DNA from: Amoebophrya sp. A120
Taxonomy: Eukaryota; Protista; Dinoflagellata
Assembly (NCBI GenBank): GCA_905178155.1
Contig: CAJINV010000017.1
Span: 1,046,722 to 1,110,721 of the forward strand
Reading direction: 5' to 3'
DNA length: 64,000 nt
Each line of letters opens with the position of its first letter. Positions within the stretch are counted from its first letter, which is position 1. Made by a program: the position numbers and the translations under genes. Below are positions 1 through 64,000 of the stretch, piece by piece. The notes under the pieces are model-generated. The model worked only from the letters and a program-made list of their open reading frames with translations. It did no database searches and was not told the DNA's origin.

Positions 1-1137
1 TCTAGTCGTTGGAGTTTTTTTGCGCTCAACCAGAAAACAAATCTGAAAACAAATTCTAGTTCTTGTCCTTACAACTGAGCAAAAGCTAGTGCCGCCTACG
101 CCGGTGTCTGCGCTACTGAAGTCGCGCATCAACGGTGGTCCATTTATTTGATCAACATCTGCCACCTCCACCTGGCCGCCGATCGTGCGATAGCGGCGCC
201 TTCATTTACTTGTGGGCCTAATCATTTGGGAGGACGCGACGCAGCTGGAAAAACTCGCAGAGGAGGACGCGATCACTGTCATTTCCACCTCGAATAGATT
301 TTCACATCATTCCAATGAAAATCAAAATGGATTCGGATGAAATAATCTGTGATAAAATATTTGGATGAACTTCTACAAGATCAGGAATGCAAGCAAGAGA
401 AGCCGTGGTATTTTTTTACTTGTTTTCACAACTGCACTAGAAGTGTCAAGATGGGAATTCGTTGGAGATTCGGTGGTGGAGTATCAATTACAGAAGTAAT
501 ATTACGAAGGAAATAGTGGCCATAGAAGTTTCAGTTTGTCACTCATGATTTACATTTTTGTGATTTGTTGGCTTACAACAAAAAGGGTTGGGCAGCTCTG
601 CTGCATACCATGAAAATGAGTCCGAGGCTAAGAAACTTGTGGTGGTTCATCAATGGAGTCCCCGACAAGCATGTCAGGATGCTCTTCCATTGGTGCGCTA
701 AGAAACTGTAAATCCGACCCCCCCGCCGCTGAACGGTAATTGCGTCAACATGCACCACAACACGTGTTTAGTTGACCGAAATAAGCGCAGCTACTAGTTC
801 CTGACTTTTTCCCGGCCATGCTGTTCCTTCAGGGTCGAGATCGCTTTCCGCGACTCGTAGTTTATCCTCGTCGAGATGTTGATCGTGATGTTGATCACGA
901 AGTCGATGATCTTCTTTATCTTTATTGTACTTGACGAGCACGACGACGGCTTGAAACGAGGCAAAAAAACGTTCTAAAAGATGAGAGTTTGTTAGTAGAC
1001 GAGAGCAAAGAAAAAGAACAGCGTGTGCGCTTCTTAAGGTGAGCGGGAAAGAAAAAGAAAGCTACACTGGAACAGGATTGGGAGGACGGTGCGATTACCG
1101 CCTGACGTGCGCAATACATTAGCGAAGATTCTTCACG

Positions 1138-1893
1138 ATGGCAGCCCCAGGTCGTCCTCCGAAGATTTTGGTTTTCGGCGCCAGCGGGCAGACTGGGAAG
1201 TACGTGACGAAATTCGCGCTCGAGTCTTCGAATGGCTACTGTGTGGTCGCGTTCGTCCGCACCCCCGACAAGTTGCGATCGCTGCTGCGCGACCTGGGCG
1301 TCCAGCAATCCGTCATCGATGCGCGTCTCGAGATCGTGCAGGGTGATTTGACTGATGCCGACGCGATTAAGAGCGTGATTCGCGAGAAGCTCACCCCCGA
1401 GACGGGCGACGTGATCATCAACTGTGCGGGGAAACCGAAGGCCTGCAGTCTGTGCGGCGGCGCGCCGCTGCTGCCGAACGCGGTGCGGGCGATCGTGGAG
1501 GCGATGCGACAGAAGGGGCTGAAGCGGTTTCTGAACCAGATGGGCGCGATGACAGTGGACAAGCGGCTGCGGCGCGATCCGTCGTACTACCCAAAGAAGT
1601 GCATGGTGCGCTGCTGTGGGCCCCTTATGTGCATCCGCGGCATGGTGGGGGACAACGAACAAGTGGCCCCGTTCCTCTACCAGGAGTGCGTCGATATCGA
1701 GTGGATCGTGAGCAGACCGGGACTGCTGGTGGAAGGGAAATCCAAGTGCGGCGAGAAACATACCATGGGTGTCGTGTCGAAGGAACCCTTTTCGACTGCG
1801 TACGTGGACCTCGGGGAGTGGACCGTGAAAGCGGTTTTCGACGCCAATCTGGTGCACACCTCGCCGACGCCGGGCTACGTCGCACGAAGATGA
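1138..1893 (+). CDS. NAD(P)-binding oxidoreductase, atypical SDR (flavin reductase/BLVRB-like, NAD_binding_10)
   Basis: Intronless 251-aa ORF with GC3-rich codons. It has the N-terminal Rossmann motif ILVFGASGQTG, then VAFVRTPDKL, IVQGDL, DVIINCAG and WIVSRPGLL. Confidence 0.8.
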   Translation: MAAPGRPPKILVFGASGQTGKYVTKFALESSNGYCVVAFVRTPDKLRSLLRDLGVQQSVIDARLEIVQGDLTDADAIKSVIREKLTPETGDVIINCAGKPKACSLCGGAPLLPNAVRAIVEAMRQKGLKRFLNQMGAMTVDKRLRRDPSYYPKKCMVRCCGPLMCIRGMVGDNEQVAPFLYQECVDIEWIVSRPGLLVEGKSKCGEKHTMGVVSKEPFSTAYVDLGEWTVKAVFDANLVHTSPTPGYVARR

Positions 1894-2003
1894 GCGCTGA
1901 AACCATGACTCTAACGTCGCTCGTCGTCCTCGACAGATGAAATAAATGAATGTGATCTCCATTTCCAGGAGGAGCGTCAATCCGGATCACTGCTGTGTGG
2001 TAG

Positions 2004-2040
2004 CCTCTGGATACTTAAGTAATACTTAAGTATCCAGAGG
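2004..2040. repeat. Perfect 18-bp inverted repeat with 1-nt loop
   Basis: cctctggatacttaagta-a-tacttaagtatccagagg, downstream of the oxidoreductase stop. Confidence 0.9.
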
Positions 2041-3406
2041 TAGATGCACACAGAGATAGCACACAGAGATAGATGCATTGGACTGATTGTATTCCTGTAT
2101 CCTAGTTCAGTAGATCTAGATGAAGGAGTTTTCATTTTGTAAGTCTTCAAACACGAGGACGACGCCTGAAAAGTATAAACAAGGAAAGTTAGACGAAGAG
2201 AACAGAACAGAGAGGAGAAGGAGTATTTTAGTATTTTAAGAAACACAGCGGAAGCACGGGGCATTTTTAGTTACGATAAAAAAACAAGACAGTAGATCTT
2301 CCCGTTTCGAGGAGCACGCCCAACCACATTACGCAACTAACAGCGCGAGTTGTAGCAGGTGCCAGTGCAGTCACATGTGGTTCTATAAATATGAAGTATG
2401 AAGACGATTACTTTTATTTGTACTATGTATAGATGACGGACGAGATTTGTTGCAATAAAAAGAACAGTTTCTCCAAGACCGTAAGATAAGTAGGTTTCCC
2501 TTTGGTATTATCAAAACAGAGCAAGACCACTTCTCAACTCATTTTTTTTTCTTTCACAGGGCAGTGCTGTTGCTGCCTTAAGCAAACTTTTGTAGTTTTA
2601 AAGGTGATTTTCGCAACCCAACCTCCCGACCACAGTAGGACGCAGGCTTTGGAAGTAAGTAAACTTTTTCCTCCGGCAGGCGCACACTTTTAGACTTTCA
2701 ACTGGAACTGTCTCTACCGGATGAACAAGAACAGCACGACTTACTTGAAGGCTAAACAGCTTCATTATGAAAGTCCGCAAGAATTTCATCGCCAGGACTA
2801 CCTAGGCGTAGGCCGAATTCGATCAATTATCTTGTACGCTTTTTAGAAAGGAAGATATTAAAAAGCCTAGAAGTACGCTAAAGTAGAATCCAAAGAACTG
2901 CGGGTGTTTTAGTTTGTCATCGAGTAGCGCTAGAATCGTGAGAAAAAAGATCTGCCCTACATCAAACCTCGTACGCATCGCCACGAGCCCACCAGAACAA
3001 ACAAACACACGAGAGTCGTTGCGCAAACGAGTCACAAAACAGTCCCCCTCCCTTGGAATGTATTAGATGTAATACAATAAACAATGAGTTTTGTGCTAGA
3101 AGAACTGGTCTTGAACTCACCCAAAACCGCCCAAGGCAACTGAGTCTTTGTTTTCAATAGAAGAAGGCAAGGACTTTGGAAATAAGATTAAAAGTGTCGA
3201 TATAATGGTCCTCATCACGACAACTGAAAATCTTTGTTTCTCGTTTGTCGCATGACGATGTTTCTACGAAATTCACCAATAGTGCCACGTAGTGTAACCA
3301 TATGTATGAATATAAGCATCCAACTTCTACGAACAGGGATTGCATCTAGTGGCGTACTACAACTGTAGTCACTACTTCTTGCTCCTAACCACACGAAGGG
3401 ACCATC

Positions 3407-6400
3407 ATGTCGGACGTTCTGTGGACCGGTGACTGCGTGTGCTGCGGCCAGCGCGAGCGGCTGGGCTACAGCCGGCGGCACGAGGGTTTCCACTGTTGCG
3501 CGTGCCACGACTACTTTGACAGCAGCTCGCGCAACAGCTCCTTGGCAAGTAGCGGCCGCGCTGTGTCGTCCGACGACTTTTTTGTGTACAGCATCCGCCC
3601 CCCGTTTTCCAGCTTTGCCGACCAGATCGTGGTCTCGGCGGGCAGCTCGAAACGGCACTGCGGACGCGGGACGGGGGCAAGTCTCTGGATTTCCGCGGAG
3701 CTTCTCATGGCGCACATGCTCTGGTTCCTCAAGTTCGATCACTTCGCATCAACAACAACCACGGAGGCGGTAAAGAACGTCGATAAAGGAGGCGCTAATA
3801 GTCTTCTTGGAGGTCGATCGAGCCTAGGAGGAGGACCAGGTACCAGCACCGCGCTCATCAGCAACAAAGGCTACGCGGCCAGGAGGGACCTCGTGAGCCG
3901 AGCAGTGACGCTGGTGCGCGCGAAACTTCTCCGGGAAGATCAGGTCGTGAATAAGAACTGCCACGTTGTGCCGCAGCACTGGAAGCTTGCTGTTAACGAC
4001 AGATGTGACTTCCTCGGAGACCACGTGGGTTCTTGTGCTGTTCCGCTGAGCTCCACTAGGAACAGTCATGCCAGAGGACAAGAACAAATCGTCGAGCAGC
4101 CCCATCAAGTGGAAGTTGGCGCTGGAGTGCTGGACCACGCGGCCGCGCCTTCATCTCCCAGCGCCGCAGGAACAACCACTTGCAGTTCCTCCGCGCTTCT
4201 TTTGCAGAAGAGCCTGTATTTGCACCAGCTGACAAGGATTTTTGACGATCCTGCCGCGGTGCAGGTCGCAGACATGAACTCTATGCCGCCACCGGCGTTA
4301 GTATGTTCTCGGCCAGCACAAGGGGGCAGCACGACCACGAGCACAACAGCACTGGGATTCGCTGGCGCTGGTGGAACAGTTGCGCGCAGCGAAGGCGATG
4401 GTCCAGCAGCGGGTCGTGCCGCGGAAACCGGTACTAGAACTGGGAATAACGACCAGAATGCGCTGTGTCACATAGACTCCGTCTCCGCCTCCCCGCCGCG
4501 TTCACCGGGAGGAAGCATGAAACGAGCACGGGATAATCATGAACAGGGTGGAGAACCAGAAGCACCCTTGCAGGCCGTGGGTCGTTCGACGTTGGTCGAG
4601 GAAAACAAGAAGAATATCGACACCGCGCGTAGTGGCACCAGCGCGACATCAATCCCCGCGCCTGCGGGAGGAGTGACGCTGGTTCCGGCAACCGCGGCTA
4701 ACATCCAACTAGTGGAAGACCGGCACCAGCAGAATGTCCCCACCCTTGTGCGGCAGGGCCAACAGTTGCTGTCTTCCCCGGTCTCCTTCGTTACCAGCGA
4801 GAACGATGAGGAGGACCTGGATGTAATCCAGGACTTTTACAACCAAGAAAACGAGGAGATGTCGTCGACCACCGCGTCCTGGGTGGACCCAAACGAACAG
4901 GAAGACCGCTACCGCTCGCTGTATGACGACGTTTGCAACTATGGGAGTGTCAGAATCGAAATTGACAAAATCGAAAAACTTGCGATGCACAAAATCGATG
5001 TCAGTTGGAGCCTCAGTTTCCAAGTGGCGCATGACAAACTTCGGGAGCACCCAAATCCAGTCTGTCATGCTGTTTGGGCACAGAAGACTGCTCCTGTCGT
5101 GCTACTCTGGCAGCACATTGCATACCCCTAAACAGGCTTACAATCGCTCTCATTTGCCTGCTCCCCGATACAGGCCTTCAGTGTCCTACATTTTACGCAT
5201 CACAAACTTTTCGACTTTTTCGGTTTCGATCCTGACACATCCATAGCAACGGCGACAGCAGGCCGCTCGTTTCCTCGATGCTCTGCGGACCGGACGTGGA
5301 GGCGTTTTTTCTGCTCGCCCTGGAGCAACAGATCGAGGAGAAGCGGAAACTGGAAGCGGAGCTAGCAGAAGCGAACAGAGCAGTTGTAGCAGCACCAGTA
5401 CCGGGGTCTTGCTCAGTAGGCGCGAGTTCTTTTCCGCCCGTCCCCCCGCCCATTTCGCAGTCCCTGCCCCCGCGGCAGCAGAGCCGGATGAGCGGTAAAA
5501 TCAAGAAGCGGTTTCGCATGCGCACCGATTCGGTCCTTATGGAGCTCGGGTGCGGCCTCGCGCAGCCGAGCATCTGCCTGGGGTTGAACAGTTTGGCGAA
5601 TTACACCGGAAATCACCCAGCAGTCGTGAACCCCGACGGCAGCGTGTGCTCCGCCTCCCCGATGGCGAGCGTTGCTCCTGTAAACCCACTGTTTAACCAA
5701 ATTGCGACAAGCGCAGGAACTTCTACTGATCGTGATGTGCACGATATTGACAGCAGCTGCACGATGTTGATGCAACTCGAAGACGGGCGGGGGGCCACAA
5801 AAATTATGACTGCCTCGTTGGAAGGAGATGGACGTGGACCATCAAGAACAGTTTCGGCCGCTGGGGGAGGTGCTGCTTCTGCATCTAGTACAACTTCAGC
5901 TCCTTCTCATCCGCACCACAAGAGGGCGAGTGTGGAGTTCGACGAGGACAGGGGAGATTATGATCACCAGGATGAGGACAACTACGCTCATCTCGGCGTG
6001 CTGCTGGACTACAATGCTACGGACCAGAACGCGGTCGGGGAAACATCAAGAACGGCGGCCGCAAGAAGCAACAGTACTACACCTGGAAGTAGTAGAACTA
6101 CCCAGCCAGCCGTGGTTCACCTGGATGCCTTACAGGCACAGATGGAGCGCTTACTAGAAGAACAAGCTGCAGGAAAAAGCAGCGGCACTAATACTCCTGC
6201 GACCTCTTCGCACGGGAAAGCGCGAAAAATCGACGACCACGCCGACAATTTTCTTGTGCCTGCTGGTGCAGACGGGCCTGCAAATATTCCGCCGGCTGAG
6301 CTGAAAACACCAAGTAGCAGTAAGAACACCGTACCTAGTAACGATCAATCGAGTGACGTTCTTGTGCCAGCTGGAGCTTCGTCAACAAAGCTCAAAGCAG

Positions 6401-9152
6401 TACAACATCACCGATTTCCGCGTATCGTCGCCACTGATATGGGCGTGGTGCTGCCGATCACGGAGGAAAACGTCGAGTGGATATGGGGTGCAAATATCGA
6501 TCTGGGTCTGGAAGATCTGTGATGTGCGATCTGAAGGATATTAACCTTGACAAGGTCAAGGTTAGGACTGACCGACTTTTCTGTCATTCTGAATGAAGCC
6601 AGTTCGTGATGCGTTTTGCTTTTGCGAATGAACAATCTGCATTCAATGAATAAGGATAAGCATAAGCTGCATCGTAAAATGTTTGAGGTTGTTTCTTCTA
6701 CGGGTGCGAGGTTATGCAAAAATGCAAGCGGGTGCGACTACGCGAGTATCAATCAGCGACAGAAATTTCCCGACCGAGATCTTCGATATTTGCAGTGCAT
6801 AGCGGAACTTTCGCTACCACGTGCTCAAGGAACCCGTCCGGTTTGCGAAGCCGCAAAACCAGTTCAACACCAACATCGGGTTTCTGGAACGCGAATACCG
6901 CGACTCCGAGGCCGACAATGTGTCCATGATTGGTGCGGGTAGTTCCCAAAACTTGGTCAATATGGGCTTGATGGCAGGCGGAGCAGCAGGAGCACTACCA
7001 GTGCCGACAAATTACAACTTGTCATCCACTTCCCGCGGCAACATGAATGTAGTCGCGCGCGGCGGTACCAGAAGTGCTGGAACAAGTGGAGCTACTTCTA
7101 GTACAACTACTTCATCTGGGGCACCGAGAACAACTATCCCTGGCACAACCAGCCTGTTTCTGCAAGAACACCCATCTACTTCAAGTGCTGCAGCGAGAAA
7201 CACTCCACAAGTCGACGGCTCTCCGATGGAAGTGGATGCGGCGTCGGTTGAGCCCCCGCCGATTTTTTCTGGGTCGTCCTCCTCCCGAACCACCGCGAAT
7301 GGGGAACAACCACAACAAGACGCGGAAGCCAGCAGGTGCCTGAATCTTCACCAAAGTAACGGCGGGGGTCCGCAGAGCAACAGCAAGCTGGACCGCGCGC
7401 CTTCTTGGACCCTGCCCCAGGGACCACCGCCCCAGGCCGCTCAAATCGTGCAGCCTGGTGGTACTAGTCTTTTCGGTGGAGGTTCTGCAGGTGCTGCTGG
7501 CCCGACACATGGTACCAACGTGAATCTTCTAGAAGGCGGGATTTCGAGCAGCAAAGCTCCTCTTGGTCGTGGCCATGGAATGCATCTACCGCACAACAAC
7601 CCAATGTCAAGCGGGAGCGAGGTCAACCATAGTGGTACCATGCCAAATAGAACGAACGTCGGCGCCACATCGTCGTATCCCCCCGCAAGCCAGAATCATC
7701 TTCAGCCGCCGTCGTTGCAGCGCGGCCGCAACGTGATGCGCACGCCGCAAGACCATATCAGTCAAACCGCTGCGCGGCAGTCGCCCTTTGGCGGGGGTCC
7801 GTTTCCCACGTCCACCTATCCGCGCGCGGGGAAGCGGTCGGCCGAGAACCTGGCCAGTCTGGCTATGGATTGCAAAAGTATCGCACTAAGGTAAATAAAA
7901 TTGCATCATTAGAGCACGACAAATGAAGTTCGTTATCGTTACGACGGTGAATAATTGCCGCTGAAATCAGTTTAAGTTTTGTCATGATCGATAGATTGCA
8001 ATTCCTAGCAGGAGTGCGATACAACTTTTGCACAGGATGCTGGCAGAGCAGAAACCAAACTACAGCTTCTCGGCTAAGGACCAGCAGGAATTGCGGGCGC
8101 TGGACGTGGCCCAGGTCCGGCAGCTGCAGTGGGGGGAAAAGGAGCAAACCTTGAACCTGATCCAGGAGTTTGGGCAGCCCGACTTTTTGATTGGCTCGAG
8201 CCTCTGCTACGACGAGGACTTTTCGGTCTCGTTGCTCGAAACCTTCCTGCAGCTCGCAAAGCCCGCGGTGTTTTGGGATATCCACACGAAAACCACCATC
8301 CCCATCCAATTTGTCATGCAAAACATGTATAAAATCCGTAAAATCCTGTGTTTGTCATGCATAAGATGGATGGGGGAGGTTTTTTTTTCCTGGATATGGG
8401 AGCCCGAGGAGCTATTGTTCCTGCGAAAAAAGGTGTTGCAAGACCTCGCGGCAAGTTCTCCGTCGACCAGGAATTCTAGTTCGTTTTTCCCGTCGTCGCG
8501 TGGTAGTACAAGGCGTGAGTCAACAAGTACTTCTCAAAATAAATCCTCTCCGACGACGCTGACAACGAGCTTGCTGTCCCACGCGACCCGCGATGTGCTG
8601 CTCCATGAACTCACGGAGGATGAGCTGCAGCGGCAAATCTCGGACAACCGGAAAAAGTTCGCCGCCGCCACGGCACCGCCCTTTGGAGGGGTCGTGCTTA
8701 GTAGTACGTCGGAGATCATGAGTAGCTTTCTGCCCACGATGAACGAGGTACGAGTGAACGAGGACAACTCGGATTTGAGTGGCACAACGAGGTACCTCCG
8801 GTCGGGCACGATTCTGGTGCTGGCGCTGGAGCAGAGGGATCGAGATCTGGACAACTTTTTGAAGTACGCGACCGAGTACGTGGAAGCGGGCAAGTTGGTG
8901 ATGAAGTTGGTGAAAACCCTGCGCGGCACACACGCGTACGCCAGCCCGACGAAAATCTACGAGTGCTACGTGCCCATCCAGGTGACCGAAGAGCAGAGCG
9001 CCCTGGACGCGGTCGTCGGGGGCGGCAACAGGGCGGCTGCAGGTGCTGCTGGTGGAGTTACAACTCCAGTCTTTGCACCGGCGAGCTTAGCCGGGATCAA
9101 CTACGGACGAGGTGCGGGGGCTAGTGGTGCAGCCACCTCCGCTAATAGCTAG
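3407..9152 (+). CDS. METTL21/Methyltransf_16-like SAM-dependent methyltransferase with large low-complexity insertions; 5 exons (~3407-4939, 5251-6476, 6802-7863, 8045-8278, 8402-9152)
   Basis: Family motifs occur in order: GTGASLWISAELL, VLMELGCG, IVATD, EENVE|RNF, LQWG, DFLIGSSLCY, LVLALEQRD. Removing each introner plus one TSD copy joins the ORFs in frame. Confidence 0.75.
4940..5245. mobile_element. Introner (non-canonical MITE-like intron)
   Basis: Imperfect ~55-bp TIR tatgggagtgtcagaatcgaaa...tttcgatcctgacacatccata. Perfect TSD GCAAC (4935-4939 / 5246-5250). Excision gives VCN|GDSR in frame. Confidence 0.85.
6482..6801. mobile_element. Introner
   Basis: TIR tatggggtgcaaatatcga...tcgatatttgcagtgcata. 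TSD GTGGA/GCGGA. Excision restores EENVE|RNFRY. Confidence 0.85.
7864..8039. mobile_element. Introner
   Basis: TIR core tgcaaaagtatcgcact...agtgcgatacaacttttgca. Perfect TSD CTGGC. Excision gives SLA|EQKP in frame. Confidence 0.85.
8279..8396. mobile_element. Short introner (in-frame, stop-free)
   Basis: TIR tatcca...tggata, related to 59384-59494. Perfect TSD TGGGA. The 123-nt intron is read through by the ORF track. Confidence 0.85.
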
Positions 9153-10307
9153 TGGAGCTTGAAAATCGACAGGCGAGCCGGGAGTTCTGCAAAATAAATT
9201 TCGGTGGGTTTAGTATGTTCATGAAGCTTCTAGAAAGTTTAAGTTCATTTTCATACCGCAGCCGAAGTAGAAGTACTGACGAACTGCCAACATTACATTG
9301 ATAACGATGTCCTCGATGCTTAGCATGTTGCTTCACGACCACGAGGACCGCCACCATTGAAAACCATTTCTTGCTCCGCTAAGAACTGAATTCCGACTTC
9401 TAAAATCGAGCCGAAACTACATGGTGCGCAAGTCTCCACCAAGTAGCTAGCAGAGTGACGGTGAAAGACCCTCTAACCCACATCCACAAACTACGTTCTA
9501 ACTGTAGGCTGATGTACATTATACTGTAAGTGTAAATAATAAAGACGCTTTTCATCACATCATGTTCATGTTCATGGTCATGTTTTCGAGGGGAAGTGAC
9601 GAGGGCGAGCACAACGTGGACCCGAAGAACGTCTGTCATGAAATATCGCAGGATGGTGTGGTGTCGTCACCACGTCCGTCTTCCCAGCATCGTTTCGCGA
9701 TCTGTATACGCGCCGCCGAATCTGATTGAGATTGACAAAATTGCTTTCTGGGCCGGATGCTTCTTTCTCTTTTTTTGCTCGTACTATCTTTGTGTATCAT
9801 TCAAGTTTCTTCGTAGAGTTTAGACAGGCCGTTGCGTGGTGCCGGTGCGTCTGCGTGCAGCAGCTACCTTGCACATGATCAATGCATTGCGTGGAGGTTG
9901 TTTGTTTGTGTCGTAGTTGTTCTGTTCCTGGTGTGGTATTGGCAATGGCGGACGGAGTTCCTGTGAGTGTGAGCGGCCAGAGTCCCCTACTTCAAGCTTG
10001 CCTCCCCTACCACGAGTGTATACCACCCAGTTCAAAAGCGGCGCACTGCACATATTACCACAAAACGTAACATTGCCTGTCCGAGAGTAAAGCAAAGTGC
10101 ATACGTACCTACAGATATAACGTGACTGGCGCTTCACCTTCAGATTCAGCGCCCACATTTTCGTTGTGTGATGGGATCATCCACAAGAGTGCTCTGCTTG
10201 AGACAAAAAATTGATATGAGGAATGAGAATGAGCCAAAAAATGTACTAGGTCCTCGGAGTTAGAAGTAGACACCATCGACATCGCCGAAAAGAAGCCGTG
10301 CAATATC

Positions 10308-13300
10308 ATGTCTCTCCTCCTTCCAAGAAGGAGCTTATCGCCGGTTTCTAAGGCGGGTTTTCATCAACTGCAACAAGCAGGAGACGAGGGCCACACCTCC
10401 TCTAGAACTACGAGCACGCCTCCTCCTGTATCGTCTTTGTCGCACGAAAATATGGAGGAAGTGCAAAAGGAAAAGTCTAAGTCAGTTGATCAGGAGCAAA
10501 TAAGTGCGATGATCCTGCAACAGTTGCAGCAAGGTCGTCGTCCGCACGACAGCGAAAGTATTAATCCAACGATGAAATCCGACAACCCGGCCACAGCACA
10601 ACTACCAGCAGCCTCCCTGCTCCCGGAAGACAGTCCGGGAAACGCCAGCACGGTAGCTACGGTGGTGTTGAACGGTTCGGACGATGTTGAAACGTCGCAA
10701 GTCGAAATCGCGCCGGACGAAGAGACAGTGATCGTGGACCATCAGGACGAATTGGACTTGTTTCAAAATTTCGAGGAAAATGTTCTGCTGACGCGAAATG
10801 GTGGTGGGAATGGGAAACAGGAGCTCCTCAACGGGCGGCCACAACTCGTGGCAGACGCAGGTGTCGTTCCGCCTCGCGGACCGATCGTCACTCCGGACAA
10901 GAATGTCGAGCGGAGGAAAGTAACCGAGGGTCTGAAGGACCAAGAGCTGCAAAGTAAAAACGCACAATGCAACAGAACCGAAGCTGGCGGAGGCGCGTTC
11001 CTCTCTAATACAACCAGTCGCAGTCCTTCCTGTGTGAGTCTAGCAGATCATGGCTGCAGCGCGTGCGAGGACGACGAGGAAAACAGCATTGACCTCGTTA
11101 CCGAGGAGTGTTGTGAAGATGATGATACAAGGAACTACGATCGCGTACCAGCGACGTCGGTGAACTACGACCCAGCTTCCGGCACGATCAGCGGACTACA
11201 AGGAGGGGCAGGTGTTCTTTCGCAGAAACGTGACGTCGAGAATGAAATGATCGTGAGCAAGAAGATCATGACGAAGGAGAATGCAACTACAACCAACACC
11301 TTACTTCACTCCAACCCCAGCACGCCTTCCATCGAAGCGCCGTCCCCAATCGTCGACGAGGACGAGGAGCAAGAGCAGTTTTTTCTCGTGGCCCGCACGG
11401 ATAGCGACGAACAGGAGCGACAGGACAGAAAGCGCAGGGAGCTGTTGTCCTCTTTGGCGCAGACGGGAGAAGCGCTGCACGGAAAGGTTGAAAACGATCC
11501 CTCCGCAGTTCTCCTCCAGCTGCAGCAGCAGCTTGAAAAGCGGGACGCCCGGATTGCGCGGTTGGAAGCGCAGTTTTCCATTCTCGCGAGTAGCACGGAG
11601 GCGTCGCACAATCTGCTGAACAGCTGTGATCAACTGGTACATGGAGCCACCGCTTTGTCATCTGCCTCTGCGTCTGATGTTGGCGCCGTGGATCAAACTC
11701 ATCTACTAGGTCACACTGCTGCTGCTGCTGCATCAACCGGCGCAGGAGAGCTGCAAGGTCAGCAAGATAAACCAAACTCGAGCATCAAGATGATGACAAA
11801 CGACACTAGTGGTCTCCCTCTCCTCAAAAAGAGTTACCAAGCGATTCTGACTTCGAGTTCTTCTCCGATAGGGAGTAATTACGCGGACAACTACTCGTGC
11901 GGTTCGGACGTCGTTTTTTCTCCGGATCTGCAGTCTGCTTTGGACAAAGTTCACATTCACGCGAGGACCAGTTTCCCGTATTGGCAAGCAGAAGGAGGAC
12001 AAAGAAATCAATACGCAAGTAGAAGTATCAACTTCCGTGATTCATCCGCCCATGGCGAAACTGCTGGTGCTGAAGATGCCCTTTCTACCTCCTCCGGCCC
12101 GTCGCCTCCGTTGTCCTCTTCGCATGGGGAAGAAGTAGCAGGGCAAGGGCTTCTATTAAGCGATTGCGATCATGAAGAAGAAGTGCATAAAAAACAACAA
12201 GCTCTGTTGCAAGAACTACACAATAACAATTTACAAAGTCAGCCTGTTGTGCGCTTTGTCTCCCCTATCCAGTCTACCGCCGCCCCGCAATTTTTCAGCA
12301 TCGGCACCCCCGCGGCGAAACCCTCCCTGCGACCAACGTCTTTGGTAATGAACTACAACCGTTGTAGCAGGAGCTCCTGTGGCGCCACCGGAGGTCTAAC
12401 AACTTTGGTAGACGACCATCCTCCAGAGGAAAAAGTTAAAGCCACAACCTCGGTGCCACGGATAACGATGGCTGCGACGATGGGTCATCTTAATGCGACA
12501 CTAGTAACTTCGAACTACTACCTCTCCACCTCTCCTGGCAGCAAAATGGTAGGAGCGAAGAACAAGGTGGTAGGAGTACCGGAGGAAGTCTTCTCTCCGG
12601 AAATCGTGGCGCGCGGGCTTCGCAGAGGGGAAGAAGAGGAGGACCTTGCAAGTGGTCTCATTGCCTGGAGCCCTGAGCGACTTGTTTGTCGTGCTGGCGC
12701 AGTCAAGAACGCAGGCTCTTCTAGTGGCCTTTTGCACGAACAACAGGGGCAGCAGCAGCCGAAGAAGGGTATTTTGAAGAAGAAAGCCATGGTGTCAGCA
12801 ACAGAGGATACCACCACGGCTCGCGGTTGTACGTCTGCAAGCGCGGTTGATAAAATCGAGAAAAAGCCGTCGTTTTACGTGCTCCCAGAGGCTGTAGCGG
12901 CAGGGGGTACAAGTGAAGAAATAAAAAGCATTAGCGCGACCAGCAAGTACATGACCGAGGACCTACAGGGTGGCACGACGACATGCATGGCCATGGGAGG
13001 TCACGAACACGAGAGGAAAAATGGTGGCCCGCAGGGCAAAGCGGAGGGTGCGGTGGCATCAACTCGTACTGACGGAGGACAAAATGAAATCAGTGCGCCG
13101 ATTTCGTCCAAGACCAGCAAGAACAAATCGAAAAAGCCCTCCGCGCCAGCACCGCACCCCCGTCGGCAGTCGCCTCGGTTGACAACCTCCCTTCACACCC
13201 ACATGACGGCCTCGTCTGCGAACAAGTTGAAAGAGCATTTGTTTCATCAGCATGCAACTTCAACATCCGCTACACGAACGACCCGTCCTAGCGCAGCAAA

Positions 13301-14351
13301 AAGTACTAGAGGAGGAGCACCTCCAGCGACGTCCAAAGGGGAGCTGCATTTACAGTGGGAGCTGAACAACGTGGCGCGAAGTGTGAAAAGAACTACGTCG
13401 GCAAGCGGTAGTGTCAGGCTACGGGGCCGGAGTCCGCGAAGCCCATCACCGACGGTGCACGCCGGGGGTCCTGGCCGACAGACTTCTGCTGTGCGGCAAA
13501 GTAGTAAAACTTTGCAACAGCGCTCGGCGTCTCCGGCTGCAGTGGAGCGCTTGCACTCCAGGCAAACCGCAAGCAGCCGATTGAAGACTCGGGCCGGCGG
13601 TGCAGGCTCACCCGTTAGTGCGGGAACAACTGCAAGAGAGCATCGAAATCCTTTCAATTCGACTGCCGAGACCTCCAATAAATCGGTCTCGATGGAGTTG
13701 ACAGCTACAGAGCTGAACGCCAGTATTGCAACGATTCGGGGCGGAGCTGCACCAGACAACGACGATTCGGGCCGTCACGAGCCGGCTTTGCTCGCTAGCA
13801 CCGCAAAGGAGACGAGCAGGAAAAGCTCGTTGAGGAGCAATAGCAGCATTCTCGCCGGCGGATCTACTGTGTTCCACCACCCACCTGGGCGCGGAGGTAG
13901 TCCTTTCGGAGGGAAGAGTTATAGTGGCAAAAATCGAGCAGGAGGAGGACCGCGGCAGCCGAGCCCGATGCGTCATCAACGCGGTCATCTGGGAGGTCAA
14001 CAGCGTTGTGTTTCTGCCGCGCGACTGTTTCAGCATCACAATCATGTTGCCCGGCCGGCGCCCACATGTTCTACTTCTTCCCGGAGCAACTCCATCGGCG
14101 GAGGCGCCATTTTCCTTACTACAACCGGCAACCGAGGCGCAGCTGTACCAGTAGCGGTAGCGTCTCCTGGGGTCGTGATGCCGTCCAGTTCTAGTACAAT
14201 TGTTTCACAGCCCCGCACTGTGCTGACGACCAAGGCGGCACAGGAGGCAATCGTCGCCAGGCTGCACTCAGCGCAACGAAAGACGGAACGGGCACGGGAC
14301 AGATCGCCAGTGCCATCAACCGAGCAGCAGTACAGCCTACCACGTCGATAA
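10308..14351 (+). CDS. Large low-complexity/disordered protein of unknown function (1347-aa ORF) with a short coiled-coil segment
   Basis: Long uninterrupted ORF rich in S/T/A/Q/G. Coiled-coil-like LQQQLEKRDARIARLEAQF. It may continue into downstream exons. Confidence 0.6.
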   Translation: MSLLLPRRSLSPVSKAGFHQLQQAGDEGHTSSRTTSTPPPVSSLSHENMEEVQKEKSKSVDQEQISAMILQQLQQGRRPHDSESINPTMKSDNPATAQLPAASLLPEDSPGNASTVATVVLNGSDDVETSQVEIAPDEETVIVDHQDELDLFQNFEENVLLTRNGGGNGKQELLNGRPQLVADAGVVPPRGPIVTPDKNVERRKVTEGLKDQELQSKNAQCNRTEAGGGAFLSNTTSRSPSCVSLADHGCSACEDDEENSIDLVTEECCEDDDTRNYDRVPATSVNYDPASGTISGLQGGAGVLSQKRDVENEMIVSKKIMTKENATTTNTLLHSNPSTPSIEAPSPIVDEDEEQEQFFLVARTDSDEQERQDRKRRELLSSLAQTGEALHGKVENDPSAVLLQLQQQLEKRDARIARLEAQFSILASSTEASHNLLNSCDQLVHGATALSSASASDVGAVDQTHLLGHTAAAAASTGAGELQGQQDKPNSSIKMMTNDTSGLPLLKKSYQAILTSSSSPIGSNYADNYSCGSDVVFSPDLQSALDKVHIHARTSFPYWQAEGGQRNQYASRSINFRDSSAHGETAGAEDALSTSSGPSPPLSSSHGEEVAGQGLLLSDCDHEEEVHKKQQALLQELHNNNLQSQPVVRFVSPIQSTAAPQFFSIGTPAAKPSLRPTSLVMNYNRCSRSSCGATGGLTTLVDDHPPEEKVKATTSVPRITMAATMGHLNATLVTSNYYLSTSPGSKMVGAKNKVVGVPEEVFSPEIVARGLRRGEEEEDLASGLIAWSPERLVCRAGAVKNAGSSSGLLHEQQGQQQPKKGILKKKAMVSATEDTTTARGCTSASAVDKIEKKPSFYVLPEAVAAGGTSEEIKSISATSKYMTEDLQGGTTTCMAMGGHEHERKNGGPQGKAEGAVASTRTDGGQNEISAPISSKTSKNKSKKPSAPAPHPRRQSPRLTTSLHTHMTASSANKLKEHLFHQHATSTSATRTTRPSAAKSTRGGAPPATSKGELHLQWELNNVARSVKRTTSASGSVRLRGRSPRSPSPTVHAGGPGRQTSAVRQSSKTLQQRSASPAAVERLHSRQTASSRLKTRAGGAGSPVSAGTTAREHRNPFNSTAETSNKSVSMELTATELNASIATIRGGAAPDNDDSGRHEPALLASTAKETSRKSSLRSNSSILAGGSTVFHHPPGRGGSPFGGKSYSGKNRAGGGPRQPSPMRHQRGHLGGQQRCVSAARLFQHHNHVARPAPTCSTSSRSNSIGGGAIFLTTTGNRGAAVPVAVASPGVVMPSSSSTIVSQPRTVLTTKAAQEAIVARLHSAQRKTERARDRSPVPSTEQQYSLPRR

Positions 14352-14596
14352 ATATTAGCAAGCTGATTTGAACTTGCGCTCTTTTTGAAAAAAATAAAAA
14401 TTCGTGTTCAATACAACCAAGGAGCGCGTATTTTTATTTTATTTTTCAGGATGACTGATATTATAATTATAGCAACTCAAGGTCTGACTTGTTGAGGACT
14501 GTGAACAAGTTACGAGGGAAAAAATTAGGATGCATGTTGTAAACAAACATCAGGCACGGTGTTTCCGAATCGAAAGCCGACCACGCGAGGAACGCC

Positions 14597-16549
14597 GTGG
14601 TGACGGTGAGAACAAGTCAGCAACCACCTACAGAAGTAGTTCAAGGCACCAGCGTAGTCGGGTTTGGTTCGCAGACCCTCTGCGAGTTTCTCCCGCCCTT
14701 CCGCACCGCTGTTTCGTCGGCGAGAAGCAGTGTGGTCAGCACGACTTCCGGAGCAGTGCCAGTGGTCATCCCGGGACGGGAAGTTGCAGCTAAACAGCAG
14801 CTTTATAAAAATTCCGGTGCAGCAGGAGCTGCAGAGACGGAGCAGCGGCTGTGTTCTGGGCGGTGTCCGCTCCCAGCTGCCTTGATGCCGGACAAGAACT
14901 CGACCTGCTCAACATCCGTCGCACCCGCACGATCGGAAAAACACACTTTGCTTCAGCAAGAAAGCGAGTACCATAATCAGATTCTCAACTTGGTCCCACC
15001 TTCGGACACCCAGGAGCTGATTTCTTCCCTTTTGAAGGCCAATAAGGGGAAGCAGACCTTGCTGAGTGAGAGCAACAGCAATGTCGAGCTACACAACGAA
15101 GGCACAGGAGATGGTCCTCTACCAGATGCTGGAAGCAATGCAGAGGAGAAGATCAAGAACATCAATGGAGCAGCTACTGCTACGTCTTTTTCTGCAAGAA
15201 CAGTGGAGCGCCGAATTTCCGCTGCTGGTAATGTCAATGTGCAGCTCAGTCAGCAAGTCGTCCCGCTAGTGCAGCAACTGCAGCAAGAAAAGAACACTAC
15301 CACAGCCATTGGCAGAATCCGGTCCTCGTCCACATCACCAGGCGCGGTGATTCGCGTGACAACCCCGACCAACCGGACCCTGCTGAACTCCAGTATGACC
15401 AGCTGCGCGAGTTTTTTCACGGCGCAACAAAGTTCTTGTGGGGTGAAAATGTCAAACAACACGACGTTTTTGACCAGCGCAATGACGCCGACAACGACGA
15501 CAAAAGTGGTCCCTTTTCCGGCCTCGAGCGGAGACGAGGGACAAAAAGTTATCAATTACGACGCAGCTGTGCCTTGTTTCACCATGACCGCACCAAAACT
15601 GAGTTTACCGCTCTCCACCGGGGTGCCGAAGTTAGACTTCGTGCCGAAGTTCTCGTTTGCGCCATCAAATCAGCTGCGGAAGCAATACTCGTCTCAGGTC
15701 GGAAATAGCGGAGGGGTTGCGACGTCTGCTGGCGGACCGGTATATCTACTCAGTTTGTTGCTCTTGCTAGAGCGAGGTAACAAATGACCCGTTAACTCGC
15801 GCCCGCGAGTTAGCCGTCCGCCCGGCCGGCCAGACGGTTAACTCGCGGTTAGAAATGTAGACAAAGCGATGGTAGCACAAATTTGAATCGAAGATCGGCG
15901 AGCACTTCGGGGTAGATTTGCACCACGACAATTCGACTTGTCTACACTTCTAACCGCGAGTTAACCGTCCGGCCGGCCGGCCGGACGGCTAACTCGCGGG
16001 TGCGAGTTAACGGGTCATTTGATGTTACCTCGCTCCTATAAATATGACAATTTGATGTTGAAGCTAGTGTTCCATTTCAGCATCTTCATTCCCATGACAG
16101 TTGTATAATGCACTACTTTCCCCATCCGTATCCGTACGTGAATTATCGTCAAGTTCTGACAATTATTGAAACTACCGCAGGTGGATGATCAGCATAACGA
16201 GGACCAATCCCACGATGGCTTTCCGCGCAATCCGAGCAAAGCAAGTGACGGTACTAGCGGTACTACTAGTGCGAATATTTCCCAGCACAAGAAAAATTAC
16301 GAGCAGCCCCAGGCCTGTACGCCAGACGCTCCAGCGCCGGGAATTTTCGTCTTGAACGGAGGTAAGAACTACGGAGTAGCTTCGCATCAGACCAGTTGTT
16401 CTTTCATGATCAGACGAGGAGATGAAAATGTCGCACAACATTCGCAGCATGTAGTTGCGAACTGTCCGCGGCCACTGCTGCGGAACGCAAATGGAAACCG
16501 CGTCGGACCGCATGTGCCAAGGGTGGCCGGCTGCAGAGAGTGGGATTAG
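14597..16549 (+). CDS. Low-complexity coding exons (14597-15739, 16181-16549), possibly the continuation of the 10308 gene
   Basis: 396-aa and 127-aa ORFs can be joined by a phase-0 GT-AG intron at 15740-16180. The upstream junction is unresolved. Confidence 0.45.
15770..16035. mobile_element. Foldback/MITE-like element inside a canonical intron
   Basis: ~100-bp near-perfect inverted arms gagcgaggtaaca-aatgacccgttaactcgc... / ...gcgagttaacgggtcattt-gatgttacctcgctc, with internal ttaactcgcg/cgcgagttaa sub-repeats. Confidence 0.8.
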
Positions 16550-17872
16550 AACTGACTGCGTTCGAGCAATGTAGTAAATGTTGACTTAGCTACGGCGCCA
16601 AGTGGTGCGTGAACCTAAAGAAACCGGCTGCTTAGTCGTGAACCCAGAAGTGATTTTGCAATGCATGATGCTGGTGTAATCTCCTCCTTTCTCATTCTCA
16701 CACACGGAGACGGACGTCTGTATTTTAACGACACAGGGCCTGCTCCTTTTCCTGCGTTATTTTTTTTACGAATTGTGTGACAAGAGGAAACTTTGATGTA
16801 GCTAGTGCGTCCTCCACCTTCCCCCGACGTGTCGGAGGTTTCGATTAGACTACATTTAGATTTTACATTGCATGTCTTTCAAAATCTTCATCATTTCTCG
16901 TTTCTACTTCTTCAAAAGTAGTTGGATTTATTACCACCACGAAGGCAATATTCACATAAAAACATCGACAGAAGTTTCAGCATATTGACATAGTTAGGTA
17001 TTGTGGTCTGTTTCTAACTTTTTTGCTCATGAAGCATGAGCTGCTAGCAAATTTACCGATTTAATATCAAAGCACAACAACAAGAAGAGTTACTTTCACA
17101 TGACATAATGTATGAATTCCTGTCAACTACACGACTGCACAAAAGCAACGCTCAAAACGAATTCATCGCTTTTCCCACTGTAGATCAGGAATCTCCTCTG
17201 AAGAGTCTCGGTAGCTTCTCATTCGTCCGCGTTCACCTCTTTTTTGGCAACGCACCGAGGTTGTGCACCACGTTTGAATAAATGTGATCTCCGACCCGGT
17301 GCCAGCACTACACGACCGAAGAAAAGTGCATCATGGCATGAACGATGATGTTGATGAAGATCAAGGTTTTTCTGCCACCCCTTCTGTCTAATGCTCTTCT
17401 CGGTTTTCGAAGGTAAAAGTTCGGATCTTCTGACCTTTGAGTGTATTCATTTTCTTCTACAACAACCAGCCCATCGGATCATCTGGTGCTTTCAATTTGA
17501 TCTTCCGTTTTGAAGTGCCTTTCTGTTGTTTGCCCGCATTCGTTGTGTTGGAAATTCTGATCTTCCGCATGTTGGATGTCGTGTACCGTCTATGAGTAGC
17601 CGCACAATTTGGGCTCACGACCGTGTCTTTGGCGTATTTGTGACAAGCTCCTTCTTTTCGCGGCACTTTTGTTGCTTGCTGGTTGGATCCATATACTGAT
17701 GTTCAACATTTATGTGCTGCAGATCTACTTATGTCTATCTTGTTCAACATCCCCCTGACCCTGTTTCTCTTCGCTTCTAACGTGAAAGGTCAGCAAAGAC
17801 TTCTGAGCGCCCGCTCCGCACGCAAAAGCATTTTTTTTTTGTAAAACTATCTAAAAATTCGCAACCATCAAA

Positions 17873-20800
17873 ATGCGAAGAAAAAAGCCGGAGCCATTTC
17901 TTTATTCTCAGGCTGAGGCCGTCGAGGATCTTTGTGCCGATGATCCTAGCAGCACGTCGGCGGGCGCGACAAGTTGTCGCTTGCGAGTAGGCTCTCCGTC
18001 CTCCAGGCCCTCTTCACGACCAGTTGTGACGCGGCAGGAGGCGCCAGCAACTGTACCTAGGCCCTCAGAAACAGAATCAGACCTTCGTGCAGCTGACTAC
18101 AGTGTCCCGATTGCTAATGCAGGAAGCCTTATTGTAGGCGGTATTCGACGACGGGGACGGCACCGACTTCATAGTAAAGTGCAAAAAGAATTCCTTGATG
18201 CTCCCGGCAGCACCGCTGGCGCCAGGAGCAATATAATCACGCCAGCACCATGCACCGCAGCAGGGCTTTCGTTCAAAACCACGACGAAAAAGAGTAGTGC
18301 GAGCCGAAAACGATATCAATCACGTTGCAGCTTTGTACAAGGTCAAGTAGATGAAGCACAGGACGAGGCGATGAGTCATCATGCTGATGGTATGTGTAGC
18401 TGTAGCACCACGAGGCACAGGAGCGGCAACACGTCTAATTCGAACATCGAACAGCCACGACAAACAAGCTATGTGCAGGTGAAGTCAGCAGTCGTAGCTC
18501 GCAAGAACACGCAGGAACGTCATCGCGGTGGAGAAAAGCAATGTCTTCCCTCGTCCACGATTGAGCGTTCATATATCATTACCTCAGAAAGAAAAGGCAA
18601 GCATATCGCAACCACCTCCAGCGAAGAAGGAGGTGCAGCAGCTACGATAGAGATAGTAGAGGACCACGTAGCCGACTCTACCAAAGCACCTACAGTTATA
18701 TCCGATCTGCAGAGGCAGGCACGCGAAGATCCACGCCATCGCTCAGACATTCCTCCGAGTATTAGCTGGTGGGCATCGACGCGTTCGCTTTGCAGTAGAG
18801 GATTCGCAAAAAGCTATAAGCACCCTTCGCAACGCACAGAGCCGCATCTCCTTGAAAATGCAAAGGCCCAGGAGCAGGATCATCTTCACGCAGCTGGTTT
18901 TTGGTCCAAGAACGGCATGCAGGCTGCAATTCTGAGTTGCGGCAAGCCTTTCGCGGGCCTACTTCTACACCGAGCTTTATCTGGAAAAGGAGTCTGGTGT
19001 TCGGCGGCAAATCAACTACTTCATCTTCTTCCAAGGAGACATATTAGAAGACAGAAGGACAAGCTGCAGCTCCTGGAACATCAAGCCCCGACGTCTGGGG
19101 GAAGGCTTATTTTCGCGAAGATGGTCGTCTTGGCCCTTTGCGTCGCGATCCATGAGCTACTACCTTCGCGAACCAGACTGGAGACATTTGTACGCAGCTC
19201 GTCCTCAAGCTACTACACTCATCTTACAGGAGTAGAGCGCCCTAATCCTAAAGGTGCTGTTCACTCTGCAGCAGAGGTTCTGTCTGACACAACCTCACGA
19301 CAAGCGTCGTCCTTTACAGAGCAGAGTCAATTCGATTTGGATAGCCGAGACGACTACGACTCGCCGGTTTTTTATTCCGCAAGAAGCACCCTCCCGCACA
19401 GTGCCGCGACAACGCCACCCGGGGAGGCAGAAGAACAACAGCCGGCTCGGCATCAAGTAGGCGTGGGCCACACTACACCAGGTGATTTTGGATGCCGCGA
19501 AAGTAGAACCCAAGGACAAGGAGTATCTACTTCCGCCCGATCAGCTGCGACGAGTATTAGGCCGCCCGTCGGTGCTGTTGCGGAAGGACATGAAAAGATT
19601 TTTTTCCAAGAAAACTCATGCCCAGGACAACGACAAGGAGTTCCAACAGGAGAAAGGTCTGCCGCGTCCTACTCTCGCGTCGGGCGAAGGCCTGACGCTG
19701 ATCGCCGCACTTCGCTGCACGACGTCCCAGAAACCGCCGTTCTGGATGTGGATGCAGATGGGGAAGAAGTTGTGGCTACAACAACCACGACACGAAATAA
19801 TCAGGTGTCTCCTCCACTTTCCGCTCCTACCCCGATCAGTAGAGCGCCTACGTCGCAGCAGAATCACCAGCTATTCGGCTCTTTCATTATCGGAGCTGCC
19901 GCTGCTCCTGCGGCGCCAAGTGTGGAAGTTGTGACCGGGCTAGTACCAGAACACGACCACGTTTCCGACCACGGGGCGAGTCTAGAAGTAGATGAACCAC
20001 AGATGGTACAGGACGACATCACTGCTGATCAGTCAGCGGGGGAGCCTGTAACATCCACAACATCAGGTAGATCATCTGAAGATGAACAAATTAACCAGTA
20101 CCTGGATCATGAAGAGCAATTGATGGCGGAGAACGTGGTTGACGCAGCGCAGCCCAATGCAGTAGACAACTTGGATATTGGACAAGAGCACCTGCACCCC
20201 TTGGACCGGCTCATTCCGCGGTTCCACGGGTCGGACATTGAGGACCAGCAGGCGATCGCCGGCGGCATTGACGCGAAAAACGCCCGCACGAAGGGGGAGC
20301 AATGCGATGTGCCGCTCGAAATTTTCCTCGACTACGCCAGCCCGCCACGAACGCCGGACGTGTGCACGGTGCGGTTTATCGGGTCCGAAGAGCTGGCGAA
20401 GCAGGGGGAGACGCCGGGATTCGACTTCTACTTCACCGACTCGCTCCACAAAGTCCCGTATTTGGGCCGGAGGGATAACTGGTTTTTCCTGGAAAGGGTA
20501 GGGGAATGAAACTAATGAAAAGTGGGCTCCATACAGAGCTGCAGTTGGAGCTGCTAGTAGTACCTGGGGGATCACGCGGTGCCACATCACCAGGAGGCAC
20601 CATAAGGCTTCAGATTTGCCTATGAAGATTCTAGGCTCGGTAAGAACATGCCATTCTATCGTCCACTTGTAGAGTACGAGTAGAGCTGTATTGCACCGTT
20701 TTCATCGAAAATATCTTGACTTCACATCATTCCCCCAGGTAGTTGATGATCCAGCTGCATGATTTTTCTTGGATATCTTTTCGAGCAGGACTATTGGCCT

Positions 20801-23800
20801 CTGAAAGAACTGGTCGAAGTCGACATGGATGAGCTTATGCGGAATAAGGTTAGAGTTTTCATTTAAGTACTACTTCTACTTTCTTTATTGTTCATGCACG
20901 ACAAATCAGTTGTGTGATGCGCGATCTACATCTACTCATTCATCTCGATCACAATTGAAAAACGACCTTCTGACAGACGCGCATGATTTCCATGCTGGCT
21001 CCCAAGCGCGCGGAGACCGACCCCGATTCCCTCAGTTACCAGTTTCGGGTCCTGCTGCAGCAGGCGCTGCGCATTTTCCCGGACCACGTTTTTTACGACG
21101 ACAAAACCGACGAAACCTACAAGAAGTCGATGGATCCGTACCGCTTCTGCATGATTTTGGACGACGAGCTCCCGCGGGTTTCCATGGCCTACCTGCGCGC
21201 GCTGCGGCACCATTGCGTGCCGATCTTCAATGGGTTCTCCGACTTTGGCGGCATGTTCTACGACGCGGTGATGCCGTTCGAGGATTTGCTGAATCTGCCC
21301 GCATTTTTGGAAAATCTGAACGATTTGGACCACCAGATCGGCGCTTTGTGGAGCTACCAGCGCACACTGCAGGACATGCTGTACTACCGCTACCGGGTCG
21401 GGTTTTTGCCGACGCTGAGGCAGTACGCGTGCACGATTTGCCGGATGCACAGGATACGGAAGGAAACCCGGAGGGACGCGCCTCTGGTAATATTGTACTA
21501 CCACTTCTATATGTGGAAGGCAGTTCATGTTTTTTACTTGTAAAAACTAGGTCAGCATCACAATAAAGTGGAAGGATCCCGATCTTGCACCGGCCAGCAT
21601 TGTTTCATCTGGCATAGATCATCTGACTTCGCGCTCGATTTCCACCAACACAGGTGTTCGTTGGCGTCTACTCAGCGTTGAAAAATGTCCAAAAGCGGGA
21701 CGTTTTACGCCGCACTTGGCTGCGGGTCTTGAAAAAATTTGGAATCCGCTACAAATTCTTCCTGAATGCGGACAACGCGGTGGTCCGTGCGGAAAACGAC
21801 CAACACGACGACATGATCTTCCTCGGCGTTTCGGAGGGATACCGCCTAAACAGCCGCAAGGGGTTGTTATTCCACAACTGGATCGCGGCGCACAGCAACG
21901 CCCTGTATCTGCTCAAAATCGACGACGACATCTACTTTCGACCGGCGCCGTTCCTGGAGCAGCTCCGCTTCAAGTCGCCCTTCATGTATAGACAATTGGG
22001 ATTGATGACGATATTGCTAATTCCACTTTGTTACGTGGCGCGCTACAAAATTCACCATTCTAATGAACCAATGTTGTGTTTTCTCTTTCAGTATCGCGAT
22101 AGAAATAAAATTTGTAACTTTCGCGGATTTCGTCCAGCAATAAAAATGAAATTTTGAAATTTCGCGGATCAGATTCCGATTGTGGGCATTTGGCTCAGCG
22201 TCCTCGTGGTTATATTCGTAAGAGTTGTCAAATGTGGTGACCAGTCAGACGCTAGATGACTTGTTGCTCCAAGTTTGACGAAAATAAAAATAAAATTTTG
22301 AAATTTCGCGGATTGCATCCATGGAGGAGAAAGAGACAGCCGCATGACGATGCAAGTGGATTTTTTACTACATCAACGTACAACAGGAGGCGCAAAGATC
22401 ACGATCAATTTCCTGCATGAAACCTGTTCAGGTACATCTGGGGCTATTTCGACTACATTTCCCCCGTTCCCCGGGATCCAGCTGACCACTTTTTCAACCC
22501 CCGGGAGATCTACCCCTACGACATGTTTCCGCCCTACCCGCGCGGTGTGGTGCGGATCGTCAGCATGGACGTGATTCGGCGGTTCGCGGAACTAGACCGC
22601 GAAGGCAAACTGCGGACGATCTTTGGGGACGACCCGAACATGGGCGTGCACATGCGGCACATTGTTTTCGATCCGGATGAGCCCATGTCGCTGAACTTGG
22701 ACGTATGAAAGCCTCAGGTTGGAAATCCTCAAAGTGAAAATAATTTGTAATGCAAAAAAACGACTCCAGTTAAGGTGCCGCTTCTAGTCGGCGCATGACA
22801 AATTTCCCGGGCACTCAAAACGTGTCTGTCATGCTAGTTAGGCAAAGGGGGGCCCTTCTCTCATGCTACTCAGCAGCCCAACTCTGAACCCGTAGAAGCA
22901 CAATAGTCGGCCTCCATTGCGTTCTCTGCAATGCAGTCTTTTTGGTGTGGCATTTCATGCATCACAAATTATTTCCACGTTGAGGATTTCCATTCTGAGG
23001 GTGTCATAGGACGATATCGACAGCTACAAAGTGTTCGCGATGAACCCCGAGTGCATATCAAATGTAAAAATGTCTGGGTCTGGAAGAATGCAACTTGTGA
23101 TGCTGAATTTGGATTCCAAAAAAATCTGTATTGCATAAGCAGCAAAGGGAGTGTAATTTTTGCTACGCGGAGAGGGCATTTGTCATGCGGAATAGGCATC
23201 GCGAGACCCTCAAAAACTCTGTGATGCTAGGGCATGCATCACAGACGTCAGGAGTCATGCAAAACGTGCATGACAAACCTGGCAATCTTCCAGACCCAGA
23301 CATTTTTACATTTGATAGTGCAAGATCCTGAACAATACGGAGCCTGAAATCGACTACGAAAACCCGGGGAACACGAAGAAGGTAGAGATTAGATTTAGAA
23401 TACAAAATTGTTGTATCCTTGCATGACAAACTGAAACTTCTTTATCTTTTGCTCGTGGTGTGTTTAGCCCGGAAAGGTGTAGTAAGTAATTAGCTCATCT
23501 TGTGTCCTCTTCGTCCTCGGTTTCTACAACTAGAGAGGTGCAGCAGAAGAGTCTCGGTCTCGCTCCGCAAATCACACAACAACGACCTTCACGTCGTTCT
23601 TGTGGAACAATGAATACACACTTCCTACACAGGTGAAGCAGTGGAGCCCGATGACGAACCGTTCGTGGGTGTTTCACCACGTAAACCACGAGCAGATCGA
23701 GTGCATGTGGAACACGGACATTGCGACCGGGTACTACGATGAAGTAGAACTCTTTCCCAAGCGCCTCATCCGCGAAGGCTTTCCCAACGTTTGTCCCTGC

Positions 23801-23941
23801 ATCCATAATTACGGGTCGTGGGAAACGAGGAGACAGGAGTTGGAAGCCTGGGAAGAGGAGCGAAGGAGAAATCCAATCATGATTGATGTGGACCCAGATT
23901 TCGAAAAGGACCCGGAAGAGCGAGCGCATCCAATGGGGTGA
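17873..23941 (+). CDS. Multi-exon glycosyltransferase: exostosin/GT47-like region followed by a GT31 (Galactosyl_T) domain
   Basis: GT31 motifs: VFVGVYS..KRDVLRRTW, HDDMIFL, YLLKIDDDIY, YIWG, FPPYPRG, GDDPNMG. GT47-like segment: YKKSMDPYRFCMIL...HCVPIF...MPFEDLL. A hydrophobic segment (LIFAKMVVLALCVAI) lies in exon 1. Not all exon borders are resolved. Confidence 0.75.
22102..22313. repeat. Three dispersed ~30-nt direct repeats in a canonical intron
   Basis: aataaaaat(g/a)aaattttgaaatttcgcggat at ~22139 and ~22283, with a degenerate copy at ~22102. Confidence 0.7.
22704..23008. mobile_element. Introner
   Basis: TIR tatgaaagcctcaggttggaaatcctcaa...ttgaggatttccattctgagggtgtcata. Perfect TSD GGACG. 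Related to 58701-59013. Confidence 0.9.
23056..23317. mobile_element. Introner (gtctgggtctggaa family)
   Basis: Perfect ~32-bp TIR tatcaaatgtaaaaatgtctgggtctggaaga. Perfect TSD GTGCA. Excision gives NPEC|KILN. Confidence 0.92.
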
Positions 23942-24647
23942 AGATGAAAGGAGGATTTTTGAAAAATACCGGATGTTGACCAGACACCGACGCGTAGTAG
24001 GACGACGGTCGTCGTTATCAGGTTCTGCTTTCTGAATGAAGATGGATGTCACGATCTCCAGTACCTTCTTGACAGCAAGTGCAGCTATTGCTATGAAAAT
24101 GACTACAGTCAGCGTATATATAAAGTGAAAGTGAGCAGAAAACTGTGATGGATTCTTCAGTTGAGAGAAAGTGCACTGCAGTTTCAGAAGCGCTGACAGA
24201 AGTTCCTGAAGTTGGATGGACGAACAGAGATTCCTGTATAGTCGTAGCTTTTATTTTCTTGAGATTGAACACTGTTTTTCTTGGACACTTGGCCCCTGTC
24301 TGGTCCGGTTTCGACGAGTCATCTTCTCGTCTCAGGAGCCTCGTCTGTTCTTCTAAATAATGGTAAACTCCTGCTGTTTGTGTTTTCGAATTCGATGATT
24401 GTTTTTCCTGCGGCCTTTTTTTCCGCAAGACCGCGTTGGTGTTTACTTTTCTGAAGAGATTGACAAGGAGCAAACGAACCCTGAATGCATAGTCGTTGTC
24501 TTCACTGGTGCTAACGTATCGACGAACATTACCTCTGTCAGTAACATGCTACGCTCGCTCTAGTATGTGTGTACTCTTAGTTGTGAAACTAAATTCGACT
24601 CCACAACTTTTCGTACCGTCCAGTGAAAAAATCCTCAACATCAAATT

Positions 24648-25963
24648 ATGGTTTCCGACGGCGCCGCCCTAGTTTCTGCAAAGACGCCTGTTGTTGCCGT
24701 AGAGCATCAAGTCCACATGGTATCAACATGCGACCACCAGGCCGCTACAACAACTGTAGCGTCCGGGAACTGCGCCGGCACAGAAATTTGTGAAGATGCG
24801 ACGTGCGGAGCGCGAGCGGGACCGGGAGTACTTTTTCTCACTCCAAGCACGCTCGCAGAGGCAGAGAAGTCTTTGGAGCAAGCGCTGCGCCATGTAGAAG
24901 TTTCAAAGCGGGGAGGGATAGAATCAGAAGTATCGACGAGCAGAACTGCCGATTGTCGCACCACTGCACAAAACGTCCCGAGGATTTCCCTGTCGATGAT
25001 CGTGCAAAACGAACAACAGAATCAGGATGCTGGCGGCGTTAAGGCCGAAAACAACACGACCAGTACTGAAATCCTCTTCGCACAACATGAAGTAAAAAAG
25101 AAGCGGAAGCAGTTTGCTCTGGATCCGGACTTGCAGCAGCTGTGCTTTGTCAAGGACTTCCAGCGCTTTCCCATTTACGCTGATTATTTGAAAGATTTTC
25201 ATTTCCATTTTGACGCACCGGAATTCGAATTGCAGCACAACATCAGTGAAGATGCAGAAGGAGAACATCAACTACAACTCCCGACCATTACAGATTGCAA
25301 AAATCTGGTCAATGGTGTTGTCTTCGCAGATCAGGAAGGAAATACACATCGGCAAAAATACGACGAAGCAACAGAAGAGGTACTAGTTGTTCCTGATGAG
25401 AACCAGCATCAAAATGCGGAAGATATAATCAACTCGACGAAAAAAAACAAGAACACCCCGCTCATCGAGTATAAAACTAAAACGTGGAAAGTCAGCATCA
25501 CAGAGGACATTACCAGCTCCGGCGTGCCGATTGAAAAAATCGGTCGGGTACTCCCGTATGACCTGCTCAAACGTTACAATCTCAAACGTTACAATAGAAT
25601 CTGGAATTTGTGTTGCAAGAAGTGCATGATCTACCCTACTCCCACAGGATTGCGCATGACAAGTTCTGGAGTCCCAATCCGCACTACAATCTGGCGAAAT
25701 TTGTATTGCAAAAAGTGGAACGCTGTCCGAGTCTGTCATGTTAGTCATGCAAGACAAATCTCAGATTCTATTGTAACGTTTGAGATTGTAACACCTGAGC
25801 AGGTTATATCCCGGAAGTCCAGTTTCTGATGGAAAAAGTCGGGGTCAAGGATTTCGCGGGGCAGAATTACTGCTTCTCCTACGTCGAACAATTGTTGGAG
25901 TTTCTAGAAGTGGAGGACCAGTTTGCCTTCACGGAATTCGTGCAGAAGATCTCGTTCTTGTAG
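24648..25963 (+). CDS. Protein of unknown function; 2 exons (24648-25556, 25814-25963)
   Basis: Removing the introner gives RVLP|EVQFLMEKVGVKDFAGQNYCFSYVEQLLEFLEVEDQFAFTEFVQKISFL*. Confidence 0.65.
25557..25808. mobile_element. Introner sharing termini with the 18-kb element
   Basis: TIR tatgacctgctcaaacgttacaatctcaaacgttacaatagaatct...agattctattgtaacgtttgagattgtaacacctgagcaggttata. Perfect TSD TCCCG. Confidence 0.92.
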
Positions 25964-26632
25964 ATTTTGCCAGGAACTGGAAATTATTCTTACTGGTGAT
26001 GTTGAAGATGATGAATTCTGAAGTAGATCTAGAAGATGTAGATTGCAACGCAAAACTACAAAAGGAAATTTTTACGTATTCTTATTCGAGGGAACCGGAA
26101 CGAAGATCGATGTCGTGTCGTACCTGCGCCGCCAACCAAAAAATAAGGCAGCAGCTATTGCCGATTGGACGACGAGGGAGGCGCTACAATTTTTATTTCT
26201 TCAAGATCTCACAGAGAGGAGTAGAGTGAAAGTAACACGCATGACACACTCAAAAATGCTGCAGGCGAGCGAATCTACAAAATTTGGCGCTGGTCCTGGT
26301 GCCTTACGGCGTCTTTTCAGGAGCGTGAGGGCAGTCGAGTGGTCGTGTTTGTTTGTTGTTTCTGTGTGTCTTAAATCATGTTGAGTTGGACGACGACAAC
26401 AACTTGATGGTTGTTTGTGCACTAACGCGCGCACGGGCACCCGCGGGAGACGAAAATCCTACCTAAACCTGTATGACCAACAAGCTTCGAGCATCAGCGG
26501 TACTAGAGCAATATCTCTAGCACGCGCCGTATGCGTATCGCATTCTATCGAAAAACTTAAACTTCCGACTTTGTTCATCAGTTGCAATAACAATAAGCCA
26601 CAATCTCCGCCTCCGGGGCGAACAAATACAAA

Positions 26633-29600
26633 ATGCCTCCTCCACCCCTACCTGCACGGGAACACCAGCAGTTTCAACTGTTGAGCCATGTCTCTCCGTC
26701 TGTCGTGGCGGACGCCAGTGGGGTCCCCGTCCGCGTGCAACAGCTTTCCACCATTCTGGAGGACGAAGAAGCTACAACCTGCTCGAACACGGCAAATAAC
26801 TCATCTTCCAGCAGTACACTCACAGCGAACGCGAACAAAAGCCCACCGCTGGACAAGTTCCAGGCAGCGGTGAAGGCGGGCACGGTGGATCAGTTATTAG
26901 AACACACCGACGCTGCCGGGCTGGAGCGACTGGTGGAGGAGGTCGTGGCGGAAAGGAGAGCCAAAAGCTCGGTAACGGACTTTCTGAACTCGATTCTCCG
27001 TGAAGTGACAAGGAGGAGCTCGTCGTCACCTCCGTTGGGGGAGCAGGAGGACGAAGCTGAGTGTTTTTTACCTGGCAACTATCTAGTACAACACCAAGAT
27101 CCGTGGCCCACACCGCATGTTGAAAGCCACCACACTGATCAACATGCGTCTAACAACTATCAATATCATCTGCAACTCTCCCCGGATATTGTCGACCCGT
27201 CATTGCTGATTCACGATTCGCTCCAGCTCTCGGCCAGTTTTCGGGGAGACGAAGCTTTTGGTTCTTGGGCGGAACAACAGCAGTCAGAGGGGGAACTTGT
27301 TGGTACACGTACATCATCGACGACAGACGCGAAAAAGAATCAACATCGTGCGCCGACGGATGATAGCGATTTCTACGCGCCATCAAGCACGAGAGCAGTA
27401 GATGTAAACCAACTCGCTGTCGAAGCGACCGTCTCCTCTGTCCTTGAAACCGCGGCGCAGCAGGCTCTGATGCAGCTTGGCGAGGACCACAGTTTGCCCG
27501 TCATGCTTCCACGAAGTACCCCGGGGTCCTCCCCTGATGATGATGATCGACTACAGGTAGCAGGAGCACTTCGCCTTGGACAAAATTTTCATACCAAAAC
27601 GAACTCGTCGGCGTCGAACAGCGCTTCCCTCGACGACGATATCAGTGCTGCTGAGGAGCTAGTAAACCAGCAGGACCACGACGACGACACTATTGCTACG
27701 CCGAAGCAATTGATCGAGAAGAACCCCCGGCGGAGGTCGCTGCATATTGACGAAGTGGAGGAGCAGATCCGCAGGAGCTCGGGACGGGAGTTGACGCCGG
27801 GTGTTGCGGATGCCGAGGATGCGCAGACCGACCAGCAGAATTTTCAGATTTCTCCTAACTTGAATGACGCACACCAACACGATTTTCTTGTCAACGATGA
27901 AGAAGACGATGATGATTTGTCCACGTCGCTACCCGAAGCGGTCATCTTTGCGCCGCCAAGCAGGAGCTGTGTTGTACCACCGCCGCCATTGCCACCGGTT
28001 CTTGCAACGAGTGCTCCACAACATGTGACGAGTTACGAGTTAGATCAAACCTGCTCTCAAGAAAGAACAGCTTGTGGGCCCACCAGTAGTGCGTCTGCAG
28101 CTCAGCCGGCGTGTAATGTTGCCGTTGTTCTTTCACAACCTAATTCGGCGTCTAGTGCAGCAGGAGGGAGTCGGTCCCGGGGGGACTCGCGGGTAGAGAT
28201 TGTGGTCATGGGCGAGCCGCCGTCCATGCCGGTGACGCAAACGAGCTCGCCGGAACTGAATAACGAGGTAGAGGATGTTGAAAGTACCTTTCATTCCGCC
28301 CTTGCTCCTGTTTCTGCACCGGGTGCGCCGGCAACAGCAATTTTATCGGATAGGCCGCCTCATCATCAAGGAGCCCTGTCTCCATCTCGAGACCACCACG
28401 GGGAATATGTTGGTTCTACACAGCTCCTGCAACGTGGTCACGTTCACGACAAAGCCAATGGAGGATCTCCTGCTCCTCTAAATGATCACGACTTCGTCGA
28501 GGTCCTCGACGTGGTCCCACCATCTTCTACACCCTCTCTCGCTGAGAAGGCGGGCGCTCGGTTGCAGCAGGAGGGTGGACGAGGTCTATCGACGGGTAGT
28601 ACAGTGTCCTCCCGCTTCGAGCGGGTTCTCGCCGAGCAGGAACAGATCGAACTCCGGCGCAGATTATCAAATGTAAAAGTGTCTGGGTCTGGAAGATTGC
28701 AACTTGTCATGCAAAATCTGAAGCATGCAAAAATCTGTGTTGCATGATTACCAAAAGTCGTCCACTTTTCACCAAGTCGGGAGGGAGTTTCTCATGCAGG
28801 ATAGGCATGAGAGAGATCGCACAGAATCTGTCATGCTAGGTCCTGCATTCCAGACCTCGTGGGTCATGGACAAGCAGCATGACAAGTCGCGCATTCTTCC
28901 AGACCCAGACATCACTTTTGCACTTGATACAGATTTCACACACGAGCGAGGACCAGGGGCACCATCACAGGCGCGACAGCGTCCGTCTTGATGCAGCAAC
29001 AGCAGCAGCAGCCGTCGGTTGGCAGTGCTGGCGCAGCGGCTCCACGCCCGTCTAGTGGCACTCTTCTAAATGGCGGAACCGCCCCCGCTCGTACTAAAAC
29101 ATCGTCGCCGGGAACTACCTTTGCAGGTATACTAGCCGCGAATGGAACGCAGCTTTCTTTACAACAAGACTTCAAAGCCGAAAACTACACTTCCCATCTT
29201 CAGCACGAACAAGTAGAAGTCGCTGATCTGACGTGGTCCAAGAAGCATTTTTCAAATCTGTACCGCACGCGGGTGTTGAAGAAGGAAGGAGTGAAAGGAG
29301 CTAGTACAGCAGCAGCTGCCAGTGAAGATGGGGCGGGTCGTGCTGGTGTGGAAGCTGGTGCAACAGCAGGCTTGAAAAGATCTTCGTCCAGCAGCAGCAA
29401 GACGTCGGCGTCGAAGAGCTGCCCCTCGGTCAAGCACTTCTTCAAAAAAGAAAAAGATCATCAGCGTGGACCAGCAACAACTCCTGCGTCCACGTCATCA
29501 CCAGGAGGGAATTTTACTGTCGGTGTGCCTGCAGGAGGAAAACGAAAAGAGCATTTGACAACATCAGCATCACATCAACCCGGAGTTCATCCTCCGTCCC

Positions 29601-31459
29601 GAAAAAATTCCAACCCGTACTTGCTCCGAAAAGACAGCAGTATAGTGGAAGAGTACACCTCGCTTATTGGGAAGAAAGCAGAGGCCGAAAGCATCAAGAA
29701 ACTTGGAAGTCGAATGGGCAGAAAAACATCAAATCCAAAAGTAAAAGAGTCGAGTTTGAGTTGTACTACACCGGCGGGAGAAAGTCACAACAAGAATTTC
29801 GCTGCTGCTGATGACGGTGTCGGCGGAGCAGTGAACGTCAAGAAAAACGACCTGCAATCTTCCGCAGCGACCACATACACGAGCACCGCAACTTCGCCTC
29901 ATGCTGTTGACCCCGGTACGACGGAGCAGTTTGAACTACAACTACCGAAGAAATTCCGCGACGTCATCCAAAATCTGCAGGAAGAGCTTAAACTCCGCGA
30001 CACGCGGATCGCGGACCAAGACGCCGTGATCTCTGCGCTGCAGGAAGAAGTAGGGTTTCTGCGGAGCAGTAGACAAATCTTTGTTAGTAACGCCACAGCA
30101 GAACGGGAAATCAGAATGGGGGCTGATCATCAACTACATGCTGAGCAGGAGGTGGAAGCTACAAATTCTGGCGTCAGTAAACACGTCTTGCCGCCCGAGA
30201 ACATCTCTCGAGAAAGCCCACCAGCTACAGAAGCACAGCAGCAAGGAAAGGATAGGGAGGCAGCGATTGCCAGTTCTCCGCCACCGTCCCAGCACCAGCA
30301 GTCGCCGGAAGGAGCGATAGATGCTTCTACGACCTCACGCGCTCTGTCACGACAAAGTAGCGGCAAGCGACTGGTCTCTTCCCCCTACAGCGGTCGGGAT
30401 TTACTGTCCGAGGCGAAATTGGTATTGCAGCCGGGCGGGCAGCACAACAGGAACAGTGATCATGCGACGTTGTCCGATGATGCAGGTATTTCCTCTGCAG
30501 CTGGAGTGGCCGAGGATCTGGATGTTTCCGGAGTCAGGAAAGATGAACGTACTGCGGGAACAGCTGGTACGCCGCAGGAAGAGTGTGCAGAAGTAGCAGC
30601 AGAAGGAGTTGTTGTAGAGAAAAATAACTACGACGAGCAGGCAATCGCCCGCCTTGCCCACGAACGCGTCCAGAAAGTGATCGAACGCGCGGACTGGCAC
30701 ACGCGGCAGCAGCGGCAGATCGAAATGCGATCGCCGAAAAACCTGCAGCTGCACAAAAAAGACAAAAACAAAATATCGTTTCCAACTGCTGGAGAAAAGT
30801 CGCAGTCCGCAGCAGATACTGCAGCTCGACTCGATATTACCCAGGGCGGGGCTACTTGTAGCACTACTTCTTGTGCAAAACTTCGCGTGATAAGCCTGAT
30901 GAGTCCCCCGACGCCGAACTCTATTTTTGGTGCGGCTGCAGCCCCGCCAGGAGACCGATTGCTCGCGAAAGCCGCGGTTGGAACGCCCGCAGTTGATGTT
31001 GTCGGGGCTGAATCTTCAGTGTCGTTTCTGACGAAAAGTAGAGCTGACCATGCTGCTATTGGCGCGCCAGAGCCAAACCCAAAAAAGACGAAGAACGCCT
31101 GCAGCGTCGATAAAAGTACTGCTGTAGCGAACATGAACTGCAATCCCGCAGCTACTGGTAAAGGCTCTAATGGTAATGGTACGGGACCACGACCAGCAGG
31201 TACGCGACCTGCGGCTGTAACGTCTTCAATAACGTCAGCCAAGTCCGGTACTGCAGCAGCTGCTTTCAGCGATCCAAGGAGCGTCATGAGGGACTTCCAC
31301 CAGAAAAAAGCGAAGTCCTCAACCGCAGCACCAACTACCGCGGGAATGGAAAGTGGAGGGAGAAAAACAGGCAAGAAGCGGGAGCCACCCGCGGGCTACG
31401 CTGCTTACTTGCGCAATTTCGCAAAAAAACTTGCCAAGGAGGGGCATAGTGTTTTCTAG
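26633..31459 (+). CDS. Large low-complexity protein with a coiled-coil segment; 2 exons (26633-28664, 28935-31459)
   Basis: The 704-aa and 823-aa ORFs are in the same frame and are joined by removing 270 nt (introner plus TSD): RR|FHTRARTRG. Confidence 0.65.
28665..28929. mobile_element. Introner (gtctgggtctggaa family)
   Basis: TIR tatcaaatgtaaaagtgtctgggtctggaaga...tcttccagacccagacatcacttttgcacttgata. Perfect TSD CAGAT. Confidence 0.92.
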
Positions 31460-32031
31460 TCTTGTGCGGAGCGCCGGCTGTTTTTGAAAAAAATAACCAA
31501 TTGCACTATCTACTTCGTGCGTCAGGCTCAGGTTAGTCCACATGCCATGTGATAAAGCACGCCACTGACGGTTTTTTGAAGCAAGGGAAACGTCATCTAC
31601 CGAAGTTGTATGTGTATCTGCGCTTTTTTTCCTGCAGAGATCGCCGCCAGAAGATATTCAGTTGATTTCGAGATTCTCCGGTTTCATCTTCTATTGCAGC
31701 CTCTTGCTGTTCAACGACGTTTCTATCTTCCCCCCGGGCGACACCGCACAACATTTGTTCCATTCTGTCCATTTACTCGGTCCCGGAGATCATCATCATG
31801 ATCCCCGACTGTAGTTGTGAACAAGAATTTATTTTTTCAATGCAGGTCAACAGAACTAATACTGAAGAAAAGGATGGAGATCACTCAACTGCTCGGTCAA
31901 CAGATCCAAGATGAAGATCTAGATCATCTCTCTTGCGCATTTCTTCATCATCTCACAGATACCGAGCTACTCTGTTGTTCACCCCGTACATGATTTTATT
32001 CGATTTATAGGTATTTGAACTTTGTTTTTGT

Positions 32032-32436
32032 TATAGCCTGCTCAGCTGTTACAATCTCAACTGTTACAATAGAATTTCACTTTTTTCATGAAAAAAATAG
32101 CTATTTAAAAACTAAATAAAAAATTAATTAATTCTTAATGAAAAATTTGTAAATTTCGAAATTTTTCGTCTCCGCCGAAACTGTCGATTTGGCCGTCTGC
32201 GACGACTGGAGCCGCCGCGATTATGATAGGAAAACTTGCTTCCAACCTCACCAAAAGTCAACATGACAATATGAAAATGCATGACCAAGACCATCTGCGA
32301 TATATCGCAGATGGTCTACGAAAGAATATGAAGAGTGGTTGACTTTTGATGGTGTGGGAGGCAAGTTTCATTTGCCAATACTATTGAAGAACCGGCTGCT
32401 GACCAGGCTGTTTCCTCGTGGCTGCGTCTAGGAACG
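32032..32436 (+). repeat. Left TIR of the giant element
   Basis: Reverse complement of 49668-50072. Starts TATAGCCTGCTCAGCTGTTACAATCTCAACTGTTACAATAGAAT. Confidence 0.95.
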
Positions 32437-33468
32437 GCACCCAAACCCCATAGGATTCCGATGATGTCACTTTGGTCGTTTTGTCCGGCTCTTTTGCGGA
32501 GCCCCAAGATAAAAGTGCTTTAAACCCTAACTCGCATCTTTGAAGGGTGTGCTGGTGCTATGAATGAAAAAAATTGTAGGATGTAGTGGCGCTGGTGCGG
32601 AATGAAAAAACTTGTAGGCTGTGTTGGTGCTAGTTGATGATAGTACTACTCCTGATATTGAAAAAGATGCAAAGTAAAAACATCGGGTAGATCAGCATGT
32701 AGCTGAGGCTCTGGAGGGTTGTTTGCGTTGTTGTAGTGTAATCGTGTTCATTTAAAAACAAACGCTTTCGTCACCGAATACAAACAAGCAACTACAACTA
32801 CATCATCGCAAAAGCTCTTGCTCATTTTGTAATCGAAAGTGTCAAACAGCTCTCACGACCTCCTCGCAGCTATGATCGATGACGATTGAACGTCTTCGCT
32901 GGTTGTTGCATTGTTACACTTTTTGAACGAGATGGCAAAAGGTGCGAGCGAGATGATGACGAGAACGAGGACGCACTCTTGATGTCGTGGGACGTATTTT
33001 TTTCTTGAGATTTATTATACCGAGCCAACGCGTTTTGTGGTATCATGGCTACGATCACACTTGATGAAGAAAAGCTGCTATTTTTGTATTAGAATATCAA
33101 CACATCCTCCTGCCCCATTAATTATCAAAAAATTTGAAAGCGCGCCACTACTTCGAAATCATCTTGCCCGCACTTAAAGCGCCACCCTATTTGTAGGAGT
33201 TGGCTGTTATGGTTTTTATTCCAGCTTTTGAACACGTCTTGGTCAACTACAGTGCGTCGGTTTTTTTCTTTGATTGAAATGAAGCTTCATCTCCTGCTAG
33301 TACAAGTAGCACCATGCGACATTGTCTCCGTCATCTCGTGTTTGTTTCATCTTTCGTTGTCAATGCTCAACTCAATCAAAAACCGTAGCAGCTGTTGAGA
33401 GAGACCCTCGAGGCAAAAAAACTTTCCAAAACTACCCACGTGTTGCTCCGTGCATCAAAAGCACAAAG

Positions 33469-36261
33469 ATGGCGAATCGCAATAACAACCCGCTGATGTT
33501 GTTAGGCAAGTCTGCCAAAAACACCGGCAACAACGGCTGGAAGAAAAGCCTGAAGCACTTCACCCAGGCCGAGGGTGAGAATTTGGTCAAAGTCATCCAG
33601 ACCAACGTCATCGACTTGAGCAAAGCCGTCAACGGTGGCTGGACCCTGTTGGACAACCTGCCGAACAAGAAGCTGACCAAGGAAGGCGGCGCCGACCGTA
33701 CAAATTTTTTTTATTAATAGCTACATTGTTATCTTTGGTTTTTGTTGATAATGAATAGTAGGTGGAGGTAGTTCAGTGAATAGTACTTGTTGCATCAACA
33801 TGCTTTGCATCATCACAGCGTCATCATTTTTCTTGAGAACGCATGTTACTTACGAACAAAAATTGATTTCAATTTTATTCAATATCAACACCACAGAACT
33901 GGGCGACATTGCGTACAACACCCAGATCCAGATCCTCGCCACTGGTTCCGAGCAGTCCGCGCAGGATGTGGCCAACGCGTTGCCCACCGAAAGCCACTGC
34001 CTGTTGGCCTGGCGCGCGATGGGCGTCGACATCTTCGGGGTACTTTTTTTTTCTTGATCATGATGCAGCTGTGACGTAGTTGTGTATTTCGTTCTGCGTG
34101 TGAATGTTGGTTCTATCAGCATGAGTAGTACTACAAGTACTGGCTCACCCAGCTGGTGCTGCTGGTGCTCTTGTTGCATGCAAAATTTTTTTAAATCTCG
34201 TCCTCCATGACCACTACTTGTACTATTGCGTCATCACTTCATCTTACATGTCCGTGCGCTTCAATCTTTAGATTTTTTTCATGACCAAAATTTGAATTTG
34301 TAATTGAACATTATAAAAACACATCATCCAGCCGCCGCCGAAGGATCAGATCCTCGACAACTACAACGCGCAGTACACCTGCAAGCACTTCATCCAGTCC
34401 ATCAACAAGCCGGCGTGGCGCGCGGCCATCAATAACGTGGGTGCGATGAAACTGGTGGACCAGGCGAAGGCGGCTGCCGAATTGGACTACAAGAACGCCG
34501 CCGAGCGTAAGGCCGAGGGTACGAAAAAGCGCACCCGCTACCAACTGAAGGACAAGGTGGTCAAAGAATTGGGCCAGGAGTACTACGATCGCATGTTGGA
34601 GGATGACAAGCGGGCGGAGAACAACGGTAACATTTTCAAGAGCCTGACCGGCCATCAGATGGCGCTGCAGGACCGCCCGTGGCAACAGCAGCTGGCGTTG
34701 ACCAACGGTTCCCACATGCCCAGCGCCTCGAGCCAGTTGATGCTGGCGAACGGCCACGCGAACCACCAGCAGACGCACCACCAGCTGACCAACACTCCGC
34801 TTCCGCATGCCCTGGACATGCCGCAGCAGATGTTCAACCCGGTCAACAACCTGCACGGCATGGCTGGCATGTACAACAAGCAGGCCGGTAACATGTACTT
34901 GAACGAAGGAGCGTACAACGCGCAGGACATGATGATGAACAACCGGCAGCAGTACCCCGCGTTCGATCCCAACATGTTGCCGTCGCGCCCTGGCGGTCTC
35001 GGCAGCGGCCAGAACGCGATGCTGGCGATGCAGAACATGCACATGTCCCAGCAGACCGGCGGTTCCCAGATGGTCAACACCCAGATGGTCAACTCCCAGA
35101 TCAATTCCCAGATGAACGGCTCCAAGTCCACCTCTGCCACCGGTCCGTATGGATCCAAGAGCACCCTTGTTGGAGGTGGTGCCAACGCGGGGAAGAAGAA
35201 GCCGACGAAGAGCCTGAAGGGACAGACCGGCTTGACCGATGAGCCGTTCAACTTCACCACCTACCAGGATGACGAGGCGCAGGTCGTGGACACCGCGTGC
35301 GCCGGATCGCAGGCCCAGGAGTTTGCCATGCAGCAGATGATGATGGGTTTGAAGGGTGGCGCCAAGAAGACCGGTGGAAACGGTGCTTCGTCCTCCTCGA
35401 GTTCCGCTTTCGTGAACAAGGGTAAGGGCAAGGGGAAGAAGCTGGCCCCGACGCCGAAGGGTCCGCTCGACGGGTTCGTGGGCGAGGACGACGACTTTAA
35501 CATGGATGGTTTCGAGGGCGAGGAGGATGGTTCGGAGGAGGACGACGAATCGGACGAGACGGAGGAGCAGAACGGTAAGAAGCAGCCGATGAAGAAAGCT
35601 ATGAAGAAGATGATGGCGATGAAGAAGGACGCCTCCACCTCCGCGTCCAACAAGAATTCCGGGAAGCCGGCGAAGGCGACGAAGAAGGGTGTGGACAAGT
35701 GCGCCGAGTTGCAGAAGCTGCTCGCCAAGGGCACCGCGAAGTCCACCGTCGTCAAGAACGGCAAGAACGGCAAGAACGGCAAGAACAAGTAAATCCACAC
35801 CTTCGGTGCCTTCATTGTGTTGATTGATGATTTACACTGCGATGGAAAAGCTTAGAGTACTAAAAAACTACAACGTCGCTCGCTTTTTCTACATACTCGA
35901 CGTAATTCTACTTCGAAACGGAAATATAAGTAGTATAAAACGAAATAGTAAAGCTGTGTCGTCGACTAGTAGTAGTGCGTCGCGCTTCGATTGTCAGACT
36001 TATCAATAACGGCACGAGGAGGCTATATTGATACTACTAGTTTGATAAATTTCTGCAGCTACTAGTAGCCAGCATCGCGTTTATAATTTTCCTACTAATA
36101 AAACTTACGACTACAACATCTCCAGGTCCTGTCCATCGTGCAAGAAGCTTGACTGCAAAAACTTCCTGCGCTCCGATTTAGTCAAGCAAGCCATCGACGC
36201 CTCCTCCGTCTACCGCAACTACATCTTCTCCAATGGTTTGGCGATGAATTTCAAAATGTGA
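33469..36261 (+). CDS. Element-borne protein of unknown function; exons 33469-33697, 33897-34039, 34332-35788 and probably 36126-36261 (otherwise stop at 35792)
   Basis: GT-AG introns join the exons in phase (GAD|QLGD, IFG|PPPKDQ, KNK|SCPSCKK). Very strong C/G-ending codon bias. Q/N/M-rich, acidic and K-rich tracts. Confidence 0.7.
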
Positions 36262-38851
36262 GGAGCATGAAGATGTTGTATGCGCGATGACAATATCACT
36301 TATTAAGAAAAACAACTTCTACTATGACTACTAAGACACCACCACTGAAGTGCAGCTGTTTAAAAATATCACTTCGCTCATTTTCGGAAGTAGTTGTTGA
36401 GAAATAAAATGAAAAATGAAAATTATTTCAATCGTGAGAAGATGAAGAGAAGTATAATGTTGGTAGAAGTATTTGCGATTGTAGTGCCCGACTTGTGTGT
36501 AGCATCTACAGCAGGTCTCCTTCTACGTCCTATACACACCGACATCATCACGCGGCGAAAACAATACCGACGTGAACGCGTCATATTATTTATTGGGTGG
36601 GAATCGCGACAATCAATATCAGAATCACTACCGAGCGAACCACCAATCTTTGAACTAACTTTATTGATATGTGGCTATGTTGTTTCTTAGTTGTATTTCG
36701 TTGAACCGATTTGCTTTATTGGTACCGAATAACAGAAGAAGACTTGAAGCTGCATACCAGTAATGATCTGCTGTATTTCGCAATTCGATTTTAGCACGAC
36801 CGACAACAAACATCATGTAGATATTTTCCAGACGAACGACGACGACCACTACCACAGCGATCTCGTTAGCCGACTGATTTTTATTTACAACGCAGTATAC
36901 TAGATCACAGCGCCGAAGTTGTGGGTCACTTGGCTCGCATCTTCATCGACGGTCTCGAACACTTTTGATGTTTCGTGTCTTGTGCGCGGTGCAGCGCCTT
37001 TTACTACTGCATGCCTTTCCTAGTCACTTCTCAGCTTGTAACACTTTGACACTACGCGACGTCATCATCCACCGCTCTTGCTTTTGTTTTCTGGACAATG
37101 GCTGCGCAGGATGTGATGGAACTAGGTGGATAAAGTGCTAGTAGCTCTTGAGGTGACTTTGTATTGTTGATGAGCTATTGTTTGGGAATATTCCTCAGCA
37201 CTGTAGAACTTCCCCTACCACGACTTTTGCTACTACTAGCCAGGGGGTTGGTAGTTTCTATCACGCTATAATTTTCCTCCACCTTCTCTAAAAAGTAAAA
37301 GTAGACGCCAAAGTAACAGCATCGCCACGAACCGCGCTTCATCATCAAGCAGCGGCTGTTCAACTTTTCAATTCTATGTAAGGCTGAAGGCGCTGATGAT
37401 AAAAAGATGAGGCGCGCGCCTCATGTTGTTAATGTGAGGTTGATAAAGTTCTGATGTTGTACTAGCAGTTTACTTTTATCTGTGCGATGTAAAATCCCAG
37501 CCCCAGCTTCAACTTCTGCAGCCTCTCCTACAATCGTCACCGTTGTAATCCGCTACGTCAGCAGCTGTTGCCGTTATTTTATTGCTTCTCTACTGAGATA
37601 TAGTAGTATTTCCTCGGACAGTTGCGGCAGTGGATCGCCGTCGGTAAAATCTGGTACCTTGAGATAAACAACTACTACACTGCACAGATTTTTGATGACT
37701 TCATGTATAATTTGTCTATAGGTTGACGCTGCCACGCACTTTTATCATCATATGCCGCGCAGCTTCTGCAGATAGAAGCAAGATAGCAGCTGACCTGTAG
37801 TTCGCTTTTATTTAATGAACCAAATATCTATGCGAGTCATCTATTATGTGGCGCCTCTTACTTTCATCTTGCTTTCGTATCCCGTAAGTAGATAGGGAGA
37901 AATGGCCTGCACTTTAAAGCAGAGCAGCTGCTGAATCAATGCAAATGTTGTACCGCCCGCAATTCGCCAGAGGTGAGACTCAGTGATGTAGTGTAGATCT
38001 ATGCCTGAGGAATGCTGATCACGGGAATTGTAAGCAGTTTTATAAAAGTGACTGCTGGGTGTGAAAAATGATGCGTCGTCGGCACCAGCATGGTTGTCGT
38101 AATCGCCAGCGCCGTGTCGCTCGTGCGATGTTTGTGTCGAAAACATTGGCCATGCTGCTGCAGCTGTTCGTCATTAATTCTAAATCGATGTTGTCGGTGG
38201 AGGTATGACGATGATCGAGTCGGTATATCTGCTGCACTGCAGCTCGACGTGCTTCGTCATCTTCTCTGCATCATCTGGCCAGGTAGGTCGTGGCATCTTG
38301 AACAGGCAGAACAAGAGCTAGCTGCTGCGCTGCAGATAATCGTGGTCGGTTCGTTTTATTGCGTTGTCGCTATCGGATTTGCGGCACATGAGCGACGCAC
38401 CCCTCACCAAAATCGCAACTCGAGTGCTGCGAGAGATAGAAGTACCAGAATCGGCCGCGTTTGTTGTTGCAAAAGTAGAACTCGCGTTGAGAGATGAAGA
38501 TGAAGACGAGCAAGACGAGACTGCGGCGTGAGTAGTTGCAGCTCGTCACCAGCTACATATGCAGCAAGTGTTACTTCATCATAAAATCTACCAGGTTAAG
38601 ACAAGGAGCGGATAGAAATGATTGTCGTGCTCCTGCGAGAGTGATGAAAAGGTGCGCACAAATTACAAACGGCGCCTGTAGCCCCCCCCATTGACAAGAG
38701 TGCATGCGAGTATGAGCAATAGCATCAGCATGAAAGCTGTAGAAATAGAGCATTAGCTGCTTCTACACGAGCTCTTGTTCATCTTCAAAACGACTGCTGT
38801 TTATTTTTATTACGTGCAACTACTTCTATCTTTGTGCAATTTAGATTCAAA

Positions 38852-41800
38852 ATGCCGAAACGAGCTGGCGCGAAGCCGCCTCCTCCGGCTCCCATGCCCA
38901 TCGCAGGCTTTGACCCTCCGGTGAACCATCAGCAGCAAGGTCCTGCTCCGGAACTACCACCGATAGTGCATGTTCCGGAGCCGCAAGTTGGTTTAGCAGG
39001 TGCAGCTGCGCGACCGGTGCATACCATCGATGTGCAAGGTGTCCAAATCAACAAATCCCGCTACCTCGCCAGTCGCGCTACCAATTGGGGCGAGCCGATA
39101 CGCGATCCCGTTGGCTACAAGATAAGATGGAGAGTCAGGTCCCTCTCCGCTTCCACGAATTTCTCGTACTGGCGGCAAAACACGGCACCGGAATTCATCC
39201 GCAGTAAGTACAACCTCGGGCGCAACGCGATTCCTTACGAGTGCAGTACGAAGGAGCTGGTCTACTGCTACATGTACTGGAAATCGTTGGACCAGGCGAT
39301 GTTCCGGGCGAAGTGGGACGGTTGTCCGTTTCTGAACCACCTCGAATCGATCTGGAGGGAGGACTGGCCCGATGAGCCGGATGGTGTGAAGATGTACATC
39401 GCGATGTACAAAATAGAAGAATGGGCAGACCAACACATGAAACAACTGGGTCGCGATGCCAGCAAGTGGAGAGATCAGGTATTGCTACGGCAATAGCATC
39501 CACTGCGACTCATGAGCACCATAATTGCATTACAGAATCTTCAAAGTGAGACGAAGATGAATTTTTATACACTCATGCTCACCACCTCCACTCTTGATCT
39601 TGCTGGGCATGATATTCGTCTTGGTTTCATTTGTGTTTAGAAGTAGAAGTGAAGATGACGCAGTTGTTTTTGCGCATGACAAATCTGAAACCACCCTCAA
39701 CTTGTCAGGAATACGCCTTGCGGCGCTATTTTACGTTCGCGGCATTTCTCCGGGACCAAATGTGGAACGATATGCCGAATCGCGGCAAATACATCAAGGA
39801 GATAATCGATATGGCGCCATTTGCTTTGCAAGGTGACGTCGACGAGCTCAAGAGCAACATGTGCGCGCTGAATTGGGATTATTCCACCATTTACAAGAGA
39901 CACGTCTACGGGGCAATTGTATAGTAGTTTTTCTGCGCCTTGTGGCGGTCCTGCGTGAATAATAGAAACAACAAGAATGAACAACTATCCTCTTCTACTT
40001 CATCTACTTGCTCTTGTTCTATGCAATACAAAAAAGCATCTTCATCGTCGTGGTCCAAGGACGTAGCTTTTCATGCTATGGAAACATACATAACTCGTCC
40101 CACGCAACCAACTTTCAGGCGACTACGATCATGCAAACGAAGATCGACAACACCGTCCCGATGCAGGTGCTGGACGAAATTGAGAAAATCAACCGCTCGT
40201 GCGAAGAATTGGCTCAGGTTCCGTTGGCGTTTCAAGAAGCGGGGGCGGACGTCATGCGCAAGAGGGAGGACTACGAAGCATGCAGCTACAGCGCTTCGAA
40301 CATCCTGGCCATGTGTTCGCATTACATGGGCTCCGATTTGATCGAGACAATCTACGAGGACACTCACACCACATGGCGCGAAATGAAAATCGACTCGTTG
40401 CTGGAAGAGACCAGGCAGAATACCCGGACCAACGCAGAAATCCACCTCCACTCGGATCAGGGGAGCCCGGAGTGTCGCTGTGCCCAGCTCTTCCACTGTC
40501 ACGCGCCAGGTGTGTGGCGGCTCGAGATGGCGCACCGACTCGCGAACGACGTGTATCAAAAGAAACTTGCTTGCGGCGCCTCCAGCATGACAAATTGCAA
40601 TTTTTGATGCATCTAAGGCAGCGCAAGTCTATTTTCTTTTGATACAAGCGCTGGCCTCCTCCCAGAATGGGAGGAGGCCGCGATTTGCTGGAACAGTTTC
40701 TGCGAAGGACCTATGAAGAAAAAAGAAAACCAAGGACGGTTGCTGGCAGCGCAGCAAGACGCTGTCAAGCTTGCCAAAAAGGAGCCGCGCAGGGTCAGGG
40801 CCATGAAGTGGGCTGCGGAAATGACCAGAGAAGCAGGAAAAGGAAAAACACCAGCTGACGCCCTGTCTATACGTATTTTCTCATTAGATTTTACTTTCAA
40901 AGTGCTTGCTTTTCATGAAAAGTCGTAGAATTCTCAAAAATCTGTGATTTTTCATCAAAAATCATTGATTTTTCATCAAAAAGCGTTGATTTTTGTGCAT
41001 TTCATCACAAAAAGCGCTGTTTTTGTAAAAACCGTTTCACGATGGTACTGCACGTTTTTGATGCATCCGATACAATCAAGATTTCTTAAAGTGAAAACTG
41101 AATGAAAATCTAATGAAAATCTAATGAAAATCTAACGAAAGCAGGTTTTTTCTCTATTACGAATTCTATTACAAAATACCTCAGCTCTTCGCATGCTCCA
41201 CGAAACCAAATGCCGGTGGCACCGCACGAGAATGCTCATGCTTTCCATGCAGACTTGCATCTATCGCCTCCTCTTCGTCTTGCACCTCATGATTCCGGAC
41301 GAACTGCGTGCGAAAGTTTCCGAGGTTGAGGTCGAGAAAGTGTTGACAAACCACCGCTGCGGACAGATCGAGTCGCTTGACGATGATGACGACGAAGCAA
41401 TCAAAAAAGTGAAGGATAAGGACGGCAAGAAGTGGCAGGGCTACCCATCGGAGATGTCAGACCGTCTCGAGAAGCTAATCTGCCCCTTGAAGCGGGAGAT
41501 CGCGGACGCGCTTACTCGGCGGCATTTCGCCTTTCACGTGCTGCTTGAGGCGTTCAACGGTTGTGCTTCCTTCGAGTCCCCCTCAACCTCTCTCGAGCTC
41601 GTGGAAACGATGCAGGAGGTGCTGGATCCCAGCGCCCGTCTCGGTTCCATCTATCGCACAACCAAAATCCAGGAACTGATGTCGGAAAACCGTCACCGCA
41701 TTTGGCAATACGTAGGCGCGGGTGCTTGCCAAGCACACGGCACGGGGCCGGTGGACTGCAATGAAGCAGAAGCGCCAGCAATGAAATTGCTAAGCCGCGT

Positions 41801-44800
41801 CGTCAACAACAGCATCATCGAGCAATATGATCCGGCTTTTGGTCTTTGGGAGTCGTTCAGCAATGGAAGAGTCTACATCTCCTCCCAGGATGCGGCAAGA
41901 ATCGGAGATATGTCTGCTTTCCCCCTGTCGGTCTCCGCGAAGCGAAACGTCTATCAATGTGAAGAATTCGCGCTACCTCCACCAGCAGCAGAAGCAGCGC
42001 AAATAAAATAATATCTGCGTCCACTGGACGCAGATATTATTTTATTTTGCTGATGAAGAAGATGCAGCTCATCATCTACAGCAACTTCTTCTTATCTAAA
42101 TGTGTGTTGCACGAGATGAGCACGACGAAGCAGAATGCAAATTTGTGATGCGCGAGATGATCACTCTAGCATAACGAAGGACATGAGCAAAGTGACAATA
42201 TTAGTACTCGTCAATGACGAGTACTAATATTCATCTTCGTCAGCTTCTGCTGGTGGTGGTGGTAGCGCGAAACTTTCGTAGTGATACCGGCCGGGCGATC
42301 AACGATGACCGGGAAGAATGCATCACTATCTGGATCATGAACGTCATCAAGAGCTTCCCCCTCTTCGGTAAAGAACTAGAGCGGCAGTTTAAGGACTCGA
42401 GCTCGCGCCTCTCCAAGTTCTGCACTGCAGTGAGCAACATGACCTCCAAGCAGTTAGACCGGCTGCGGGTCTTCGCCAAACATGTAAGGTTCGCAACCGT
42501 TCCGTTGGCGAAAAAGTCTGCAGTCGCGTTACCGGAAGAACTGGGCCGAGCTGTGACGGAATCGGAAATGGCGGATAGCAGCGCCGATCAGTTTTGGGAC
42601 TGCCTCAGTGAGAAAATTGGCAGTCGCGGCATTCCGGCCGGCGCCGATTCTGATACGGGAACGAAAAAGGGATTGAACCGCACCCGCAATCTCACCGCCG
42701 CGTTTGATAAACTGAAAAACGACGGTAAACGGTTCCACGAAGAGCACCACCGGCGGTCGAAACGAGGACTATCTGGTCCGGAGGACAAGATCCTGGAGAC
42801 GGTCCGAAACGGTGAGCACAAGTCAAAAAAGCCGTGTGATCTGTGGGAGCGTGGAGCAATGACGTACGTGTTGCTGAAGATCGCGTTTCTGTCGAGCCGG
42901 ATGCTGGACATCTTCGAGGCCTGCGGCCGACTTGTGGTGGAGGAGCGCGGCTACATCAAAGCCTTCAGAGAAAACCCGAACTTCCTGCTGTTCGTACTGT
43001 GTCCAGCTTTGTTGTGGGAAGGCCAAATAGTCCGGGTTTTGAAAGTGAACAAATTGGGATACTGGGGTGGAGTGCTGATGAAAACGACGACCAATGCGAA
43101 GAGCCAGTACGTCGCGTCGCTGGCTGCCAAAGGAGACTGACCAGGTGACTATCGTGTGCGGGCACTTTGCTGTCTCCGATATCTTCGACGGGGTGCACAA
43201 TCGCGAGAAAGTGTTCGATGAAGACACGAAGCGCAACCACGTCGAGTGGACTCTGCTAGACGACATGTACATCACAAGCACCGACACCTTGCTGAACGGC
43301 TTTCCCCTGCAAGAAGATGAGCTGCAGATGGGGGCGATGGACCCAATCATCAAGCACTGCAACGAGGATGAAGAAATTGTCTACGCAGTGCAGAACAAAA
43401 TCATCCCGCCGGTCACCGAATTCACGCTGGAGCGGCTTTCAAAGGAAAACCGCGAATACGTGTACTTGTACACCAAATGGCTCGAAGGCGACATCACTGT
43501 TGCTCTTCTCGACCACATCGACAAACTTTTTCCGAAATCCTCCGGACAAGTACTTGAGCAAGGTCCGAGAGGGCTGCAGGCCAGGTTGATCGATCTTTCT
43601 GCTGGGTCTTTGGAGAAACAGCAAGGCCTCGGTCGTCCCGCGGGAGGAAAAAACGTGATGAAAATGCTGAACGTCACTCGCCAACCGCATGGCATCTGCT
43701 TTCGTCTCATGGATGATAAGAAAAAGCGCGTCTACTGTGAATTTCGCACAATGCGGCAACTGCAGGGAGAGAAGTCAAAGCGGGAGGGTGAAGCTGTACT
43801 GGGTCCGGCAGCCCGGTCACAAGAAAGTCCACGCGCCGTTTTTTGCAAAATTAGCACCGTCCATCGAGTACGCGAGTCTTGATTTGCCGGACAACATCGC
43901 GCGCCGCCTTGTTCCGTTTGGATTAAAAGAGTTTCAACTTCTTCCCGTACAAAACCCGCGTCTTTTTTCAGTCAACGTCGAAAGCGGAGACTTGGAAACC
44001 GAATACCCAATACCCGCAGAAGCATACAAGCGTGCCGCGGGAGAAGAATGCGCAAAAAGCAAAAAAGCGCAATCCGAATATCAGAAGGCTATTCAGGAGG
44101 TCATCGCGAAGGAGAACCTAGAATGGGCAAAATATTTGGAAAACTACGAAGAGGAGCGAGAAAATGATGAGGATGTTGACGACGACGACGACGATGAGTG
44201 CGAAGACTGTGTTGAGGAAGATGATGATGAAGGCGGGGACGATGACGAGAACGAGGTGGACGAGGACGACGAAGAAGATGAAGATGAAGATGACAATAAT
44301 GAGGACGAGGAAGTAGATGGAGAAGACGACGACGACGACGAAGAAGATGAAGATGACGATCAGGAGGACGAGAACGACGACGAAAGCGAAGATGACGACG
44401 AAGATGATAATCATGGTGGGGATGACGCTGCGCTCGACGGCGACTCGTCGATGAACTTCTTGAACCAGCAGAATTTATTTGATGAACAGTTTTTGGATCC
44501 AGATAACGACAACAACTACCACGGCCGCAATGAAGACGAGGACGGGATTGAAATGGATCAACACTACTACAACAACGCGACGAATACGAGCAACAACTTC
44601 CAGCCCAATCGCACGCAACTGTCAAGCAACATGATGATCCCCTTCAACGCGTTCCAAGCTAGTAGCGGTAGCACCAGTTCGATTCCAGATGGTCCGTGGA
44701 ATAGTAGATCCATGTACGCCAGCAGCAATTATAACAACTACAACCAGAACAATGCTTACTACAGCAACAACCTCCAGTCCGCGTCATCTGCGTCGTCCTA

Positions 44801-45554
44801 TTTTCTCCACCCTGGTGATGATCCCGAGTATATGAAGCACTACGCCGACCACATGGCGAAACACAGCTCGTCGCTGATCAACAATTCCAAGTTCCAGCAG
44901 AAGAACACGAAGTTGAAAAAAGAACAAGGAAATAACTACGATACGACGCTGCTAGGCCGCCGACCTTCGACAAAGATCAAGAAACAACAAACGACAACGC
45001 ACGACGGCGATGTTGGTGACGACGAGGACGAACTCGTTGACGTTAATATGCTGTCCTTGATGAAAGAAGCCAAAGCTTCTCTCCTGGGTGGTAGCAAAAA
45101 GAAGACCAACATCTTGAAGAAGCCGCAGAATCTTGTTGGGCGCGCTCAGAGCGCGACCAAAGTCAAGAAGCAAAAGGACTCGACGAAGGGCCACAGGGCA
45201 GTCGGTCGCGGTGGGGCGAAGGCTGGCACATCATCGTCCGCCTCCTCGTCGGCAGCAGCTGCTGCTCCTCCTGCTGCTGCGTCTTCTTCTTCTTCTGCCG
45301 GTAAAAAATCATCTCTCGCTATGAAAAAACAAAAGCAAGATCAGCAGCTATCGGCATTGAAGAACAAAGCGAAGACTACAACATCAGGCCGAGAAGGTGC
45401 CGGGGACAGCAAGAAGATGAAAGTGAAGAAGCAGGCGAAGCAGGAGAAACAAAAAGCGAACAAGCCAGCACCGAAAGGTTTGCATATTCCGGGCAAAGGA
45501 ACAGTCCCGAAGCTGACTGGTAAGCACGCGATGAAAAAGAAGAACGGCGACTAG
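38852..45554 (+). CDS. Putative DDE (RNase H-fold, hAT-like) transposase with long C-terminal extension; exons ~38852-39478, 39709-39918, 40119-40552, 40649-40872, 41185-41958, ~42266-45554, with two +1 frame discontinuities
   Basis: Phase-compatible GT-AG introns. Ordered motifs ALNWDYST..HVYGAI (D1?), IHLHSDQGS (D2?), EMAHRLAND (C/DxxH-like), KCRWH (RW-like), TTKIQE (E?). It lies within the TIRs. Function is assigned by motif resemblance only. Confidence 0.55.
40554..40644. mobile_element. Short, old introner-like intron inside the putative transposase gene
   Basis: TIR tatcaaaagaaa...tttcttttgata and an internal gcatgaca. The TSD is degenerate, but GT-AG splicing of 40553-40648 (96 nt = element + 5) removes two in-frame stops. 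Confidence 0.7.
42001..42047. repeat. Perfect 23-bp inverted repeat with 1-nt loop
   Basis: aaataaaataatatctgcgtcca-c-tggacgcagatattattttattt. Confidence 0.9.
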
Positions 45555-47362
45555 TACTTCTAGTGCTACCGAGTAGTAGCAGCTACTAACCACGACCACG
45601 ATTAGCGACAACATCACGACTACGATCTTCCTGCAGCTATTCCTCTCTCTTCATCTTCTACTTCGTCTACTTCTGGATCCACTTGTACTGGTGCAAGAGC
45701 TAACTTCTACAACGTCACCCACTACATCACCTTCTACTTGACCGTCTTCGTCTTCCTTTGAAGTAGCAGGGCCCTCGCTCGTCTAATACTACTAGCTGCG
45801 CGCCGTCAGTACTACTACGACTACGACGACGACGATGGCGACGCACTGCTGGTGGTAATTATTTTTAAAGTTTGGCTTTGCCTTTCAGTTGCAGTTGTCG
45901 CGATAGGCTGCAGAAGAACAAGCCTCACCGAGATGCGATCAAGTTTTGCCGATAAATGAAAGCCGCGAGTATCACTGCGGCTCTTGTTCTGGTCTATGAT
46001 AAAATAAAAGTATAACTATAGCACGATACTCAGCTGCAGGAGCTTCATCGTAATTTTTATTTTTATTCGAACACAGAGTCGCTGTCTTGCAGCAGCTGCA
46101 GCTGCACGGCTTGCAGCAGGTGGATTGGTAGCTATCAGCACTAATAGTGCTAGTAGTAACTACGAAGCTTGCTTCGCCGCTTTTATTTTTCACTTTCCAT
46201 CTTGACTTGTTCAGCCTGAAAGCAAGACGTTTGCTCTGTTCTTCACCGTCGACGGTATGTAGTAGCTCATCATTGTAGTGCGCACCCAAAATTTTTATCC
46301 GCGACTTGTTGAAACCAAAAATATAGAAAGTCACCACCCGAAGCAGGGTCGCAACTACGAGTTAGCAGCTGCAACTGCTTTCTGTGTAGCCGCCCACTGT
46401 TTCGAGGATGATGCTGATGAAGAGCTTGTTTATTTTGTTTACATTTAATTAGCACGAAAAGTTTCGCCCACTAGCAAAACCCAAAAATATGAAAATAAAA
46501 ATAAATAAATAAAACAGCTGCGCTTCTAGCTGCACTACTAGAGCTTTTATTTGAATCGGTTTCAGTTTACACAGCTCAGACGTTGATGAACAAAAATAAA
46601 AGTTGCGAGGACTTACTATTGTATGATTATTGAATGCCAGACTTTGCAACACAAATACAATTATATTGAAAATAGTAACGACGTATGATTTTCCTTTAGC
46701 AGGTACCCTTCACAAACAAGCCAGTGCCTTCCGCTGGTGTAGGATTTGATTTTGTTGCACTTTTCTTGCACCTTTATAATTAAAAAAAAGTTCACCCGTG
46801 GTTGCAATATGAATGATAAAGATGAAACCCGAAAACCAAAATCGTCATCAGTACTCCTGGTGGAAGTAGTTGCTAATCTTCATCGTCAGTGCTATCGTCT
46901 ATTTTTGCCGATGCTTCTACTGAAAAATAAAGATAGCCCGTGCTAAAAATTCCGAGAATGAAAAACGAAAATAGAATTAGGTGACAACGACGAGAAGACG
47001 CCGAAATAAAAGCTAGGATGTAAAAACTCAATGCAAAACTATAACTATAGATAAAAAAAGATCAGCCGTCTTCTACTTATAGCAGCGCCGCGACTACAAC
47101 GTCGAAAACAAAAGAGCGACCAGCTCTAGCGCTGCTCTGAGTTATTCGGAAAAAATATCCGCTACTGGTCGACCAATCATCTCGCGTTGATCGGGCCAAG
47201 AAGTAGGACAGCGAACTACAAAGAGCAGAGTCGTGGTCGTCGTCTACCTCCACCTGCAGGAGGTGCAGGAGGAGGAGCAGAGGCCGCGTTGATTCATTTT
47301 TTGAAAAGCGCCAAAACACATATGAATGCTAGTTCTTTGCTGATGTCCTCGCCTGTCGCATC

Positions 47363-48457
47363 TCAAGCTGCAGCAACAGGATTGCGAAAAGGATTGCGGC
47401 CCCACGTTTTGATGGTCGCAATCATTTTTTTCACAATCGCAGCCTCGCCTGCGCTTTCGACGGAGAGGTAGAACTTTTCTAACTGTCCGTCTTCGTTAGC
47501 ATTGCGAACGCCGGGGGCTTCAGGGAAAAAGGATAAGCTTGTCTTGCCGGCTTTTCCAGATCCGCTCAAGTAGCCAAGACGCGACAATTCTTTCCAAGGA
47601 ATCAGAGCGCAACCGTGCAGGCGCGTTTCATTTACGCCGCCACCTTCCGCATTCTCGCGCACGTGCAAAAGCAAAAAATCAATAGGGTCCGTTTCGCAGT
47701 AGGGCTTGCCATCAGACCGGCGCATTGGGCAGCGTAAATTGAGCGGCTTCCCATTATTGTCCCGCCGAGTGCCCAGAACTTTTTCTTGGATAGCAAATTT
47801 GGTGCTGGGCAAATCGTCGCACGTCAGAACTCCGTCTACGCATGTGAATTCATTCTCGGGCGATTCGTAGGTTAGAGAGCCGCGCGGTGCTGCGCCGTTG
47901 TTGATGATTTTCAAAAATTCCCGCCGCGATTGCTTCTCCACCAAATTCGCATTGCTGTAGGCCGAAAAAATAGGTCCATCACCTTCGTCAGGATCGGGCA
48001 CGCACGGATTAATTTCCCACAGGTGTTTCAGGTGGGTATTGATTGCGCTGGCGGCAAAGTTGTTGCTGTCATCATTGACGTCGATCTTGTCGTAATTCTT
48101 TTGCGCATTGACGGACTCGCAAAAAATTTTTTGCGAATCATCTGTGTACTCCTCGGCGCCAGCGCCTCCCGTTCCCTTTTCAAATCCGATAAATGCGTGT
48201 CCGTGTAGAGCCCGCTTTTGCTTTTTTAGAACGTGGCGCATTTTGCGACACCAGGCAGCATCGCGTCGCAGAGTAGCCTTGAGCTGAACCTGCAGCCACC
48301 GGTTGGCTCCACGACGGACTTTCGGACGAGTGTACAAGTCCGCTCGGCTTTCTCTCGATTTTTTCACGTCAAAAACTTGCTCAAGTATAGAGTTTAGCTG
48401 TTGATAGCATTCAGCTTCAGTCATTCGAGCACGCATACCGGGAGGTGGTTGCGGCAT
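47363..48457 (-). CDS. Putative tandem PD-(D/E)xK-fold (QxK variant) endonuclease
   Basis: Intronless 364-aa ORF with two motif sets: E..RADL...WLQVQLKAT and E...VDG...IQEK...PY...DFL...IPWKEL...GYL. Confidence 0.55.
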   Translation of the reverse strand: MPQPPPGMRARMTEAECYQQLNSILEQVFDVKKSRESRADLYTRPKVRRGANRWLQVQLKATLRRDAAWCRKMRHVLKKQKRALHGHAFIGFEKGTGGAGAEEYTDDSQKIFCESVNAQKNYDKIDVNDDSNNFAASAINTHLKHLWEINPCVPDPDEGDGPIFSAYSNANLVEKQSRREFLKIINNGAAPRGSLTYESPENEFTCVDGVLTCDDLPSTKFAIQEKVLGTRRDNNGKPLNLRCPMRRSDGKPYCETDPIDFLLLHVRENAEGGGVNETRLHGCALIPWKELSRLGYLSGSGKAGKTSLSFFPEAPGVRNANEDGQLEKFYLSVESAGEAAIVKKMIATIKTWGRNPFRNPVAAA

Positions 48458-49667
48458 TGTTGAAAAGGTGTATCAATATAATTCAAAACCAAATGCCACC
48501 TGCTCCAGCACAGCACTACTGCTAGGGCCACGGCCACGACCACGGCCACGACCTCTATACTGTTTTCTAATAATATAAAAATTGAAGAAGAGCGAGCTCC
48601 TTTTGCTTAAGTATAGAACTTATTTTTGTATCAAAATATAAATTTTCTGACTCCTTGTTGCGCAAGCCAGCAGCTCCTCAGGCTCGTCGACGACGTCAAC
48701 TACAATTACGCCTCCTTTTTGGTAATGATAATTCTGAATAAGAATTTGAATCACTAACAAGAAGCCTGTGCACAATTATGATAGAAATACCCCCGTAAGT
48801 AATCAAGTATGTAGCGACGAGTTGATGATGTCAGTGGTGGTTTTTTGTGTACATTATAAATGCAAAACCAACAGTGATTGATGAAGATGGTGTTTGCACA
48901 CCTGGCCGCTACTCTCAAAAAGTTTTGCATCACCATCCCGCTCATTGGTGAGAACTAACCTGCCACGACCGAGGACTGCTTTCGCTTTCGCAATTGTTTC
49001 AGCCGAATTTTTGTTGTTGCAAATCAATCGCAACCGAGCTCCCAGCTGCTGCAGACGAGTCTGTAGATCATCTACATCATCAACATCATGCAGCGGACTT
49101 TTTTTATTATCGTGTTCAGTAAATATGAAAAAAGCTTACGACTGCGATCATTCAGAACAACGTCAAAGCATCATCATAAATGAGATTGCTCGAGGTTCAA
49201 GGTCTTTGCTTCAGTATGATCCAGGTCTTGCAGCCGTAAACCATCGGCGTGACTTTGTTGCTGCGCCGATTCCAAAAGTCACCATCTGAACATCTTGAAC
49301 AACAACAAAATTTTCATCATGATGCTCATGCTCGCCGCACCTAGATCAATGACGATGATGATGAAGAAGAAGGTCTACTTGTTGCGCTTCATCATCTACT
49401 TCTTTATTATTCGTTTTTTCATATTCATTTGCTGCGGTCAAGTCCAATTGTAAACGACATGACTCACAACCAACACATTTTCAGCGACCTTGTATCTTCG
49501 CCGCCTCCTCGGGCGGGGTATAAATGCGAGCCCTTTGTGAACTATGTGCCAAAGTCGAACATAATTACAACTACTACTGCCATTACTATTTTTCACAATG
49601 TCCTCCTTGCTCGTCCCACCACCGCAAAGATCCGCCACCGACAGGAGGGCTCGATTTCAACCCCCGG

Positions 49668-50072
49668 CGTTCCAAGACGCAGCCACGAGGAAACAGCCTG
49701 GTCAGCAACCGGTTCTTCAATAGTATTGGCAAATGAAACTTGCCTCCCACACCATCAAAAGTCAACCACTCTTCATATTCTTTCGTAGACCATCTGCGAT
49801 ATATCGCAGATGGTCTTGGTCATGCATTTTCATATTGTCATGTTGACTTTTGGTGAGGTTGGAAGCAAGTTTTCCTATCATAATCGCGGCGGCTCCAGTC
49901 GTCGCAGACGGCCAAGTCGACAGTTTCGGCGGAGACGAAAAATTTCGAAATTTACAAATTTTTCATTAAGAATTAATTAATTTTTTATTTAGTTTTTAAA
50001 TAGCTATTTTTTTCATGAAAAAAGTGAAATTCTATTGTAACAGTTGAGATTGTAACAGCTGAGCAGGCTATA
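49668..50072 (-). repeat. Right TIR of the giant element
   Basis: Reverse complement of 32032-32436. Ends ...GATTGTAACAGCTGAGCAGGCTATA. Confidence 0.95.
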
Positions 50073-50448
50073 TTTGTCAATTCTTCATTCTACAATTGTT
50101 CGTGTTCCTACTAACAGACCAGGCCTTTCTGTCAGTTAAAGGCGCATTGCATAATTAGTAGAACGAAAACTATGATTTTTGCTTACCTCGCTGACGAAGC
50201 TATTGACACGTCCAAATCGAGTAGATCTTGTCTCGATACCTTGATTTTTACCCTGACTTGACTGCGTAAGTATTTACACCATTTGTTGTTTACCACGACC
50301 CTCTACTTACAACTACTTCTCTAGTCTTGGCTTCAACTTCATGATCGGCCTTCTTTACTAATTGAGCACCCTCAACGTCAAGCCTTCTGGTGCCTCTTAT
50401 TGTTGTAGCTACCCCTTGTCTATAATATTTCTACCTTCCATTCTTTTG

Positions 50449-51256
50449 ATGTTCGCTCCCACGTCCAGCACATCCGCAACCGCCCGCGTCCGCCTCACGC
50501 AGCTCGCCCAACAGATCACCAGGAAACCTAGCGGCAACTTGACGATTGGCAAGACTCCGCTCCTGACCTCCGCCAGAATGGTCGCTAGCAGCTCGTCTTC
50601 CACATCCTGGCTGAGGGGCACAGCACAGGAAAGCGTGGACGCAGCAATTCGAGACAAGTACAACATAGAACTGAACTTTGAGTTTTATCGACATTGCGTT
50701 TATTTATTTTTTGCACGCGAAGTAGCATAAAATATTACCACTTGACGTTGACGCCCTCCTAATGTTTGCCAGCAATAAAAAATCGAAAAACAGCAAGCTG
50801 GTCGTTTTTTCGAAGGAATGGTGCCCCTTTTGCCGTAAAGCCAAGGATACGCTGCAGACGATCCTCGACAGCGACACCACGAAGTACAAAGTCCTGGAAC
50901 TTGAGTCTGTGGACCGACGGTCGCTGGTGGCCCCCCTGCATCTGGACGACATTCAGGACTATTTCAAGCAGCTTGCGGGCACCCGCACCGTGCCCAAAGT
51001 TTTTCTGGAGGGAAAGTGCCTCGGCGGCGGGGACGAAATGGTATCCATGGCGCGCACGGGCCAGCTGCAGGCACTGCTGAAGGAAAGCGGGCTCTTAGCT
51101 AGAAACGACGCCGGCGAAGAGCAGAAGAGCGGGAACGGGGGCGCGGGGCAGGTGAAGGCGGCGGCAGGAGGGCAGAATGTCCGCTATTTTCGGAACGGGG
51201 CAAAAGTGGAGAGACCCATTGAAGGGCTTTCAGCATTTGCGGCGGCCTCGAAATGA
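50449..51256 (+). CDS. Dithiol glutaredoxin (CPFC) with an N-terminal extension resembling a mitochondrial presequence; exons 50449-50657, 50794-51256
   Basis: VVFSKEWCPFC, RTVPKVFL..KCLGGGDE. One GT-AG intron at 50658-50793. Confidence 0.85.
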
Positions 51257-52145
51257 TCTATCAAATGAACAATCTTCGAATGCACCAGCGCCAAGTAGCA
51301 GCTCCCTGTAGCACTACTGCGGTAGAGATTGAACAAAAGGAAAAGCTCAAAGTGGTAGATTGCGTGAGATTGTATATCCACAATGGAACGTTTCACCGCA
51401 TGTTGAGCCACGACCTGGGTGGTGGTGCTGGCGGTCTTGTTCTGAATACGTGAAGATCGCTCTTTGGTGGAGCAGGAACCTAGTGGAAATAAGTGGTCGT
51501 GGTTCTACTCAGCCTAAGTGATCGCTTGGAAGATAAACGGGCGTGCTTCTGTCTCAGAGTCTTCTTCAGTGACGTGTAAAAAGAAGAAGCATGTTGAATT
51601 ATCGTCTCGCCTGTTTGTTTCGTTGTGGAAGTGTAAGAAATCGTGCTGCTCTGACTGTTCCTGTTGTAGTAGATATTAATAATAGAATATGGGTCATCGT
51701 CCAGCAATCGAGAAGGGGAAGATGTCGTATGAGAGTGCACAGCACCCTCTTCTACTCATTTGAGAGGCATGCCACCGCGTAGCATCACAGACGACATCGG
51801 AAATCTTGTACTATTGTCAGGTTTGGGGCTCTGGACAAACGTGCTACTGTTACTGATATGGAAAGATATGTCGTAGACGAACTACATTTTTCCTTGTCTC
51901 GGGTCGTCATCGTGAGATTAGGTTCGTATCGAGTAAGTCGATAGATACGTACTATTGACCAGTTGGCTCATGTCTGCCTATTTGGATGGAAAGAGTAAAG
52001 GCAAGAAGGCTAAATAGCAAATCTACTAGTATTAAACTACCGAAACTGCGCGCCGGCAGTATTTCTATTTCGAACATTTGAGCTTCTTTCCTCGTAGTAC
52101 TACACTGTGAGGCCTTTTATAAAGCGACATAGCCGCATCTCCAAA

Positions 52146-54550
52146 ATGGGACGCGGCCGCCGAAAATGTTTTTTCGCACGACCGGCCAGCACCGCAGTGG
52201 CAATTTTCATCGCGACGTCGGCCTTGTCTACTTGGGCACCGACGTTCTTTTCGATGAGTGGCCTAGGGCCTGTTGCCGCCTTGCGAGAACATGAACAGTT
52301 CGTGGAGGAGGAGTTTAGTACGGAGGCCGCAGCCGCAGCAGAGCATTTGCAGGACCAGCATCGTCATCAGTTGTCGAGTGGAAATCACCTCCGGGCCGCG
52401 GGGGCGGTCGGCGGATTCACATCATCTAGCACCAGTTCATCGATCTCCGAAAATAAAGCTCAACAAGATATTCCTATTCGCCACCTCCACGCACTGACCT
52501 TGACGCCCGATGGGAGATCTTCTACTTCGAGTTCGTTCCTCGCAACTGAAGCAGAAAATGAGAATGAGCAAAACGACGGAAATTTACTGTCAGCTACTTC
52601 CGACAATGGTGGCTCGAAGTTCGAGGAGCAGGTGGGCGATGACCATGAGCATCACGAGCACGACAAGCCAAGAAGCTCTACTAGCCCATCTTTACCATCC
52701 TGGGTCAAGGACACTGCGAAGGACACGGTGGAGTCGGCGATTCAAAAAAAGTATAATTTTTTAATCGAGGTTCTCGTTGTCTCTTCATCTTCTGTTTCTA
52801 CAATTGAAATTGAAGTCAACCTCGAGGTCGAGTCACAGATGGAGTCCACCAGAAAAGTTGGAACGAAGTTCGTTTTTTAACAGAGGGCGACAAACCACGA
52901 AAATGAATAAACAGCAAACTCGTCATGTTTTCCAAGGCCTGGTGTCCGTACTGCAAGAAAGCGAAAAAGGCTTTGCAAAACGCCCTGAAAGAAGCCGGAT
53001 CGCATACGCAGCTGACGGTCATTGAGCTCGAGGACGAAAACCATCAGTCCCCGCTGCTCGTCGGCACGTCGTCCACAACAAAATTTTCCGCTTCCGACGT
53101 CCAGAGCGAGCTTCAGAGCCTCGTCGGGTCGCGAACCGTGCCCAAAGTTTTTCTGGATGGCCGGTTTCTCGGGGGCGGTGACGAAATAGTGGCGATGTAC
53201 ACGAGCGGCGCGTTGAAACACTTTCTGCAAGACAACGGTGGATATCAAGTGCAAATCCAAATATGTCTGGGTCTGGACAATAAATGCCATGTTTGTCATG
53301 CATATTTTACATGACCCATGGTGTGTCTGTGTTGCATCCCCTAGCATCACAAATTCTGCGAGGGTTTTCTGATGCTCATACCGTATGAGAAATGCCTTCT
53401 CCGCGTAGCAAAAACTGGAGCATTTTTGCTGTTCATGCAAGACAGATTTCATGTAAGGCCCGAAGGTGGGATGACAAGTTGCCTCCTTCCAGACCACCCA
53501 AACACATTTGCTGCAATCGATAGTGGACTGCTGAAGGGAACCGCAACGGAGACGATCGACTCCGTGATTCGGGAAAAGTACTGCACAATTTTCTTTTTTT
53601 TCATGCTCTAGCTGTAGGAAGTACTTTGAGGTGATATTAAGTTTTCTGAAAAAACATCTTCATCACGTCCGCTTGTCTTGCTTCAACTGTTCTATCTTAC
53701 GACTCGATAGCTCAACCAGAAAGGAAGACGCGCACGCGCGACGTGGTCGACATCATGATTATCCGATGAAAGAGAAAGTAAGTACTTAACTCGTTTCATC
53801 ATCAAGCACTGGTGATCTACTACTATTCCAAAACTACAGCAACCTGGTGCTGTTTTCCATGGGTTGGTGTCCGTTTTGCCAGAGGGCGAAGGAGGTTCTC
53901 CGTGGGAGCGTGTTGCACGGGGACATTCCGTATGATTTGCAAAAGTATCGTACTCGTATAAATGCATGACAAATTCCCTCAGCATGAGAAATAGAGTTTG
54001 TAAATGCGGATTTAGCTTAAGAACAGTAATGCATATTTGCAATTACTACGAGTGCGATACTTTTGCACGGGGACATTCCGAAGTTGGTGGTGATCGACAT
54101 ACAGGACAAAGACTCGAAATCCCTGGTTGAACCCCTGGACGTGAACGATTTCATGAACTACCTGGCAGAAATTACCGGCAGGGGAACGAATGTGCCGAAA
54201 GTTTTCCTCGACGGCCACTTGCTAAAGGGCGAGCAGTATGGTACTCGGCAAAAGTTGTACGTAGTATCGCAGGTCGTGTATAATGGTAATGCATGCAACT
54301 ACAGAGAAGTCGTCTTGCAGGACCTCAAAGACGTCGAAGATGCCCCCAGCTCGACGAAAAATATCAAATAAGGCTCTTCGTCGGGGGTGAAAATGAATAT
54401 TCCAACAGTGCCTGCATAGCATGCGATACAAGACGAGCTTTTGCGATGCATATGATCGACGAAGTCAGCGTGGACAAGTTGGACAAAACTGGAGAGCTGA
54501 AAGATATTTTGAGAAGCAGTGAGTGTCAAACGTGCAACGACGACAAATAA
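52146..54550 (+). CDS. Two-domain glutaredoxin (CPYC + CPFC) with an N-terminal signal/anchor-like segment
   Basis: VMFSKAWCPYC...RTVPKVFLDGRFLGGGDE and VLFSMGWCPFC...TNVPKVFLDG. GT-AG introns at 52751-52914 and 53578-53839, plus three introners. Confidence 0.8.
53243..53522. mobile_element. Introner (gtctgggtctggaa family)
   Basis: tatcaagtgcaaat...tgtctgggtctgga / tccagacc...atttgctgcaatcgata. Perfect TSD GTGGA. Excision gives DNGG|LLKG. Confidence 0.85.
53931..54075. mobile_element. Introner (related to 7864-8039)
   Basis: TIR core tgcaaaagtatcgtactcgta / tacgagtgcgatacttttgca. TSD TTCCG lies within an 18-nt direct repeat. The 150-nt intron gives HGDIP|KLVVID. Confidence 0.85.
54237..54452. 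mobile_element. Degenerate introner
   Basis: tatg...gcaaaag...gtatcgca / tgcgatac...cttttgc...cata. No recognisable TSD, but removing element + 5 nt restores the frame into DEVSVDKLDKTGELKDIL. Confidence 0.6.
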
Positions 54551-55512
54551 CAAAGCGAACAAACGTATGCTGAAGAATGGCAGGAGGACAGTGTGGTCTT
54601 CACCTTCAGTGGTGATCATCATAATAAATAATTCGAAATTTATTTACTGTCGCCACTGCGCCCTCGACGGGATTGCGCTTGTTCTTCTGCATGTTTTCAA
54701 GAACACTGTCAGGCGTGTTCGCAAGAGATGAGAGCACCATCGTGCAACTGCAAGAAGAACGACAGCGGAAAATGGGCGGTTTTGATCTGTGTCTTTAGAA
54801 CTCTTTTAATGTCCACCGACTCAGGATGGATCATGGCGCTTTATTGCGGAAAACGAAGCTAAGTAGAAGTACTCACTGGTGCGTCCAGTCGCATATACAG
54901 GAGCCGTACTGTACTAGAATACTTTCACTTTGCGATGCACTGACTTTCGAACGAGGAGAAGAAAGTAGTGCACTGGTGCTGACACAACACCAAAGATCAA
55001 CGTGTAAACAAAGATAATTTCTGATGTACCATCTAGCAAGAAGGCTACAAGATAAAAGCGTAGGAGCGCGCTTGATCCAGCACAGGATTACCTTTTATCA
55101 GAAAAAGAGGATTTTTCTCTTGGCGAAAACGAAAATGATAAAAAAGGTAAAGCCAATGCCGCTTATGCTGGAGAATAAAAGAGACACGCTGTCCATTGGA
55201 GGCAATTGTCTCCGCAACAAGGTTAAGGTAGACAGAAAAAGGGTACTCTCGAACGCCTTCATCCGGAGAATTCCATTCGAACAGACACAGGGAAATTTAT
55301 GTTGTTTTCGTCTCATGATAGTCATTCAGAATTCATATATAGAGTTATTTGCGATCATCGTCCCAGTTTGTTTATTGTTTTTCGCCTCGTAGTGATCATC
55401 CCTGTAGGATATCAATCTGTTGTCTTGCTCTTATCTTAATCGCACCAGAACAAGCAGAATTTCGATACCTTGTCTATATAAAAAAATGTAAAGCTCCTGC
55501 TTCGCCCAAGAC

Positions 55513-56730
55513 GTGGTAGGTGGTGGCCAGCCACTGCCACAAGCACCAGCACTGAACAAAGACACAAAGTTAGCGAAATCAGCTCCACAAGCACTATCCT
55601 TTGTCAGCGATAAAATCGCAACAAGAAGAACAAGCGCTACCCTAAAAGGTCAAATAAGAGATCTATGTCAACCACCTTCCAGCGAGCATGCCGTGCGCCG
55701 GGCGCTTCTGCAGTATTGTCGCGCCCCCCCGTCACGCAGGGGGGGGGGGCGGAGACGCACAGGACGAGGCGCTGCAATGCTCGCGCTTTTTTGTGTCTCT
55801 CGTTTTTTTGGCACTTTGTTAACCAAGAACCACGACGACCACGCTGCAGATTTCGCTTACGCTGGCGCAGCGACCGCGATGAGCGATTTGCCGTATTATT
55901 GTTATGCTTCTATTTCCACGCCAATAGAGTTGCACTTGCACAGCCAGGGTCGCCCGCCCCTATTGCAGCGAGTTCCGATACTGCTGCAGTCAGGAATCTT
56001 TGGAAACGCTTATGAAGGAAATAGTCCGACGGTCCGCCGGGCTGCAGCGACATCAAATGTACAGCATTTCCACCAGAGCGCATCGCACAAAGTCGAAGGC
56101 GGGTCGTCAGGCTACGAGTCCAGCGGAGAGGCCGCCAAGACGTCGACAAGCAGCGCCAAGAAGACGCTTTTGGAAAGCAACGCCGAGCTGAACAATGCGG
56201 ACTGCCTTGAGGCATTATACTCGCAGCAGCTCTACTGTCTCGCAAGTGCGCCATTTGGTGTTAAGACGCTTCCACGTCGTTGTCAAGGAAGGCGCGGGCG
56301 GTTGCTTTCTCTTTCCGAAGCAGGCACGAGTTCTACAGCAGATAGTCAGCCCCCTCCTGCTGGGGGGCTGCGGAGGGTTGAAGCCTGCTCATACCTCGGA
56401 AGTTTGGGCATACCAAGCTCGCAGGAACCTAGCGAGCAGCGTGCCCCGTGCATCTTTTTCAGCGAGGCAGCAGAGCCGGCGCCATCGCCGTTAGACAGCG
56501 GGAGCGGCTCTCGTACTGGTGCTGGATGCGTGAACTCTATCCCGCCGATGAGGACATACCAGGGGCAGGGAGCTGCAGGAGACGGAGACTCCGACAGCGA
56601 GCCAGGCTTTTTAGCTCGAGCGTTAGGGCTGCGCTCCGGCTTCAGCAGGGCGACGAGTTGCGGCAGCGACTCGGGCGCAGCAGAACCGCCATCGAACTCC
56701 TGTCACACTACCGCGTGTTCCGGGGTTTAG
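55513..56730 (+). CDS. ORF of unknown function (405 aa, start uncertain)
   Basis: Only ORF length and orientation support it; no recognisable motif. Confidence 0.35.
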   Translation: MVGGGQPLPQAPALNKDTKLAKSAPQALSFVSDKIATRRTSATLKGQIRDLCQPPSSEHAVRRALLQYCRAPPSRRGGGRRRTGRGAAMLALFCVSRFFGTLLTKNHDDHAADFAYAGAATAMSDLPYYCYASISTPIELHLHSQGRPPLLQRVPILLQSGIFGNAYEGNSPTVRRAAATSNVQHFHQSASHKVEGGSSGYESSGEAAKTSTSSAKKTLLESNAELNNADCLEALYSQQLYCLASAPFGVKTLPRRCQGRRGRLLSLSEAGTSSTADSQPPPAGGLRRVEACSYLGSLGIPSSQEPSEQRAPCIFFSEAAEPAPSPLDSGSGSRTGAGCVNSIPPMRTYQGQGAAGDGDSDSEPGFLARALGLRSGFSRATSCGSDSGAAEPPSNSCHTTACSGV

Positions 56731-58377
56731 TACTCGGTTGCTTGGGTAAAAAAGGTGTGAGTGTCGAATCATGCCAGTGAAAATGAAAGTAACTGTATCG
56801 AGCACACACGAAGCCTCCCGATTACAGTAAGTTGCACAGCCTAGTAGCAAGGAAACGTGGACCACACGACCGCCAGCGTGGGTCACTCGCGAGTACGAAC
56901 CGGGTAGAAGAAAGAAAGAATACAAAAAGTATAATGATTTACAGTAATTATCCCTACGGAGAAGTGCCGGCTATGGAGTGCTTTTTGTGTTTTGTTCTTT
57001 TCGAAGAGTCGGCACTAGCACAAGAGCTCCAAATTCGATTTCGAACTCAAATATAATGACGCGCCATAGTCAAAATATCATGACTGTGCCTGTAGTTGTG
57101 CCAAACTCAAACTACACAATGTATGAGACGCACCACCTTCTGGGCCTCTACTGCCTTCTTCAAAATTTTTCCAATTTTGCCTGCCTTATGTAGGAGAACC
57201 ATGTATTTGGATGTTGAATGTGACCGTGCGACGAGAAGTGCTGCCTGCACATGGGCCGGTCTTTTTGATATTCTACCTGACTTCTTCTCCTGACTATGTA
57301 TGCACCACTACGACCACCACAAAAATGGGAGGCAAGATTTGGACTCCTACTTACCTACCAACAACTATGAGCTTGTCAAAATACCCTTTGCCGTGCAACA
57401 TTGATTCTGACCCCTTTCAGGGGCGTCGTGTTGACCATAGGCAGTATGAGTTTACGATGGTACTGGAGATCTCTCAACAAAATTTTACCGCCTAAATATT
57501 GGTTTTCTAAAAGTGCTTCGCTTTGTTTTGTTTACGTGTGCAGTGCAACTTTTCTACATCGCTACGAGCGAGGATTCGCAAGAAACGCACTGACTTGCGA
57601 ATGCTTTCCGAAACACTACTCGGCTCGACTTGACTGGACTGGCGTTGCATCCTCAGGCGAGCTACGACATCGAAAAGGAAGATTTAGATATTATCGTTTA
57701 GAGCTACTAGAGGAGTACTACTCAAGATAAAAATATGTCCCTACTGTAGAAGGGAAGAAACGATGAACGAGAAAAGCAACAAAGAGTGCTCTGATGTAAA
57801 TGCTTAGAATCGCGCTTGGTGTCCTTTCTACACGGAAAAAAACAGACTTCTCTTGGAGAAACAAACCGCAAAGGATAAAGAAGGTAAAGTCATGAAGATT
57901 TCAAAGCAAGACTGAGTTAGCTGATGGAAGACGGAAGAAACACGCCTAACCGTTCCACACAAATGAGTGACGAAGGTTTTCTGCGCGCTTGCTGTGCCGC
58001 TGCCGGCCGCGGAGGTATTTCTAAACTGTTGAGTGAACGAGCGGCATATCCGGAGTTTCGCTGTGCTCGGGTGTACTCACTTGTCAGCTTTTTCTTGAGG
58101 ATGAGTTTTTTATTGCTGATGGAGCCACCGTGTCCATGATCGTGACCGAAACCGTAAGACAGGAAGTAGTTTACGAAGTAAATTGTATGAGCGCAACTGC
58201 TCCTACGTGTACGTACAAGCTTATGGTTATGACGACTAGTTGAGCTAAGTGGAAAAATCTTATTGTCTTCAGAGTGGAAAGAAAAAGATGCGTCTATCCG
58301 TGTGCAGTTCGTCGTCTCTTGTGACGACTCGTGCACACCAGCAGCTCGAGATCATCGGCAAAGCGAGATGCTCGTGC

Positions 58378-61295
58378 ATGTTTCTCAACGCGAGAACATC
58401 ACGCGCAAATGTAAATGACGCGTTCATCCGACATCAGCCCCGCACTGGTCCTGGTTACAACATCATTGCTTCTGCAAAAAGACACTTCTATTTGCATACC
58501 ACACAGCGAGGAAACCACTCGAACCAGGAACTACAGCCGAAGAGGGGACTCGCGCTGTGTCACAGCCCGTCTTCGCCCGGCTGCCGTGGCAGTGATGTAG
58601 TTGGAAAAATAACTTCTACGTCGTCCTCCGCTTGTAGTGGGAAGAGTTACTCGTCAACGTCGGCGGGCAGCTCGTCCGCAGCTACGACTTCGAGCTCCAG
58701 TATGGAAGCGTCAGGTTTGAAATCGCCAAAGTTGAAATAATTTCTCATGCATAAACTGCAAGGCATGAAGTGCCTCTCTTGCAGGGACGACAATTGAGGC
58801 CGACTGTCATCCTGTTTGGGGTCTGCGGTGGAGCTGCTAAAGTTAAAGTAGCATGACAAAAGACGCCTTCTGTCCCTAAACAGAATGACAAACTGGATTT
58901 AGACGTCGCCGAGATTTGTCATGCACCGCTTGAAAATTGGGCTTCCAACTGGCACCATTTCATGCATTACAAACTATTTCAACTTTATCGATTTCAAACC
59001 TGACGCTTCCATATCCAGTTCGTCCGTGCCATCTTCGGTCCCATCTCCATCTTCCCCACCTGCGATCTCCCGCGATGCGACCAAAGCGCGTATCCCCCTG
59101 GAGTTCGTCCAGGATCTTGGTGGCGCCAGGAGGGCTGAAGCAGTGCAGCATGAAGAAGGCTCTATTTCTGGTGGTAGTGAAGCCGCACAGGCAGGACGAC
59201 CTGCAGTTGCACCCCACACAGACAGCACGATCGTCGCACAAGACTGTGTACAACAACAAGAGCAGCACGACCTTCCCAGCCTTCCCTGCCGCCTGGTCGC
59301 CCTGCCCGAATGTCGCACTGGCGTGGCCGCCTGGCTGTTCGGGACTGCGGGAATGTTGATGGGGATGATTCTGATCGGCGGGTTATCCAGGAAAAAACAC
59401 CCATCCCAATCCATTTTTTGCATGAGAAACAGACTGCAGCTTCTGCATGTTTCGCATGACAAATTAGATGGGGATGGGTGTTTTTTCCTGGATACAGGTA
59501 CACGAGACTCTCCGGCAGCGGGTTATCTATGACCAAATGGAAGTTTCAGGGCACGTTGCTCCCCTCCACCGAGGAACTCTGGAACGCAGAGTTATGCATT
59601 GCAAATATGTCTGGGTCTGGAAGGATGCAAGGTTTGTCATGCTTGTCTGGCATGACTGCAGAGTTTGTGATGCGTGTCGAAGTAGAGACCTTTTTGCTTG
59701 TCAAGCAAAACGCAGCCTGTCATGCGGAAAGCGCAAGACTAAGCAGCGCAAACATTTTTCATGTTTGGCTGTGCATTACAGAGAATTTACTCTTCACGGC
59801 TCAGCATTACAAGTTTCCAGAGGACCCAGATGACATGTTTGCAGTTGATAAGAGTTCACCGAGTACAAGAAAACCCCGGAGTACCAGAAGTTGCACGCAG
59901 GGACGATGGATCTCCCGGGGTTCAAGCGCATCTACTTCGTGGAGTGGTTCCACCGCATGTGGGGCCGCGGGACGGGCATCGTGTTCGCCCTGCCGTTGGT
60001 CTACTTCGTCGCGGTCAGGAGGGCGTTGACAAAAACTATGCATTGCGAATATGTCTGGGTCTGGAACGCTGGAACTTGTCATGCTAATTCTGGACAGTGC
60101 AAAAATCTGTGTTGCGTGATTACCAAAAACTGCCCACTTTTAACCAAGTTGACGAGAGGCAGTTTCTCATGCAGACGATGCCTGATAGAGGTCCTCGCAC
60201 AGAATCTGTCATGCTAGATCATACGTGACAGACCTCATTTGTCATGCAAAACCTGCATGACATTCCAGACCCCGACATATTTGCATTTGATAAAAGCCAT
60301 GTTTTACCAACTATCCGGCTTGTTCACCCTCGGCGCGTCCCAGGCGCTGATTGGCTGGTGGATGGTGCGGTCGGGATTTGTGGACCCAAAGGAACACATG
60401 CCGCACTCGGACAACAAAGTGCCGCGCGTGTAGGACACTTTTTGTTTTGGAATTTCAGATACGCTTTTATTGAGACCTTCGAATCATTCCTTGGAGTCAG
60501 TGATCAATAGAAACTCGATCTTCATCATGACATGTTGTATTCACCTTTCTCATGCGACGGCATAGATTTTTACGAAAACGAAACTACAGCTCCGCCTACC
60601 GGTTGGCTACGCACCTAGCCGCCGCACTCACGATTTACGGTGGCGTCCTCTGGACGGCGCTGCGAGTGATGGACCCCCGCAGCTCTTCCCTCCCGACCGC
60701 ACCACGCCCGATGAAAGGCGCGCAGCTTTACTTCGCCAGCAAACCGTCTACGTCAACCTCAACGATACTCGCAAACTCCGCGGCTAGAAGGTTCCGTGCG
60801 CTCACCATCGCGCAGGCTGTCCTCGTTGCGACGACTGTGATATCCGGCGCCTTTGTTGCCGGGAACGACGCCGGTTTGGAGTACAACACGTGGCCAAAGA
60901 TGCTCGACCACTGGGTTCCGCCGGAAGTGACAGACGGCTACAAAACCGCTCTGCAAACTTTTTCCCCATCGGTTTTGTTGGAGCAGTCCGCCTGCGTGCA
61001 GTTCAACCACAGGTTGCTAGCATACACTTCCGCGGCCGGGGCGTTCGCGCTCGCATGGAAGGGCCGGTCGGTGTTAGCAGCGAAAACCGCAGGAGGAGCT
61101 GCGACAGTTGTTGGCATCAGATTGAATACAGCACGGTTTTGGGCAGTATACGCCTTACCAGCGGCGGTCACCGGACAGATCTTGCTTGGAATCACGACCC
61201 TGCTAAATTGTGTGCCGATTGAGCTAGGCGTGGCGCACCAGGCGGGCGGGGTCACGGTGCTCTCCGTGCTGTTGACGCTATTGTCGAAACTGTGA
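58378..61295 (+). CDS. COX15: Heme A synthase (cytochrome c oxidase assembly protein COX15); start uncertain; 4 introners and 1 canonical intron
   Basis: Spliced motifs IGG|YTRLSGSGLSMTKWK, WNAEF|TEYKKTPEY, IYFVEWFHRMWGR, QALIGWWMVRSG, PRV|SAYRLATHL, SGAFVAGNDAG..YNTWPKM, VQFNHR, GVAHQAG. Confidence 0.95.
58701..59013. mobile_element. Introner
   Basis: TIR tatggaagcgtcaggtttgaaatcg...cgatttcaaacctgacgcttccata. Perfect TSD TCCAG. Confidence 0.92.
59384..59494. mobile_element. Short introner
   Basis: Perfect 24-bp TIR tatccaggaaaaaacacccatccc. TSD CGGGT/CAGGT. Splicing of 59382-59497 (GT-AG) restores GGYTRL. Confidence 0.92.
59593..59850. mobile_element. Introner (gtctgggtctggaa family)
   Basis: tatgcattgcaaatatgtctgggtctggaa...ttccagaggacccagatgacatgtttgcagttgata. 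Perfect TSD AGAGT. Confidence 0.9.
60037..60292. mobile_element. Introner (gtctgggtctggaa family)
   Basis: tatgcattgcgaatatgtctgggtctggaa...ttccagaccccgacatatttgcatttgata. TSD AAAAC/AAAGC. Confidence 0.9.
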
Positions 61296-62138
61296 AGAAA
61301 AAAAATGAACGAGAACTAGTACTAGCTGAAGCTGCTGGGGAAAGTCGCTTATAGCTCACTCCTGTGTTGAGATGAAAATAAATGAATTTATTGCTTTGAT
61401 CACAGTCGTTGTCATCGTCGAGTTTTGTGCAGAGCGTCTGATGATGTTGACCGCTGTTGCTTGTACTTATTTAAGTTCTCTTCTATTTTCCAACAGGATG
61501 AGACACTCGCACTCAATCTCACTTTCCATCCTGTTCCACCGAAAAGTTGAGGCAGCGCAGCCTTGCTGCGCCATGCAACTTGAAACAAGTGTCATTTGTG
61601 ATTAACTATGACGTCATTGACGAAAAGGATGAAAAACTTATAACTCGTGCTTCTATCGCAGAAATGCAACCGCCACGCTGCGGCACACCGCCGGGATGGA
61701 GGCGACTGCATACAAAATGTCATGGCGTTTGTGTATTTACACCCGCGAAATAGGAGCGGTGCTTTCGCGGGCTGCAAGGACAAAGAAGCGGGAACAAGAA
61801 AGTCATTCCGCTGGCAGCTCTCCCTCTCTACTTCTCTGTCAACTATGCTACAGCGAGAGACTGAGCCTAAACAGAGTCTGTCACTTTAGTGAATTTTTAG
61901 ATACAGGATTACCTATTAAAAAATTTTTTATTCTCAACAAAAGAAACAAAATGAGGGGCTTGTCGTTCTGGATTTGGCTGCTTCCGTTGCTTTCCTTTCT
62001 CGAGTGCGGTTTGAGGGCAGCAAGCGGGAGCGATGTGACTGACAGTATTTCATAAATAGTACATGTTTGCTTTTGATCCTGTTGTACTCCTGATTTTCTG
62101 TGTCACAAGTTGAAAGAAGGTGAAAAATAAGCATCACA

Positions 62139-63199
62139 ATGAGGCGCCGCCTTTGGGAGCTTTGCGCTCTCTTCTGCGGCGCGATCTTGACGACGACGAC
62201 CAGCCATGCTTTCATGCTTGCGCCTTTTGTTCACGATAAAGCGGATGGCAAAGGAGAGGTCTCAGCGCCGCACGAACAGCAAATCGACCGCAGTTTGTCA
62301 CCTGTAGTTGTTGTACCAGCTTCATCCACTCAGAAACAAAAGCAGCACCAGGATCATGCTGCTCCTCCTTCTTTTATCCAGATCGAGGCAAAAGTAGAAC
62401 AACATCAAGGCTTTCCTTCGTGCAAAAGCGACTGTCGAAAGTGCGAGCAACTGGTCAAAGAACTGACGACTGCGAAGAACGGGGAAAAATGCGCGCAGTG
62501 CTCCACCTGCATGAAGAGCGGCGCCGCGCGGTCGCACGGACCGCCCGCCTGCGGACAGGAGTGCGGCAAGTGCGGAACCAGTGGGGAAAGACTGCTCGCC
62601 TCCTGCCAGCCGTGCCACGACTGCAAGGTCGCGGGCCGGCCGGTAGTGGTGGCGGAGTTGGAGAAGTGAAATCGGAAGAACAAGCGACAGACAGTGCTAG
62701 CAGAGGATTCCTCGTCATGGAATCATGCAAATGCAAAATCAAAACAGCATATTTACAATGGCAAGCTCATCTCAATTTCATCCTGATCGGAATTATCGAC
62801 GATCCGAATTCTGTCAGATCAAGCTCGTCAACATCATCCAGCATGTGACTTCTCCTCACAACAAAACAAACAAAAACAGTGCTCACCAAGACCCTGTTGA
62901 ATTGCCCGTTGTGTGCCGACAAAGAGCCTTGCTTCGTCGATTGCAAAGCCAGTGGAGCCGGGTGGGACAAGTGTCTGCAACGGTGTTTGGGTGACAACCC
63001 CATGATGCTCGACATGTTTTCCCACATGACCGAGAAACTGCAGGCAAGAAAGCAGGCGATGGTGGGCACCACGACGGGTGGTCAGGCCGAAGCGTCAAAA
63101 CACGATTTTTCCGCCACAACTGCTGCCGCTGGCGGGATGAAGAAAAAGCCTTTGATTTTGGAGGGAAAACCTCTGAAGTCGTTCGGACGGGAGCTGTGA
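62139..63199 (+). CDS. Probable secreted cysteine-rich protein (CxxC repeats); two coding blocks, splice junction unresolved
   Basis: Signal-peptide-like MRRRLWELCALFCGAILTTTTSHA. Many CxxC motifs in 62139-62669 and 62879-63199. Confidence 0.5.
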
Positions 63200-63785
63200 G
63201 CAGGGCGGAAGGATTGCTGAGCGAAATTGTCTGATATTTTTTTCCATCTGATAAAGAACAAAAACTTTTTTCCACCTGCTTGCGTAGGTAAGTAAGTACT
63301 TCTACCCCCATCGGGAGCGGGCCACTTCTACTGTAGCCCGGTATAGCAGCACTGTGCTTTACCAAAGCGCGGAGGAGTCAACACTCTGACCGTCGTGCTT
63401 ATCTCCGAGGAGCTGTGTTCTCTCACTTTTGTGACGCTGTAAGGCAAAGTCAAGAACCCTTTTTTTTTGAATGCCATTCTTCGAGGAGTTTTTTGGTACC
63501 ACTAGCAGAACAAATTATTATCATCTTCCACCAACGAACGATATATGATAAGTCTTGTTAAGTAGAAGTTCTCTTTTTCTGTCGTATTGGTGTTTCTGTT
63601 TGTTTCTGTGTTATCGTGGTTTTCTTCCAGCGCAGGAAACAGCCACTATCTAAGCGTTGGGGTGATTGTGAAAAGAAAGCAATTTCTCATAATTTAATTT
63701 CATAAATAACAAATTGCTTGTCTTCGATGATATTTTCTAGGAACACGCGACCAAGTAGCAAGATTTCTCACGACCCATAAGCAGA

Positions 63786-63980
63786 ATGGCGGCCGTGGCG
63801 CCAGAAGGCGTCCTCAGCCGCGTCATCGCGGCGGCGGGCCAGGGAGCGGTGGGCGCGATGGTGGGCGCAATCTTGTCGGCGTTAAGTGAGCCAATCGTAA
63901 ACAGGGTGCTGGTGAAGAGAATACCCCTGCAGCAGGCAATGGAGGAAGTGACTTTCGAAGTCATTGCAAAGTTCTTCCAG
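63786..63980 (+). CDS. First exon of a membrane protein, possibly mitochondrial-carrier-like; truncated by the window end
   Basis: Coding-like codon usage, a hydrophobic G/A-rich helix followed by EPIVNRVLVKR, and the donor CAG|GTATAG at 63981. Confidence 0.4.
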
Positions 63981-64000
63981 GTATAGCAAAAATGATTCCT

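Follow-up and report, generated by a model that had tools for sequence, protein, structure and literature searches.

An 18-kb terminal-inverted-repeat element in Amoebophrya sp. A120 shares its ends with one introner family and carries a candidate transposase gene

The window (the whole stretch of 64,000 nt of Amoebophrya sp. A120 DNA that was analysed) contains an 18-kb element with terminal inverted repeats (TIRs), hereafter the giant, which is flanked by a target-site duplication (TSD) and lies upstream of a host glutaredoxin gene. Its boundaries and genes are as follows.

32032..50072: whole TIR element, 18 kb, three genes, TAT...ATA termini
32027..32031: left TSD, TTTGT
50073..50077: right TSD, TTTGT
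32032..32436, + strand: left TIR, 405 nt, begins with TAT, at twofold depth in the DNA run X1
49668..50072, − strand: right TIR, 405 nt
32032..32075, + strand: terminal 44 nt common to a family of ~250-bp introners, containing the doubled motif GTTACAAT
33469..35792, + strand: gene 1, three exons (33469-33697, 33897-34039, 34332-35792), ~610 aa
38852..43140, + strand: gene 2, six exons (approximately 38852-39478, 39655-39918, 40119-40553, 40644-40872, 41185-41951, 42286-43140), ~1,057 aa to the first stop
43136..45554, + strand: gene 2 continued as coding sequence in two other frames, acidic and then with an N-rich and K-rich tail
47363..48457, − strand: gene 3, intronless, 364 aa
50449..51257, + strand: host glutaredoxin gene, 377 nt downstream of the element

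The general features of a class II TIR transposon, namely inverted repeats (405 nt) and a 5-bp duplication on both sides, are present. When the TIR arms were compared with each other, 402 of 405 positions were identical, the mismatches lying at TIR positions 157, 365 and 399. A first-pass annotation of this DNA had described 405-bp TIRs with about three mismatches, a perfect TTTGT TSD and TAT...ATA ends; the mismatches number exactly three, and both the TSD and the ends were verified in the sequence. The two copies of GTTACAAT in the terminal 44 nt are 15 nt apart and, judged from sequence, are likely to be transposase-binding sites. Nothing in 31000-51000 matched Rfam.

Four public runs were compared with the window: X1; X3, which has shallow, gapped contigs; X4, with 8 reads over 20 kb; and X7, an RNA-type run from a separate study. 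X1 is possibly the source of the window assembly. In X1, the interior of the giant is one contig of 17,303 nt (32402-49704) that shows neither differences nor gaps (a repeat at 44214-44419 being skipped) and enters the left and right TIRs by 35 and 37 nt. Depth in X1 was 90.4 on the TIR contig, 40.8 on the interior, and 45.6 and 42.1 on the flanks. A junction was counted as bridged only if a contig extended at least 31 nt across it; the X1 flank contigs, which enter the element ends by 30 and 28 nt only, fall short of this length. The right junction is bridged by an X7 contig reaching 44 nt inside the TIR, and the X7 contig of the glutaredoxin gene runs on into the right TIR. No bridge of at least 31 nt was found at the left junction in the four runs (the longest was 30 nt), and no empty-site joint was found among them. 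The 18-kb element at 32032 to 50072 is real.

The giant is single-copy in X1 (interior depth approximates flank depth, at a likeness threshold of at least 85%), and neither a second near-identical copy nor contigs of intermediate length were found there at that likeness. Where the first-pass annotation had looked to other full-length copies, X1 showed only diverged sister TIR arms, at least two in number and ~82-89% alike. Other long-TIR contigs showed 36 differences over ~327 nt and 17 over 109 nt, and a third TIR start showed 20 over 113 nt. Because these contigs and this TIR start are present at single depth, we conclude that the giant has sister elements. The insertion appears to be recent, with TIR arms 0.7% apart. 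The 18-kb element contains 0 young TSD-flanked introners and the remaining 46 kb of the window 10, a contrast that would suit a new arrival and not captured local DNA. The possibility that host DNA had been captured between two adjacent introners was rejected: the TIR extends 361 nt beyond the common end as non-introner sequence, and the sister TIR arms elsewhere also contradict it. Viral contigs contained no match to the TIR pattern.

The terminal 44 nt link the giant to the family, hereafter the cognate family, of the following introner in the window.

25557..25808: introner of the cognate family, 252 bp with 73-nt arms, lying within a reading frame of the host, TSD TCCCG

In silico excision of this introner with one TSD yields a 352-aa ORF; an open-frame test on family members was passed by all three removal lengths in 22 of 22, and hence is not discriminating. 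At 40/44 (BLAST E 1.65e-10), the first 44 nt of the giant agree with the right end of this introner, reproducing a match reported by the first-pass annotation; with its left end they agree at 37/44. The comparison was extended to 162 short elements with TAT...ATA ends and a 5-bp TSD, comprising the cognate family, 12 others and 19 singletons. The mean match to the giant's 44-nt end was 38.2/44 in the cognate family (23 members), whereas the 12 other families gave 12.5-18.8/44; singletons gave 10-20/44, but for three at 28-32. Perfect 5-bp TSDs flank 23 of the 30 full-length cognate members (loci L001-L030), and divergence among members is 8-20%. Summed X1 depth on the first 44 nt was 36,690 over 39 contigs with diverse, unrelated flanks, or ~900 times the single-copy value, which is not a copy number since overlapping contigs add up. 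Loose contig ends after 32075 in X1 look like introner body. Taken together, these sequence comparisons indicate that the tie of the giant to one particular high-copy introner family, by 44-nt end, termini and 5-bp TSD, is real. Past nt 44, likeness was found in none of the 30 cognate members; the best interior match was 28-30 nt (E 0.004), such matches (13-34 nt) are at chance level, and tblastn of 11 element ORF pieces against L001-L030 gave no match. The introners had been proposed at first to grade into the giant as a deletion series, and no such series was seen, all 30 members being unlike its interior. The giant had been called a parent element or close relative of the introners; the latter description holds for its 44-nt end, termini and TSD, whereas parent or master is not supported for an element that is single-copy and whose likeness ends at nt 44. 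In the passages of PMC5499845 cited here, autonomous and non-autonomous members of one TE family usually have TIR sequence and TSD length in common. That both are found here, and family-specifically, counts for the giant as the autonomous partner.

Three genes are present, as first annotated (a putative transposase, a nuclease-like gene and an unknown spliced gene), although the two functional labels came from motifs, with no database match. Gene 1 has GT-AG introns predicted from the sequence, a GC3 of 0.86-0.88 and a low-complexity K/N/Q-rich C-terminus; a family search gave nothing over the cut-off. Gene 3 has two E...D...QxK motif sets, which we take to be PD-(D/E)XK-like, and both are retained in the sole homologue found (P0003, 33% identity, from another eukaryote proteome). 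Gene 3 had no match in Pfam or PDB and no relative in viral contigs; its AlphaFold model had a pLDDT of 33, and hhalign detected no likeness between its two halves (probability 2%).

Among the three genes, gene 2 alone is large; 8 of 8 pieces were coding in frame by codon score. The frame switches near 43107-43145 and 43780-43860, without an intron-like gap, are both genuine in the DNA, the X1 contig being gap-free there. They may reflect mutation, recoding or mini-introns, for which a 34-nt GT..AG stretch at 43111-43144 is a candidate. Candidate catalytic residues were picked by eye as D270, D410, H436, W529 and E730. In the hAT/MULE pattern, (C/D)xxH follows the second D by 15-45 aa, with W upstream of E; in gene 2, D410 and H436 are 26 aa apart, with E433 (not C/D) three residues before H436, and W529 and E730 follow in order. 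A hAT/Mutator-like DDE transposase is hinted at by this order of residues alone (D…D…H…W…E), in a pattern so loose that it is easily met by chance in 1,057 aa. With single exons or read-through sequence as queries, no homologue was found for exon C, for exons C-E read through, or for exon F, the last compared with 1.84 billion representatives; there was no match in Pfam/NCBIfam/PHROGs, PDB or viral contigs, and the best value in the ESM Atlas, 0.84, was below 0.9 and unrelated. A single-sequence AlphaFold model (pLDDT 37) was uninformative. Family searches gave no rve/integrase match; HSDQG, which resembles the integrase second-D motif, is present, with no E at +35. Among RNA reads, X7 had no depth over most of gene 2, and X4 had only its 8 reads on 20 kb. 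A search of sequencing runs listed no RNA dataset containing 38500-48480, a blank that carries no weight as to expression.

A120 introners have been described as having TAT-starting inverted repeats, direct repeats of 3-5 nt, hairpins, non-canonical splice sites and a length of ~240 nt (Farhat et al. 2021, PMC7789003, cited here, like PMC12130899, PMC5499845 and PMC6431247, for selected passages). The window's short elements match this signature. In that paper, RPS-BLAST against Repbase domains found no transposase in A120, which was said to 'rule out' general transposase-mediated mobilisation; the passages cited report no large element with introner ends, whereas the giant has them. A later study (Gozashti et al. 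2025, PMC12130899) assigned A120 introner families mostly to TIR DNA elements, with the superfamily 'Unknown' in 55 of the 57 rows compared (out of 58), fam38 being Ginger and fam65 Mutator, and gave AT, CT, AC and CG as common splice ends. Its fam12 (331 copies, 252 bp, 72-bp TIR) is close to the 25557 introner in dimensions, a likeness of size and not of sequence, and for its fam135 (4 copies) the alignment extends to position 18,837. No multi-gene partner of 18 kb is named in those 57 rows or the passages cited. In the papers listed by the literature searches, no large element of Amoebophrya that bears introner ends was described, and the passages cited from the 2020 preprint of Roy et al. 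2023 mention neither transposase nor Amoebophrya.

Known superfamilies fit the giant in part. The TSD of hAT elements is 8 bp (PMC5499845) and that of MULEs 8-10 bp (PMC5499845) or 8-11 bp (PMC6446971). At 5 bp the giant's TSD differs from both, while its long TIRs and extra ORFs agree with Mutator/MULE. It is like hAT/MULE in the order of its candidate residues D, D, H, W, E and in having putative MITE partners with common ends, and like MULEs in TIRs of hundreds of bp; it is unlike them in the E instead of C/D before H, the lack of a Pfam/PDB match and its far larger size. Polintons (Mavericks) measure 15-20 kb with a 5-6 bp TSD, and Transib elements have a 5-bp TSD and CAC termini. The giant resembles Polintons in size class, several ORFs and long TIRs (PMC6431247); their markers (PolB, integrase, ATPase, protease, capsid) were absent from the element ORFs scanned (12, 8 and 8 ORFs). 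Transib shares the TSD length and belongs to the hairpin-forming hAT/MULE/RAG group (PMC5499845), whereas the giant ends in TAT, not CAC, and has no RAG1/Transib match in Pfam or PDB. With no rve/integrase match, the Gypsy/Copia-like integrase ORF of Ginger/fam38-like elements was not found either.

On balance, we favour the reading that the giant belongs, as a recent single copy, to a giant TIR family of low copy number, and that gene 2 likely encodes a diverged DDE-type transposase that likely moves introners in trans. The gene 2 enzyme, of a highly diverged cut-and-paste DDE type, would bind the outer 44 bp at the doubled GTTACAAT motif, cleave at TAT/ATA and integrate with a 5-nt stagger. 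The same enzyme would mobilise the ~250-bp introners bearing matching ends, which would be MITE-like passengers retaining the end signal alone and would be spliced out via the hairpin at non-canonical sites. The active source could be a copy other than this one, which appears silent and is frame-shifted beyond the first 1,057 aa. Counting against this reading are the homologue-free gene 2, its uninformative model, its loose motif with E433 before H436, its two frame switches, the lack of X7 depth over most of it, the end of introner likeness at nt 44, the 5-bp TSD and a published alternative mobiliser.

It is possible, if rather doubtful, that the giant is instead a Pack-MULE-like non-autonomous carrier with genes 1-3 as cargo, and that a third, unrecognised enzyme moves both it and the introners. 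A Ginger-like integrase is a published alternative mobiliser, represented in A120 by fam38 with a 5-bp TSD, TA/TA ends and Copia/Gypsy-like ORFs (PMC12130899); copies of fam38 are ~808 bp, however, which would leave too little room for a complete integrase-type transposase. Long TIRs with cargo are typical of Pack-MULEs (PMC6446971), but the cargo of Pack-MULEs consists of gene fragments and their length is mostly 1-2 kb (PMC6431247), as opposed to 18 kb with three long coding genes here. The single copy, the absence of transposase homology from every element gene and the gene 3 homologue in another eukaryote all suit a carrier, whereas the interior free of young introners and the transposase-like motif order of gene 2 argue against one.

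That this very copy is an active master, with the ~250-bp introners as its internal deletion derivatives, is improbable and largely refuted. The 40/44 terminal match, the same termini and TSD length and the near-perfect TIRs would agree with it; against it stand the 30 of 30 members without homology past nt 44, the missing second copy and intermediates in X1, and the lack of observed expression. Moreover, since members differ by 8-20% and the TIR arms by 0.7%, the introner family is older than the insertion. An assembly artefact or chance pairing of repeats is very improbable: X1 is perhaps the window's own source, the left junction is spanned by 30 nt only and the TSD sits within a T-rich tract, but so far as the contigs show, one contig reaches into both TIRs, TIR depth is twofold, X7 bridges the right junction, and termini and TSD length obey the introner-family rule.

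If introners move as the favoured reading proposes, the giant is a testable candidate for the movement of TAT-type Amoebophrya introners, for which the passages cited from the genome paper rejected transposase-driven spread (PMC7789003). With ends that match one family, unlike twelve others, introner mobility becomes directly testable. Elements of the giant's kind are the likely source of the enzyme, long missing, by which these introners spread, although no search identified gene 2 as a transposase; if gene 2 does encode one, a new DDE lineage is likely. The candidate gene has five introns, of which two are introner-like hairpins, and lacks a database relative, which would explain the earlier failure to find a transposase. 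More tentatively, the giant may represent a superfamily not yet described, of which it would be the first member seen: ~18-kb, multi-gene, TAT-ended DNA transposons with a 5-bp TSD, whose transposase is too diverged and intron-split for library searches. Such elements might be the engine behind the non-canonical introns of Amoebophrya, which number tens of thousands, with a giant of its own for each introner family and with introners invading the engine itself, TIRs included.

Nested hairpins were found within the giant, and fold z values were computed against mononucleotide shuffles.

40554..40644: 91-nt TAT...ATA hairpin within gene 2, without TSD, fold z −5.0
41952..42286: 335-nt TAT...ATA hairpin within gene 2, flanks 3/5 alike, fold z −12.2
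32222..32380: TAT...ATA hairpin in the left TIR, TSD no longer present, matching its right-TIR counterpart in position and sequence
49725..49886: 162-nt hairpin in the right TIR, fold z −9.2

The two hairpins of gene 2 appear to be old introner-like introns. The hairpin at 49725-49886 is skipped (AT..CG) in an X7 contig, and is thus an intron inside the TIR.

The giant TIR element and its arms lie in the window as follows:

32032-50072, giant TIR element, 18,041 bp
32032-32436 and 49668-50072, its TIR arms, 405 nt each, with three mismatches

The element starts with TAT, ends with ATA and has TTTGT on either side, so that the TIR/TSD structure described in the first-pass annotation held. Its first 44 nt matched the right end of the 252-bp introner (short intron-forming element) at 25557-25808 at 40/44 (E 1.65e-10), again as annotated, and the left end at 37/44. 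This introner has its own 5-bp duplication, and its excision with one TSD copy yields a 352-aa host ORF; Farhat et al. (PMC7789003) give inverted ends starting TAT and short direct repeats as the signature of Amoebophrya A120 introners. In the public DNA read run X1, the 44-nt end had a summed depth of 36,690 across 39 contigs, which is not a copy number and which points to a large family. Outside the element, upstream of 32032 and beyond 50072, these contigs had unrelated flanks; loose ends past 32075 resembled introner body.

Metagenome contigs were scanned with a 28-nt end motif, yielding 30 loci (L001-L030), every one of them in a single assembly. TAT...ATA ends were present in 30 of 31 long matches; these 30 family members measured 249-272 bp, were 80-92% like the window's introner, and carried a perfect 5-bp TSD in 23 cases. 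As a control, every TAT...ATA element with a TSD of at least 4/5 in the 30 loci and the window was catalogued, giving 162 elements (13 families and 19 singletons). The mean match to the giant's 44-nt end was 38.2/44 in the cognate family, to which 23 elements belonged by these stricter criteria, compared with 12.5-18.8/44 in the other 12 families. Retrieval of the loci by the cognate family's motif inflates the number of its members and leaves the contrast in identity unaffected. Three singletons matched at 28-32/44 (L004 2940-3174, L004 7500-7748 and L022 5163-5423), and two of these three sister elements carry the giant's CAACTGTTAC variant.

The likeness between giant and introner broke off abruptly after 44 nt; no part of the introner body matched the rest of the giant above chance level. 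The short elements therefore share an end signal and are not deletion derivatives of this giant. On balance we favor a low-copy giant TIR transposon family that would encode a diverged DDE enzyme; the doubled GTTACAAT motif within the outer 44 bp would be its binding site, with cleavage at TAT/ATA and integration at a 5-nt stagger. The enzyme would also move ~250-bp passengers with the giant's ends, which would persist in exons by being spliced out. In a less probable but serious alternative, some other enzyme moves the giant too as a passenger; one example would be the Ginger-like integrase that has been suggested for fam38 of A120, a family with a 5-bp TSD and TA/TA ends (PMC12130899). That the giant is literally the master copy, which the first-pass annotation had proposed with a close relative as the other option, is unlikely: the 44-nt end is indeed common to the introner family, but descent by deletion fails at nt 44. 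Divergence among the cognate short elements also exceeded that between the giant's two arms.

Regarding known systems, the giant falls outside hAT and MULE on TSD length and outside Polinton on gene content. An autonomous element with MITE-like partners, as we favor here, is a known arrangement, and there is a real chance that the giant represents a new superfamily. No description of a large Amoebophrya element with introner ends was found in the literature searched. For A120, Farhat et al. report the absence of any transposase and argue that transposases do not drive the spread (PMC7789003), and Gozashti et al. left 55 of the 57 A120 families examined here without a superfamily (PMC12130899).

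Three genes were examined within the giant:

33469-35792, + strand, gene 1, three exons, GT-AG introns read from sequence
38852-45554, + strand, gene 2, eight pieces, each with a codon score that marks it as coding
43107-43145 and 43780-43860, +1 frame switches of gene 2, both within or close to short homopolymer tracts (AAAG; T6)
47363-48457, - strand, gene 3, without introns

Gene 1 showed strong codon bias and no match in a protein-family search. For gene 3, one homologue was found among 2,331 candidates (P0003; E 6.6e-37, 33% identity), in which both E...D...QxK motif sets are kept; on that motif pattern, gene 3 is labelled a putative nuclease. In gene 2, six exons encode about 1,057 aa, with a stop at 43138-43140. 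Of the five introns, three have GT-AG borders, and the other two are TAT...ATA hairpins of 91 and 335 nt that lack intact TSDs and do not resemble the abundant introner families. Past the stop, the coding signal runs on through the two frame switches without an intron-like gap; the switches are present in DNA (X1 contig) and could be mutations, mini-introns or recoding.

Searches with gene 2 returned no match for exon C, for exons C-E as read-through among 7,998 candidates scored, for exon F against 1.84 billion representatives, or for its pieces against Pfam, NCBIfam, PHROGs, PDB, ESM Atlas and viral contigs. These blanks are weak evidence, because the queries were unspliced pieces (exons or read-through) and never the spliced protein, and because host-like proteins of the Amoebophrya lineage are often orphans (59-64% unassigned; PMC7789003). 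An AlphaFold model made without an alignment was uninformative (pLDDT 37). The candidate motifs run in the order D270, D410 (HSDQG), H436, W529 (CRWH) and E730 (NSIIEQ). MULE and hAT transposases have (C/D)xxH 15-45 aa past the second D, and W before E (PMC5499845 and PMC5225508). In gene 2 the candidate H stands at +26 from the second D, but E rather than C/D is found three residues before it. If the motif assignment is right, all catalytic candidates would lie upstream of the frame switches. Other dinoflagellates may have unnamed transposase-like proteins with similar motifs, which we treat as a lead only.

Contigs from four of nine candidate read runs were compared with 31050-51049. The interior of the giant corresponded to one 17,303-nt X1 contig with 0 differences and 0 gaps that entered both TIRs (a 206-nt repeat was skipped). 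The TIR contig, at 90.4, had about twice the X1 depth of the interior (40.8), which itself was close to that of the flanks (45.6 and 42.1); this argues for one giant copy with two TIRs. X1 is possibly the source of the window sequence itself, and its flank contigs enter the ends by 30 and 28 nt only. The right junction was bridged by a contig that has 44 nt in the TIR and comes from X7, a run from a different study that we guess to be RNA, a GT..AG host intron being skipped in it. Neither an empty-site joint nor a second near-identical copy was seen in the four runs. With the interior and right junction so recovered, an assembly artefact is very unlikely.

Diverged relatives of the long TIR were found in X1 on three contigs of single depth. 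One, of 328 nt, had 36 differences; another showed 17 differences over 109 nt; and the third, 3,431 nt long, carried a TIR start (20 differences in 113 nt). Because the first two have several changes in common, they may represent both arms of a single sister element or arms of two.

A TAT...ATA hairpin is nested in each TIR, and its two copies are identical. An X7 contig (depth 21) joined 49474-49724 to 49887-50058, skipping 162 nt of this hairpin with AT..CG ends, a type common in the A120 introner families of Gozashti et al. (PMC12130899). The hairpin is therefore likely an old introner, and copying between the arms likely took place once it had arrived. Young TSD-flanked introners numbered 0 in the giant interior versus 10 in the other 46 kb of the window. 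X7 contigs also continue from the TIR into a host glutaredoxin gene 377 nt downstream; as they span 49474-51049, from element through right TIR to glutaredoxin, the insertion may supply the gene's upstream transcribed region, strand and single-transcript status lying beyond the contigs' reach. Three glutaredoxin-like host genes stand in tandem orientation at 50449-54550 (Pfam basis for the first only). Two more glutaredoxin-like genes hold introner-like insertions, at 53916-54066, flanked by a direct repeat of about 19 nt and not a simple 5-bp TSD, and at 53245-53462.

Nine further short elements of at least five families, seven with relatives in L001-L030, were found in the window:

4940-5245, 6482-6801, 22704-23008, 23056-23317, 28665-28929, 58701-59013, 59384-59494, 59593-59850, 60037-60292, TAT...ATA short elements with 5-bp TSDs

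Termini and TSD length are common to all the families and TIR sequence is not, which would predict either more than one cognate giant or a single enzyme of promiscuous specificity. Across families, the 9-mer GCATGACAA occurred at 3.9/kb inside the 162 short elements versus 0.47/kb outside (about 8-fold); it has no full match in the giant's TIR, occurs at 40585 in the nested hairpin, and may act as a common signal for splicing or mobilisation. Finally, a palindromic element lies at the end of a host ORF (15781-16021). Its arms are GC-rich, 89 nt long and 93% complementary, with a 63-nt spacer between them; its ends are other than TAT...ATA, and it is thus a different MITE type.
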